A DNA stretch of 52,082 nucleotides from Silvanigrellaceae bacterium (GCA_049423385.1 JBMSQQ010000010.1:1-52082), one strand, 5' to 3'. Counted from the stretch's first letter, positions 1 to 52,082 are shown. Notes: a model not told the origin generated them from the letters alone. Translations and numbers: made by a program.

Positions 1-16
1 CAGCCTTTTTATTTCG

Positions 17-52
17 AATCCCCGAGGGTGAATGCTCTCGGGGATTTTTTTT
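17..52 (+). terminator. Rho-independent terminator for an upstream + strand gene outside the window
   Basis: Hairpin AATCCCCGAGGGT-GAAT-GCTCTCGGGGATT followed by a T run; faces the convergent gene ending at 100. Confidence 0.8.
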
Positions 53-84
53 GTTTGATCTCTTTCGAGTTTGATCTCTTTCGA
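53..84. repeat. Exact 16-bp tandem duplication GTTTGATCTCTTTCGA x2
   Basis: Identical copies at 53-68 and 69-84, read directly. Confidence 0.9.
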
Positions 85-99
85 AATTGATTCCGAGTC

Positions 100-675
100 T
101 TATTTTGCGAGTGATTTCAATTTCCAGGATTCTTGAACAAATCCAAATGTCCAAGAGCGCACTTCAGCGAGTTCTAACCAAACGTCTTGCACGAGATGTC
201 CGGGTGCTGATCCGCTTTTTTCAAAAAGCGATAATCCATCGTGAATCAGGACCGGAATTTTCGTGATGGTCAGTTCATCGAGCAATCCGGCCTGCAGAAA
301 TGCCCGTACGATTTGGCCGCCATCCACATATGCTCTTTTGATTCCAAGAACTGCCAGGTGCTCACTGAGATCTTCGGGCGTCTTCGAGGTACATGATACG
401 TTCTTTATCAACGCCGGAGGGATCGTGATCCCTTTTCTACTCATGACAAAAACTTTTTTCTCGCCATAGGGCCACTGCGGAAAGCTGAGCACTTTTTCGA
501 ACGATTTTCTGCCAAGTATCAAACAATCCACACTTGAGAAGAACATTCCAAATCCGCAGTCTTCGCCTGCCGGAACCATGCTGTTGGCTTTTTCGAGCCA
601 GTCAATTTCGCCATTGGATCTGGCAATGAAACCATCAAGGCTTGTGGCAAGAAAAGCACAGAATTGAACGGCCAT
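100..675 (-). CDS. Dihydrofolate reductase / RibD C-terminal domain family protein
   Basis: Motifs ATSLDGFIAR, LGRKSF, YVDGG and AGLLDEL..P; start moved to ATG at 675 behind an AAGGAG SD. Confidence 0.85.
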   Translation of the reverse strand: MAVQFCAFLATSLDGFIARSNGEIDWLEKANSMVPAGEDCGFGMFFSSVDCLILGRKSFEKVLSFPQWPYGEKKVFVMSRKGITIPPALIKNVSCTSKTPEDLSEHLAVLGIKRAYVDGGQIVRAFLQAGLLDELTITKIPVLIHDGLSLFEKSGSAPGHLVQDVWLELAEVRSWTFGFVQESWKLKSLAK

Positions 676-692
676 TGTTCGCTCCTTGGTGT

Positions 693-1127
693 TCACAACC
701 AATTGGTGAGGCTCTGTTTTCTGAGCGCCTCGTAAAGAAGTGTTCTTTCGGTGACGACCATTTCGCGTTCGCACATTTTGCTGCCCAAATGTCCGCGATG
801 ATCATCATAGGGATTGCAAACCGCCAAACGGTTGTTTTCGAGTGGAGCTGCGCCAACATTCAGAAGATCGCTGAAGAGTTCGGTGTCGACGTCTGAAAAA
901 TCGCAAGTAAGCTCGCTGCCAGGAATATATTGGATGCCATGTGCCCGGGCGAGAGCCTTTGCAACAGTCGATTCATCGATGGCATGAATTTCCAGCAGGA
1001 CGTCGGCTATGGACATTTTCCATTGCTCTGCAAGTCTGGATGCGATGGTCCAGTCAACATCATCGAGGTTGGACATTGTCCGGAGCGCTTGGAAAAGTTC
1101 TGGCAGCAGAATTTGATGATTTTGCAT
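693..1127 (-). CDS. Stand-alone GspE/PilB N-terminal (T2SSE_N/MshEN-like) domain protein
   Basis: SIADVLLEIHAIDESTVAKALARAHGIQYI and LAVCNPYD resemble the GspE N-domain; ATG at 1127 lies 4 bp after the TPR gene stop. Confidence 0.55.
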   Translation of the reverse strand: MQNHQILLPELFQALRTMSNLDDVDWTIASRLAEQWKMSIADVLLEIHAIDESTVAKALARAHGIQYIPGSELTCDFSDVDTELFSDLLNVGAAPLENNRLAVCNPYDDHRGHLGSKMCEREMVVTERTLLYEALRKQSLTNWL

Positions 1128-1131
1128 GATC

Positions 1132-3024
1132 TTAAGATGCGCCTGCGGGCAGAGCACGACGACGAATTTCCTGGATTCGCTTTTCTACCCTGAGTTTTGA
1201 TGCCGACCACTCAACGTCGGATTCTATCTTCCATTTAGGAGCTTTCTCAAAGACTTTTCCGGCGGATTCAAAATATTTTAATGCTGAGGGAATGTCCCCG
1301 AGTGTGTATTTCAGTTCGCCGAGATGCTCCATGATGACTGGTTCATTGGGCTCAAGGAACAATGCCGAATTCAAAGCCTTTTCCGCCTCGCCATAGTTCT
1401 TGAGTTTAAAGTGCAACCACCCCAGAGAATCGAGAAAGAAGCCGTTCTTTGGCTCTTTTTGAACGGCTTTCTGAACAAGCGCCACAGCAAATTCAAGCTT
1501 TTGGTTGGCTTCGCAGAGTGTGTAGCCGAGATGATTGAGTGATTGAACGTGCTCCGGGTTTTTTGCAATCAGTTTTTCCAAAGCACTGATTGAAGCGATC
1601 CGGGAAACCGTATGTTCCAGGAATGCAGCGCGCAAATATTGAAGATCGACCGAATTCGGGAACTTCTGGAGTCCGAGGTCCGCGAATGATTGCGCTCTGT
1701 CGAATTGGCCCATTTTTGAAAATGAGCCAGCCAGAAACCTGTACTCGTCTTCACTTGGTTTCTTTGCCGTGTTTTCAGCGAAGTCGTTCAATAGAAGCAC
1801 AGCTTCTTCGAATTTTCCATCTTCAATTTTGATTTGAATTGTCCGCTGCCTGGCTGGGCGCGAAACCTCACTCGAGTCGCCTATTTTTTGATAGAGCGCA
1901 AGTGCATCGGCATTGTTCTTCAGTCGTTCTTCGCACTGAGCAGCATAAAAATACATTCTGTCCTTGTCGTTCGCCTTTTCAACGAGGCTCAGAAACCTTT
2001 TCTTTGCTTCAGCAAAGTCGTCCAGTTGAAAAAGGACATACCCCAATTGAAAGACAAGATCCGGATCCATCTGATCTTCGGAATCGGATGTCGCTTCGAG
2101 TCTCAGCAAAAGTCTGCGGGCTTCTTGCATTTTATTTTGCTTGAGCAATTGAGTGACGTAATAGCGGGCGAGTGTATCGTTTTCCGGCTGTTTTTCATAT
2201 GCCTCGCGAAAGTACCGTTCAGCAGCGGCCTCGTTGTTTTCTTGCGTTGCAATAAATCCTGCAAGCGTCCAGCCTTCAATATTGTCTGGCGAAATTCGGA
2301 GGAGCTTGTCGAGGAGATTCTTTGCCTCCTTGTAATTTTTTTCTTCAGTCCTGAGCCTTGCGAGTCGCAACAGGAAATAAGGAGACTGCGGCATTGTGTT
2401 GATGGACTGGAGGAGAATTTCCTTCGCTTTTTGTTTTTTACCCGATTCAATCAGAAGATTGATGTAACGAGCCGAAACTTCCTCATTTTTGAGATTCTTT
2501 TTGTATGTTGCATCGAGGATTTCCAATGCTTCTTCGCGATTGCCCTTGAGTTGTGCGATATACGAGCGGGCGAGTGCTGGTTCGGGACTCTTGCTGTAAA
2601 GCAATTGTAATTTTCTGGCGATTTGTTCGCCCTCTGTGAGATCGCCGCCAAGCGTCACCAGTCGAACCAACTCTATTCCAGAGACAAGCGTCGGTTGCGA
2701 ATTGAAAACGGATCGCATCAGTCGTGTGGCTGGTTCAATCTGCTTTTGGTTTATAAAGTTTTCAGCAATCAAAAATGCGAGGTCTGCTTCGGCTTCCGAC
2801 AGGGGGCCCTTCGAGAGCTGTTCTAAGAGCTTGTCCCATTCTGCACCCGACTTTTGGGAGGGTGCTTCTTTTGACCTGAGTCCAAATCCGCTGGACTCTG
2901 TGGATTGTGCTGCCTGATCGTCCGTGCTTTTACAAGAGGCCGACCAAGCAATGCAGGTTGAAGAAACAAGAATCAATGATGCCTTCTTCAAGGAACCATT
3001 GAGTTGCCGGCAGATGCCCATCAT
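1132..3024 (-). CDS. Tetratricopeptide repeat protein, probably exported or a lipoprotein
   Basis: Many TPR helical repeats; C-terminal SLNHLGYTL...P.NG.FLDSLGW..FKL pattern; hydrophobic N-terminus with Cys; start overlaps the upstream stop (ATGA). Confidence 0.85.
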   Translation of the reverse strand: MMGICRQLNGSLKKASLILVSSTCIAWSASCKSTDDQAAQSTESSGFGLRSKEAPSQKSGAEWDKLLEQLSKGPLSEAEADLAFLIAENFINQKQIEPATRLMRSVFNSQPTLVSGIELVRLVTLGGDLTEGEQIARKLQLLYSKSPEPALARSYIAQLKGNREEALEILDATYKKNLKNEEVSARYINLLIESGKKQKAKEILLQSINTMPQSPYFLLRLARLRTEEKNYKEAKNLLDKLLRISPDNIEGWTLAGFIATQENNEAAAERYFREAYEKQPENDTLARYYVTQLLKQNKMQEARRLLLRLEATSDSEDQMDPDLVFQLGYVLFQLDDFAEAKKRFLSLVEKANDKDRMYFYAAQCEERLKNNADALALYQKIGDSSEVSRPARQRTIQIKIEDGKFEEAVLLLNDFAENTAKKPSEDEYRFLAGSFSKMGQFDRAQSFADLGLQKFPNSVDLQYLRAAFLEHTVSRIASISALEKLIAKNPEHVQSLNHLGYTLCEANQKLEFAVALVQKAVQKEPKNGFFLDSLGWLHFKLKNYGEAEKALNSALFLEPNEPVIMEHLGELKYTLGDIPSALKYFESAGKVFEKAPKWKIESDVEWSASKLRVEKRIQEIRRRALPAGAS

Positions 3025-5495
3025 GACTTCTCCAGGGCTGAATAAAGTTTGCGGGGCAGTCCATCAAATGCGCCGCTCGACATGAAGACGATCGTATCAC
3101 CCGGCCTGGATATTTCTACCAGTGTGTTGAGCAAAACTTCGTTGTCACTGAAATAGCTCGCCTTGGAGCCAATACTGGATGCAACTCGCGGGCCATCGAG
3201 CGCCTCTCCGTCTTTCAGGCGCAAATCCACTGGAACTTTTCCGAGCATGACCATGTCTGCGGAAGAAAAGCTCTGAGCGAGCTGCTCTTGCAATACGCTT
3301 CTGCGCATTGTTGCATTCCTTGGGTCAAAGCAAGCGATCAGGCGGCCTTTTCTCTGACTTGACGTGACATATGAACGGAATGCGTCGAGGGTTGTCGCAA
3401 TCGCAGTCGGATGGTGAGCAAAGTCGTCGAATACCGCAATATCCCTGGCCTGGCCGATGAGTTCGAAGCGGCGCTTCACTCCCAGGAACGAGCCGGCAGC
3501 GGCAGCCCAGCGTTTCAGCTGATGTCCTTCCAGACGCTCTGCATCAACAATTTTTTGAGTGGCAACTGAGTTGTTCTCGACAATATGAAGAGCCTGCAAA
3601 ACCGCCATTGACGCAGTGGCATTCATCGCATTGTGTTCGCCAAAGAGCCTTATTTTGACAACAACAGTTTCTCCACCGGGAGCTCTGCACGTGACTTCTG
3701 TTCCGTCTGTCAGGGTCTTTGTGCTTTGGTAGATCCACTGTTTACTGTTTTTGCCGAACCAGATTGTCGGCGCATTGGAACGCTCCACGACCTTCACAAC
3801 TCTTGCGTCGTCTGCATTAGCGACAACAATTCCACCCCGGTCGCGTGTGAGGCATGCCAGACGGTAGAATTCTTCCTCAATGGCTTCGATGGATGCGTAG
3901 ATATCGGCGTGATCAAATTCGATGTTGTTTATGAGAGCAATTTTGGGTTCGTAATGCAAAAATTTTGGCCCTTTGTCGAACAGCGCCGAGTCATATTCGT
4001 CGCCTTCAAGCACAAATATTTTTTTCGTCCCCAATTGGTAGCCATGCTGAAAGTTGGCTGGAGCTCCACCAACAAAGAGTGAAGGTTCTTTGCCCAGGTC
4101 TTGCAGCATTTGTGCAATCAGGCTTGTGGTTGACGTCTTTCCGTGGGTTCCACTGACGACGATATTGATGCACTCATGAAGAAAATAGCGGCGCAAGGCA
4201 GATGGAAAGCTCATTGTTGGAAGATCTGATGCCAGCAGTGATTCCATTTCGAGATTTGGTTTGAGTTCGGCGTTGCGCCTGGTGATGACGTTTGCAAGAA
4301 CAACGGCGTCAGGGTGAACCTTCGATAGGGTATCGGAGTGATAGCCAACCACCGGAGTCAGACCAATCTGGCGTATGACTTCGTCCATTGGCGGATAAAT
4401 TGGATTGTCACTGCCAGAAATTGAAAATTGGTCAGAGACAAAAAGGCCAGCGACGCTTGCCATGCCAGTTCCACCGACTCCGGTAAAATGCAGTTTTGGT
4501 TTTTGTTCCTGGGTAGAATTCGGAAGATAGAGTTGAGCTGGGAATTTTGTTGCCAATCCAGAACGGTCGCATCTCTCGTATGAACATGTGATTCTGGCGT
4601 TGCTGTTTTCAATCATGATTTCTGTCTGAGAATGTGCAACGAGCGGAAGGCGCGCCTTTGCGTGGCCAAAAACAGGAGCCACGACCACTGGTATTGCAAC
4701 TTTTCGAGCGAACAGCTGCGCGACTTCGAGTTCAGTTGCAAAAGTTCCATCCGCCTTGGGGCAGTCGGTGAAGCCACCCACCACAATAGCGGCGCAGGTG
4801 TCCACCATCCCTGAGTTGCACAAGGAATCAAACTTGCGCACCACACGGAACAGTTCTTCATTGATGTCTTCGAGAAACAATATTGAGTTGGCTGGCAGTC
4901 TCACGTGTTTGATGGTGGAAAAGCTTTCAGCCAAACTCAGATTGAATGGGATGCAAGGGCCTTTGATAACTTTTTTTGCAGTCGTTTTTGTGTTGGCAAC
5001 GGTGCCGGCAAGAATTTGCGGCCGGGGGATTTTACCTCGCATCAGGTCGAACAGGATTTCCGTGTCACTGTTTCCTTGCTCAAGCAGACTGGGGTCGAAC
5101 GCGTGATTGGCATGAATATATGTCAAATTCGGATGACGGGCCGCAAGGTAGTTTCCCAAAAAAGAATTGTCAGAAAATCCGATGAAAAGCTTTTGCGGCA
5201 GGACAGGTGGCAGTGCTGATTCAAGGTATCGGGGGAGTTCTGTAGTTCCAAATCCGCCTCGAGCTGCCCAGACGAACGAATATTTGCGTTGCGTCAGCGC
5301 CTGTGAAAGGAGAAGCGCCCTTTCGAGCGGCTTGCCGGCCGTCAGGTCGTGCATTTCCGGAGATTCCGGTTCGAGCGTGGTTAGATTGAAGCCCAGTTCG
5401 GCGAGTTGGCTGATTCGTGTCTTGCGTTCGCCATCGTCGAGCCGTGTGCGACCGGCTGGAAAGACCAATGCTCCATTTTGCTGACTCGCTGACAT
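3021..5495 (-). CDS. mpl: Fusion of LD-carboxypeptidase (peptidase S66, LdcA-like) and murein tripeptide ligase Mpl
   Basis: N-half ARGGFG, IGFSD, FLEDINE, FGH (Ser-Glu-His triad); C-half GVGGTGM, SGTHGKTSTT, EGDEYDSALFDKGPKFLHY, DDFAHHPTAI; one 824-aa ORF with GGAGG SD. Confidence 0.9.
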   Translation of the reverse strand: MSASQQNGALVFPAGRTRLDDGERKTRISQLAELGFNLTTLEPESPEMHDLTAGKPLERALLLSQALTQRKYSFVWAARGGFGTTELPRYLESALPPVLPQKLFIGFSDNSFLGNYLAARHPNLTYIHANHAFDPSLLEQGNSDTEILFDLMRGKIPRPQILAGTVANTKTTAKKVIKGPCIPFNLSLAESFSTIKHVRLPANSILFLEDINEELFRVVRKFDSLCNSGMVDTCAAIVVGGFTDCPKADGTFATELEVAQLFARKVAIPVVVAPVFGHAKARLPLVAHSQTEIMIENSNARITCSYERCDRSGLATKFPAQLYLPNSTQEQKPKLHFTGVGGTGMASVAGLFVSDQFSISGSDNPIYPPMDEVIRQIGLTPVVGYHSDTLSKVHPDAVVLANVITRRNAELKPNLEMESLLASDLPTMSFPSALRRYFLHECINIVVSGTHGKTSTTSLIAQMLQDLGKEPSLFVGGAPANFQHGYQLGTKKIFVLEGDEYDSALFDKGPKFLHYEPKIALINNIEFDHADIYASIEAIEEEFYRLACLTRDRGGIVVANADDARVVKVVERSNAPTIWFGKNSKQWIYQSTKTLTDGTEVTCRAPGGETVVVKIRLFGEHNAMNATASMAVLQALHIVENNSVATQKIVDAERLEGHQLKRWAAAAGSFLGVKRRFELIGQARDIAVFDDFAHHPTAIATTLDAFRSYVTSSQRKGRLIACFDPRNATMRRSVLQEQLAQSFSSADMVMLGKVPVDLRLKDGEALDGPRVASSIGSKASYFSDNEVLLNTLVEISRPGDTIVFMSSGAFDGLPRKLYSALEKS

Positions 5496-5515
5496 GAAAA
5501 CGTGCCTCCCTGCAT

Positions 5516-5547
5516 TCCATCATGGTGATGGTTCCAACCATGATGGA
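5516..5547. promoter_or_regulatory. Perfect 11-bp inverted repeat just upstream of the ldcA-mpl SD
   Basis: TCCATCATGGT-N10-ACCATGATGGA; function inferred only from position. Confidence 0.45.
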
Positions 5548-5609
5548 CCGAAAGCGGCAAATGTTCCAGTGTCAGCAATGCGATCGAGGACAGTGCGAGT
5601 CGGTGAAGC

Positions 5610-6140
5610 TCAGTATCTTGGCAGGCCAGGGTTAATCGATTGTGCAAACTTGTCGATTCCCCCTTTCAGTGAAACGGCGTTTGGCAGGCCATTTTGGCGA
5701 AGGTACAATGCTGCATTCAAGCTTCTGACACCATGATGGCAATAGACGATCACATGCTTGGCTGATTGCCCCTGTTCAAAAACCAGCGGCATTGTTTTTT
5801 CGTTGAGCAAAATGGCTTTTTCGCCAAGTTTGCAAATCTCGAATTCCCAAGGCTCACGGACGTCTACGAGCAAGACGTCATCGGTTGATTTGAGAAGTTT
5901 TTCCGCTTCATGGGCATCGATTTGGGCAGCAAACATGTCGCGGATTCCACTGTTCAGCTCTTCGAGCATGTCCGGAGCGTTTTTGCCGTGTTTTTGTGCG
6001 ACTTCGGCGATGGTTTCTGTCGGTTCAAAACCGCAGGATGCGCAGCCACCGACGTGAAATTTTGCGTGCAACATCGCGCGTGCGAAAGGAAATGTGGTTT
6101 CAACTTCTTTCATCGTCGTTGCGAGAGAGAATTCTGTCAT
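5610..6140 (-). CDS. DUF1858-like CxxC domain + rhodanese sulfurtransferase
   Basis: N-terminal FHVGGCASCG; C-terminal LVDVREPWE, YCHHGVRS, SLKGGID; ATG at 6140 behind GAGGAG. Confidence 0.8.
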   Translation of the reverse strand: MTEFSLATTMKEVETTFPFARAMLHAKFHVGGCASCGFEPTETIAEVAQKHGKNAPDMLEELNSGIRDMFAAQIDAHEAEKLLKSTDDVLLVDVREPWEFEICKLGEKAILLNEKTMPLVFEQGQSAKHVIVYCHHGVRSLNAALYLRQNGLPNAVSLKGGIDKFAQSINPGLPRY

Positions 6141-6275
6141 AACACCCGGCTCCTCATAGAAAATGACATGCCTTTGGGGCATTGGCTTGTCCAACGAGCA
6201 CGGCAAGCTATAATCAGGTTTCAAAGAACTCAATCCTTTTTTACTCCGGGAGAGTCCGGGAGAGGGAACTCCTAT

Positions 6276-7262
6276 ATGCAGGACGTGTCCAGTTGGCTTG
6301 CTGAACGACTTATGAGCATGCCTGAAGCGAGCTTCGCCAAGTCTTCGCATCGGAAAGTCCCTGAAGTTTGTCGAAGGGTTGCGGAATTCAATTACTTTGC
6401 TGTTCCATTGGCCAATGGGATAGGGTCTGCCGTGTTGGCATCACCCAAGGAAAGCCGCCAGGGCGAGCCTGTACTCGTGATTCTTTGTCATGCCCTTGGA
6501 TTTGATGCGACCTATCCATATTGGCATTGGATTGAGGCCCTCAATCGACAAGGGCTTCACGTCTTGTCGCTCGACTGGGATGGACATGGAGTCAATGGCG
6601 GATCCGCGTTGGATATGCAGACGGCATCTCGTTCCATTCCGCTTGTTCTTCAGAAACTTTATGGTGAGGGCGGCTCGCAGCAACTTTCCATCAGCCGCAG
6701 GGGGCCGCAGTGTTTTCTGATGGGCCATGCGGCAGGCGCTTCATACAGTCTGCTCGCGGCATCCCGAATGGATTGCGCAAAAATCGTTTCGGGGGTCATC
6801 GCGGTCAGTCCAACCGTCAATACGTGCCAGGATGGCACGTTCAAACGAGAACGTTGGACTGTTTTGAATCCCGTGGCGTGGTTCAAGGACTATCTCTCAC
6901 TTCTCCCATTCTATGGACTGTCTGGTGTTGTTCCGCCCAGTTTCAAACGTCAGCTGAAAATGTTTCCGCTGAGATTGCGCATTGGGATTGACCGCGAAAT
7001 TCAATTGGCAAATTTTGTCAACGAGACTTTCGCTGCCCGGCGTGTGTTGAAAAACGTCAAGACTCCCGTGCTTTGGTTTCATGGAGCGCGAGACAAGCGC
7101 GTGCCGCTGGATCGGGCTCTCTCCCTGATGACTGAAATACCGTCCGCACTCTTTACGCATGTCGATGAAAATCGGGGTCATACGCGAATCATGTATGCCG
7201 CGGAGGTACCGGCTTATGCTGCAAAATTCATTGACACATGTGCATCTCTCAAAAATGGATGA
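6276..7262 (+). CDS. Alpha/beta hydrolase-fold protein with Ala at the nucleophile position
   Basis: LDWDGHG, GHAAG elbow, PVLWFHGARD, RGH; ATG at 6276 chosen to avoid overlap with the divergent gene. Confidence 0.75.
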   Translation: MQDVSSWLAERLMSMPEASFAKSSHRKVPEVCRRVAEFNYFAVPLANGIGSAVLASPKESRQGEPVLVILCHALGFDATYPYWHWIEALNRQGLHVLSLDWDGHGVNGGSALDMQTASRSIPLVLQKLYGEGGSQQLSISRRGPQCFLMGHAAGASYSLLAASRMDCAKIVSGVIAVSPTVNTCQDGTFKRERWTVLNPVAWFKDYLSLLPFYGLSGVVPPSFKRQLKMFPLRLRIGIDREIQLANFVNETFAARRVLKNVKTPVLWFHGARDKRVPLDRALSLMTEIPSALFTHVDENRGHTRIMYAAEVPAYAAKFIDTCASLKNG

Positions 7263-7280
7263 TTTTGGAATAACCACACC

Positions 7281-7973
7281 ATGGAGGTTTTTGTGATTAG
7301 AGTCCGCAGAGCATTGTTGTTGTCTAGTGCCGTATCATTTGCAGCATACTCCTCAGTTGGAATGGCTCAGTCATCGTCTGATTATACTCCGCCCATGGGT
7401 GAGCAGCCCACCTACGGAAAGCGTTATACGCCCGGTCAATCGGAAACCAATTACGTCATTGAAATCAACGCAGCACAGCTGGCAAACAAAGGTTTCGGAC
7501 TCGAATTCGAATCCCGTGGTTCCGAGTCCATGAATTTTGGTGCGGATATTCTGTATTCGGAAAAATCGGTCAATGAAGATTCGGGAGTGACGGGCACAGC
7601 GAAAAGCATGTTTGTCGCGCCAAAGATCAGGCTTTACCCGCAGCAGAACCTGTCGGGAGTCTTTCTCGGGGGCAAGCTTTATTTGGGACAAATTACTTCA
7701 ACAATCAGCACTTCAAACACTGATTCGGAAAAAACGTTCACCGTGATGGCTCCATCGGTGCACGTTGGATACCGTTTTCTGAGTACTTTTGGATTCACCT
7801 GGTCGGTTTATGGTGGTGCCGGAGTCAATTTTCCACAACCGAAGTTTGAGGAAAAGTTCCTCGTAGCCGAAGCCAAGGGCAAGCCCGGTGTCTCAGCTGC
7901 TATTGATAGTCTGAATGCATTGAACAAATCTGTTCGTTTTGACCTGGGTGTAACGCTCGGCGTCGCGCTTTAA
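7281..7973 (+). CDS. Putative outer-membrane beta-barrel protein (DUF3575-like)
   Basis: Signal peptide, alternating beta-strand patterns (HVGYRF, WSVYGGAG), C-terminal FDLGVTLGVAL. Confidence 0.6.
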   Translation: MEVFVIRVRRALLLSSAVSFAAYSSVGMAQSSSDYTPPMGEQPTYGKRYTPGQSETNYVIEINAAQLANKGFGLEFESRGSESMNFGADILYSEKSVNEDSGVTGTAKSMFVAPKIRLYPQQNLSGVFLGGKLYLGQITSTISTSNTDSEKTFTVMAPSVHVGYRFLSTFGFTWSVYGGAGVNFPQPKFEEKFLVAEAKGKPGVSAAIDSLNALNKSVRFDLGVTLGVAL

Positions 7974-9727
7974 TCGACGCGATACCTGGCGTATTCCTGT
8001 GCCACTGCATTTTTGATGAAAGCATTGATTTCAGTCACCGGAATCATTTGCGCAGGGCTGCGGTTGTCCCGATATTTGAATTCAACTTTTCCTTCACCCA
8101 GGTTCCTTGGCGAGAAAATCACACGCAGCGGAATGCCGAGAAGATCGGCGTCTGCAAACTGCGAACCTGGTTTTTCGTCACGGTCATCAAGCAGGACTTC
8201 AATCCCGGCGGCCTTCAGTGCTTCATATGTTTCCATCGCCTTGAGCTCTGCACCGCCTTCTTTCTTGTTCAGAATGCAAATGTGAACGTCGAACGGCGCA
8301 ACGGTGATTGGAAAAACAGGGCCTCGGTCGTCATGACTTTCTTCCATGATTGCAGGAAGCAAACGTGTGATGCCAATTCCGTAACAACCCATGACATGAT
8401 TCTGCGAAATGCCGGCCTGATCCAAATAGGTGCATTTCATCGACTGGGAATATCGGGTGCCAAGATGGAAAATGTTGCCAATTTCAATTCCGCGCGTCTC
8501 TTGGAGTGGATGTTGGCAATGTGGACATGGATCGCCTGCGCGCGCCGCGGCAATGTCTCCAGACTTCACTCTCTGCTTCTGCCATTCGTTGAGATTGGCA
8601 AGAAAGTCTCTCTCAAGGTTGAAGTTGATTATGTGGTGATCGGATTTATTTGCGCCAACAGCAAGATTGCTTGTCTCGAAAACGGTTTTGTCGATGACAA
8701 TCCAGCATTTTGAAAGATTGAGTCCAACAGGCCCGGTTGATCCCGCAACGGCCCCGCCAGCTTCAATGACGGATTCCTTTGCAGGAACGATGTCTTTCTG
8801 CAGGACTCCTTTGAGCTTCTGCTCAACAACATCAAGATCGCCGCGGACAAATGCGACAACAAGTTCCTGATCCTTGGTCTGATACATCACAGCTTTACAT
8901 GTCTGTTGTGTGTCAATCTTGAGGAATTTGGCAAGATCCTGGATTGTTTTGATACCGGGTGTTGAAACGGTTTCAAGCTGTTGCTGTGTAGATTTGTTTG
9001 ATGTGTATGGACTTGTCGCGATTTCCTGGTTCGCTTTGTAATCGCAGTGCGAACAGGTGATGAGGGTGTCTTCACCTGAAGGTACCAGCATCATGAACTC
9101 ATGTGAATATTTTCCACCAAACATGCCATTGTCAGACAGTACGCTCACAAAATTGCGGCAACCTGTGCGCTTGAAAAAACGCATGTAGGCTTCGTGAACA
9201 CGCCAATAATACTTTTGCAGGTCTTCTTCGCTGGTATGAAAACTGTATGCGTCTTTCATTGTAAATTCGCGCAGGCGGACCAGTCCTCCGCGTGGCCTGG
9301 GTTCGTCGCGGAACTTCGTCTGGATCTGGTACAGCATGGCAGGCAGCTGTCGATAGCTCGTGAGTTCAGTTCTGGCGAAGAACACGACCGGTTCTTCATG
9401 GGTCATGCAGAGAACCATGGGTTTGTCGTGACGATCCGGCAGGCGGAACATGTCCTTGCCAATTGCGCCATAGCGTCCGCTTTCATCCCAAAGTTCCTTG
9501 GTGCCAAGACAGGGCATTTTCACTTCCTGCCCTTCAACAGCATTCATCTCTTCACGACAGATTCTTTCAATTTTGGCGATGCTTCGCTGCGCGAGCGGCA
9601 GCAAACCATAAATTCCAGCTGCGTATTGACGAACAAAACCTCCGCGCAGGAGAAACTTGTGGCTGACAAGTTCAGCGTCACGAGGTGTTTCTTTCACGGT
9701 TCGGCCGACGAGTTTGGACAAAAACAT
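7970..9727 (-). CDS. proS: Proline--tRNA ligase (bacterial type with editing domain)
   Basis: LCMTHEE, YQIQTKFRDEPRPR.GL.R.REF.MKDAYSF, GIEIGNIFHLG, MGCYGIG, anticodon-domain DDR. Confidence 0.97.
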   Translation of the reverse strand: MFLSKLVGRTVKETPRDAELVSHKFLLRGGFVRQYAAGIYGLLPLAQRSIAKIERICREEMNAVEGQEVKMPCLGTKELWDESGRYGAIGKDMFRLPDRHDKPMVLCMTHEEPVVFFARTELTSYRQLPAMLYQIQTKFRDEPRPRGGLVRLREFTMKDAYSFHTSEEDLQKYYWRVHEAYMRFFKRTGCRNFVSVLSDNGMFGGKYSHEFMMLVPSGEDTLITCSHCDYKANQEIATSPYTSNKSTQQQLETVSTPGIKTIQDLAKFLKIDTQQTCKAVMYQTKDQELVVAFVRGDLDVVEQKLKGVLQKDIVPAKESVIEAGGAVAGSTGPVGLNLSKCWIVIDKTVFETSNLAVGANKSDHHIINFNLERDFLANLNEWQKQRVKSGDIAAARAGDPCPHCQHPLQETRGIEIGNIFHLGTRYSQSMKCTYLDQAGISQNHVMGCYGIGITRLLPAIMEESHDDRGPVFPITVAPFDVHICILNKKEGGAELKAMETYEALKAAGIEVLLDDRDEKPGSQFADADLLGIPLRVIFSPRNLGEGKVEFKYRDNRSPAQMIPVTEINAFIKNAVAQEYARYRVD

Positions 9728-9773
9728 TTGCTTGGACTCCGTAAGAGTGCTTGCTCCGGTGAGGAGCTCATTG

Positions 9774-10253
9774 TTACTGGTATGGTTCGGTCAATTCGCC
9801 AAGAAGTTCATATGATGACTTTCCATAAGGACCTTGGACGTCACTGATGCGCAATCTTCCGTTCACCCAAATGGGTCCAAATGTCATGGTCGCTTTGCGG
9901 CCTCCGGCCATTCGTACGGTCACCATCTGATTTGCAGGTGGCGCGGGGACGTGGATGCATGCCATGGGACTCGGCACCAGGAGGAATTCTGAAACATTGT
10001 TCTGATTGTCTTCGAGTGGGATCATGAATCCTGGAATTTTCACTCTTTTGCCATCTGCTTCCTTTAATTGTGAGCTCATTTTTCCTGTATTCAAATCAAG
10101 CTCACGGAGAGCGGCCCAATCGAGATTGATGGGTTTGCTGTCCGACGCATTGGCCGTATCGCCTTTGCCACGGTTCATGAAAGAGTAGATGCCTGCAAAT
10201 CCGGCAGAGAAACCCACGACGCTGAGCAGAGTGATTCTTAACCAAAGTGGCAT
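9774..10253 (-). CDS. DUF3299 family membrane-anchored protein
   Basis: GKRVKIPGFMIPLE, EFLLVP..ACIHVP.PP.NQ; N-terminal TM helix from ATG at 10253. Confidence 0.8.
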   Translation of the reverse strand: MPLWLRITLLSVVGFSAGFAGIYSFMNRGKGDTANASDSKPINLDWAALRELDLNTGKMSSQLKEADGKRVKIPGFMIPLEDNQNNVSEFLLVPSPMACIHVPAPPANQMVTVRMAGGRKATMTFGPIWVNGRLRISDVQGPYGKSSYELLGELTEPYQ

Positions 10254-10282
10254 TTTTAGCCCCCAAGCATGATTGCCAGAGC

Positions 10283-10310
10283 AATATACATACCGATTAT
10301 TTTCAGGCAA
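10283..10310 (-). promoter_or_regulatory. Candidate sigma70 promoter for DUF3299-proS
   Basis: TTGCCT-N16-TATATT on the minus strand, about 30 bp upstream of ATG 10253. Confidence 0.4.
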
Positions 10311-10393
10311 ATCGAGCAGTAGCGGGTTGCTCTTCCGGTCTGTCCTGTTAAGGTGGTCTATCGAATTCATGACTGCTAAAGAATGAGGCGTTT

Positions 10394-12265
10394 GTGGTTG
10401 AATCAGAGGCTCTTCTGACCCATCTGGAAGGCCTTGCTACGAAGCACTTCGGCGTGGACGCTTTGCGGCCGCAGCAGCGCGACGTTTTTGTCTCGTTGAT
10501 GCAGCACCGGCAGGTTTTGGCCATGTTGCCCACGGGTGCTGGAAAAACGCTCCTCTATGCTCTTGGAAGCCTGCTCTTCAAAGACTCGGTAACAGTGGTG
10601 ATCTGTCCCTTGATTGCTCTGATGAGAGATCAATGCAGACGCATGTCTGAGGCGGGAATTGCAACGGTCGCGATTTATTCTGATCAGGAAGAAGCTGAAC
10701 GTCGAAGGTCATACAGCGCTGTTTATCAAGGCCAGGCCAAGCTTTTGTTGGTGAGTCCGGAGCGCTATTGCCTGCCTGCATTTCAAAAGTTCTTGCGCCG
10801 GCTCAAAATTGGCATGGTTGTTGTGGATGAAGCACACTGTGTTGTGACCTGGGGGCATTCTTTCAGGCCGGAATATAGCCAGCTTGCAAATCTTTTCAGA
10901 AGTTCCAACGCCCAAAAAATTCTTGCTTTGACGGCAACAGCCTCACGACCCAGTCGGGAACTCGTGAAGGAGATGGTGTTTCCTGAGCCGGAAACTGTAT
11001 TCGAGGTGATCGACAAGCCGCTGCGCGACAATATCGAGATCGAGTCAATCCGCGTTTTCTCGGAAGACGAACGCTGGTTGACAGTCATGGGGTTGGTCAA
11101 AACCACACAATCAAGAAAGTCGATTCTGTACTTTCCTCGGCGGGAGCAATGTCAAAAGGCCGCGCAGGAACTTCGGGCTCAGGGGTTCAATGCTGTTATT
11201 TACCATGCAGGTCTGCAAAGGGACTTCCGCAGATCAGTCGAGGAATATCTCCGGGAATCCGACAGGCCGGTCGTGATTTGTGCAACACTTGCATTTGGCA
11301 TGGGAATCGATCTGCCAAATGTGCAGCTTATTGTTGTGGTAGGATTCCCTGGCAATCTCGAGGAGATGTTCCAGATGATGGGTCGTGCTGGCCGAAAGGG
11401 CGAGCATGCCAAGGCAGTGTTGGTTTGGACTGGTTCCGATCCAAAGAAGCGCGCCTTCCAGTTCGACAAGACTATGCCCGAAGTTCACATTCTAAAAGAG
11501 CGATTCAAGCAGATTTCCAGCCTCTTTCCAGGAGAAAATCAAAGTTGGATCCTTGAAAGGGAGAAGGTACGAAAATTGATTCGTCCCTTGCTCAAATCAG
11601 AGCGAGACCTTGAATCGGCAGTGCAGAGTCTTGCGGCGGTTGCTTCGATGCTTGGTCAGGGAGGTTCGGTGGATTCCTACCGTTCAGACTGGGTCAACGT
11701 CATCATTGAACGCCCTCAGATTTTAGTCAGGCTTTTAGCTGATTTGCCATCTGGTCCTTCCAGAAGACGACTTGTCCTCGAGTGGATTCAGCTGTTTACC
11801 AAGGGTGAACCGCCTCCGGGGTGTTCTTGGCGGATGTGTTTTTCACTGAATGAAATCTCCGAGGATATCCAATTGTCGGAAGTAGGAGTCCTTGAGGTGC
11901 TTCGCTATTATTCAGAAAAGAAAATTCTCGACCTGCGAATTTTGACTGCGGCTGAAGCAGATGATTCGTTGAGACTCAATGGTCGTCTCGAAGAGGTTTA
12001 TTCCTCACTTCCACGTTATCAAAAGTGGCGAACCGCACTGCAATCGAGTTTGCAGGCTTTGTCGCATTTCGTGACGGCAGAGAAGTGTCGGATGAGTCAT
12101 GCTGAAAGTTTGTTTCTGCCAAGGTCCGGAGCAACCACCAGGGCGCGGATGGCGCAATGTGGACGATGTGACCTGTGTTTGTCGCGCAAAGTGCGTGAAT
12201 CCGAAATCGGGTCGGGCAAAATCGCTAGCACTCTGACGCTCAGGTCGCCGGAGAGCTTGCGATAA
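10394..12265 (+). CDS. recQ: RecQ-family ATP-dependent DNA helicase, no obvious HRDC domain
   Basis: PTGAGKT, SPER, VDEAHC..WGHSFRPEY, ALTATA, YHAG, AFGMGID, GRAGR; C-terminal Zn motif CR...CGRCDLC. Confidence 0.9.
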   Translation: MVESEALLTHLEGLATKHFGVDALRPQQRDVFVSLMQHRQVLAMLPTGAGKTLLYALGSLLFKDSVTVVICPLIALMRDQCRRMSEAGIATVAIYSDQEEAERRRSYSAVYQGQAKLLLVSPERYCLPAFQKFLRRLKIGMVVVDEAHCVVTWGHSFRPEYSQLANLFRSSNAQKILALTATASRPSRELVKEMVFPEPETVFEVIDKPLRDNIEIESIRVFSEDERWLTVMGLVKTTQSRKSILYFPRREQCQKAAQELRAQGFNAVIYHAGLQRDFRRSVEEYLRESDRPVVICATLAFGMGIDLPNVQLIVVVGFPGNLEEMFQMMGRAGRKGEHAKAVLVWTGSDPKKRAFQFDKTMPEVHILKERFKQISSLFPGENQSWILEREKVRKLIRPLLKSERDLESAVQSLAAVASMLGQGGSVDSYRSDWVNVIIERPQILVRLLADLPSGPSRRRLVLEWIQLFTKGEPPPGCSWRMCFSLNEISEDIQLSEVGVLEVLRYYSEKKILDLRILTAAEADDSLRLNGRLEEVYSSLPRYQKWRTALQSSLQALSHFVTAEKCRMSHAESLFLPRSGATTRARMAQCGRCDLCLSRKVRESEIGSGKIASTLTLRSPESLR

Positions 12266-12324
12266 TTGTAATTTTTTGATGCAATCACAGAGAGTTGAAT
12301 TACCCTGCAGAATCGGGAAACGCC

Positions 12325-14979
12325 GTGAAGAAAAAAAATACACAGAAGAAGAGCATCACCAAGGCAAAAGCCACCAAGAAAGCTCCCGTGACGAAAAATG
12401 GAGGGTCACTGACCCTTCAGCTGTTTTCGAAACGGGACGGAGAATTCCCGGTGGATTCCAAGCTGCAGAAAACCAGGCGGACATTCCGCCATCTGACTTC
12501 TGACGAGGTTTTTCGAAGAAGTGACATCGACAACAGCACAGTTTCCAGAAATGCGACAAAGGTTCCGAACTACGAGATCATCTCCCAGGCGCGTGCCGTA
12601 CGCGCGATAACTGTTGGTCTGGGTGTTCAGAAACCTGGTTACAATATCTACGTCGCTGGAGTTCAGGGGACAGGTAAAACGAGCGTCATTCGTGGGTTTT
12701 TGAAAAAAACTGCGGAAACCCAAAAAACTCCGTCGGACTGGATTTACATCTACAATTTCAAGAACACGGAATCTCCAAGGGCCATTGAGGTTTCAACTGG
12801 ATTGGCCAAAAAGTTCAAGAAGGACATGGACGAACTCGTGGAGCAGTTGACCACGGAGATTCCCGATGCCCTTCAGTCGGAGGAATACGAAAACAACGTC
12901 AATTCAACCGTGAATTCAAGCAATGAGAAGAAGGCAAAGCTTTTCAGTGAGCTTGAACGCACGTCGAAAGCCATGAATTTTGGCGTGAAGTCGACCCGCA
13001 TGGGCATTGTGACTGTTCCAATCGTGGATGGTAAACCCTTGTCGGAGAAAGACTACGCGGAGCTCTCCGACGAGCAAAAAGAAAAAATCGAACTCGAGAG
13101 AAACCAGCTTGAACCGGAAGTGCTCGACTTTGCGCGCAAGGTTCGTTCGATTGAAAATGAAACCAAGCAAAAGCTTGAGTCATTGAGATCCGAAATCGGT
13201 GACTATGTTGTGAGCGCTGCAATGCAACCGTTGTTGAAGGAATATTCAAACAACGCGGCGATCGTGGCCTATCTGAATGAAGCCAAGGAGCACATTCTCG
13301 AGAATATTCAGGACTTCGCGAAGGAAGATGACGACGATGAGGGAGACGATGATGACAGTCCAGTCCCTCATCATTTGAGAAAAGGCGATGCCTATCTCCC
13401 TTATCGGGTGAACGTTTTCGTGGACAACACCGAAACCAAAGGCGCGCCGATTGTCATCGAAACCAACCCGACCTTTTACAACTTGTTTGGCAAGATTGAG
13501 AAAAACATCGAGTACGGCATCTACACGACCGACTTCAAGATGATCAAGGCAGGTGCGTTGGCCAGGGCGAATGGTGGTTATCTTGTTCTCAATGCCATCG
13601 ATGTCCTCAGGAATCCGCAGGTTTGGGAAACCCTCAAGCGAGTGCTCAAGAACCAAAAACTCTTCATCGAGGATTTGGGCGAACAATACAGTATTTTGCC
13701 AACCAGCGGTTTGCGCCCTGAGCCCATCGCCTTGAACGTCAAGATTGTCTTGATTGGATCGGACTGGATCTACCGCATGCTTTACCAATTCGATGAGGAC
13801 TTCAACAAGATCTTTAAAATCAAGGCTGATTTTGATCTGCAGATGCCTCGCAATGAAGATACAATCAAGGATTACATCAATTTTGTCACGACCCGAACGC
13901 AGGTTGAAAATCTGCTGCCGTTCGATGCTTCGGCAATTTCCAGCATTGTCGAATTTTCCAGCCGAATCGTCGACGATCAGGATAAACTCTCGACACGTTT
14001 CAGCCTGATCAAAGACCTGACAATTGAAGCAGACTTCATGGCGAAAGAGCGCAAAGCGAAGCGCATCGCCCGTGAGGATGTGGAAAAAGCCGTCGATGAG
14101 CGTTATTTCCGCTCGGCACTGGTTCAGGATCACCTGAGCGAAATGGTGACCCGCGGCGATATCCTGATTTCGGCGAATTCACGTCGGATCGGTGAAATCA
14201 ATGGACTCGCCGTTTACAACCTGGGAGATGTTTCGTTTGGAATGCCGACCCGGATCACTTGCCGCACTTACAAAGGCAAACCCGGAATCGTCAACATTGA
14301 ACGTGACGCTGCGTTGTCTGGCAAAATTCACAACAAGGGAATTTCGATTCTGACAAGTTGGATCAATGCGGTTTTCGGCAAAAAGGAACCCATCGTTCTG
14401 GCTGCCACGATCTGCTTTGAACAGAACTACAGTGGCGTCGATGGAGATTCGGCCACCCTCGCAGAATTGATTTTGATTCTGAGTACGTTGGCAAATTTGC
14501 CGATCGATCAAAGCATTGCCGTCACGGGCTCGGTCAACCAGTTTGGCGAAGTTCAGCCAGTGGGTGGCATCAACGAGAAGATTGAAGGTTTTTTCAGGGT
14601 TTGCAAAATCAAGGGTTTCAACGGTCGCCAGGGTGTGATTATTCCGGTTCAAAACATGAAGCATTTGATGCTTCAGCGTGAAGTCCGGGAGGCGGTTGAA
14701 AAAGGTGAATTCCATGTTTGGTCTGTGACCCGGGTCGAAGAGGCATTCGAGCTTCTGACTGGCTTTGCGGCGGGCGAATGGGATGAATCGAAGAATCGCT
14801 TCAGCCCAGGAGGCGCTTTTGCGGAAGTTGCCAAAGCACTTCTGCCAAGGTCTGCCCAAAGTGGCGCGCGAGGCGAAGAGAAGAAGTCACTCAAAACCAA
14901 GGCCAAATCCAAAGCCAAGACTTCCAAGCCCACAAAGACATCTGGCAAAGCAAAGCGAAAAAGTTCTTCAAGGAAATGA
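12325..14979 (+). CDS. Lon-like (LonC/LonB-type, peptidase S16) protease with AAA-like domain
   Basis: GVQGTGKT, RANGGYLVL, GEINGLAV, FEQNYSGVDGDSAT (Ser), VGGINEKIEGFF (Lys); start GTG 12325 or TTG 12295 uncertain. Confidence 0.9.
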   Translation: MKKKNTQKKSITKAKATKKAPVTKNGGSLTLQLFSKRDGEFPVDSKLQKTRRTFRHLTSDEVFRRSDIDNSTVSRNATKVPNYEIISQARAVRAITVGLGVQKPGYNIYVAGVQGTGKTSVIRGFLKKTAETQKTPSDWIYIYNFKNTESPRAIEVSTGLAKKFKKDMDELVEQLTTEIPDALQSEEYENNVNSTVNSSNEKKAKLFSELERTSKAMNFGVKSTRMGIVTVPIVDGKPLSEKDYAELSDEQKEKIELERNQLEPEVLDFARKVRSIENETKQKLESLRSEIGDYVVSAAMQPLLKEYSNNAAIVAYLNEAKEHILENIQDFAKEDDDDEGDDDDSPVPHHLRKGDAYLPYRVNVFVDNTETKGAPIVIETNPTFYNLFGKIEKNIEYGIYTTDFKMIKAGALARANGGYLVLNAIDVLRNPQVWETLKRVLKNQKLFIEDLGEQYSILPTSGLRPEPIALNVKIVLIGSDWIYRMLYQFDEDFNKIFKIKADFDLQMPRNEDTIKDYINFVTTRTQVENLLPFDASAISSIVEFSSRIVDDQDKLSTRFSLIKDLTIEADFMAKERKAKRIAREDVEKAVDERYFRSALVQDHLSEMVTRGDILISANSRRIGEINGLAVYNLGDVSFGMPTRITCRTYKGKPGIVNIERDAALSGKIHNKGISILTSWINAVFGKKEPIVLAATICFEQNYSGVDGDSATLAELILILSTLANLPIDQSIAVTGSVNQFGEVQPVGGINEKIEGFFRVCKIKGFNGRQGVIIPVQNMKHLMLQREVREAVEKGEFHVWSVTRVEEAFELLTGFAAGEWDESKNRFSPGGAFAEVAKALLPRSAQSGARGEEKKSLKTKAKSKAKTSKPTKTSGKAKRKSSSRK

Positions 14980-16364
14980 AAGTTTATTTTCTCAAGGAAC
15001 ATTTCGAGCTCAGAAATACCCGAAGCCTGAAGCCAAGATTGGGGCTGGCCCGTTATTTTGAATTTCAGGGCCAGCCCGGCTTTGCCGATTCATCTGGCGC
15101 AATTTGGCCAGTCGTGACAGACACTGCCGACGAAAATCAGAAATTGAGACCAGGCTGCATCTACAGCTTCAGTGCAGCTGGTCGTCTGAATGCAAAGCAG
15201 GTGGTTTCAAAATATCGGGATACCGAGACAACCCTGTTGATTTCTGGAATCAGGCACGAATCTGGCATCGGCGAGGGACATTGGACCTTGGGACGTGTTC
15301 CAGATCCGACTGCGTTGCCCGAACTGAGCCGTGTGCCGGACAGCAAGACAGGGACACGTTTTTTTCAAACCCGCACGGCCCAAAGACTGCATTCACTCCA
15401 TCGCAGAAGCGAAGCTATTCAGCGAACAAGAAACTTCTTTATTCTTCGCGATTATCTGGAACTTGATACACCAACGCTGGTGGCTTCAGGCGGAGTTGAG
15501 CGTTATCTAAATACTTTCAAAACACAATATGAGGATCACCGCGGACAAATCTGGCAGATGGAACTCCCCACCAGCCCCGAATTTGCCCTCAAGAAAATCG
15601 TCGCCGAAGGCGCCCAAAGGGTTTTTTCCCTGGCTCATTCGTTTCGAAACTCTGGTGAACTTTCACGGCATCATGATCCTGAGTTCACGATGCTGGAATG
15701 GTACCGGGTGGGATCAGACCTCAAAGGTATAATGGCTGAAACGCAAAAGTTGATATTGGATCTGGCTGACGAAGTGCAGTGCACATTCTCCCTCTCAACC
15801 CAGGCTTGGCCAGTATTCAGTGTTCCTCAATTGTTCAAAAGGATTCTCGATATCGACGTTGTTCATCAGTTGGATGCAGAGGCGTTCAAGCGCATTGGTG
15901 CCAAGCGATGTTCTTCGGTTGTGGATACGGATACGTGGGATGATGTTTTTTGCAAATTGTTCATGGAATTTGTTGAGCCGTTCCTGGCTCAACAGAAGGC
16001 ATGCTTCGTCATGCATTATCCAGAGCAAATGGGCGCCCTTGCAGCAAAAAGTCTTGATGTTGCGGGTTGTGTGGATCGATTTGAGGCTTACATCGACGGT
16101 GTCGAAATATGCAATGGATACCGTGAGTTGATTGATGGCGGCGAATATGCCAAGCGCGCGACTGCAGTTAAAGCTGAGCGTCCTGAAATTTCGTTGGATC
16201 CACAGTTTGATTCCATCATGCACACGGGGTTGTACCCGTGTGTTGGAAATGCGCTTGGTCTTGACAGGTTGATTTCAGTCTTGCGGGGCGAGAAAGATAT
16301 TCAGTCGAGTCTTCCCTGGCCTTTTGAGAGCCGTTTCCCCTTATCTTCAATAGCGTTGGAATGA
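14976..16364 (+). CDS. epmA: EF-P lysine aminoacylase EpmA/GenX with N-terminal extension
   Basis: LPTSPEFALKK, SFRN.GE..RHHDPEFTMLEWYR, RFEAYIDGVEICNGYREL, GNALGLDRL. Confidence 0.85.
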   Translation: MKVYFLKEHFELRNTRSLKPRLGLARYFEFQGQPGFADSSGAIWPVVTDTADENQKLRPGCIYSFSAAGRLNAKQVVSKYRDTETTLLISGIRHESGIGEGHWTLGRVPDPTALPELSRVPDSKTGTRFFQTRTAQRLHSLHRRSEAIQRTRNFFILRDYLELDTPTLVASGGVERYLNTFKTQYEDHRGQIWQMELPTSPEFALKKIVAEGAQRVFSLAHSFRNSGELSRHHDPEFTMLEWYRVGSDLKGIMAETQKLILDLADEVQCTFSLSTQAWPVFSVPQLFKRILDIDVVHQLDAEAFKRIGAKRCSSVVDTDTWDDVFCKLFMEFVEPFLAQQKACFVMHYPEQMGALAAKSLDVAGCVDRFEAYIDGVEICNGYRELIDGGEYAKRATAVKAERPEISLDPQFDSIMHTGLYPCVGNALGLDRLISVLRGEKDIQSSLPWPFESRFPLSSIALE

Positions 16365-16365
16365 A

Positions 16366-16608
16366 TCAACGCTGCGAGAGTTTTTCAGGCAACTCCCGGA
16401 ATGACGCGTTCAGGCCGCGCTCGTTCGTGGCTTCAAGTGTTGCCTCGTATCCGGTGACTATCTTGCTTCCCATCCACTGAATGGGTGCAGTTTTGATAAT
16501 ATAGTGTTGCCCCAACTGGTAGAGCGTCTTGCCGTGTCCAATTGGAATGGAAAACAAGAAGAGCCAAACAAACCCTGCCCCAAGAAACCAACCGATTGAT
16601 CTCAGCAC
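16366..16608 (-). CDS. Small membrane protein of unknown function
   Basis: GTG at 16608 behind AAGGAG; one hydrophobic helix; fills the gap between neighbouring genes. Confidence 0.55.
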   Translation of the reverse strand: MLRSIGWFLGAGFVWLFLFSIPIGHGKTLYQLGQHYIIKTAPIQWMGSKIVTGYEATLEATNERGLNASFRELPEKLSQR

Positions 16609-16713
16609 AATCTGCTCCTTTTGATGTAGATTATTGCTGATCTTAGTTTGCACAATAAGAATACATAACTGAAGACGAGATACTGCAAAGCTTTCACCAC
16701 AGGGGCAGGGCCA

Positions 16714-17328
16714 ATGACGGACGGCAAAAAGAAATCGGTTGTTTCAGGATTGCATGAAAATGTCAGCAGTTTCTTTGATGCGTTTTTCAAAAAACATTCG
16801 ACTCAAATGAAATGCGGTCTTGGTTGTTCACGCTGTTGTGTCGGCAATCTGAGTGTTTTCCCGGTTGAAGCCCAGGTGATTCAGGATTGGTATTTTTCCC
16901 TTCCGCAGCAGAGGAAACTGGAACTACGCGCTCTCTGGCTTTCACAGAGAGCGGATTCCGCTGCACTCGCATCCTCAAATTCGTGCGTTTTTCTCGCTGA
17001 GAATTCTTGCACCATTTACGATGTGCGTCCCGCAGTTTGCAGGACACAAGGACTGCCGCTGAAGGTGCCGAGTTTCGATAACCCGGATCAGTCTGGTCGC
17101 GAAAATTTTGAATTGAGCCTTTGTGAGCTGAACTTCACCGATGAAAATAAAATTCCGGGACCTTCAGAGTGGCTTGATCTTGAGAGATTGAACACTCTAT
17201 TGGTTATAGCTCAAAAACACGAAGGAATGGCTGTTGTTTCGGATGGTATCAAGCAGATAACCGGTCCCGAAACAGGCCGTGTTCAGCTTGCTGACCTTCG
17301 CGACCTCCTCTTGCAGTTGAAGTCGTAG
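16714..17328 (+). CDS. YkgJ/CxxCxxCC putative Fe-S or Zn cluster protein
   Basis: CGLGCSRCC, CVFL, CTIYDVRPAVCR. Confidence 0.85.
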   Translation: MTDGKKKSVVSGLHENVSSFFDAFFKKHSTQMKCGLGCSRCCVGNLSVFPVEAQVIQDWYFSLPQQRKLELRALWLSQRADSAALASSNSCVFLAENSCTIYDVRPAVCRTQGLPLKVPSFDNPDQSGRENFELSLCELNFTDENKIPGPSEWLDLERLNTLLVIAQKHEGMAVVSDGIKQITGPETGRVQLADLRDLLLQLKS

Positions 17329-17367
17329 GTCTGTAAAACGGCGAGACTTCTTCACACGAGGACTTGC

Positions 17368-18615
17368 ATGGAAGCAGACACACCAACGAAACCGTCATTG
17401 ATGCACAGGGCCGTCGTTGTCTCGGCGTTGGGTTATTTTGTCGATATTTACGACCTCATTCTTTTCAGCATTGTTCGTAAAAAGAGCCTTGTGGATATTG
17501 GCATTCCCGAGTCGGAAATCTTGTCCGTCGGAATGCGGCTCATTGATTTGCAGATGCTTGGCATGCTTGTTGGCGGAGTGATTTGGGGAGTGTTGGGCGA
17601 CAAAAGGGGACGTGTTTCCGTCCTTTATGGTTCAATCTTGCTTTATTCGCTCGCAAATCTTGCAAACGCATTTGTACACGATCATGTCACTTATGGGATA
17701 CTCCGCTTCATTGCGGGCGTCGGTCTTGCGGGTGAATTGGGGGCAGCCATTACCCTTGTCAGTGAAGTTTTGGGCAAGGAATTGAGAAGTGCCGCTGCCG
17801 GTGTTGTGGCAGGTTTTGGCCTGTTGGGTTCTGTTGCTGCTGCCCTCATCGGTGAGAAATTGAGTTGGCGATGGGCTTACGGCATTGGCGGTGTTTTGGG
17901 GCTTGTCCTTTTGTTTGTGCGACTCAAAACGGGTGAATCCGAAATATTTGCGAGAATTGCTTCATCCGGCAGTCATGCACGCGGTTCATTCTTCATGTTC
18001 TTCACTGATGGTCAAAGGCTCAAGAGATATTTGTCCTGCATTGGACTTGGTATTCCGGTGTGGTTGGTTGTTGGAATATTCGCAACCCTGGCTCCCGACC
18101 TTGCCAAGGCTCGTGGCATTGAATTCCCGGTGCAGGCCTCGACGGCCGTCATGCTGGTTTATATTGGACTCGCCATTGGAGACCTCACGTCTGGCTCACT
18201 TTCGCATTTTGTCGGCAGTCGCAAACGGGTGATCAGTTGGTTCATGTTGGCCGCTCTGCTTCTCTCAATCCTTCACATGACAATCGGAAGTGTGAGTCAG
18301 ATTGTATTTTATGGAAGCTTGACACTTTTGGGTGTTGCGATTGGCTATTGGGCGCTTTTTGTACTGACCACTGCTGAGAATTTCGGAACAAATTTGCGCG
18401 CAACAGCAACGACAACGGTTCCAAACTTTGTTCGCGGATCGCTTGTGCCACTGAATTTTATAGTCGCAAGTTTTGCAGGGGAGGGTCGCATCGTGACCGG
18501 AGCCTGGGTAGCAACGGCAGTTGCTTTTGGAATTTCAATTGCCGCGCTCTATGCGCTCCGCGAAACTCATGGCCGTGATCTCGATTTTATCGAGGGAAAG
18601 GATATGCCGGCATGA
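17368..18615 (+). CDS. MFS transporter
   Basis: About 12 hydrophobic helices; GYFVDIYD, GVLGDKRGR (motif A), RFIAGVGLAGE. Confidence 0.9.
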   Translation: MEADTPTKPSLMHRAVVVSALGYFVDIYDLILFSIVRKKSLVDIGIPESEILSVGMRLIDLQMLGMLVGGVIWGVLGDKRGRVSVLYGSILLYSLANLANAFVHDHVTYGILRFIAGVGLAGELGAAITLVSEVLGKELRSAAAGVVAGFGLLGSVAAALIGEKLSWRWAYGIGGVLGLVLLFVRLKTGESEIFARIASSGSHARGSFFMFFTDGQRLKRYLSCIGLGIPVWLVVGIFATLAPDLAKARGIEFPVQASTAVMLVYIGLAIGDLTSGSLSHFVGSRKRVISWFMLAALLLSILHMTIGSVSQIVFYGSLTLLGVAIGYWALFVLTTAENFGTNLRATATTTVPNFVRGSLVPLNFIVASFAGEGRIVTGAWVATAVAFGISIAALYALRETHGRDLDFIEGKDMPA

Positions 18616-19814
18616 AGGTTGTTTCCTTGAGTTTTTCATTTTTGAGGCCTCTTCTTGTATCTCTCGTGATGGTTTGTTGGTTCGGCTGTGCGCCTCAGTC
18701 GTCGGAACAGCCGCCGGCGAATCAGCAAGGGTTTGGCCTGAGTGGTGGTATACAACCGGATGATTTTTATTGTCCGGAAGGATATTCCTACGACGGCGAA
18801 TATCACCTTTGTGAAGGTCAAAAGGGCGTTTTGGGTCCATTCAGTGATGCCATGATACAGCGCTGTAAAAGTTTTGGGGGCGGCTCACCGTGTGACGGTG
18901 TGCACTGGCAGCGTGAATTTGCCCACAGCATCCGCGGAACCGGCAAGTGTCCCAACGGAACCCAATGGGAGACTGAGCTTGAAGTTTGTTACAGCGGTGA
19001 GAATGTCTTTGGCCCGTTTTTAAGATCCCAACATGAACGATGTGTGTCTGCGGGTGGTGGACCTGCGTGCGAAACGATGCGCTGGTCACGACAATTTTTC
19101 AATTCCATTGGTTTGCCGCCATCCAAGGGGGCATCCTCTGCTGGTCTCGACTTTACGATTCCGGAACCTGAGGACGCGGACATTGTGGATGCATTCACCC
19201 TATGGGCAACCTATTATCGCATCCCGACTGTTCGCGATCTTGGATCAAGCGGAATTCCACTTTTGGACATGAATGGTCAAGAGCTCGGAGCGTCACTTTC
19301 CAGGCGAGACTGGTGTCATGCTGCGTTGGAAGGATCCGTGCGGGTTCTTGATTTTGATGGAAACGACACCGTTTACAACTACTCAGGTAGCCGCGAGAGT
19401 TACCGCCAGACTGACTGCTCTGATTACATTTCAATGCCACAACTGTCGTATTCAAGATTTTATCGGGCCAAAGGCCATTTTGGTGATGGTGTGAGTGGTT
19501 ATCACTTGAAGCCCTATCGCACGATTGCTGTTGATCCTTCTTACGTTCCTTATGGTTCGGTGATTTTTATTCCAGCAGCAAAAGGAACCCGTGTCGTTCT
19601 TCCCAATGGTCAACAGGCGATTCACGATGGATACTTCTTCGCCGCCGACACTGGCGGTGCGCTTCACGGAAAACACATCGATGTTTTTATTGGCAGTGCA
19701 CTGGATAATCCATTTTCATTCGTCAAATCGACAAGCAGCGGTTTGTTCAAGGTTTATCTTGTCCAATCCGCTGCCATCAAGGACCGGTTAAAAACACTTC
19801 ACCAGGTTCCCTGA
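18612..19814 (+). CDS. Lipoprotein with two Cys-rich repeats and a C-terminal 3D (MltA-like) domain
   Basis: Lipobox-like WFGC; IAVDPSYVPYGS, AADTGGAL.GKHIDVFIG. Confidence 0.8.
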   Translation: MKVVSLSFSFLRPLLVSLVMVCWFGCAPQSSEQPPANQQGFGLSGGIQPDDFYCPEGYSYDGEYHLCEGQKGVLGPFSDAMIQRCKSFGGGSPCDGVHWQREFAHSIRGTGKCPNGTQWETELEVCYSGENVFGPFLRSQHERCVSAGGGPACETMRWSRQFFNSIGLPPSKGASSAGLDFTIPEPEDADIVDAFTLWATYYRIPTVRDLGSSGIPLLDMNGQELGASLSRRDWCHAALEGSVRVLDFDGNDTVYNYSGSRESYRQTDCSDYISMPQLSYSRFYRAKGHFGDGVSGYHLKPYRTIAVDPSYVPYGSVIFIPAAKGTRVVLPNGQQAIHDGYFFAADTGGALHGKHIDVFIGSALDNPFSFVKSTSSGLFKVYLVQSAAIKDRLKTLHQVP

Positions 19815-19850
19815 TACTTTTTTTACAGGCGTGTTTCCGGTTTCGATGCA

Positions 19851-20258
19851 TCAAGCTTGCTCAATTTCTTGAGGACACTTTTTGTTGGTGTTTTGAGCTG
19901 ATTTCATTGTTTCCTTGCAGTCATCATACCAAATGTCCGTTTGGTGATTGCCTGATGAGAGTTTGGTCATTCGGTCGGTTGTGGTCAGTTTTTTGTTGAG
20001 ATCGTGGTCTGCACTCACGAGCAATCCACCTCCCGTAGCTACAGAGCCACCTATGATCATCAGTCCAACTGGAACACCTTGGAATGCAGGTGGAAACTGC
20101 AGCGTTGCTGCAGAAGAACCAGCGGCAATGACTGTTCCCGGTACAGAGCCCGAAATCATTATCATTCCACCACCAGAGTACTTCAGCTTCTGCATGAAAT
20201 TTTCAGCGACCCGATTGTTTTGTTTGACGGGTGACATGCTGACTGCCACGAGGGTCAT
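19851..20258 (-). CDS. Hypothetical protein or gene fragment
   Basis: Fills the 560-bp gap between genes; Gly-rich hydrophobic stretch; no clear SD. Confidence 0.3.
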   Translation of the reverse strand: MTLVAVSMSPVKQNNRVAENFMQKLKYSGGGMIMISGSVPGTVIAAGSSAATLQFPPAFQGVPVGLMIIGGSVATGGGLLVSADHDLNKKLTTTDRMTKLSSGNHQTDIWYDDCKETMKSAQNTNKKCPQEIEQA

Positions 20259-20377
20259 GTTGGGAGCTTTAATCGGGCAAACCGAGCAGATCTCGATGGA
20301 TTGTGTATTTTGGCCTTTATCGGTGCCTAAAATTTCGCAGCAATTGAAGTTTGTGAGGAAGCTTCAGTGGCTTTTGC

Positions 20378-21205
20378 TTAGCCCTCGTTCTTCGGACTTT
20401 CCAAAGTGCTCCCACCCAAAAGTGCTTTTCTTCGCTCCAGCAACTTGCTTGATTTTTCCTTCAACTGCTGTGGCGTCGTTGACCTGTAGAAGCTCAATTC
20501 ATCTGATTTTGGATTTTTTTCCAGTTGTTCAGCCAGTTTGAGGTAGGCATCGGATGCCTTGGAGAGAGCGGCTGTTTGGATATCCTTGAAGGATGAAAAC
20601 GTGTCGGCAACGTATAGAAATCGCGTCAACGCTCCGTGCCAGAGTTCTTTTTTCCAATAAAACTCCGCAACAAAGAGGTGATGCTGGGCAAGACGCATTT
20701 TCAATTGCGAAATCCGCTCAGCGCTGTCTTTCGCATGGACCGAACGCGGAAATTTTTGCAGAAGCTCGGAGTATTTTTCAATTGCTTTTTGCGCTGTTGC
20801 TTGTTCGCGATCAACATCGTCGGGACTCTGAAGATCGTACGATTTTCCTACACGAAACAAAGCAAAATCGGCTTGTGTGTGGCTTGGATTGCGCCGCAGA
20901 AAATCATCGTAGTTGGCAATGCACTCGGCAAATCGATTGGTTTTGAAAAAGGCATCGGCCTGAAGGAGTTCAGCCTCAGAAGCATACTGAGAGTATGGAA
21001 ACCTGCTTCTGTATTCGTTGACTTCCTGAACGAGTCGTTCCCATGATTCGTCCTTGTGAAGTCCCCGGAGTCGAGCAATTCCCTCGTCTGCGGTCAATTC
21101 GGTGATGGGTTTGAGTTCGCACCCCACGATGATGACTGTCGCGCTGGCAATGGAAAGTCCGGCAATTGCGCTGAGCAGAGTTGGCTTGATGGTCTTCAGA
21201 GTCAT
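20378..21205 (-). CDS. bamD: Outer-membrane protein assembly factor BamD
   Basis: Lipobox IIVGC; RFPYSQYA, FLRRNPSH.ADFALF, DREQ, FPRS, VAEFYWK. Confidence 0.85.
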   Translation of the reverse strand: MTLKTIKPTLLSAIAGLSIASATVIIVGCELKPITELTADEGIARLRGLHKDESWERLVQEVNEYRSRFPYSQYASEAELLQADAFFKTNRFAECIANYDDFLRRNPSHTQADFALFRVGKSYDLQSPDDVDREQATAQKAIEKYSELLQKFPRSVHAKDSAERISQLKMRLAQHHLFVAEFYWKKELWHGALTRFLYVADTFSSFKDIQTAALSKASDAYLKLAEQLEKNPKSDELSFYRSTTPQQLKEKSSKLLERRKALLGGSTLESPKNEG

Positions 21206-21206
21206 G

Positions 21207-21620
21207 TCAGTTTCCCTTCATTTCCTGGGTCAATTCGACAAGGATTCCGCCGGTAGAACGGGGGTGTATGAATGCGATTTTTGTATGATGCGCTCCAATG
21301 CGGGGTTCCGGGTCTATCAATTGTACCCCTTTTTGCTTGAGTGCCGCCAGCCATTCCTCAAGATTGTCGACTTCCAAAGCAATGTGCTGAATTCCGCCGC
21401 CACGTTCAGTGACGAACTTTGCAACCGGACTTGCCTCCTCGGTTGCTTCGAGAATTTCAAGTCGGCTTTTTTCCGATTGAAAGAAAGTCACTTTAACTTT
21501 TTGGTCTGCAACCGTTTCTTCACCAACGTTTTCCAGATTCAGGATCGAGTCAAAGAAGGATTTTGCAACATCTGGATTTTTGGGGGCTATTCCAAGATGA
21601 TTGATGCGGATGATTTTCAT
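21207..21620 (-). CDS. mce: Methylmalonyl-CoA epimerase
   Basis: INHLGIA, LEILE, GGIQHIALEV, IAFIHP.STGG.LVEL. Confidence 0.93.
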   Translation of the reverse strand: MKIIRINHLGIAPKNPDVAKSFFDSILNLENVGEETVADQKVKVTFFQSEKSRLEILEATEEASPVAKFVTERGGGIQHIALEVDNLEEWLAALKQKGVQLIDPEPRIGAHHTKIAFIHPRSTGGILVELTQEMKGN

Positions 21621-22624
21621 GGTGTCGATCTCCTGAATGATTTTGCAAGCTCGTCTGCAACGGCAAGAGCCGGACGCTTGCCCTCTATCACGGCGTTCAG
21701 AATCGAATCGTCCAAGCTTTCAATCAGAGCAAGAAAATCAGGTTCGACGACATTGTGCAAGGCGCGGAGAATTTCCTTCGTGGCCCTTTGTTTTCGCAGT
21801 TCGTGCCCTTTGGGATGGCTGGTCTCATAATCGGAGTGGTTGATGATGGCATTTGCCAGACGTTCAATACCTTGTTCGTTGGCTGCGCTGGTTGCCACGA
21901 CCGGCGGACACCAGGCGTTTGGATCCGCTGGCGCCGTATTTTCATGCAGCTCATTGATCATCCGGGCTGGGCTTGCAATATCTGATTTGTTGATGACATA
22001 GATATCTGCGAGTTGAAGAACACCCGCTTTCATCAACTGCACTTCGTCACCACTGTTGGGCATCAGCACGAGGACTGTTGTGTCGGCCAATTCAACGATT
22101 TCACTCTCGCTTTGGCCAATGCCGACCGTTTCCACAAGGATATAGTCAAAACCGAGAAGTCCTGCGAGGCGAATCGCTCCTCTCGTTGAGCGCGCAACAC
22201 CTCCCAATGCACCACGACTGCCCATTGATCGAATAAACACGCCTGGGTCTTTGAAGTGTTCCTGCATGCGAACCCGATCGCCCAAGACCGCACCGCCGGA
22301 GAGGGGAGAAGAGGGGTCAACAGCCAGAACCGCAACGGTCTTGCCTGCATTGCGCATTTCGCGGACCAGCAAATTGGTCAGCGATGACTTTCCCGCACCG
22401 GGAAGCCCGGTCATGCCAACGACACGCGAAGTTACTGGAGCATTTGTCGAGGTGATGGTCGAAAGCACGTTCATTGCCAATAATGGGTTGCTCTCGAGGA
22501 ACGTGATTGCCCGGCTCAGTGCACGAACGCGCGAGCGCCAAGGATCATTCATCCCCTCGACGAGCTCTGCTCCCGTCAAATGACGAGCGAGTTGGGCAAC
22601 GTCGATGGAGCGAAGGATTTTCAT
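21617..22624 (-). CDS. meaB: Methylmalonyl-CoA mutase-associated GTPase MeaB
   Basis: GMTGLPGAGKSS, AVDPSSP.SGGA.LGDRVRM, VETVGIGQSE, INKSD. Confidence 0.93.
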   Translation of the reverse strand: MKILRSIDVAQLARHLTGAELVEGMNDPWRSRVRALSRAITFLESNPLLAMNVLSTITSTNAPVTSRVVGMTGLPGAGKSSLTNLLVREMRNAGKTVAVLAVDPSSPLSGGAVLGDRVRMQEHFKDPGVFIRSMGSRGALGGVARSTRGAIRLAGLLGFDYILVETVGIGQSESEIVELADTTVLVLMPNSGDEVQLMKAGVLQLADIYVINKSDIASPARMINELHENTAPADPNAWCPPVVATSAANEQGIERLANAIINHSDYETSHPKGHELRKQRATKEILRALHNVVEPDFLALIESLDDSILNAVIEGKRPALAVADELAKSFRRSTP

Positions 22625-23190
22625 TTTCCATTCTCATCTGCTGTTGGTATTAAAGTGCAAAGCGTATCACCGACTGAAACGCTGGCTCCCGATTGAACCT
22701 TGATGTTTTGAATCACGCCGGGGCATTCGGCCTGGATTCTGTTCTCCATTTTCATGGCTTCAATGGTCAGCAAAACGTCGCCTTCATTCACCAACTGGCC
22801 ATCTTTCACAAGGATCGAAAGAACCTTGCCGGTGAGCGGTGATTTTTGATCGCCTCCACCCAGATTGGACGAAGATCTCTTGATTGCGATTGGTTTGATT
22901 TGTTCGATTGAGATTCGGCGGAACGTCGCGGGCGCTCCCATTTTGATTCGCGCATCGCTCCCCTTGAGGAGTAGGCCGGCTCCAGAAAATGGTATGACCA
23001 AGTTGTCGACGCAAATGGAGCGTCTGTCGCCGTGAAGTCGAATTTGAACATCGCCCAGCGGCTTCAGGTTTTCGTCGAGTTTGGTGGCCCTGAGTGCCCT
23101 GCCGGGTTGCAGCTCCTGTTCAAGAACGTGATCTGCAACTTCAAAATACCAGCTGACGGCATCGCCTTTTTGGTGAACCTTGAATTTCAT
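22621..23190 (-). CDS. Biotin carboxyl carrier subunit with N-terminal BT-like region
   Basis: IEAMKMEN biotinylation motif; SPLTGKV. Confidence 0.9.
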   Translation of the reverse strand: MKFKVHQKGDAVSWYFEVADHVLEQELQPGRALRATKLDENLKPLGDVQIRLHGDRRSICVDNLVIPFSGAGLLLKGSDARIKMGAPATFRRISIEQIKPIAIKRSSSNLGGGDQKSPLTGKVLSILVKDGQLVNEGDVLLTIEAMKMENRIQAECPGVIQNIKVQSGASVSVGDTLCTLIPTADENGK

Positions 23191-23208
23191 TTGAACTTCA
23201 CCTCAACC

Positions 23209-24807
23209 TTAATGCCGCGTTGCGTCCAGGCGATGTGCCTGGGCCCATGGACTGGTGGATTGAACTTGATTCAGACCTTCGGAGCTTGTGCCCTGGGCGG
23301 AATTGCCAATGTTGCCGGCAGACTCTCCGTAGGATGAAGACTCTCTTCGAACCGACTGAATCGACAGCAAAGACGCCAAGGCGGCTTCGGCATCCAGTTC
23401 CGGTTGATGGGATTCGAAGTCTTTCAAGAGCGATTCGTTTTCTTCAACAAAACGGGTTGTGTACTCGCCTGATTTGAAAGCGGCGCTCTTGATGAGTGCC
23501 TGATGGTAAGGAATGGTGGTTTCAACTCCGTCGATCACGGTTTCGCCAAGTGCCCGGTAGAGCTTGGCAAGCGCGTCTTCCCGATTTTGCCCATGGACAA
23601 TAATCTTCGCAATCATGGAATCGTAGAATGTCGGGATACGGTAGCCTTGGTAGAGATGCGTATCGACCCGCACTCCTGGGCCTGCAGGAAGTTCGAGGCG
23701 TTTGATTTCTCCCACGGATGGACGAAAGCCATTGAAGGGATCTTCTGCGTTGATGCGTGCTTCGAATGCCCAACCACGGATTTGAATATCTTTTTGTTCA
23801 AATGGAAGCGCCTCTCCGGCAGCAACACGAAGTTGCCACTGAACGAGGTCGATCCCTGTGATGGCTTCCGAGACAGGATGTTCAACCTGAATCCGGGTGT
23901 TCATTTCCATGAAGTAGAATTTCTCGGGAGACTCGAGAATGAATTCGCATGTGCCTGCATTTACGTATCCTACCGATTGGGCCGCCTTGACTGCCACTCG
24001 ACCCATCTCTGCACGGGTTGCCTCGGAGATGAAGCTGCTGGGAGCCTCTTCGATAAGCTTTTGATTACGGCGTTGGATTGTGCAATCACGCTCAAACAAG
24101 TGAACGACGTTGCCTTTGCTGTCGGCGAGAATTTGAATCTCGACGTGGCGTGGTCGCTCGATGAATCTTTCACAAAAGACATCCTGATTTCCAAAATAAC
24201 TGAGCGCTTCGCGCTGGCAGTTGGAAAAAGAATCTTCAATTTCCTCAGGCTTGCGGATGACGCGCATCCCTCGCCCACCACCACCTGCAGCTGCTTTCAA
24301 AATGACCGGATATCCGATCTGCGCAATCACTTTCTTGAGGTCTTCAACATCTTTGAGTGGTTCATTCTTGCCAGGCGAACACGGAACCCCGGCTGCAGTC
24401 ACAGCTCGTTTGGCAAAGGTTTTGTCGCCCATGGAATGGATGGCCATGGGTGAAGGGCCAATCCAGACCAGCCCAGCTTCAAGCACAGCATTGGCGAAGT
24501 CGGCATTTTCCGACAAAAATCCAAAACCGGGATGAACAGCTTCCGCGCCCGAAGATTTCGCTGCCTGGATAATGTTGTCGATTCGAAGGTAGCTTTCGGA
24601 ACTCGGGCCCGGGCCAATGCACAATGCCTGATCTGCCATGGAAACGTGTCTGCAATCCGCATCAGCCTCGGAATAGACGGCGATGGGCGAAAGACCCAAA
24701 TCCCGGCAGGCGCGGATCACCCGAACGGCGATTTCGCCACGGTTCGCTATCAGTACTCTTTTGAAGGGTCTGTGAACGAGTTCACGATATTTCACCATGC
24801 TGGTCAT
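23209..24807 (-). CDS. Acyl-CoA (probably propionyl-CoA) carboxylase, biotin carboxylase subunit
   Basis: LIANRGEIA, HPGFGFLSEN, GGGGRGMR, ERDCTIQRR, EMNTRIQVEH, YDSMIAK. Confidence 0.93.
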   Translation of the reverse strand: MTSMVKYRELVHRPFKRVLIANRGEIAVRVIRACRDLGLSPIAVYSEADADCRHVSMADQALCIGPGPSSESYLRIDNIIQAAKSSGAEAVHPGFGFLSENADFANAVLEAGLVWIGPSPMAIHSMGDKTFAKRAVTAAGVPCSPGKNEPLKDVEDLKKVIAQIGYPVILKAAAGGGGRGMRVIRKPEEIEDSFSNCQREALSYFGNQDVFCERFIERPRHVEIQILADSKGNVVHLFERDCTIQRRNQKLIEEAPSSFISEATRAEMGRVAVKAAQSVGYVNAGTCEFILESPEKFYFMEMNTRIQVEHPVSEAITGIDLVQWQLRVAAGEALPFEQKDIQIRGWAFEARINAEDPFNGFRPSVGEIKRLELPAGPGVRVDTHLYQGYRIPTFYDSMIAKIIVHGQNREDALAKLYRALGETVIDGVETTIPYHQALIKSAAFKSGEYTTRFVEENESLLKDFESHQPELDAEAALASLLSIQSVRRESSSYGESAGNIGNSAQGTSSEGLNQVQSTSPWAQAHRLDATRH

Positions 24808-24828
24808 GTTCTTTTGGTCCTTGCCTGT

Positions 24829-26385
24829 TCAGAGCGGAATGTTGCCGTGTTTTCTGCGCGGCAGGTTTTTGCGTTTGTTGGCATTCATTCGCAAAGCGTT
24901 GATGAGCGTTTTGCGCGTTTCCTTTGGCTCGATGATGTTGTCAATAAAGCCTTTCGAGGCCGCAACGTATGGATTCGCAAAGGTGTCGCGATAAGTCTCG
25001 ATCAGTTCCTTGCGCTTTGCCTCTGGATTTTGAGCTTGTGCGATTTCGTTCTTGAAGATGATGTTGCAAGCTCCCTCGGGGCCCATGACGGCAATTTCCG
25101 CAGATGGCCATGCGACATTCAAGTCGGCTCCAATGTGCTTGCTGTTCATCACATCATACGCTCCGCCATAGGCTTTGCGCGTGATGACTGTGAAGCGTGG
25201 TACGGATGCTTCGGAAAATGCGTAAAGCAGTTTTGCTCCGTGTTTGATGATTCCGCCGAACTCCTGGGCCGTCCCTGGAAGAAATCCGGGAACGTCGGTG
25301 AAGACAACCAGTGGGATATTGAAAGAGTCGCAGAAGCGCACGAAACGGGCACCCTTGATGCTGGCATTGATGTCCAGGACTCCCGCAAGCGCCATGGGAT
25401 TGTTTGCAACGACACCAACCGTCTGACCATTCAGGCGGGCAAATCCAATGATCAAGTTCTTTGCATACATCGGTTGGAGCTCAAGAAAAGAACCTGTATC
25501 CAGAACGCGCTTGATGACATCGTGCATGCTGTAGGGTTGGTTGGGATTGTTTGGGATGATTTGATTCAGTTCATCATCCGCACGATCCGGAGAGTCGGAG
25601 GTTGCAAGAACCGGAGCGGTTTCAAGATTGTTCTGCGGCAGGTATCCAAGCAGTTTTTTGACGAACTGGATGGTTTCATATTCGTCCGCGCAGGCAGCAT
25701 CCGCGACACCGCTTTTGATGTTGTGGGTCTCGGCGCCTCCCAGTGTTTCAAAGTCGATTTCTTCACCGGTGACTGTTTTGATAACGTCGGGGCCTGTGAT
25801 GAACATGTGCGACGAGTGTTGAGTCATGATAATGAAGTCGGTGATCGCGGGAGAATATACGGCACCTCCGGCACATGGACCCAGAATTGCGCTGATCTGG
25901 GGAATCACACCACTGGCCTGGGTGTTGCGATAGAAAATTTCAGCATAGCCACCCAAGCTTGCCACGCCTTCCTGGATGCGTGCTCCGCCACTATCGTTGA
26001 GGCCAACGACCGGTGCGCCATTTTGAACGGCAAGGTCCATTATTTTGCAGATTTTCCTTGCATGCATTTCAGAGAGACTGCCACCGAAAACAGTGAAGTC
26101 CTGAGCAAAAATGTAAACAGGTCTGCCGTTCACTTGCCCACAACCGGTGACAACACCGTCGCCCAGATATTTCTGGCCTTCCATGCCAAAGTCACTGCAG
26201 TTGTGAACAACAAAGGAATCAAATTCCACGAATGTTCCGGAATCGACAAATTCAGAAATTCTTTCGCGCGCAGTCATTTTGCCTTTTTTGTGCTGCGCCT
26301 CGATGCGCTTTGAACCGCCACCTTCAAGGGCCTTTGTTCTTTGAAGCTGCAGCTTTTCGATGGATTGCACTGTTGTGAGAGTCAC
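24829..26385 (-). CDS. pccB: Propionyl-CoA carboxylase carboxyltransferase (beta) subunit
   Basis: [51 protein letters not shown]. Confidence 0.93.
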
Positions 26386-26388
26386 GGT

Positions 26389-26874
26389 TTACTTCTCCAG
26401 AAGTCGTTTGATTTCTGCAATGACGTCTTCGATGCGGGTGCCTGGCGTGAAAATGGCGCCAACGCCGGCGTTCAACAGGTCTGGAATGTCTTCCTCTGGA
26501 ATGATTCCCCCGCCAATGACAGGGATATCTCCACCGCCTTGTTTTTTGAGGGCAGCCAAAACCCGAGGAAACAATTCGCTGTGAGCCCCGGAAAGCAACG
26601 ACAAGCCAACAATATCGACGTCCTCTTGGACGGCTGTAATGGCAATATCGTCCGGAGACTGGCGAATTCCCGTGTAGATGACCTCCATGCCGGCATCCCG
26701 GAGAGCCTTGGCAATGTATTTCGCGCCACGGTCATGTCCGTCCAACCCAGGTTTGGCTATAAGCACCCGAGGAACCTTGTCGAATTTGACCCCTGCAATA
26801 TCAATTTCAGTGGGGTCTCCCGAGCTGCCACCCGAGGGGGTGTATGCGGGGGAGGTGAAACGGCGGTGAATCAT
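26389..26874 (-). CDS. Cobalamin-binding (small) subunit of a split methylmalonyl-CoA mutase
   Basis: [13 protein letters not shown] (DxHxxG), [20 protein letters not shown]. Confidence 0.92.
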
Positions 26875-26953
26875 AGTCTGCTCCGGTCGTCATCCGTACC
26901 GGGTTTATGGCCCATTTCCCCGCACGGACTCTTGTTTTTTCAAGCTGGTCCGC

Positions 26954-26981
26954 AGTCTAGTGGTCTGTCCTTTTTTTGCAA
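26954..26981 (-). promoter_or_regulatory. Candidate sigma70 promoter for the propionate/methylmalonyl-CoA operon
   Basis: TTGCAA-N16-TAGACT on the minus strand in the divergent intergenic region. Confidence 0.4.
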
Positions 26982-27038
26982 CTTGCCAAAAGCGAATCTG
27001 GCCGCTAGAAGCCGGGCAGTCCCAGTTGAGGAACAATT

Positions 27039-27740
27039 ATGACTCTCGGATGGTCGGCTTTGCGGCTGCATTCCCTTTCGCGCAAGGTGCTTGATGCCAC
27101 CGGCGGCAGAGGCCGTTCGCACGTCGCACCCTTGGTGATTGGCGTCTGCGGTGGATCTGGAAGCGGAAAAACATCATTTTGCGAAAAGTTCGTGGAACTG
27201 GTGGGGCCGGATCAGGTCGCTTACCTCAAGCAGGACGACTATTACCGTGATTTGGGGCACCTGGATTTGGAGAATCGGGTTCAGGTCAACTTCGACCATC
27301 CCGAGGCTATTGAATTTCCATTGCTCTGTACCCATTTGGATCTGCTCTCGGCTGGTCATCAAATCGCTGTTCCCCAGTACGATTTCAAGTCGTACACCCG
27401 GACACGAATTCAGAGAATCGTTTCGCCCCGTCCGATTGTACTATTGGAAGGCATTCTGATTTTTTCCGATTCACCGCTCGAGTCGCGCATTCATCATAAG
27501 ATTTTCATCGATGCGACCGAAGAAGTTCGTTTCAACCGACGATTGCGACGAGACGTCCGTGATCGTGGTCGAAGTCCCGAATCCGTCGAGGAAAGATTCA
27601 AGGAGACGGTCAGGCCCATGCACGAGCAGTTTGTTGAACCTTGCAAAGCTCGAGCCGACAGAATCATCTCTGGCGAATCGCCATTTGAGCCCACCTTGTT
27701 GGAACTCTCGACATACTTGCTACAATCCAAGCGCCGTTAG
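27039..27740 (+). CDS. udk: Uridine kinase
   Basis: IGVCGGSGSGKT, QDDYY, NFDHPEA, LEGILIF, RRLRRDVRDRGR, RPMHEQFVEP. Confidence 0.93.
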   Translation: MTLGWSALRLHSLSRKVLDATGGRGRSHVAPLVIGVCGGSGSGKTSFCEKFVELVGPDQVAYLKQDDYYRDLGHLDLENRVQVNFDHPEAIEFPLLCTHLDLLSAGHQIAVPQYDFKSYTRTRIQRIVSPRPIVLLEGILIFSDSPLESRIHHKIFIDATEEVRFNRRLRRDVRDRGRSPESVEERFKETVRPMHEQFVEPCKARADRIISGESPFEPTLLELSTYLLQSKRR

Positions 27741-27814
27741 AAAGTTCCTGATTCTCTCTGATATTTGGGACCATCGGAATCGAAGGCTAAAATTGTTCAA
27801 CCTTGGGGGTTCGT

Positions 27815-29701
27815 GTGATCAAACTCTCCGCAAGATGGTTAAAAAATGAACATCCGTTTGAGCTTGAATTCGAGGGCTACTCCGAAGAGCATCTTCACAC
27901 CCGAACTGGAGCTTCATCCGCGCCAGGAACTCCGAAAAGATACCATTCACCCAAAGATCTCGTTGCACTCGGAATTGCTGGCTGCACAGGGGTAGACGTC
28001 GTTTCGATTTTGGCAAAGATGCGTCAGCCTCTGGAGGCATTTGTTGTCGAAACCGAATTGACTCAAACAACGGAACATCCTCGGGTCTTCGACTCGTGCC
28101 GCCTGGTTTACCGATTGGCGGGCAGTCAGCTTGAGCCGGACCGGGTTGCCAGGGCGGTTGCACTTTCATACGGAAAATATTGTGGCGTGAGCGCCATGAT
28201 TAAAAAAAGCGGTTGCCATTTCGAACCACGGCTTTTCCTGAACGACCAGGACATAACGAACGATTTTGAACAGATATTGGCCGAAATTGTGCAGAGCGAA
28301 GTTCAATTGCGGGACGGAAAATCAAACGCAGCACTGCTCATCACGGGAAATGAAATACTATTTGGTAAAACCCAGGAAACCAATGGTCGTTTTCTGGCGC
28401 GAAATCTGATTTCTGCAGGTTTTGGGATTTCCGAATTGCGAGTGGTCGGAGATCAGTTTGCTCAACTTGCCGAAGCACTTCAAAGTTTGTTGCTGAAAAA
28501 CGACCTCGTCTTCATCACCGGCGGTTTGGGGCCAACCAAGGATGACCTCACGAGTGAAGTTGTTGCAAAGGTCGTTTCTGCGCCTTTGTCATTTTCGGAA
28601 GAGGCATGGAACGTTTGTTTGAGAGCCTTTGAGAGAATGGGGCGAAAGGAAGTTCCGGAAAGCAACAGAAAGCAGGCTTTGCTCCCTGAGGGAGCATTGG
28701 TGCTTGCGAATTCCCAAGGCACAGCTGCAGGATTCGTCGTCAATCATTTCGTTGATGGCAAGCCAAAAACAATTTGCGCCCTCCCAGGTGTGCCATGGGA
28801 ATGCGAAGAAATGTTCCAGAATGAAGTCAGGAGACTTCTTCCGAAATCAAAACAACGTATTCGTGAATGGGGACCCTGGAATATTTGGGGTGTTGGTGAA
28901 TCAGCTCTGCAGTCACTGATTGGGGAAACCGAATCCGCAATTCTCAAAAAATTGCCGCACGCGGAATTTTCGTTTCAGGCGCATGCGGGCTACGTGACCT
29001 ACGTCATTCGTTCCGAGTTTGATGATGAATCTGAAATGGATGTCGACCTGGCCGAGGAAGTTTCCAGCCTGGAGTCCTTGTTTGGCGACAGGCTTCTGTA
29101 CCGCAACGGTGCTCCATTGATTCCGCATTTGTTGTCTCTGGCGACGAACCTGGGTGTCTCACTCTCGTTGGCAGAATCATGCACGGGTGGACGAATTGCC
29201 TCTGAATTGACATCGGTTTCAGGTTCTTCGGAAGTCTTCTCTGGCGGTCTTGTTGCCTATTCAAATGAAGTCAAGAAATCGGCTTTGGGAGTGCAGCAGA
29301 CAACCCTTTCAGATTTTGGCGCCGTGAGCTTGCCTACGGCGGTCGAAATGGCAGCAGGATCTGCGCGACTATTCAACTCGAATGTCGCACTGTCCGTGAC
29401 CGGAATTGCAGGGCCAGGCGGCGGAACCGAAAGCAAGCCCGTGGGGACTGTCTGTTTTGCACTTTCCCTTGAGGGTCTGTTCAAGTCAGGGCGATTTGAT
29501 AAAATAACCATGTTGAACAACATGAGTCGATTGCAGGTCCAGGGTTGGAATTTGCAAGATGAAGACAAAATGATTTTGGCGGTTGAGAAAAGGTTCGGTG
29601 CATTTCTTGGCCGGGATATTGTTCAAAAGCGATCTGCACTTTTTGGTCTATGTTCGCTGCTTGCAGTTCTCGAAATATTGAGGAGTCCCGATTTTAAATG
29701 A
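27815..29701 (+). CDS. cinA: OsmC-like domain + CinA (COG1058 pyrophosphatase) + PncC NMN deamidase fusion
   Basis: PKDLVALGIAGCTG.DV and KYCGVS (OsmC); GNEIL.G...TN, TGGLGPT.DD.T, LPGVP.E; AESCTGG, YSNEVK, GAVS, TGIAGPGG..KPVG; start GTG 27815 or TTG 27803. Confidence 0.88.
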   Translation: MIKLSARWLKNEHPFELEFEGYSEEHLHTRTGASSAPGTPKRYHSPKDLVALGIAGCTGVDVVSILAKMRQPLEAFVVETELTQTTEHPRVFDSCRLVYRLAGSQLEPDRVARAVALSYGKYCGVSAMIKKSGCHFEPRLFLNDQDITNDFEQILAEIVQSEVQLRDGKSNAALLITGNEILFGKTQETNGRFLARNLISAGFGISELRVVGDQFAQLAEALQSLLLKNDLVFITGGLGPTKDDLTSEVVAKVVSAPLSFSEEAWNVCLRAFERMGRKEVPESNRKQALLPEGALVLANSQGTAAGFVVNHFVDGKPKTICALPGVPWECEEMFQNEVRRLLPKSKQRIREWGPWNIWGVGESALQSLIGETESAILKKLPHAEFSFQAHAGYVTYVIRSEFDDESEMDVDLAEEVSSLESLFGDRLLYRNGAPLIPHLLSLATNLGVSLSLAESCTGGRIASELTSVSGSSEVFSGGLVAYSNEVKKSALGVQQTTLSDFGAVSLPTAVEMAAGSARLFNSNVALSVTGIAGPGGGTESKPVGTVCFALSLEGLFKSGRFDKITMLNNMSRLQVQGWNLQDEDKMILAVEKRFGAFLGRDIVQKRSALFGLCSLLAVLEILRSPDFK

Positions 29702-30627
29702 AGGCGATGTCTGCAGCACTGACTTGCATCTGTCTACTGCCTTTGCGGTTGGCATTCGCGGAAATCCTGGCTCCAGATGAACTGGATTCAATCTCCTCGT
29801 CGGGTGAAGCGATTGTGATGTCTCAATCGGAAAAAGCCTGCTCTTTGGGATATACCGTCGGAGTCGAGGTCGCGGTTGGCGACATGACTTTTCCCTACGG
29901 CCCTCCAGGCTTCAAGGAATACAAAGGCACATCGAGAGCTTCCGGTATTGAATTCAGAATGCAAAAACCCTTGTGCACAAATATAATTGTTCAGTCTTTA
30001 TTTGGGAAATTCAGATTTATAAATTCGTTTCCATCCAGTGGCCGTATTTATGACGTTCAGGCAGTCTCATGGAACGAAGTGAGTCTGTCTGGCGGCGGCA
30101 CGTCGGAACTGTACCGCGGCGAAAATTTATTCACCGAGATTCAACTTGGATTGGGTTTGGATTACGAACGGTTTCAGTATGCTCGCGGTACTTTCTCTTT
30201 TCAGACGCTACCTCTGTCGCTTGGACTGAGAGCCTTCTGGCACTTCGATGTGCTTGGGCAGCCGGCAACTTTTGGATTAGACTTCGGAACTGCCAAGAGC
30301 GTCTTGAGTCGCACACTTGTAAAGTATGACTCTGCGCCAACATCCTCTAAAACCAACGCATCTGTGGTTCACATAAACGAGGATCAAAAGGTCTCAATCC
30401 AGGAATTGGAAGTTGCAGCCCACGTTGGATTTACATCGGTCGCAATGACAAAGGATGTCAATTACAACATACAATCTCAGCATCAATTGTCATTGATTTG
30501 GAATTCCAGGAGACGAACCGGGCAGCAATTCATGACCGAGCGAGTTCCTGTCACGGACGAAGTCAAACAATTTGATCTTGACATGAAATCCGCAGCCTGG
30601 ATTTTGCGCTGGTCGGAGCGGATTTAA
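29698..30627 (+). CDS. Exported hypothetical protein, possibly an outer-membrane beta-barrel
   Basis: Signal peptide ending AFA; beta-strand-rich; start overlaps the cinA stop. Confidence 0.55.
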   Translation: MKAMSAALTCICLLPLRLAFAEILAPDELDSISSSGEAIVMSQSEKACSLGYTVGVEVAVGDMTFPYGPPGFKEYKGTSRASGIEFRMQKPLCTNIIVQSLFGKFRFINSFPSSGRIYDVQAVSWNEVSLSGGGTSELYRGENLFTEIQLGLGLDYERFQYARGTFSFQTLPLSLGLRAFWHFDVLGQPATFGLDFGTAKSVLSRTLVKYDSAPTSSKTNASVVHINEDQKVSIQELEVAAHVGFTSVAMTKDVNYNIQSQHQLSLIWNSRRRTGQQFMTERVPVTDEVKQFDLDMKSAAWILRWSERI

Positions 30628-31289
30628 ACTTTTTTCAGCCGGGTGAATATTTCTTTTACATCCACTTCAAATTTTGGATCGACAAAAACTTGTGGAGACA
30701 ATTTCAGTTTGTCTGCGATAATTGTCTGGACACGCCTGATGTGAAGGTTTTTTCGTTCGAGCTTGTTTTGGCTGACCCACTGTGCAGCGGCGACAATGAG
30801 GCTTGAAACTTGCTCGGCGGTCAGCTTTTCAGTGTTAATGGTGATATCGAAGTCGGAGTGGTCGTTGATATCAAGGCCATACAGTTGCAAATAGCGTTTG
30901 CGATTTTGGTCATCCCGTTTCAGGGTCTTGTAGAGTACAGCCTCATACGATGCCTCTTTTTCGCTTTCACGTTTATTGATTCTACGTGCGCGAGCTTCAA
31001 GCGGTGCATGAAGCCAGATCCTGAGGTCAGCTTCCATCAACCACGCCGCAAGACGGGTTCCCAGGACAATATTTTCATTCAACGCGGCGCGGATGCACTT
31101 CAGGTCCGTCAGGTAGTCGAAAATGAAATTGTCGGGAGCCTCTTTGTGGAGGTCTTCAAAACTCATTCCCAACTCTTTCGCCAGGTCACGGAACGTGTAG
31201 TTCACAATCGTCAAACCGAGAGCACGACCGACGTTGGTTGTTGCTGTCGTGTTGCCGCATCCACTATGTCCAGAAATCGCAATCCGCAT
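30624..31289 (-). CDS. cmk: Cytidylate kinase, type 2 (archaeal/spirochaete-like)
   Basis: MRIAISGHSGCGNTT, NYTFR.LA, LG.RLAAW, WL.APLE.RARRI..RE, RYL.LYG.D. Confidence 0.75.
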   Translation of the reverse strand: MRIAISGHSGCGNTTATTNVGRALGLTIVNYTFRDLAKELGMSFEDLHKEAPDNFIFDYLTDLKCIRAALNENIVLGTRLAAWLMEADLRIWLHAPLEARARRINKRESEKEASYEAVLYKTLKRDDQNRKRYLQLYGLDINDHSDFDITINTEKLTAEQVSSLIVAAAQWVSQNKLERKNLHIRRVQTIIADKLKLSPQVFVDPKFEVDVKEIFTRLKKV

Positions 31290-31332
31290 GTCCGTCGGTC
31301 TCCCAAAATTGCATCAATCTTTTGCTTATAAT

Positions 31333-34300
31333 TCATTGCGTGCTGCATTGCCAGTTGGCGTCAAAGTCCCGGATTTTGCCAATCGCTCGTTCAAATTCAA
31401 GCTCGTCGATGCTGATCACAAAGCGGAGGTGGCTTGGCAAACCCGTCCAGGTCGCATTGTTGAGCAGCAGGCCTGTTTCATTGAAAATCTTTTGAGCAAT
31501 TGAATCTGCGGCGCTGGTTTCATCGAATGCAATTTCCGAGTCCCATTTTGTTCGCAATCCTTCGAGATATTTTCTGGGAGATGCACAAACAAACAATCCA
31601 CCTTCAGGTTGAACCACGTCCCATCCGGTTTCTTCGAGCATTTTTATGAGCTGTTCGCTTCGTTTCTTGAGCACTTTTCGCTGTGAATCGAGGGTCACGT
31701 GTACTGGATGATTCGCTTCTGCCAAAGCTTGGTAGATCTTTCGGGCTGCGTAACGCGTCGTGGAGTGGGGCAGGGCGCTCTGTCGGCTCTTGATGCTCGC
31801 AACCAGTTGCTCAACTGGGCTCAGTGCCCATCCGAAGCGAAACCCGCCAGCGGCCAATTCTTTAGAGACACCTCCCATGAGTACGAAGGGAACTTTGGTG
31901 GTTCCTGCATTCATGAGGATTCTGTCCAAATTGAATTGTGAATGCAATTTATCAAATTCGAGGCCCGAAAAAATTGTATCGAGGATCAACCCACACTTGT
32001 GTTGTTGCAGCACTTCGGAAAGCTCCAGCATTTCCGAGCCGGAATAAATTGCTCCGGTTGGATTTACAACGGGCGCATTCAGGTACAGCCAATGAGCACC
32101 CGACAGCGACAACGTGTCGTCAAGTTGTTGCGGCGTCAACTTGAATCGATTGCGTTCGCTGGTCTTGGCTACAACGTGGTTGGTATTGAAAAAATGTGAA
32201 GCCGCAACGAAATGGCCATAGGCTCCACTGGGCATGATGATTTTTTCATTGTTGCCCGTGATGGTTTCGAGAAGGGCTGCAAAGATGGGCGCAACTCCGG
32301 TTCCCACGGCAACGGTCGAGGCAGGTACTTCCGCCAGGCCGAAACGGGAATTCACAAAATTGACAATGCTTTGTTCCACGCTGGTTTCTTGGCTTGAAAT
32401 GTTCTGCCGCAGGTATCCTTCGATGATTGCCGCATGAAGTTGTTCCGGACTCTTGAGGCAGTTTTCGCCGTAATCAAGCCGAATAGTGTTCTGGTTGAGT
32501 TCGAGACCATTGGTTTTAATTGCCGGATGATTGAATGCTGTGATCACGTGTGCCGGTGGCATTACTTCAGTTGAGAACTCTGATTCAGTTGGCAGACGAA
32601 GCACATCGCTCTTGCTGCGTCTGAGATCTGTCAGTTGAAAATTGAGAAGATCCGAGAAGATTCTCGAATAGTATTTTTGAGTCAAAAGTGGAGTTCTGCT
32701 GTACGAGAGTTCCGCAGCGGCAGACAATTGTTCAAGAAGCCTTGAGTTTTCAGAGAGAACAAAACTCAGTTCAAGATCCGAATAAACTTTGTTGCGCACG
32801 AGCCCACACAGCAAGGTCACATGAGCAGGCAATCGATTGTCTGCAATGTGAGACAAAATGCCATGGCCGGACGGCTGGCTTGAGAGTTCAAAGTGCTGAG
32901 AAATGTCGATGACAAGATGAGTTGAATTGACCGCGCAAATTTCGCAAAGTCGTGCGAACGCGTCATTCGTTCGGATCTCAAATTCCTGGAGGCTTGTAAT
33001 CACAAGTTGCGGCTTGAGCTTCTCGACAAGTTTCCCAACTTCATCCGCACGTCTGGGAGCCTCGAGAACAAATGGATTTCTGGCACCTTGGGATTCGGGA
33101 ATGAACCGTGTCTGAGTCACGTGTGTGCCCAATTCGCGGTCGATCAGGGCCACTGCAGGATTGAAGATTTGCAGAAAGTTCTTGATGACGCTCCTTCGAG
33201 TTGGAGCGATAAAGACGCTCTTTGCTGTGATTGGTACTTTCCAATAGCTGCGCAGGTATTGTGCAATTTGTCTACGCAGTTGAGGTTCACCCTCGGTGTC
33301 TGAATAAGGCAATCCAGGGTTCTTTTGCAGCCAATCTGCAATGTTTCCAATAAAGTTTATTTTTTCCTCGGCTATGTCATCACTGTTGAAGGACAAATCG
33401 AGGCCATTCCGTGAGTCTTCGAACCCACGTTGAGCGATCAGTTTGAACAGTGATTTGGTCGGGGCAGGATGTCTCAATGTCGCTTCGTAGACAATCAAAC
33501 TGTGAGATATTCTTCCTCCTGCTTTCGCATATGCATTCGCAGTTTGGGCGCAAATGGGCTCATCACTGGTCAAACTTGTGAAGAATTCAAATCGATGAGG
33601 CGAGCCTTTCTCAATCTCGACAAGTGGCTGGATATCTGTGTCTTCTGCTTGCCAAACCTTGGTGGACCATATTTTGCGGATAGCAAATCCGCGTCGTGTA
33701 AAAAGCCTGTCCAGGACTGCTGTTCCGGGACGTCCGCCCATGTTCAAAATGATTTTCGCAGATGGCTTGCAGACTTCTATGGACTCCTCGACTGCCCTTG
33801 CAATCAAGCCAAGACCAAATTGGTCTTCGATGTAGCCCTGCTTTTCGCAATAATTGCTCAATGCGTGCAGGTCGTGGTCGTTGGAGTCTTCGCTGACAAA
33901 ACTGCTTGCCATGAGTGGCTCAGGGCTCAGAACCTGCGGAATACAGCCAATGACTCGATCGAGTTGAATCGATTTTTCAATCATGAATCCAAGCAAATCC
34001 GAGACATGAAACTCGACCCTGTCGAGCAGGCATTTTCCATCCGCGTCAATCCTGGGAGTACCAGAATCATCAAGCGCATTGAGAACAAGATTGATGCGTG
34101 CGCAGGTGATGGCACGTGGATTGATGTCCAGTCCGTAAATTTTCTGGGGTAGATTTTTTTGCGCGAGCGCAATCGATATCCAACCATTGCCGCAACCCAA
34201 TTCAGCAATCAGGCGACCCTGAAACTCGGTGGCAGGATATCTTGCGAGCCCTTCGAAGAATGTGAATGACCAATCCTCGGGGGTGAAAATGCTTGGAAGT

Positions 34301-34563
34301 TGAAGGAGCCTCAGCTGTTGACCCGCGGGGTTGTGGCCATCGAGCGTCAGGATGGCAAAAGAGAAGTGGTACTTGTGAACAAAGTCCTCAGTTCCTTCAT
34401 CCATCTCGTCACAATGTCTTATAAGTTGTGAAAGGAATCGACGGACCTGCGAGAGCTTTTCTGGTGTTGAGCCAAAGTCGAGCAAACTTTTCAGGGCGTC
34501 ATATGCTGCATGACTCGATTCTGAGCAACGCTCCAAAAAATCAATCGGACTTGAGAATCCCAT
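31333..34563 (-). CDS. Plant-type methionine S-methyltransferase (SAM methyltransferase + PLP aminotransferase-fold domains)
   Basis: PSIFTPEDWSFTFFEGL, AELGCGNGWISIAL, GLDINPRA, GCIPQVL.P, EDQFGLGLIARAVEE, NMGGRPG; 1076 aa; C-terminal NPTG, LILD, SK..AGG.RFG. Confidence 0.88.
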   Translation of the reverse strand: MGFSSPIDFLERCSESSHAAYDALKSLLDFGSTPEKLSQVRRFLSQLIRHCDEMDEGTEDFVHKYHFSFAILTLDGHNPAGQQLRLLQLPSIFTPEDWSFTFFEGLARYPATEFQGRLIAELGCGNGWISIALAQKNLPQKIYGLDINPRAITCARINLVLNALDDSGTPRIDADGKCLLDRVEFHVSDLLGFMIEKSIQLDRVIGCIPQVLSPEPLMASSFVSEDSNDHDLHALSNYCEKQGYIEDQFGLGLIARAVEESIEVCKPSAKIILNMGGRPGTAVLDRLFTRRGFAIRKIWSTKVWQAEDTDIQPLVEIEKGSPHRFEFFTSLTSDEPICAQTANAYAKAGGRISHSLIVYEATLRHPAPTKSLFKLIAQRGFEDSRNGLDLSFNSDDIAEEKINFIGNIADWLQKNPGLPYSDTEGEPQLRRQIAQYLRSYWKVPITAKSVFIAPTRRSVIKNFLQIFNPAVALIDRELGTHVTQTRFIPESQGARNPFVLEAPRRADEVGKLVEKLKPQLVITSLQEFEIRTNDAFARLCEICAVNSTHLVIDISQHFELSSQPSGHGILSHIADNRLPAHVTLLCGLVRNKVYSDLELSFVLSENSRLLEQLSAAAELSYSRTPLLTQKYYSRIFSDLLNFQLTDLRRSKSDVLRLPTESEFSTEVMPPAHVITAFNHPAIKTNGLELNQNTIRLDYGENCLKSPEQLHAAIIEGYLRQNISSQETSVEQSIVNFVNSRFGLAEVPASTVAVGTGVAPIFAALLETITGNNEKIIMPSGAYGHFVAASHFFNTNHVVAKTSERNRFKLTPQQLDDTLSLSGAHWLYLNAPVVNPTGAIYSGSEMLELSEVLQQHKCGLILDTIFSGLEFDKLHSQFNLDRILMNAGTTKVPFVLMGGVSKELAAGGFRFGWALSPVEQLVASIKSRQSALPHSTTRYAARKIYQALAEANHPVHVTLDSQRKVLKKRSEQLIKMLEETGWDVVQPEGGLFVCASPRKYLEGLRTKWDSEIAFDETSAADSIAQKIFNETGLLLNNATWTGLPSHLRFVISIDELEFERAIGKIRDFDANWQCSTQ

Positions 34564-34691
34564 TTGCTTGTACCTCTTCCATTTGTCCGGGGACGATATT
34601 CAAGCACGGAGCTTTTGCAAAGTTGCAAAATCCAAAAAGCATACGCAGACTGTCCGCTTGAAAAATCAATTTCCGATATTGGGGGAGAGCG

Positions 34692-35846
34692 ATGCCAGCT
34701 GAATCTAAGTTTGCTTTTGTTGTGAACCGGTTTTTAAACAGGTTTGTCTGCAAGACTCGGATCATAACAGTGGCAGTCGTGGCAGCTGCCGCGGGTTCAG
34801 GCAAAACGGCCCGGGCCCAGCCGGCTCCCGGCGCGGCATCTTCGGCAGCCAACTCTCCAAAAGACTTTGCGGGTGCGCAAGGGGCGAATTCGGGCACTTC
34901 CCAGTCTGTCACGGGCTCATTACCGGTCGGAGGCTCCAGCGAGAGCCCGCTTCATACCGTTGCGCCGTCTTCACTTTTGAACTTGCGTCTTCATCCTGCA
35001 ACTCTGCCATTGGAAGCTGAAGTGTCATGTTCGCTTTTGTTTGGCTGTCAATTGGGCCTCAGTCGCGGCTTTTCGGTGGGTGGAGACGCGCTCAAAACCC
35101 TTGGCGTGACAACGTTGGGTCAACACTTCTATGGTCCAGGTGCGTGGGCATATCTGGACGTAAATGTGGGATACCAGTTTCTCCGTTTGGCAGAGCGGCA
35201 ATCCAGCTTGATGGGCGCGTTCGGTTATCGCACTTTCAGCTACAAAAACTCAGAGGGGGCAAAATTCGGCCGTTCGGGCATGGCCTTCCGCACGGCTTAC
35301 GCGGAGTCCGTATTTCCTGCATATACTCAGGGAATGGTGTTTGAGGCCTTTTCGTCGCCCCTTCAGACCGAGGGCGGCGCCGATCAACCCTTCAATCCAT
35401 CCGATGAGAGAAAGGTGAGAAGCAGTCTGGTCAGGGAATTTGCTCAGTTCATGCGGAGCAATCCGCTACTTCGACTGCAGATGCCGGCCGATCTTGAAAT
35501 CATCAATTGGAGTCCGTCACAGGTTGACCTGCCCGGAGCCATGCGGGGATACTTGCGAATTTCTCCATCCTATGAGCAGACAGATTTGGTGATTCGAAGT
35601 GGTGACCAAGACATTTTTAGTTGGATAGAAAAGCGTTTTGCGCTGCAACTTATGCTAATGACGACCTACGCGTCGCCCGAGGAGCGTTCCGGTCGCTTGG
35701 GGTTGTTGGGCGGTCTGGGATTTGAAATGGCTGCTACAAAATCAAGCGTTGAATCAAAATCCACCCGGTCCGAATTGATTCCAACAATACCCTCTGCCCC
35801 CCTTGTTCAAGGAAAGCTAGAAATTCAAGGGACCTGGCAGTTCTAA
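34692..35846 (+). CDS. Exported hypothetical protein, probable outer-membrane beta-barrel
   Basis: Signal-like N-terminus ending ARA-QP; low-complexity linker; C-terminal beta-signal LEIQGTWQF. Confidence 0.6.
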   Translation: MPAESKFAFVVNRFLNRFVCKTRIITVAVVAAAAGSGKTARAQPAPGAASSAANSPKDFAGAQGANSGTSQSVTGSLPVGGSSESPLHTVAPSSLLNLRLHPATLPLEAEVSCSLLFGCQLGLSRGFSVGGDALKTLGVTTLGQHFYGPGAWAYLDVNVGYQFLRLAERQSSLMGAFGYRTFSYKNSEGAKFGRSGMAFRTAYAESVFPAYTQGMVFEAFSSPLQTEGGADQPFNPSDERKVRSSLVREFAQFMRSNPLLRLQMPADLEIINWSPSQVDLPGAMRGYLRISPSYEQTDLVIRSGDQDIFSWIEKRFALQLMLMTTYASPEERSGRLGLLGGLGFEMAATKSSVESKSTRSELIPTIPSAPLVQGKLEIQGTWQF

Positions 35847-35966
35847 TAAGTTGTAAGAATCTCGCTTGCGCTGCCTTCAGCTTTGTATTAAGCGAATCGA
35901 CTCACGTTCGGAAACAGCCGATTTCGCGCTGCAACTCTGAACAAGTTGTGAATAGGAAGGTTGCCA

Positions 35967-36389
35967 ATGGCAAAGAAAATTGTTGGTCTCATCAAGCTCC
36001 AGATTACCGCTGGACAGGCCACAGCGGCTCCACCAATCGGTCCAGCCCTGGGTCAACGCGGTGTCAACATCGCGATGTTCGTTAAGGAATTCAACGCCCG
36101 CACGCAAAAACAGGCAGGCACAATCCTCCCGACGATCATCACTGTCTACTCAGACAAGTCGTTTACATTCATCACCAAGACGCCACCTGCGACGGTTCTT
36201 CTGAAGCAGGCTGCCAAGATTCAGTCGGGAAGCAAGACCCCGGGCAAGGCGCTGTGCGGTTCTGTAACGGAAAAGCAGGTTGAGGAAATCGCCAAAACCA
36301 AGCTCCCCGACTTGAACTGCTATGACGTGGAAACAGCGAAGCGCCTCATCAAAGGCTCAGCTCGTTCCATGGGACTCGAAGTCAAGTAA
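35967..36389 (+). CDS. rplK: 50S ribosomal protein L11
   Basis: [36 protein letters not shown]. Confidence 0.97.
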
Positions 36390-36402
36390 TCAAAATTTAT
36401 TT

Positions 36403-36433
36403 TGAGGGAGGCTACAGGGCCGTTTGAACCTCA
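36403..36433 (+). promoter_or_regulatory. Probable L1-binding autoregulatory RNA element between rplK and rplA
   Basis: TGAGG-GAG-GC...GCC-GTTTGAA-CCTCA hairpin with a GGAG internal loop, directly before the rplA SD. Confidence 0.6.
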
Positions 36434-36444
36434 GGAGTTGAATC

Positions 36445-37137
36445 ATGAAAAAGATTGGAAAGAAGCTTTCTGAAGCTCGTAAAAAAGTGAACGCCGACAA
36501 GCGTTACTCACTCACCGAAGCTGCTTCTCTGTTGAAAGAAGTCAGCTACTCGAAGTTCGACGGCACTGTTGAAGTTGCCATGAACCTCGGTGTTGACCCT
36601 CGTCACGCGGACCAAAACGTACGTGGTGCTGTTGTCCTTCCCAACGGCCTTGGCAAGAAGGTTCGCGTGTTGGTTTTCGCCAAGGGCGAGAAAATCAAAG
36701 AAGCTGAAGAAGCAGGTGCAGACTTTGTTGGCGGTGATGACATCGCTCAGAAGATTCTCGGTGGTTGGCTCGATTTTGAAGCCGCTGTCGCCACTCCCGA
36801 TATGATGGGTGTTGTGGGCCGCCTTGGTAAGATTCTTGCTCCCCGTGGTTTAATGCCGAACCCTAAAGTCGGAACGGTGACCATGGATCTCCGTACTGCT
36901 GTCAAAGATGCCAAAGCTGGTCGTGTTGAATTCAAGGTCAACAAAGCCGGTATTATCCAGGCTCCTGTCGGCAAGACCTCTTTTGCTCCAGCAGCAATTG
37001 AAGAAAATCTCAAAGCTTTCGTCGAGGCAATTTTGAAGGCCAAGCCTTCAGCTGCAAAGGGAACTTACGTCAAGTCTGCATACGTCAGCGCGACGATGAG
37101 CCCAAGCCTCCGCCTCGACACGACCGAAATGAAGTAA
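36445..37137 (+). CDS. rplA: 50S ribosomal protein L1
   Basis: [26 protein letters not shown]. Confidence 0.97.
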
Positions 37138-37149
37138 TCGTTTTTTCGT

Positions 37150-37240
37150 GGGTCGAAGACTGCTGGTGCTCGATGGTTCGAGGTAAACCCCGCATAGACT
37201 AAGACCCCCTTTTTAGTCACCCGACGACGAAAGTCGTCAA
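37150..37240 (+). promoter_or_regulatory. L10 leader (autoregulatory RNA)
   Basis: GGGTC-GAAGACTGCTGG...CCCCGCATAGAC...GACCC pattern upstream of rplJ, followed by GACGAC-GAAA-GTCGTC hairpin. Confidence 0.7.
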
Positions 37241-37258
37241 AGTTGAAGGGAGGTTCGA

Positions 37259-37777
37259 TTGGATAGGAATGCCAAAGTCGCCTGGCGCGACGACGTGGTC
37301 AAATACCTAGACAAGTCGTCCGCGCTGTTTTTGGCGCAATATCAGGGCATGACAGTTGAGGAGCTGACCGAATTGCGTCGCGCTCTTAAGGCTGCCAATG
37401 CCGAATTCCGCGTCGTGAAAAACACGATTGCCAAGAAGGCGATTGAGGGTCGTCAGGAAAGCGTTATCGCTTCCGACCTCAAGAACCAAACGGGCATTGT
37501 GTTCGTATTCGGCGATGTTGCAGCGGCTGCCAAGGCATTTACCGAAGCTTCGAAGAAAAACGAGAAGCTGAAGGTTGTGTCTGGCTACATGGAAGCTTCA
37601 AAATTGGGCTCCAAACAGATCGAAGCTTTGGCTTCGCTTCCTTCTCGGGAAGTTCTGTTGGCCAAGATTTTGGGATCTTTGGTTGCACCACACCGTGGCA
37701 TGTTGGGCGTCGTTCAGGGCGTTCCACGCGCATTGGTCAGTGTGTTGAACCAAATCAAGGAAACCAAGTCTGCTTGA
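37259..37777 (+). CDS. rplJ: 50S ribosomal protein L10
   Basis: YQGMTV.ELTELR, VVKNT, LASLPSRE.LLA; TTG start behind GGGAGG. Confidence 0.95.
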   Translation: MDRNAKVAWRDDVVKYLDKSSALFLAQYQGMTVEELTELRRALKAANAEFRVVKNTIAKKAIEGRQESVIASDLKNQTGIVFVFGDVAAAAKAFTEASKKNEKLKVVSGYMEASKLGSKQIEALASLPSREVLLAKILGSLVAPHRGMLGVVQGVPRALVSVLNQIKETKSA

Positions 37778-37834
37778 TTTGTTGTTAACGTTAACTATTT
37801 GAAACTAATAGATTTTTAATAGGGAGTCTTAATT

Positions 37835-38212
37835 ATGTCGACTATCACTAAAGAGCAATTCATTGAATACATCAAGGGCCTCACTCTGATCCAAGCTGCT
37901 GAGCTCGTTAAAGAACTCGAAGAAATCTTCGGCGTTTCTGCTGCTGCTCCTGTTGCTGTTGCTGCTGTTGCTGGCGCTGCTGCTCCAGCTGCTGAAGCTC
38001 AGACCGAGTTCGAAGTCATCCTCAAGGCTGGCGGCGACAAGAAGCTCGACGTCATCAAGGAAGTTCGCGCTCTGACAGGCTTGGGCCTCAAGGAAGCCAA
38101 GGACCTCGTTGAAGGCGCTCCAAAGAGCCTCAAGGCTGGCGTGACCAAGGCTGAAGCTGAAGATATCAAGAAGAAGCTCACAGCTGCTGGCGCAACTGTT
38201 GACATCAAGTAA
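37835..38212 (+). CDS. rplL: 50S ribosomal protein L7/L12
   Basis: [33 protein letters not shown]. Confidence 0.97.
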
Positions 38213-38253
38213 TAGCCTCGAGTGGGGGATGACTCCGCTCAAGGTTTACTGAA

Positions 38254-38290
38254 GCAAGCCAACCGAATCTCTCGGTTGGCTTGACTTTTG
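38254..38290 (+). terminator. Terminator/attenuator hairpin between rplL and rpoB
   Basis: CAAGCCAACCGA-ATCTC-TCGGTTGGCTTG followed by ACTTTT; its 3' end overlaps a candidate promoter TTGACT-N16-TAAGTT (38281-38308). Confidence 0.6.
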
Positions 38291-38393
38291 CTATTAGGAA
38301 GATAAGTTTCGGCCTACATGCGCAAAAAGGCCCCACCGATGTGGGCCGGGCCCAATTGTGATTTTGGATCAGTAACGTAACGAGGTCCTCTTT

Positions 38394-41300
38394 ATGTCTA
38401 ATATGGCATCTAGTTTTGTTCGCCATCGGAGAAACTTTGCAAAGGTCCATCCGATTATCGGCATGCCTAATCTAATTGACATTCAAAAGAGGTCGTACGC
38501 CGAATTCCTCCAGGGTGTTGAGACAGCTGACACGAGAAGCGAAATTGGGCTTCAAGGCGTGTTCAAGAGTGTCTTCCCTGTCATGGATTTCGACAAGACG
38601 GCTTCTGTTGAATTTGTCAGTTACTCTCTCGACGAGTCGAAATACACTGTCGAAGAGTGCCGTTCAAAAGGTATGACTTATGCAGCGCCAATCAAGGTGC
38701 TCATCCGTCTGCTGATTTGGGACGTCGATCACGAGACCGGTGTCAAATCGATTCGTGGTTTCAAGGAGCAGGAAGTTTACTTTGGTGAAATTCCTCTCAT
38801 GACCGAAAACGGAACGTTCATCATCAATGGTACCGAGCGAGTTGTCGTGTCGCAGCTTCACCGTTCGCCCGGTGTGTTTTTTGATCACGACAAAGGCAAG
38901 ACTCTCTCGTCAGGAAAGCTTCTCTATAATGCTCGTATCATTCCTTACCGCGGTTCGTGGTTGGATTTTGAATTCGACACAAAAGACATTCTCTATTGCC
39001 GTATCGACAGACGTCGCAAAATGCCTGCAACGATTCTGCTCAAGGCACTCGGATACACAACAGAAGAATTGCTCAACCACTTCTATGAGCGTGAAACTAT
39101 CGTCCTGAAAGACGGAAAGTTCATGCGCAAGGTTGATTGGAAATTCCTCGGCAGCAAACGCGCTCCGTCGGATATCATCGATCCAAAGTCGGGCGAAGTT
39201 CTGGTCAAGCGCAACCGCAAGATCACCGCAAAGGTGGTTCGTCAAATGCAGGCTGCCAACGTGGACGCGTTGCCGATGACTGACGAAGAAGTCAGCAAGA
39301 AAATCATTGCGCGCGACATTGTTGATGAAGATACTGGTGAAGTGCTTTTCCCGGTCAATACGGAATTGGCGAAACCAGTTCTCGAGCAAGTCAAACTTCA
39401 GAATATTTCGAAGTTCGAAGTTCTGTTTATCGACGACGTGAACGTCGACTCGTCGTTCCGCGACACGCTGAACGCCGACAAAACCGCAAACCAGGAAGAA
39501 GCGCTCATCGAAATCTACAAGCGCATGCGTCCTGGTGATCCACCAACTTTGGACAATGCGAGCCAACTTTTCGACAACCTCTTCTTTGTCAAAGAGCGCT
39601 ACGACCTCTCCCGCGTTGGTCGTATGAAGTTGAACGAAAAGCTTGGGCTTGCTGAAAAGATCGACATCGATCATCGCACGCTGACGCGTGAAGACATTCT
39701 TGGCACCGTCAAGATGCTGCTCGCAGTTCGCGCCGGAACTGAAGTGGTCGATGATATCGACCACCTTGGTAATCGTCGTGTGCGTGCCGTTGGTGAATTG
39801 CTCGAGAACCAATACCGTATCGGTCTCACCAGAATTGAACGGGCCATTCGCGAGCGTCTGCAGCTTCAGGACCTCGACAGCCTGATGCCTCACGACCTTG
39901 TGAATGCGAAGCCTGTGACGGCTGTCGTCAAAGAATTCTTTGGCTCTTCTCAGCTGAGCCAGTTCATGGACCAAACCAACCCGCTTGCAGAAGTTTATCA
40001 CAAGCGCCGCTTGTCGGCCCTTGGACCAGGCGGTCTGTCGCGTGAGCGCGCAGGTTTCGAAGTCCGTGACGTTCACCCGACGCACTACGGACGTATCTGT
40101 CCAATTGAAACGCCTGAAGGTCCAAACATTGGTCTTATCGTCTCGCTTGCATCATATGCTCGCGTGAACCAATACGGATTTATCGAAACTCCTTATCGTG
40201 AAGTTGCTGATCGCAAACCAACGGATGGCGTGCGCTACTATTCATCAACAGATGAATGGCGTGATCACACCATTGCTCAGGCAAACGTGGGCCTCGACAA
40301 GTCGAAGGCGATTCCGACCAACCAGCTCATCAACACCCGCCGTGCCGGCGAAACAACAATGGCTTCGGGTGAAGAAGTTGACCTTATCGACGTTGCTGCA
40401 AACCAGCCGGTGTCGGTTGCTGCGTCGCTGATTCCGTTCCTCCAGAACGACGACGCCCACCGCGCGCTGATGGGTGCCAACATGCAACGCCAGGGTCTGC
40501 CACTTCTCAGAACCCGTGCGCCTTTGGTTGGTACTGGCATGGAGCGTAAAGTTGCATCCGACTCGGGAGTGACTGTCGTTGCCAAACGTTCAGGCACTGT
40601 CATCCGCGTTGACGCAGAGCGTATCGTTGTGAAGGCCAACGACGGTGCTGCAGATGCGACTGAAGTTGCTTCGGAAGTCGATATCTACAACTTGGTCAAA
40701 TATCAGCGTTCCAACGTTGATACTTGCATCAACCAGCGTCCAATTGTGAAGGTCGGCGAGCTTGTTGAAGCCGGCGACATCATCGCAGACGGTTTCTCGA
40801 CCGAAATGGGTGAGCTCGCGCTGGGACAGAACGTGGTTGTCGCGTTCATGCCTTGGCAAGGTTACAACTTTGAGGATGCGATCGTTGTCTCTGAGCGAGT
40901 CGTGAAAGACGACCTCTATACGTCGATCCACATCCAGGAATTCGAATGTGTCAGCCGTGACACCAAGCTGGGACGCGAGGAAATCACCTCCGATATTCCG
41001 AACGTGGGTGAAGAAGCGCTCAAGAACCTCGATGACGCCGGTGTTGTTCGCATTGGTGCAGAGGTAAAGCCTGGCGATATTCTGGTTGGTAAGTTGACTC
41101 CTAAGGCTGAAACCCAGTTGACACCTGAAGAGAAGCTCCTGCGCGCAATCTTCGGTGAGAAGGCTGCAGACGTTCGCGACACATCGCTGCGCGTTCCGCC
41201 TGGAGTTGTGGGTACGGTCATTGGTGCGAAAGTTTTCTCGCGTGAAGGCGCAGAGCCCGACAGCCGTATGCAGGCAGTCCAGGAACAAGAAATTGCGAAA

Positions 41301-42569
41301 CTCCGCAAGGACGAGCGCGATCGTATCGAGATTATCCGTCAGTCGGCATTGGAAAAGCTCCGTGCCATGATGGTTGGCGAAACAGCTGCAGTTGCGGTTG
41401 AGACCCAACACGATGGCGTCAGCCACAAGGTTGCCGCTGGTCAGAAGATCACTGAGCAGGCATTCCTGGGCATGTCGATTGACCAAATCCGCAAGCTGGA
41501 AGTTGTCAGTCCTGAAAAGAGCAGCACGCTTTCGAAAATCAAGAAGTCCATGGATGCAAAATTGAACCTCGTACACGCCATGACCGAAGAACAAATCGGC
41601 CGCGTGAAGCGCGGTGATGAACTGCCTCCAGGCGTCATCAAGATGGTCAAGGTCTATGTGGCAATCAAGCGTCGTCTCCAGGTGGGTGACAAGCTCGCTG
41701 GACGTCACGGTAACAAGGGTGTGATCTCAAAAATCGTGCCAGTTGAAGATTTGCCATTTCTCGAAAACGGACAGCCTGTCGACATCGTGTTGAGCCCGCT
41801 CGGCGTGCCTTCACGTATGAATATCGGTCAGGTCATGGAAACCCACTTCGGTTGGGCAGCTCGTGGCATTGGCGAGAAGATCAACGACATGCTCGACAAG
41901 GCCGCTCCGCGCGAAGAACTTGAAGCATACCTCTTGAAGGTTTGGGACGACGAGGGTGTCCGCAAGTTCATCAAGGGGTGCAGCAACGAAGAATTGCGTC
42001 ACTTTGTGCGAAAATACCGCGAGGGTGTGACACTCTCGAACCCGGTTTTCGATGGAGCCGAAGAGCGCGAAGTGTTCGATTACCTCAAGCTTGCAGGGCT
42101 TCCTGAAAGCGGACAGGTTGAACTCTATGATGGACGCTCAGGCGAGAAGTTCGACCGTCCGGTCACCGTCGGTGTCATGTACATCCTGAAACTTCACCAC
42201 TTGGTGGACGAGAAGATCCATGCCCGTTCGATTGGACCATACAGCCTTGTGACTCAGCAGCCCTTGGGCGGTAAGGCGCAATTCGGTGGTCAGCGTCTGG
42301 GTGAAATGGAAGTGTGGGCAATGGAAGCGTACGGAGCGGCTTACACTCTGCAGGAATTCCTGACCGTCAAGTCGGATGACATCGTTGGCCGCACAAAGAT
42401 GTACGAAGCAGTCGTGAAGGGAGAGAATATGATGCTCCCCGGTCTGCCTGAGTCGTTCAACGTCTTGGTCAAGGAAATGCAGTCACTCGCTCTCGATGTG
42501 AAATTGATCAGAGAAGGCGAAGAGGTCAGCCATGAAGACCTCCAACGTGAACAGAGGGAAACCCCATAA
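38394..42569 (+). CDS. rpoB: RNA polymerase beta subunit
   Basis: [49 protein letters not shown]. Confidence 0.99.
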
Positions 42570-42625
42570 GGGTTTTTCCTCGGTTGAATCGTGTATGATG
42601 AATTCTTCGCCTCTAGGAGCTTAAG

Positions 42626-45600
42626 ATGAATGATAATCTGAGAACAGCGTACAGCTTCTTCGAAAAGCCAGTTGACCCTCTCGATTTCACTGCGGTCAAG
42701 ATAGGACTTGCTTCTCCCGAGCGCATTCGTAGCTGGTCGTTTGGTGAAGTCAAAAAGCCTGAAACAATCAACTATCGTACGTTCAAGCCCGAGCGTGATG
42801 GCTTGTTCTGCGGCAAAATTTTCGGCCCGGTTCGCGATTTCGAGTGTATTTGCGGAAAGTATAAGCGCAAGAAGCACCGCGGCACAGTGTGCGAAAAGTG
42901 CGGCGTTGAAGTTATTGAGAGCAAGGTGCGTCGCGAACGTTTGGGTCACATCAACCTGGCGTCACCGGTCGCTCATATTTGGTTCTTGAAGTGCTTGCCG
43001 TCCCGTATCGGTGCGGTGCTTGATTTGTCGTTGAAGGATCTTGAAAAGATTCTCTATTGCGAGTCCTACATTGTACTTGATCCCAAGGAAACAGACCTCA
43101 AGAAAAATGAGCTTCTCTCTGAGGACAAGTATCAGTCGAGCCTTCGTCAATATGGAAACAACACTTTCCGTGTGAGCATCGGTGCAGATGCAATCCTCGA
43201 GATGCTGCAAGGAATTGAGGTGTTTGAACTTGCGAATTACCTCCGCGAGGCGCTCAAAAACACAACCTCCGATGCGCAAACAAAGAAGCTCATCAAGCGT
43301 TTGAAAGTTGTTGGTGCGTTCATGACGAGCGACAACAGCGTTGAATGGATGATGCTCAACGTTATTCCCGTGTTGCCTCCCGACCTTCGTCCTCTGGTTC
43401 CATTGGACGGTGGACGTTTTGCAACTTCCGACCTCAACGACCTATATCGTCGTGTGATCAACCGTAACAATCGTCTTTTGCGATTGGGTGAATTGAATGC
43501 GCCCGAGATTATTGTTCGCAACGAGAAGCGCATGTTGCAGGAAGCTGTGGACGCGCTTTTTGACAACGGCCGCCGCGGAAAGACCTTCACCGGTCCAAAC
43601 AAGCGTCCATTGCGCTCGCTGTCGGACATGCTCAAAGGCAAGAATGGACGTTTCCGTCAGAACCTTCTCGGAAAGCGTGTCGACTACTCGGGTCGTTCCG
43701 TGATTGTTTCCGGACCCGAACTCAAGCTCCACCAGTGCGGCTTGCCCAAGCTGATGGCGCTCGAAATGTTCAAGCCATTCCTGTTCAACAAGCTCGAAGA
43801 GCGTGGATTTGTGTCCACCATCAAGAGCGCGAAGAAGATGGTTGAAAAAGAGCGTCCGGAAGTGTGGGACTTGCTTGAAGAAGTTACCAAAGAGCATCCG
43901 GTTCTCCTGAATCGTGCTCCTACTCTTCACCGTTTGGGTATTCAGGGGTTTGAACCAGTCCTCGTTGAAGGGAAGGCTCTTCAGCTTCACCCTCTCGTGT
44001 GCCAGGCATTCAACGCCGACTTCGACGGTGACACGATGTGTGTTCACGTCCCGCTCAGCCTGGAAGCCCAGATTGAGGCTCGCGTTTTGATGATGTCGAC
44101 AAACAACATTCTGTCGCCTCAGCATGGTACGCCAATCATCGAGCCAACCAAGGACATCGTTCTTGGACTGTACTATCTGACGCGCGAAAACGTCGGTGCC
44201 AAAGGCAGTGGCATGAAGTTTGCAAACCTGAACGAAGTGCGTGCGGCCTATGACCACGGACGTATCGATATCCATGCCCGCGTTTGGGTTCGTGCCAAGG
44301 CAAACGACAAGCAGCTGACCCAAACGACGGTGGGTCGTGTCATGTTGCGCGAAGTGGTACCAAATCGCGTGCCGTTCTTCGAAAAATACAACAAGGCCAT
44401 GGACAAGAAGAGCCTTGCTGCGTTGGTCAACGAAACCTACCGTTTGTGCGGTGCAAAGGACACGGTGCTCCTTGCAGACGCTCTGCGTGAATTGGGCTAT
44501 CGCCACGCAACCCAAGCGGGAATCTCGATCTCCATCAAGGACATGGTTATTCCGGCTGAAAAGGCAGGATTGCTTGGCCAGGCGCATGACGAAGTGCGTA
44601 CGGTCCACGAAGAGTACAACCAAGGCCTGATTACCGAGGGCGAACGTCACAACAAGGTGATCGACATCTGGTCACGTGTTCAGGACAACATTGCCGAGTA
44701 CATGTTCAAGCAGATCTCGACGCAAAAAGTGAAGGATGAAACTGGCAAGGACACGATCATCCCTTCATTCAACTCACTGTTCATGATGGCCGACTCCGGT
44801 GCGCGCGGTAGCAAGTCGCAGATGCGTCAGTTGGCAGGTATGCGCGGCCTGATGGCCAAGGCAACGGGCGAGATCATCGAAACGCCTATTACGGCAAACC
44901 TGCGTGAAGGCCTCACGGTGTTGCAGTACTTCATCAACACCCACGGTGCACGTAAGGGTCTTGCGGACACCGCGCTCAAGACAGCTTCGTCTGGTTACTT
45001 GACTCGTCAGCTCGTCGATGTCGCTCAGGATACGATTGTGTCCGAATACGATTGCGGCACGATGGACGGCATCGAAATGACGCCCGTGATCGACGGCGGC
45101 GAAGTGATTCAAAAGCTGGGTCAGCGGATTCTCGGCCGTACTTCACTCGAAGACGTCAAGAACCGCTCGACAGGCGAAGTTATTGTTCGCGCCAACGAAG
45201 AAATGTCCGAAGAAGTGAATATCAAGCTTGAAGCGGCCAAGATTGACCGGGTCAAGGTTCGTTCGGTTCTGACCTGTCGCACACGCCGCGGTGTTTGCGC
45301 GAAGTGCTACGGCCGCGACCTTGCAACGGGTAACCTTGTGAACGTGGGTGAAGCTGTGGGCGTCATTGCTGCTCAGTCCATTGGTGAACCAGGAACCCAG
45401 TTGACGATGCGTACGTTCCACCAAGGTGGTGCAGCATCGACACAGGCTCAACAGTCGTCACACGAAGCCAAGGTTGAAGGCACGGTTAAAGTGCTCAATT
45501 CAAACCTCGTGCGCGGTAAGGAAAAAGGCAAAGACCAGAATTGGTTCCGTGCGATGGGCCGCAACGGTGAGGTTGTTGTGTACGACCTCGACGGGAACGA

Positions 45601-46819
45601 GCGAGACCGTCACTCGATTCCATACGGTTCAAAGGTGTTCATCAAGGATGGACAAAATGTTGCCGTCGGCGATCAGTTGATTGAATGGGACCCGCACTCT
45701 GTCGTGATCGTTGCTGAAGTGGCCGGTAAGGTTCGCTACAGCGATATGGAAGAAGGTATTTCATACGAGGAGCGTCAGGAAGAAACCACGGGTATCTCTC
45801 GTCGCGTTATCCTTGAGACTCGCGATGCGAAGGTCAAGCCAGCACTTCTGGTTACAGATTCCTCTGGTACTGCAGTGAAGATCTCCCAGACACGCGATGC
45901 GAAATACCTGCTCCCGAGCGGTGCCACGGTTATGTTCGCCGACGGCGAGCCTGTGTTTCCTGGTGACATTCTCGCCAAGATTCCACGGGAACAGGCCAAG
46001 ACTCGTGACATTACCGGTGGTTTGCCTCGTGTTGCCGAGTTGTTCCTGGCGCAAAAACGCCGCACCTTTGCGATCATTTCCGAAATCGACGGTTACGTCA
46101 GCTTCGGTAAGGATACGAAGGGCAAACGCTGTGTTGTTGTGAAACCTGAATTCGGCGACCAAAAGGAATATTTGATTCCAAAGGGCCGTCACGTGGTTGT
46201 GACGGAAGGTGACTTTATCCGTGCGGGCGAACCGCTTGTGGATGGTTCCCTGAACCCACACGACATTTTGCGGGTCTTGGGTGAAAAAGCCCTGGCCAGC
46301 TACCTCGTGTCGGAAATTCAGGCAGTTTACAAGCTTCAGGGCGTGCCAATCGACGACAAGCACATCGAAATCATCGTCAAGCAGATGCTCCGTCGCGTGA
46401 AGATCAAGGATCCAGGTGACACCGAGTTCTTGCCTGCGGCTCAGGTTGAAAAGTGGACTTTCGAAGAACAGAACGAATTGGCAGTCGCGCGTGGAGCAAG
46501 ACCTGCTGTTGCTGAGCCTTTGTTGCTTGGTATCGCCAGGGCGGCGTCCTCGACCGAGTCGTTCATTTCTGCGGCGTCCTTCCAGGAAACGACGAAGGTC
46601 CTCACGGAGGCTTCTTTGTCGGGTCGTGTTGACCTCCTCCGCGGTCTTAAAGAGAACGTCATCATGGGTCGTCTGATCCCGGCTGGTACAGGTGTCAACC
46701 TGTACAAGAATGTTGATATGTTCGTGGAAGGCCAGACACTCGATGCGGAAGCGATCATTGAGGCTGCAACGCCTTCAATGGTGGCGCGTTTGGGTGGCCA
46801 TGCGCACAATTATCGCTAA
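42626..46819 (+). CDS. rpoC: RNA polymerase beta' subunit
   Basis: [51 protein letters not shown]. Confidence 0.99.
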
Positions 46820-46847
46820 GACGCTGAAATAGTGTGTGTTTGCAAAA

Positions 46848-46877
46848 TCCCCGGGTCAAACGCCCGGGGGTTTTTTT
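46848..46877 (+). terminator. Rho-independent terminator after rpoC
   Basis: TCCCCGGGT-CAAAC-GCCCGGGGG followed by T7. Confidence 0.85.
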
Positions 46878-46917
46878 ATGTGAAAAGTTCGCTTGGAATC
46901 TATTTTTCAAGCTTTGC

Positions 46918-46946
46918 TTGACAATGTTTCAGCTGTTGGATATGGC
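46918..46946 (+). promoter_or_regulatory. Candidate S10 operon promoter
   Basis: Perfect TTGACA, N17, weak -10 TATGGC; lies between the rpoC terminator and rpsJ. Confidence 0.45.
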
Positions 46947-46973
46947 TCGAGGCCCATACTTGGAGATGTCTAG

Positions 46974-47285
46974 ATGGAAAGCCAAAAAATTCGCATTCGT
47001 CTTAAGGGATACGACGCTTCACTTGTAGATCAAAGCGTTGCCCAAATTATCAACAAGGCAAAAGGAACTGGCGCGCGTATTGCCGGACCCGTTCCAATGC
47101 CAACTCTCATCAACCGTTATACGGTGTTGCGCTCTCCTCACGTCGATAAAAAGTCCCGTGAGCAGTTCGAAATCAGAACACACCGTCGCTTGATCGACTT
47201 GCTCGAGCCTAAGCAGCAGACGGTGGACGCGCTCATGAAGCTCGATCTTGCTGCTGGTGTTGATGTTGAGATCAATCTCTACTAA
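46974..47285 (+). CDS. rpsJ: 30S ribosomal protein S10
   Basis: [30 protein letters not shown]. Confidence 0.98.
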
Positions 47286-47367
47286 CGCGAGCCCGCCGCG
47301 TTAACGCGGTTGGTTCTTTTACAAACTGGCGCTGCGAACGACTCGCATCCAGTCCGAGGGAAGTCAT

Positions 47368-47919
47368 ATGATTCGTAATGCATTTATCAAGGTCGGCATG
47401 ACCAGTGCATTTACCGAAGCAGGAGAGGCTCAGGGAGTTACAGTTCTCCGCCTTCAACCTGCCAAGGTCGTCCGCCATGAGAGTCTCCAAGATGGGCGCA
47501 CTCTGGTTGTCGTGGAATACGACACCGGTGCAAAGAAGAAGACAACTCGTGGTTGGGCAGTCGCAAATGCCGCAGAATATCCTGTCGGCTCCTCTGTTAC
47601 CTCGCCGGCACTCACGGCAGGACAACTCATCAAATTGTCTGGTGTCTCCAAAGGTAAGGGCTTCCAAGACGCCGTAACGCGTCACGGTTTTGCAGGCGGT
47701 CCTGCAAGCCACGGTAGCCGTTTCCATCGCGCTCCCGGTTCTGTCGGTATGCGTACTGAGCCAGGCCGCACTCCAAAGGGCAAACGTCTGCCGGGTCATC
47801 ACGGCGATTCACAAGTCACACTGCGCAAAGTTCAAGTTGCTTATTGGTCCAGCGAAGAGTCACTTCTTGCTGTGGTCGGTGGAGTTCCTGGGGCTCGCGG
47901 CGGCTTGGTTTTAATTTAA
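47368..47919 (+). CDS. rplC: 50S ribosomal protein L3 (shortened, 183 aa)
   Basis: KVGMT, SKGKGFQ, GGPASHGS.FHRAPGS, GGVPG; position in the S10 operon. Confidence 0.93.
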   Translation: MIRNAFIKVGMTSAFTEAGEAQGVTVLRLQPAKVVRHESLQDGRTLVVVEYDTGAKKKTTRGWAVANAAEYPVGSSVTSPALTAGQLIKLSGVSKGKGFQDAVTRHGFAGGPASHGSRFHRAPGSVGMRTEPGRTPKGKRLPGHHGDSQVTLRKVQVAYWSSEESLLAVVGGVPGARGGLVLI

Positions 47920-47942
47920 TAAGGCGAGTGAGGAACACTGAG

Positions 47943-48539
47943 ATGTTGTCGCAAGTAAAAACATTACCCAATTGGTTGGCAGAAGGTGCAGAAAAGAACG
48001 AAGGCACCTTGTGGCAAGTTGTGAAGGCTTACCGAGCGAATCGTCGGCAAGGAACTGTTGGCGTGAAGACTCGCGCCATGGTCGCTTCGACCGGCAAGAA
48101 GCCTTACAAGCAGAAGAAGACGGGAAGCGCTCGTCGTGGTTCATTTGTTTCTCCATTGCACATTGGCGGTGGCGTTGCACATGGTCCAAAGGCGCGTGAC
48201 TACCGTGAAGCAATTCCGACGAAAATGGCGAACGTGGCGCTCCAAATCGCGCTCGCTCACCGTGTCAAGGCTGGCAAGGTATTCACTGGTGCTGTGGAAA
48301 TTCCTTCAGGCAAGACCAAGGATGCATGGAAATTGTTCAAGGCGATCGACGAGAAGGCTGGCAAAGTTCTTGTTTGCCTTTCGAATCCCTCTGAACTCAC
48401 GCTCCGTGCTGTTCGCAATATTCGTGGTGTTATTCTCGTGAAACCAGAACAAGTCACTGCTCTCGACATCGTTGAGTGCAGAAAGCTTGTTGCGACCGGA
48501 GAGGCGTTGGAAATCCTCTCTCGCCGGCTCACAAAGTAA
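47943..48539 (+). CDS. rplD: 50S ribosomal protein L4
   Basis: RQGT..KTR, GKKP.KQK.TG.AR.GS, GGGVAHGPK; ATG at 47943. Confidence 0.93.
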   Translation: MLSQVKTLPNWLAEGAEKNEGTLWQVVKAYRANRRQGTVGVKTRAMVASTGKKPYKQKKTGSARRGSFVSPLHIGGGVAHGPKARDYREAIPTKMANVALQIALAHRVKAGKVFTGAVEIPSGKTKDAWKLFKAIDEKAGKVLVCLSNPSELTLRAVRNIRGVILVKPEQVTALDIVECRKLVATGEALEILSRRLTK

Positions 48540-48550
48540 AGGGGTGAGAG

Positions 48551-48877
48551 ATGCGTTCTGATCTCGTGATTCTCGGTTCGATTCTGAGCGAAAAAGCGGT
48601 CACGCTTTCAGCTCAAAATGTTTTCGCTCTCAAAGTGGCGAAAAAGGCAACAAAGGCTGACGTCGCCAAAGCCGTCAAGTCTGTTTTTGGTGTTGAAGTT
48701 GTTGCAGTCAACACAGCTATTGTCCGCGGACGCACTGCTCGCAAGGCGCGCAGCAAGAACGCCGGACCTGTGACTGTGAAGGCTCCAAATTTCAAGAAGG
48801 CTTTCGTTCAGTTGAAAGAAGGACAAACCTTGCCTGTGGCAAGCTTCGTCGCTACCGAGACTGAACAAGGGAAATAA
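48551..48877 (+). CDS. rplW: 50S ribosomal protein L23
   Basis: SEKA, ATK..V..AV..FGVEV..VNT, KKAFV.L. Confidence 0.92.
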   Translation: MRSDLVILGSILSEKAVTLSAQNVFALKVAKKATKADVAKAVKSVFGVEVVAVNTAIVRGRTARKARSKNAGPVTVKAPNFKKAFVQLKEGQTLPVASFVATETEQGK

Positions 48878-48927
48878 TTAGAGTGGCGCGGAAAATGACC
48901 TCGTTATCGCGCCTGTAGGAGAGGTTT

Positions 48928-49761
48928 ATGGCAATTCGTCAGATGAGGCCTTACACGGCCACCACGCGGTTCCAAAGCTACATCAAGTACCGCGAAGTTT
49001 TGACAACAAACGAGCCTTACAAGGGCTTGTTGGAAGCACTGCCAAAAAAGGCTGGACGCAACAACAATGGTCGTATCGTTGTTCGTCATCATGGTGGTGG
49101 AAACAAACGCAAGTATCGCGTGATCGATTGGAAGCGCAGCCGCCGCAACATCGAAGGTGTTGTCACGAGCGTTGAGTACGATCCGAACAGAACCGCGTTC
49201 ATTTCGCTTGTTCAGTACAAGGACGGAGATCGCCGTTATCACTTGGCAACTAACGGTGTGACCGTTGGAACCAAGGTGATCAACTCAGAGGAAGCCGACA
49301 TCAAGCCTGGAAACAGCTTGCCTATGCGCAAAATTCCGGCGGGTACGGCTATCCATAGCATCGAGCTCAAGCCTGGTGCGGGTGCAAAACTCGTGCGCAG
49401 TGCGGGTGGCTCCGCGACTCTCGTGGGTCGTATTGAAGGCTACGCACAGGTGCGTATGCCCTCTGGCGAACTTCGCATGATTCCAGAGAACTGCTATGCG
49501 ACTGTGGGAACCGTTTCGAATGCGGACCACATGAACGTTTCATTGGGCAAGGCTGGTCGCGCACGCTGGAAAGGCGTTCGTCCTGCAGTTCGTGGTGTTG
49601 CCATGAACCCAATCGACCACCCGATGGGTGGTGGTGAAGGACGCACATCCGGCGGTCGTCATCCATGTTCACCTTGGGGCCAGCTGGCGAAGGGTTACAA
49701 GACTCGTCGTACTGCGAGACCAAGCGACAAGTTCATCATCAGTCGTCGCAAGAAGAAGTAA
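48928..49761 (+). CDS. rplB: 50S ribosomal protein L2
   Basis: GRNNNGRI, EYDPNR, VRGVAMNP.DHP.GGGEG. Confidence 0.98.
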   Translation: MAIRQMRPYTATTRFQSYIKYREVLTTNEPYKGLLEALPKKAGRNNNGRIVVRHHGGGNKRKYRVIDWKRSRRNIEGVVTSVEYDPNRTAFISLVQYKDGDRRYHLATNGVTVGTKVINSEEADIKPGNSLPMRKIPAGTAIHSIELKPGAGAKLVRSAGGSATLVGRIEGYAQVRMPSGELRMIPENCYATVGTVSNADHMNVSLGKAGRARWKGVRPAVRGVAMNPIDHPMGGGEGRTSGGRHPCSPWGQLAKGYKTRRTARPSDKFIISRRKKK

Positions 49762-49775
49762 GAGGGGATTGAATT

Positions 49776-50051
49776 ATGCCACGTTCGTTAAAAAAAGGCC
49801 CATTCATTGATGGTTTCCTCTTGAAGGCGGCTGACAAGAATAAGGGCGCAGGAAAAGTCATCAAGACTTGGAGTCGTCGCTCGACAATCGTTCCTGATTT
49901 TGTGGGTCTGACCTTTGCTGTTCACAATGGCAAGAAGTTCGTCCCTGTTTACGTCAACGAAAACATGGTTGGTCACAAACTCGGTGAGTTTGCTCCAACC
50001 CGAACCTTCTTCGGTCATGGTGCCGACAAGAAGGCAGCGAAGAAGAAGTGA
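49776..50051 (+). CDS. rpsS: 30S ribosomal protein S19
   Basis: [32 protein letters not shown]. Confidence 0.98.
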
Positions 50052-50061
50052 GGGGAGTGAT

Positions 50062-50385
50062 ATGAACGCGAAAGCAACGCATTACGCAGCAAAGTGCACG
50101 CCCCGCAAAGCTCGTCTTCTGCGGCCTTTGGTGAAGGGTAAAACTGCAGCAGCAGCTGTGGCTCTTCTCAGCGCTGAAAGACGTGCCGGCTCGGTGGCTA
50201 CGATTAAATTGATTAAGTCTGCAATGGCACAACTCCCGAAAGAGTTGGCTGCCAACGCTGTAGTGGCTGACCTGGTGGTGAATGAAGGTCCTCGTCGCAC
50301 AACATTTATGCCTCGCGCGCAAGGCCGCGCGTCGCCTGTGACGAAGAAGACTTCACACCTTACAGTTCGCTTGGCACTTGGTTGA
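50062..50385 (+). CDS. rplV: 50S ribosomal protein L22 (divergent)
   Basis: [19 protein letters not shown]...PRAQGRA...K.TSH.TV; ATG at 50062 behind GGGGAG. Confidence 0.92.
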
Positions 50386-50398
50386 GAGGGGATTTTCA

Positions 50399-51091
50399 GT
50401 GGGACAGAAAGTAAATCCAATTGGATTGCGCTTGGGGATCAACAAAACTTGGGATTCCCGTTGGTTTAGCCAGCGAGATTTCGCTCGCTACCTGAACGAA
50501 GACCTGAATGTTCGCAAGTTCATTTCGAAGAAATACGGCTCGGTTGACGTTGCTGGTGTTTCCAAGATCGAAATCGAACGAGCTGCGAAGCAGCTTCTGG
50601 TCAAGATCTACACCGCCAAGCCCGGCCGCATTATCGGCAAGCAAGGCAAGGGAATTGAAGTTCTCCGCGACGAAATCAAGGGCCTCTTGAAGCAGCCCGA
50701 ACGTGCAGTAAAGGTCGACATTTTTGAAGTCAAGAATGCCGACACGAATGCTCAGTGGAGTGCTCTCAACGTTGCACAGCAGCTCGAGAAGCGCATCTCC
50801 TTCCGCCGCGCAATGCGCAAGGTGATGCAGTCGGCAATGAAGGCAGGCGCAAAAGGAATCAAGGTTCGTGTATCGGGTCGTCTGAACGGCGCTGAAATGG
50901 CTCGCACCGAGTGGTACATGGAAGGTCGCGTGCCTCTCCACACTCTGCGTGCAGACATCGACTACGCAACCGCAGAAGCCCTCACCACTTACGGCATTAT
51001 TGGCGTTAAGGTGTGGATTTTCAAGAACGAAATCTTCGGCAAGGCTGTTCCTGGCAAGGAAAGCCGTACGCCTCGCTCGAATGAGGAGTGA
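50399..51091 (+). CDS. rpsC: 30S ribosomal protein S3
   Basis: [37 protein letters not shown] start. Confidence 0.97.
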
Positions 51092-51097
51092 TGTACG

Positions 51098-51523
51098 ATG
51101 TTGGCTCCAAAGAAAGTTAAATTCCGCAAGTCGCACAAAGGTCGCATCAAGGGCGTTGCAGCCCGCTGCAACACCGTGTCTATGGGCGACTTCGCTCTCC
51201 AGGCTGTTGAACCTGGAAAATTGACCTCCCGTCAGATTGAGGCAAGCCGAATTGCCTTGACTCGTCACATTAAGCGTGGTGGTAAGGTCTGGATTCGGGT
51301 GTTCCCCGACAAGCCGATCACCAAAAAACCGGCTGAAACTCGTATGGGTTCCGGTAAAGGTGGCTTGGATCACTGGGTTGCTCCAATTCGTGCGGGCCGC
51401 GTTGTGTTCGAGATTCAGGGTATTCCCGAAAATCTGGCACAAGAGGCGTTTGCTCTCGCGGCTGCGAAGCTTCCCTTCAAAACGCGAGTTGTCTCGCGTG
51501 CTGCTAAAGTTTGGGAGGTCTAA
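51098..51523 (+). CDS. rplP: 50S ribosomal protein L16
   Basis: [24 protein letters not shown]. Confidence 0.98.
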
Positions 51524-51720
51524 TGAGCTCGAAGAAGACAAAAGAAACCGTTTCACCTGCTGATGCGGCCGCTCGTAAGAACGAGCTCGCCAAAGACCTG
51601 GTCAAGTTTCGCGTGACGCTCGATCCGAACGCGATCACTTCAGGCAAAGGTCCTGTTCAGCTCCGCCGCGAGCTTCGTGTTCTTGGACGCGTTGCTGCTG
51701 CCAACCAAAAGAAGAAGTAA
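51523..51720 (+). CDS. rpmC: 50S ribosomal protein L29 (highly divergent)
   Basis: Position between rplP and rpsQ with TAATG coupling; 65 aa basic helical protein with EL.KDL..FR and LRREL.R. Confidence 0.75.
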   Translation: MSSKKTKETVSPADAAARKNELAKDLVKFRVTLDPNAITSGKGPVQLRRELRVLGRVAAANQKKK

Positions 51721-51730
51721 GGAGTAGGCT

Positions 51731-51985
51731 GTGACTACGACAGACAATGTAACCAAAAACCCTGTGAGAGCCCGTGTTGTGGGTCTTTCAAAGGATGGCC
51801 GGACCGCCAAAGTTGAAGTGCCACGCGTTGTCGTGGATGAGCGCTACGGCAAACGTTTGCAACGCCAAATCTCGCTTCATGTTGATGCTGGTGAAGCGAA
51901 GGTTGTGGTTGGCAAGGAAGTGATGATTCTCCCTTGCCGCCGTATTTCGAAGACAAAGAGCTGGAAAGTTGTTTCTGTAATTTAA
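51731..51985 (+). CDS. rpsQ: 30S ribosomal protein S17 (divergent)
   Basis: YGK, CR.ISKTKSW; operon position; GTG start. Confidence 0.9.
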   Translation: MTTTDNVTKNPVRARVVGLSKDGRTAKVEVPRVVVDERYGKRLQRQISLHVDAGEAKVVVGKEVMILPCRRISKTKSWKVVSVI

Positions 51986-52011
51986 TTCGTTGAGATTTTA
52001 AGAGGTGTATC

Positions 52012-52082
52012 GTGATTCAACCGGAATCCATCCTGGTAGCAGCTGATAACAGCGGAGCGCGATCACTCAACGTTATTCGCGT
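52012..52082 (+). CDS. rplN: 50S ribosomal protein L14, partial (truncated by window end)
   Basis: GTG start behind GAGG; IQPESILVAADNSGAR. Confidence 0.9.
   Translation, partial: MIQPESILVAADNSGARSLNVIR

What the first reader, a model, noticed from the sequence alone, without database searches (positions are those of the whole stretch)
31333..34563. Full-length plant-type methionine S-methyltransferase whose PLP domain looks catalytically intact
Seen: a 1076-aa ORF with MMT/MmtN methyltransferase motifs, then a degenerate aminotransferase-like segment (YSDTEGEPQLRRQIAQYL...SVFIAP), then a complete fold-type-I PLP domain. That domain has NPTG, LILD, SKELAAGGFRFG (Lys901, codon at 31861-31863) and a terminal LRF arginine. 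Established: plant MMT makes S-methylmethionine, while most bacterial producers use the short MmtN as the first step to DMSP. From my recollection, plant MMTs lack the equivalent Schiff-base Lys. Inference: this protein may be an ancestral bifunctional enzyme that methylates Met and then transaminates or decarboxylates SMM in one chain, with the two PLP-fold modules forming an intramolecular pseudo-dimer. No other DMSP-pathway genes are visible nearby. Bacterial plant-like MMTs are not unknown, so the novelty lies in the PLP activity.
Basis: partly seen in the sequence, partly recalled or inferred. Interest (0 to 1): 0.8.

Follow-up and report, generated by a model that had tools for sequence, protein, structure and literature searches.

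The report
Bacterial plant-type MMT with intact PLP site
This gene encodes a bacterial version of the plant enzyme that makes S-methylmethionine, and unlike the plant enzymes it keeps a complete vitamin-B6 (PLP) active site, so it may carry out a second, still unknown reaction.

Summary
The protein is a typical member of the bacterial "Group III" plant-type methionine S-methyltransferase (MMT) family and is 40% identical, end to end, to Selaginella MMT.

It has three parts:
- an MmtN-like SAM methyltransferase domain;
- a degenerate aminotransferase-fold middle module (hhalign 98.1% to the C-terminal module);
- a complete class-I aminotransferase module.

Lys901 is present in 174 of 180 non-plant homologues and in 69 of 69 named bacterial genome loci that cover the site. 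It is present in 0 of 123 plant MMTs. Plants have also mostly lost the phosphate-binding Arg, the ring-stacking Tyr and the GEN loop, yet they keep 57 of 58 conserved methyltransferase columns.

A complex prediction (ipSAE 0.89, best control 0.00) pairs the two PLP-fold modules as a pseudo-dimer. In it, middle-module Tyr420 and the Arg623 loop touch the Lys901 site. Lineages that lost Lys901 also lost Arg623.

The intact PLP site is therefore a trait of the whole bacterial family, not of this genome. PLP binding is well supported. Catalysis and the substrate are only inferred. No conserved partner genes or DMSP genes lie nearby. I found no paper in the held library that mentions this difference.

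The parts
31333..34563 (-). Whole gene: bacterial Group III (plant-type) methionine S-methyltransferase homologue, 1076 aa plus stop
   Evidence: 40% identity over 1089 alignment columns to Selaginella MMT.
34327..34563 (-). N-terminal helical region (residues 1-79) ahead of the methyltransferase core
   Evidence: Helices 6-65 in the AF2 model. Aligns with plant MMT from residue 9.
33469..34326 (-). MmtN-like class-I SAM methyltransferase domain (about residues 80-365). Includes GxGxG G123/G125/G127 (34183-34197), D146 (34126-34128) and C207 in GCIPQV (33943-33945).
   Evidence: 7vvv MmtN, E 9.6e-11. D146 and C207 align with the MmtN SAM ligands Asp69 and Cys121 named in PMC9135737. 57 of 58 bacterial-conserved columns are kept in plants.
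32494..33441 (-). Middle module (residues 375-690): degenerate fold-type-I aminotransferase-like domain. It has no Schiff-base Lys (R590 in its place), no NPTG Asn and no phosphate Arg.
   Evidence: hhalign against the C-terminal module: 98.1%, E 9e-14. A profile of 24 bacterial middle modules against the PDB: all 11 hits at E<=1 are fold-type-I PLP proteins, best 2zc0 at E 7.4e-4.
33304..33306 (-). Tyr420 in the PYxxxxGxxxLR motif. Predicted to reach into the C-terminal module's PLP site, in the role of the partner-subunit Tyr of aminotransferase dimers.
   Evidence: Invariant in 50 of 50 and 70 of 70 covering loci. Aligns with the Tyr of Y-x-x-x-x-G-x-x-x-LR in 2zc0. Predicted contacts 420 with 906/907.
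32695..32697 (-). Arg623 in the YSRTP loop of the middle module. Predicted part of the composite active site.
   Evidence: R in 176 of 180 non-plants and 10 of 123 plants. Lost together with K901 in P0153, P0195, P0238 and Mesostigma P0280. Loop 618-628 is in the predicted interface; residues 624-626 contact R909 and 625-627 contact G907.
31336..32493 (-). C-terminal module (residues 691-1076): complete class-I aminotransferase fold
   Evidence: Pfam PF00155, E 6.7e-32. Foldseek top hits are aspartate, prephenate and aromatic aminotransferases, TMt 0.76-0.85.
32461..32469 (-). G699-E700-N701, the equivalent of the GEP(DF) substrate loop of subgroup-Ib aminotransferases
   Evidence: Aligned to GEPDF of 6f77. 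At least 96% conserved in non-plants; D/Q/S in most plants.
32296..32298 (-). Gly756 in GTGVAP, aligned with the GTGGKQ stretch of 6f77 (recalled as the PLP phosphate-binding loop)
   Evidence: Aligned to GTGGKQ of 6f77. G in 179 of 180 non-plants and 0 of 123 plants.
32218..32220 (-). Tyr782, aligned with the Trp of 6f77 (recalled as the residue that stacks on the PLP ring)
   Evidence: Aligned to the Trp of ...PyW... in 6f77. Y in 173 of 180 non-plants; N in 117 of 123 plants.
32062..32064 (-). Asn834 of NPTG (PLP O3' ligand position)
   Evidence: alignment. N in 174 of 180 non-plants and 95 of 123 plants.
31978..31980 (-). Asp862 (PLP pyridine-N ligand position)
   Evidence: alignment. D in 177 of 180 non-plants and 122 of 123 plants.
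31969..31971 (-). Phe865 at the position of the conserved Tyr of DEVY. This is the one departure from the canonical aminotransferase set.
   Evidence: Aligned to the Y of 'DEvY' in 4my5. F in 172 of 180 non-plants and 106 of 123 plants.
31861..31863 (-). Lys901, the predicted Schiff-base lysine
   Evidence: Aligned to the SK of 4my5 and 6f77. K in 174 of 180 non-plants, 69 of 69 covering bacterial genome loci and 0 of 123 plants.
31837..31839 (-). Arg909 (PLP phosphate ligand position)
   Evidence: Aligned to the R of GwRlG. R in 176 of 180 non-plants and 8 of 123 plants.
31423..31425 (-). Arg1047 (substrate alpha-carboxylate ligand position)
   Evidence: Aligned to the R of 'nfRis' in 6f77. 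R in 176 of 180 non-plants and 118 of 123 plants.

Best explanation
The gene encodes an ordinary member of the bacterial Group III (plant-type) methionine S-methyltransferase family, in a genome that is probably Silvanigrellaceae.

Inferred from homology: the N-terminal MmtN-like domain uses SAM to methylate L-methionine to S-methylmethionine (SMM), as plant MMT and MmtN do.

Shown in silico: the C-terminal 700 residues are two fold-type-I PLP modules that arose by internal duplication. The first is degenerate and the second is complete. They pack as an intramolecular pseudo-dimer, so one polypeptide forms a single composite PLP site. Lys901, Asp862, Asn834, Arg909, Tyr782, Gly756, the GEN loop and Arg1047 come from the C-terminal module. 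Tyr420 and the Arg623 loop come from the middle module.

Shown by conservation: this site is under strong constraint across bacterial phyla. It decayed in streptophytes and in a few other lineages, while the methyltransferase part stayed intact.

Inferred: the site binds PLP (my estimate about 0.8) and is catalytic (about 0.55). The most likely activity is that of an aminotransferase with an alpha-amino-acid substrate and a dicarboxylic co-substrate (about 0.45). It would act either on SMM made by the N-domain (about 0.2-0.25) or on 4-methylthio-2-oxobutanoate to supply the methionine that the N-domain methylates (about 0.2-0.25). On this reading plant MMT is a descendant whose PLP half became a pseudoenzyme scaffold.
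For: Family membership:
- 40% identity over the full length to Selaginella MMT.
- 686 homologues at E<=1e-3 among the 8000 candidates scored.
- 284 confirmed stretches among 185,579 species genomes, in Silvanigrellaceae, Bdellovibrionota, Bacteriovoracaceae, Kangiellaceae, cyanobacteria, Thermoanaerobaculia, Bacteroidota and Myxococcales.

Methyltransferase domain:
- Matches MmtN 7vvv at E 9.6e-11, with D146 and C207 on the SAM ligands Asp69 and Cys121.
- 57 of 58 columns that are >=95% conserved in non-plants are kept in plants.

PLP site:
- K901, N834, D862, G756, Y782, R909 and R1047 are invariant in 50 of 50 diverse representatives, at identities down to 28%.
- K901 is present in 69 of 69 covering named bacterial loci and in 0 of 123 plants.
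- 10 of 28 conserved C-module columns are lost in plants. Of these, G699-E700-N701, G756, Y782, K901, R909 and F991 align with active-site motifs of solved aminotransferases.

Fold and architecture:
- The nearest solved folds are true transaminases, TMt 0.76-0.85.
- The internal duplication is supported by hhalign at 98.1% and by an independent PDB profile search of the middle module.
- Pseudo-dimer prediction: ipSAE 0.89 (three runs, 0.89-0.90) against a best control of 0.00. The runs agree in at least 93% of contacts and the partner's pLDDT is at least 76. That mark was reached by 116 of 157 solved complexes and 2 of 215 mismatched pairs. The interface includes 416-421 and 618-628 against 700, 755-756, 782-784, 900 and 903-909.
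- The full-length AF2 model has pLDDT 90.0 and pTM 0.88.

Linked loss: P0153, P0195, P0238 and the streptophytes each sit beside Lys-bearing sisters in the tree. They lost K901 together with middle-module R623, and the first three also lost Y420.

Precedent: C. elegans CBS-1 has an inactive N-terminal and an active C-terminal PLP module in one monomeric chain (abstract of PMC3316156).
Against: - No biochemical evidence exists for PLP binding or for any second activity.
- F865 replaces the Tyr of the DEVY motif in 172 of 180 non-plants. From recollection, the equivalent mutation slows aspartate aminotransferase strongly.
- No NCBIfam aminotransferase model comes near its cut-off: best 91 bits against 617. 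No specific subfamily can be assigned.
- No neighbouring gene is conserved beyond 15 of 72 loci, and those 15 carry low locus numbers (L009 onward), the part of the list that holds the Silvanigrellaceae-like records. Context therefore gives no pathway.
- Only 1 of 4 bacterial strains with Group III MMT made DMSP, and the authors could not predict a role for SMM there (passages of PMC9135737).
- The complex prediction may reproduce memorised aminotransferase homodimers, and I could not inspect coordinates.
- Conservation of the PLP residues would look the same for a non-catalytic PLP sensor.
- The MmtN Met-binding residues Glu127 and Arg132 did not align with like residues here (S213, M218), although that stretch of the alignment is gappy.
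Confidence: 0.6

Rival explanations
1. PLP-dependent sensor or scaffold. The C-terminal pseudo-dimer binds PLP and perhaps an amino-acid effector as an external aldimine, as the aminotransferase-like domain of MocR/GabR regulators does. It tunes or scaffolds the methyltransferase without turning substrate over.
For: Plants keep the whole 700-residue half after losing the PLP site: 8 of 9 conserved middle-module columns and 16 of 28 C-module columns are retained. The half therefore has a PLP-independent role for the methyltransferase. F865 at the Tyr position could mark weakened catalysis. A MocR-type PLP protein (7pq9) and a MocR-like NCBIfam model appear among the weak hits. There are no pathway neighbours.
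Against: The full catalytic and substrate set is conserved, not only the PLP ligands: the GEN loop, R1047, F991, Y782, plus R623 and R695. The nearest solved structures are active transaminases. There is no DNA-binding or other output domain.
Confidence: 0.2
2. Sulfonium-directed lyase. S-methylation turns the poor methylthio leaving group into dimethylsulfide. The PLP site then performs gamma-elimination, gamma-substitution or cyclisation on SMM, as ACC synthase does on SAM. The products would be DMS plus 2-oxobutyrate and ammonia, homoserine or ACC.
For: ACC synthases are class-I aminotransferase-fold enzymes that act on a sulfonium, and they appear among the structural matches (1b8g, 1ynu, E about 1e-17). 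The methyltransferase is fused to a PLP module, and this route needs no other pathway gene. It fits the absence of DMSP in 3 of 4 tested strains. From recollection, ACC synthase turns SMM over by beta,gamma-elimination.
Against: True transaminases score better than ACC synthase in every search. Two extra invariant arginines, R623 and R695, suit a dicarboxylic co-substrate better than a cationic sulfonium. I could not make a residue-level comparison with ACC synthase.
Confidence: 0.12
3. One reading: the PLP site transaminates or decarboxylates SMM to DMSP-aldehyde or 4-dimethylsulfonio-2-oxobutyrate. This would give a one-protein entry into DMSP synthesis.
For: Consecutive-step logic of a fusion. 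The PLP site is intact. The title of Rhodes et al. 1997, seen only in the reference list of PMC11464771, points to an unusual transamination in the conversion of SMM to DMSP, and PMC5557254 names an SMM transaminase-decarboxylase among higher-plant DMSP enzymes. One Group III MMT strain, Pseudobacteriovorax antillogorgiicola, does make DMSP.
Against: 3 of 4 tested strains made no DMSP. Many hosts are freshwater or soil lineages (record titles). The SMM decarboxylase assayed in PMC11464771 was tested alongside ornithine, diaminopimelate and arginine as substrates, which by my recollection marks a different PLP fold. A cationic substrate sits poorly with the invariant R623 and R695.
Confidence: 0.22
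4. The PLP site is a non-functional relic in this protein too: it binds no cofactor and the residues are conserved only by chance or for fold stability.
For: No direct evidence of PLP binding. F865 departs from the canonical set.
Against: Seven PLP-site residues are invariant in 50 of 50 sequences at identities down to 28%. K901 is present in 69 of 69 covering loci across several phyla. The same residues decay quickly wherever Lys901 is lost, which shows that they are not needed for the fold.
Confidence: 0.05

Closest known systems
Plant methionine S-methyltransferase (MMT; Group III of Peng et al. 2022), for example Selaginella moellendorffii XP_024516277.1 (P0132)
   Same: Collinear over the full length (40% identity). 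Same three-part architecture. The methyltransferase columns are almost fully shared (57 of 58). D862, R1047 and F865 are shared.
   Different: Plants lack the Schiff-base Lys (0 of 123). Most also lack R909 (8 of 123 keep it), Y782 (at most 3 of 123), G756 (0 of 123), the GEN loop and R623. The plant PLP half therefore looks like a pseudoenzyme, while this protein keeps a complete site.
Bacterial Group III 'plant-like' MMT noted in Deltaproteobacteria and Oligoflexia (Peng et al. 2022, PMC9135737, citing Williams et al. 2019), for example the Pseudobacteriovorax antillogorgiicola protein (P0093)
   Same: Same family and architecture. P0093 is 42% identical over 94% of the query. Also not linked to DMSP genes.
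   Different: Nothing substantive: this gene is a further member. 'PLP' does not occur in the main text of that paper, so the state of the PLP site is not discussed there. Its supplementary alignment could not be seen.
MmtN, the short bacterial Met S-methyltransferase (PDB 7vvv)
   Same: Homologous methyltransferase core (E 9.6e-11). GxGxG is shared, as are the equivalents of the SAM ligands Asp69 and Cys121.
   Different: MmtN is a single-domain chain of 305 residues that forms trimers. It lacks the 700-residue PLP-fold half.
Subgroup-Ib aspartate, prephenate and aromatic aminotransferases (1bjw, 6f77, 4my5, 8wou)
   Same: Best sequence and fold matches of the C-terminal module. The Lys, Asp, Asn and phosphate Arg, the carboxylate Arg and the GE(P/N) loop are all aligned.
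   Different: These enzymes are homodimers with two sites. Here one chain supplies a dead partner module and a single site. There is Phe instead of the DEVY Tyr. The position aligned with the K of GTGGKQ in 6f77 (recalled as the side-chain-carboxylate Lys) is A758. The module is fused to a methyltransferase.
C. elegans CBS-1 (tandem PLP modules; PMC3316156, abstract read) and the Ser4/Ser5 hetero-oligomeric aminotransferase (PMC11726168, abstract start in a search listing only)
   Same: An inactive, Lys-less or PLP-less module pairs with an active PLP module. In CBS-1 both lie in one monomeric chain.
   Different: CBS-1 is fold type II, is not fused to another enzyme and is unrelated in sequence. 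Ser4 and Ser5 are two separate proteins.
MocR/GabR-type regulators
   Same: A fold-type-I aminotransferase-like domain that retains the PLP Lys and is fused to a domain of another function. This is a possible model for a sensing role.
   Different: No winged-helix DNA-binding domain is present here. The fusion partner is an enzyme.

Membership tests
MMT (Group III, plant-type methionine S-methyltransferase) | N-terminal class-I SAM methyltransferase domain homologous to MmtN, with GxGxG | tested here: met
   G123-C-G125-N-G127. Pfam methyltransferase hits over 116-166. 7vvv at E 9.6e-11.
MMT (Group III, plant-type methionine S-methyltransferase) | Full-length collinear similarity to experimentally studied plant MMTs | tested here: met
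   432 of 1089 columns identical to Selaginella MMT, query residues 9-1067. The plant clade lies within the same family tree.
MMT (Group III, plant-type methionine S-methyltransferase) | About 115-kDa architecture: methyltransferase plus a C-terminal aminotransferase-like region | tested here: met
MMT (Group III, plant-type methionine S-methyltransferase) | SAM- and Met-binding residues defined in MmtN (Asp69, Cys121; Glu127, Arg132, Glu250) | tested here: inconclusive
   D146 and C207 align with Asp69 and Cys121. Glu127 and Arg132 fall on S213 and M218 in a gappy stretch, and Glu250 lies beyond the aligned part.
MMT (Group III, plant-type methionine S-methyltransferase) | Catalyses Met + SAM -> SMM + SAH | not testable with these tools
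   Needs an enzyme assay.
Class I/II aminotransferases (fold-type-I PLP enzymes, PF00155) | Profile match above the curated threshold | tested here: met
   111.5 bits against a cut-off of 19.7, residues 692-1064.
Class I/II aminotransferases (fold-type-I PLP enzymes, PF00155) | Schiff-base Lys, pyridine-N Asp, O3' Asn, phosphate Arg and alpha-carboxylate Arg | tested here: met
   K901, D862, N834, R909 and R1047 align with solved enzymes and are invariant in 50 of 50.
Class I/II aminotransferases (fold-type-I PLP enzymes, PF00155) | Tyr that hydrogen-bonds PLP O3' (the Y of D-E-V-Y) | tested here: not met
   F865 aligns there. F in 172 of 180 non-plants.
Class I/II aminotransferases (fold-type-I PLP enzymes, PF00155) | Dimer in which the partner subunit's Tyr (Y-x-x-x-x-G motif) completes the site | tested here: inconclusive
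   The C-terminal module has no conserved Tyr at that motif (consensus). Middle-module Y420 carries the motif and is predicted to contact residues 906-907. This is a prediction only.
Class I/II aminotransferases (fold-type-I PLP enzymes, PF00155) | Membership of a named equivalog (AspAT, AlaAT, DapC and so on) | tested here: not met
   Best NCBIfam score is 91.4 bits against a cut-off of 617. None of the 25 families shown comes near its cut-off.
Class I/II aminotransferases (fold-type-I PLP enzymes, PF00155) | Binds PLP and transfers amino groups | not testable with these tools
   Needs spectroscopy and assays.
MmtN (short bacterial Met S-methyltransferase) | Single-domain protein of about 300 aa | tested here: not met
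   1076 aa with two further modules.
MocR/GabR PLP-sensing regulators | N-terminal winged-helix DNA-binding domain fused to the aminotransferase-like domain | tested here: not met
   No HTH family in Pfam. The N-terminus is a methyltransferase.

The most novel reading that the evidence does not exclude
Bacterial plant-type MMTs are two-activity enzymes. The N-domain makes the sulfonium SMM. A single composite PLP site, built by an intramolecular pseudo-dimer of a dead and a live aminotransferase module, then processes it by transamination-decarboxylation towards DMSP-aldehyde or by gamma-elimination that releases DMS. One protein would thus convert methionine into a DMSP precursor or into DMS. 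Plant MMT would be the pseudoenzyme descendant, which would explain its long-puzzling C-terminal half.
Probability: 0.3. Interest if true: 0.8.

Novelty: new variant of a known kind. Interest (0 to 1): 0.6.

Why it matters
Plant MMT has been known since 1999 (publication date as in the reference list seen) as a methyltransferase with an unexplained aminotransferase-like C-terminal half. Bacterial Group III MMTs are on record with no predicted role for their SMM (PMC9135737).

The comparison made here gives a concrete, testable account. The bacterial proteins keep a complete, strongly constrained PLP site that is completed by a second, dead module in the same chain. Streptophytes lost that site while keeping the scaffold.

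If the site is catalytic, there is an undescribed PLP reaction tied to SMM or methionine in at least eight bacterial groups named in the genome record titles, with possible bearing on DMS and DMSP budgets. Plant MMT would then become a clear case of enzyme-to-pseudoenzyme decay. If the site is not catalytic, it would be a PLP-sensing enzyme regulator of a new type.

Either way the point concerns the whole family. This particular gene is a typical member in a housekeeping neighbourhood.

Tried and rejected
- Gene context. Pfam scan of 18 neighbouring ORFs: downstream lies a cytidylate-kinase-like gene; upstream lie a divergent 384-aa ORF with no family and then rplK-rplA-rplJ-rplL-rpoB-rpoC. 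There are no Met, SMM or DMSP genes.
- Neighbour clustering. I clustered 468 neighbouring ORFs (up to 4 on each side) from 72 genome loci. The most widespread cluster occurs in only 15 of 72 loci, and those carry the low locus numbers that hold the Silvanigrellaceae-like records. No cross-phylum partner emerged.
- Riboswitch or leader RNA. No Rfam family anywhere in the window at gathering thresholds.
- Longer MMT-like proteins (1212-1796 aa) as a clue to the pathway. In the 12 scanned, only methyltransferase families and PF00155 were found, and the first methyltransferase match starts between residues 354 and 741, so the N-terminal extensions carry no Pfam family.
- Earlier findings of this scan. 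Nothing by sequence, words or place.
- Literature in the held library. Searches found no paper that links MMT with the state of its PLP lysine. Bourgis et al. 1999, Williams et al. 2019 and Rhodes et al. 1997 are not held, and supplements are closed. I therefore cannot exclude that the plant Lys loss or the bacterial retention was remarked on there.
- Plant sequences. The first ten representatives I looked up were not plants. The second look-up found Selaginella, Closterium and Mesostigma.
- SMM cycle as the whole explanation. The genome does hold a YitJ-like homocysteine S-methyltransferase/MTHFR fusion and a MetH-like frame, so an SMM cycle is possible. That does not account for the conserved PLP site.

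Full report
**Observation.** The minus-strand ORF at 31333..34563 is 1076 aa long. An RBS-like GGAAGAGG lies upstream of the ATG.
- Pfam finds a class I/II aminotransferase domain over residues 692-1064 (E 6.7e-32) and SAM-methyltransferase families around residues 116-166.
- phmmer against all solved chains aligns the C-terminal part with class-I aminotransferases. It places S900-K901 on their SK, N834 on NPTG, D862 and F865 on the D and Y of DEVY, R909 on the phosphate-binding Arg position, G699-E700-N701 on GEP(DF), Y782 on a conserved Trp of the solved enzyme, G756 on the GTGGKQ stretch, and R1047 on the C-terminal Arg.
- The same search aligns residues 93-320 with MmtN 7vvv.

**What family it is.**
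- The word-indexed search found 686 homologues at E<=1e-3 among the 8000 candidates scored. Nearly all of the best 120 are near full length at 41-80% identity, apart from the two truncated entries P0003 and P0050. Several carry the source name 'methionine S-methyltransferase' or come from Silvanigrella, Fluviispira, Pseudobacteriovorax, Bacteroidota, cyanobacteria or Acidobacteriota.
- The exhaustive representative search found 2463 proteins at E<=0.001 and 156 at E<=1e-30.
- Cluster look-ups showed that representative P0132 is Selaginella moellendorffii MMT. It aligns with the query over residues 9-1067 at 40% identity.
- A scan of one genome per prokaryotic species found 284 confirmed stretches, of which 72 distinct loci were kept. 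They come from Silvanigrellaceae, Bdellovibrionota, Bacteriovoracaceae, Kangiellaceae, Pleurocapsales-type cyanobacteria, Thermoanaerobaculia, Bacteroidota and Myxococcales. The closest records (58-66% identity) are titled Silvanigrella, Silvanigrellaceae, Oligoflexia or unclassified Pseudomonadota, so the window is probably from Silvanigrellaceae.
- In the window's own lineage a strong match is present in 12 of 12 genomes of the genus (one only as a contig-end fragment, one in two pieces). It is present in 8 of 12 other genomes of the family and in 1 of 16 further genomes of the class.
- Passages of Peng et al. 2022 (PMC9135737) already state that some Deltaproteobacteria and Oligoflexia hold a plant-like MMT with the same dual-domain structure (their Group III). 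They report that only one of four such strains made DMSP, that the gene is not linked to DMSP, NRPS or Met genes, and that the role of SMM there is hard to predict.
The gene is therefore a new member of a family whose existence is known.

**The lysine test.** I aligned the 303 proteins of 950-1200 aa held at that point. The other 96 of 399, fragments and long forms, were left out. I split the proteins by the search that brought them in, not by the trait. There are 123 from the Selaginella-seeded search, and the named ones are all land plants. There are 180 others including the query; a few of these are eukaryotic, for example a rotifer protein and Mesostigma.

| Position | Non-plants (n=180) | Plants (n=123) |
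|---|---|---|
| K901 | 174 | 0 (L 60, F 38, T 7, S 7, others 11) |
| R909 | 176 | 8 |
| Y782 | 173 | at most 3 (N in 117) |
| G756 | 179 | 0 |
| N834 | 174 | 95 |
| D862 | 177 | 122 |
| R1047 | 176 | 118 |

- In 71 named bacterial genome loci with a match, K901 is present in 69 of the 69 that cover the site.
- In 50 diverse representatives, at identities down to 28%, Y420, G425, R623, R695, D697, E700, N701, G756, Y782, N834, D862, K901, G907, R909 and R1047 are all invariant.
- A column-by-column contrast is clean. Of 58 methyltransferase-domain columns that are >=95% conserved in non-plants, 57 are kept in >=80% of plants and none is lost. Of 28 such columns in the C-terminal module, 16 are kept and 10 are lost: R695, G699, E700, N701, G756, Y782, K901, R909, L990 and F991. 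Most of these fall on motifs that align with active-site stretches of solved aminotransferases.

**The middle segment.** hhalign of residues 375-690 against 691-1076, using 50-row sub-alignments, gives 98.1% probability, E 9e-14, over 208 columns. The middle module has R590 where the C-terminal module has K901. It has no Asn or phosphate-Arg equivalents, so it is a dead duplicate. As an independent check I searched the PDB with a profile of 24 bacterial middle modules. All 11 hits at E<=1 are fold-type-I PLP proteins. The only one below 1e-3 is 2zc0 at E 7.4e-4. That hit matches the Y-x-x-x-x-G-x-x-x-LR-x-x-(L/I)A motif, which puts Y420 on the motif's Tyr.

**Pseudo-dimer.**
- The full-length AlphaFold2 model is confident and compact: mean pLDDT 90.0, pTM 0.88.
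- Foldseek finds only single-module matches, so no full-length MMT structure is in the PDB copy (TMq at most 0.32). The best matches are aspartate, prephenate, aromatic, alanine and kynurenine aminotransferases. ACC synthase ranks lower.
- A complex prediction of the C-terminal module with the middle module scored ipSAE 0.89 (three runs, 0.89-0.90) against a best control of 0.00. The runs agree in at least 93% of contacts and the partner's pLDDT is at least 76. That mark was reached by 116 of 157 solved complexes and 2 of 215 mismatched pairs. The tool notes that these counts hold only roughly because my own alignment was used.
- The confident interface contains middle-module 416-421 (with Y420) and 618-628 (with R623). 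On the other side it contains C-module 700, 755-756, 782-784, 900 and 903-909, which is the PLP site itself.
- Solved aminotransferase dimers look like this, so the pass may reflect that likeness. It shows that the two modules can be modelled as such a dimer, not that they bind.

**Independent support for a composite site.** R623 of the middle module is R in 176 of 180 non-plants and 10 of 123 plants. Three lineages lost K901 separately from plants, and each has a Lys-bearing sister in the tree: P0153 beside P0131, P0195 beside P0174, and P0238 beside P0173. Each also lost R623 and Y420. Mesostigma, sister to land plants, lost K901, R623, Y782 and R909. P0110 is an exception: K is replaced by Q and everything else is intact. 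Overall, 168 of 180 non-plants keep both the methyltransferase and the PLP residue sets, while 123 of 123 plants keep the first and lose the second.

**Evolution.** I chose 76 rows for a FastTree tree: the 50 representatives, 14 extras and 12 plants. The root is at the midpoint, and the program warned of long branches and uneven composition. Land plants plus Mesostigma form one clade (SH-like support 98) nested among Lys-bearing bacterial sequences. The module descends from real aminotransferases, so the Lys-bearing state is ancestral and the streptophyte state is derived. The direction of transfer between bacteria and streptophytes is not settled by this tree.

**Context.** The gene sits among housekeeping genes.
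- Downstream on the same strand is a cytidylate-kinase-like gene.
- Upstream are a divergent 384-aa ORF with no family and then rplK-rplA-rplJ-rplL-rpoB-rpoC.
- Further off are propionyl-CoA-carboxylase-like genes and meaB.
- Across 72 loci no neighbour is shared by more than 15.
- No Rfam element is present.
- The genome holds a YitJ-like homocysteine S-methyltransferase/MTHFR fusion and a MetH-like frame, so SMM could be recycled to Met.

**Mechanism.**
- Shown: the architecture, the residue set, its constraint in bacteria and its repeated joint decay elsewhere.
- Inferred: the N-domain makes SMM, given near-complete sharing of conserved columns with plant MMT and the alignment of D146 and C207 with the MmtN SAM ligands. 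The composite site binds PLP (my estimate 0.8) and turns substrate over (0.55).
- Why an aminotransferase: the best matches are true transaminases. An alpha-carboxylate Arg and a GE(N) loop point to an alpha-amino acid. Two further invariant arginines were lost in plants. One of them (R623) comes from the partner module on a loop that, by my recollection, corresponds to the loop contributing partner-subunit residues in aspartate aminotransferase. Both would suit a dicarboxylic co-substrate. I therefore favour an aminotransferase (0.45).
- I cannot separate action on SMM from supply of Met out of 4-methylthio-2-oxobutanoate.
- F865 in place of the DEVY Tyr and the lack of any equivalog assignment leave room for other chemistry, or for a GabR-like sensing role.
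- A sulfonium-directed lyase is chemically attractive, because methylation creates a good leaving group. It is less supported by similarity.

[quoted passage not shown] 'PLP' does not occur in the main text of Peng et al. 2022. Bourgis et al. 1999, Williams et al. 2019 and Rhodes et al. 1997 are not held, and supplements are closed, so prior mention cannot be excluded. Tandem dead-plus-live PLP modules have a precedent in C. elegans CBS-1 (abstract of PMC3316156). I could not inspect model coordinates. Statements about the roles of individual aminotransferase residues rest on textbook knowledge that I recalled, joined to the alignments.

**Verdict.** The gene is a typical bacterial Group III MMT. 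The interesting point, an intact and constrained composite PLP site that plants have lost, belongs to the whole bacterial family and is experimentally untested.

Noticed in passing
window 34692-35846 (+): A 384-aa ORF divergent from the MMT gene, with no Pfam family. A homologue lies next to MMT in 15 of 72 genome loci, apparently only in Silvanigrellaceae-like records.
   Followed up: partly
proteins P0204, P0215, P0219, P0232, P0240, P0244, P0247, P0228, P0222, P0237, P0241, P0230: MMT-like proteins of 1212-1796 aa at 26-29% identity. Their first methyltransferase match starts between residues 354 and 741, and nothing in Pfam matches the N-terminal extension. Their origin and the role of the extension are unknown.
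   Followed up: partly
P0001 residue 590 (window 32794-32796, minus strand) and its alignment column: This middle-module position is the one hhalign equates with Lys901. It is Lys in 117 of 123 plants but varies in non-plants (K 81, R 36, N 22, H 15 of 180). Plants thus conserve a Lys in the dead module while lacking it in the other.
   Followed up: no
protein P0110 compared with P0119: Two close cyanobacterial-type sequences differ at the Schiff-base position (Gln against Lys), with all other PLP-site residues intact. This could be a recent loss or a sequencing error.
   Followed up: no
protein P0083 (Rotaria sp.): A rotifer-labelled MMT homologue keeps the full bacterial-type PLP residue set and groups with Bacteroidota-like sequences in the tree. 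This could be horizontal transfer or contamination.
   Followed up: no
G000 contig C80, L002:7-1896 (-): A YitJ-like fusion of homocysteine S-methyltransferase and MTHFR (629 aa). It is a possible SMM-consuming partner for an SMM cycle. A MetH-like 1187-aa frame lies on contig C1.
   Followed up: partly
window 27803-29701 (+): A 632-aa ORF that combines OsmC-like, MoCF_biosynth and CinA domains. The N-terminal OsmC fusion to CinA looks unusual.
   Followed up: no
window 24532-26313 (+) and 24829-26385 (-): The 593-aa plus-strand ORF has no family and overlaps a carboxyltransferase gene (E 1e-201) on the other strand. It is most likely a shadow ORF. With the biotin carboxylase, the biotin carrier and MeaB at 21617-24807, this looks like a propionyl/methylmalonyl-CoA cluster.
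   Followed up: partly
window 35961-46819 (+): An rplK-rplA-rplJ-rplL-rpoB-rpoC block, yet no Rfam ribosomal-protein leader was detected at gathering thresholds anywhere in the window.
   Followed up: no
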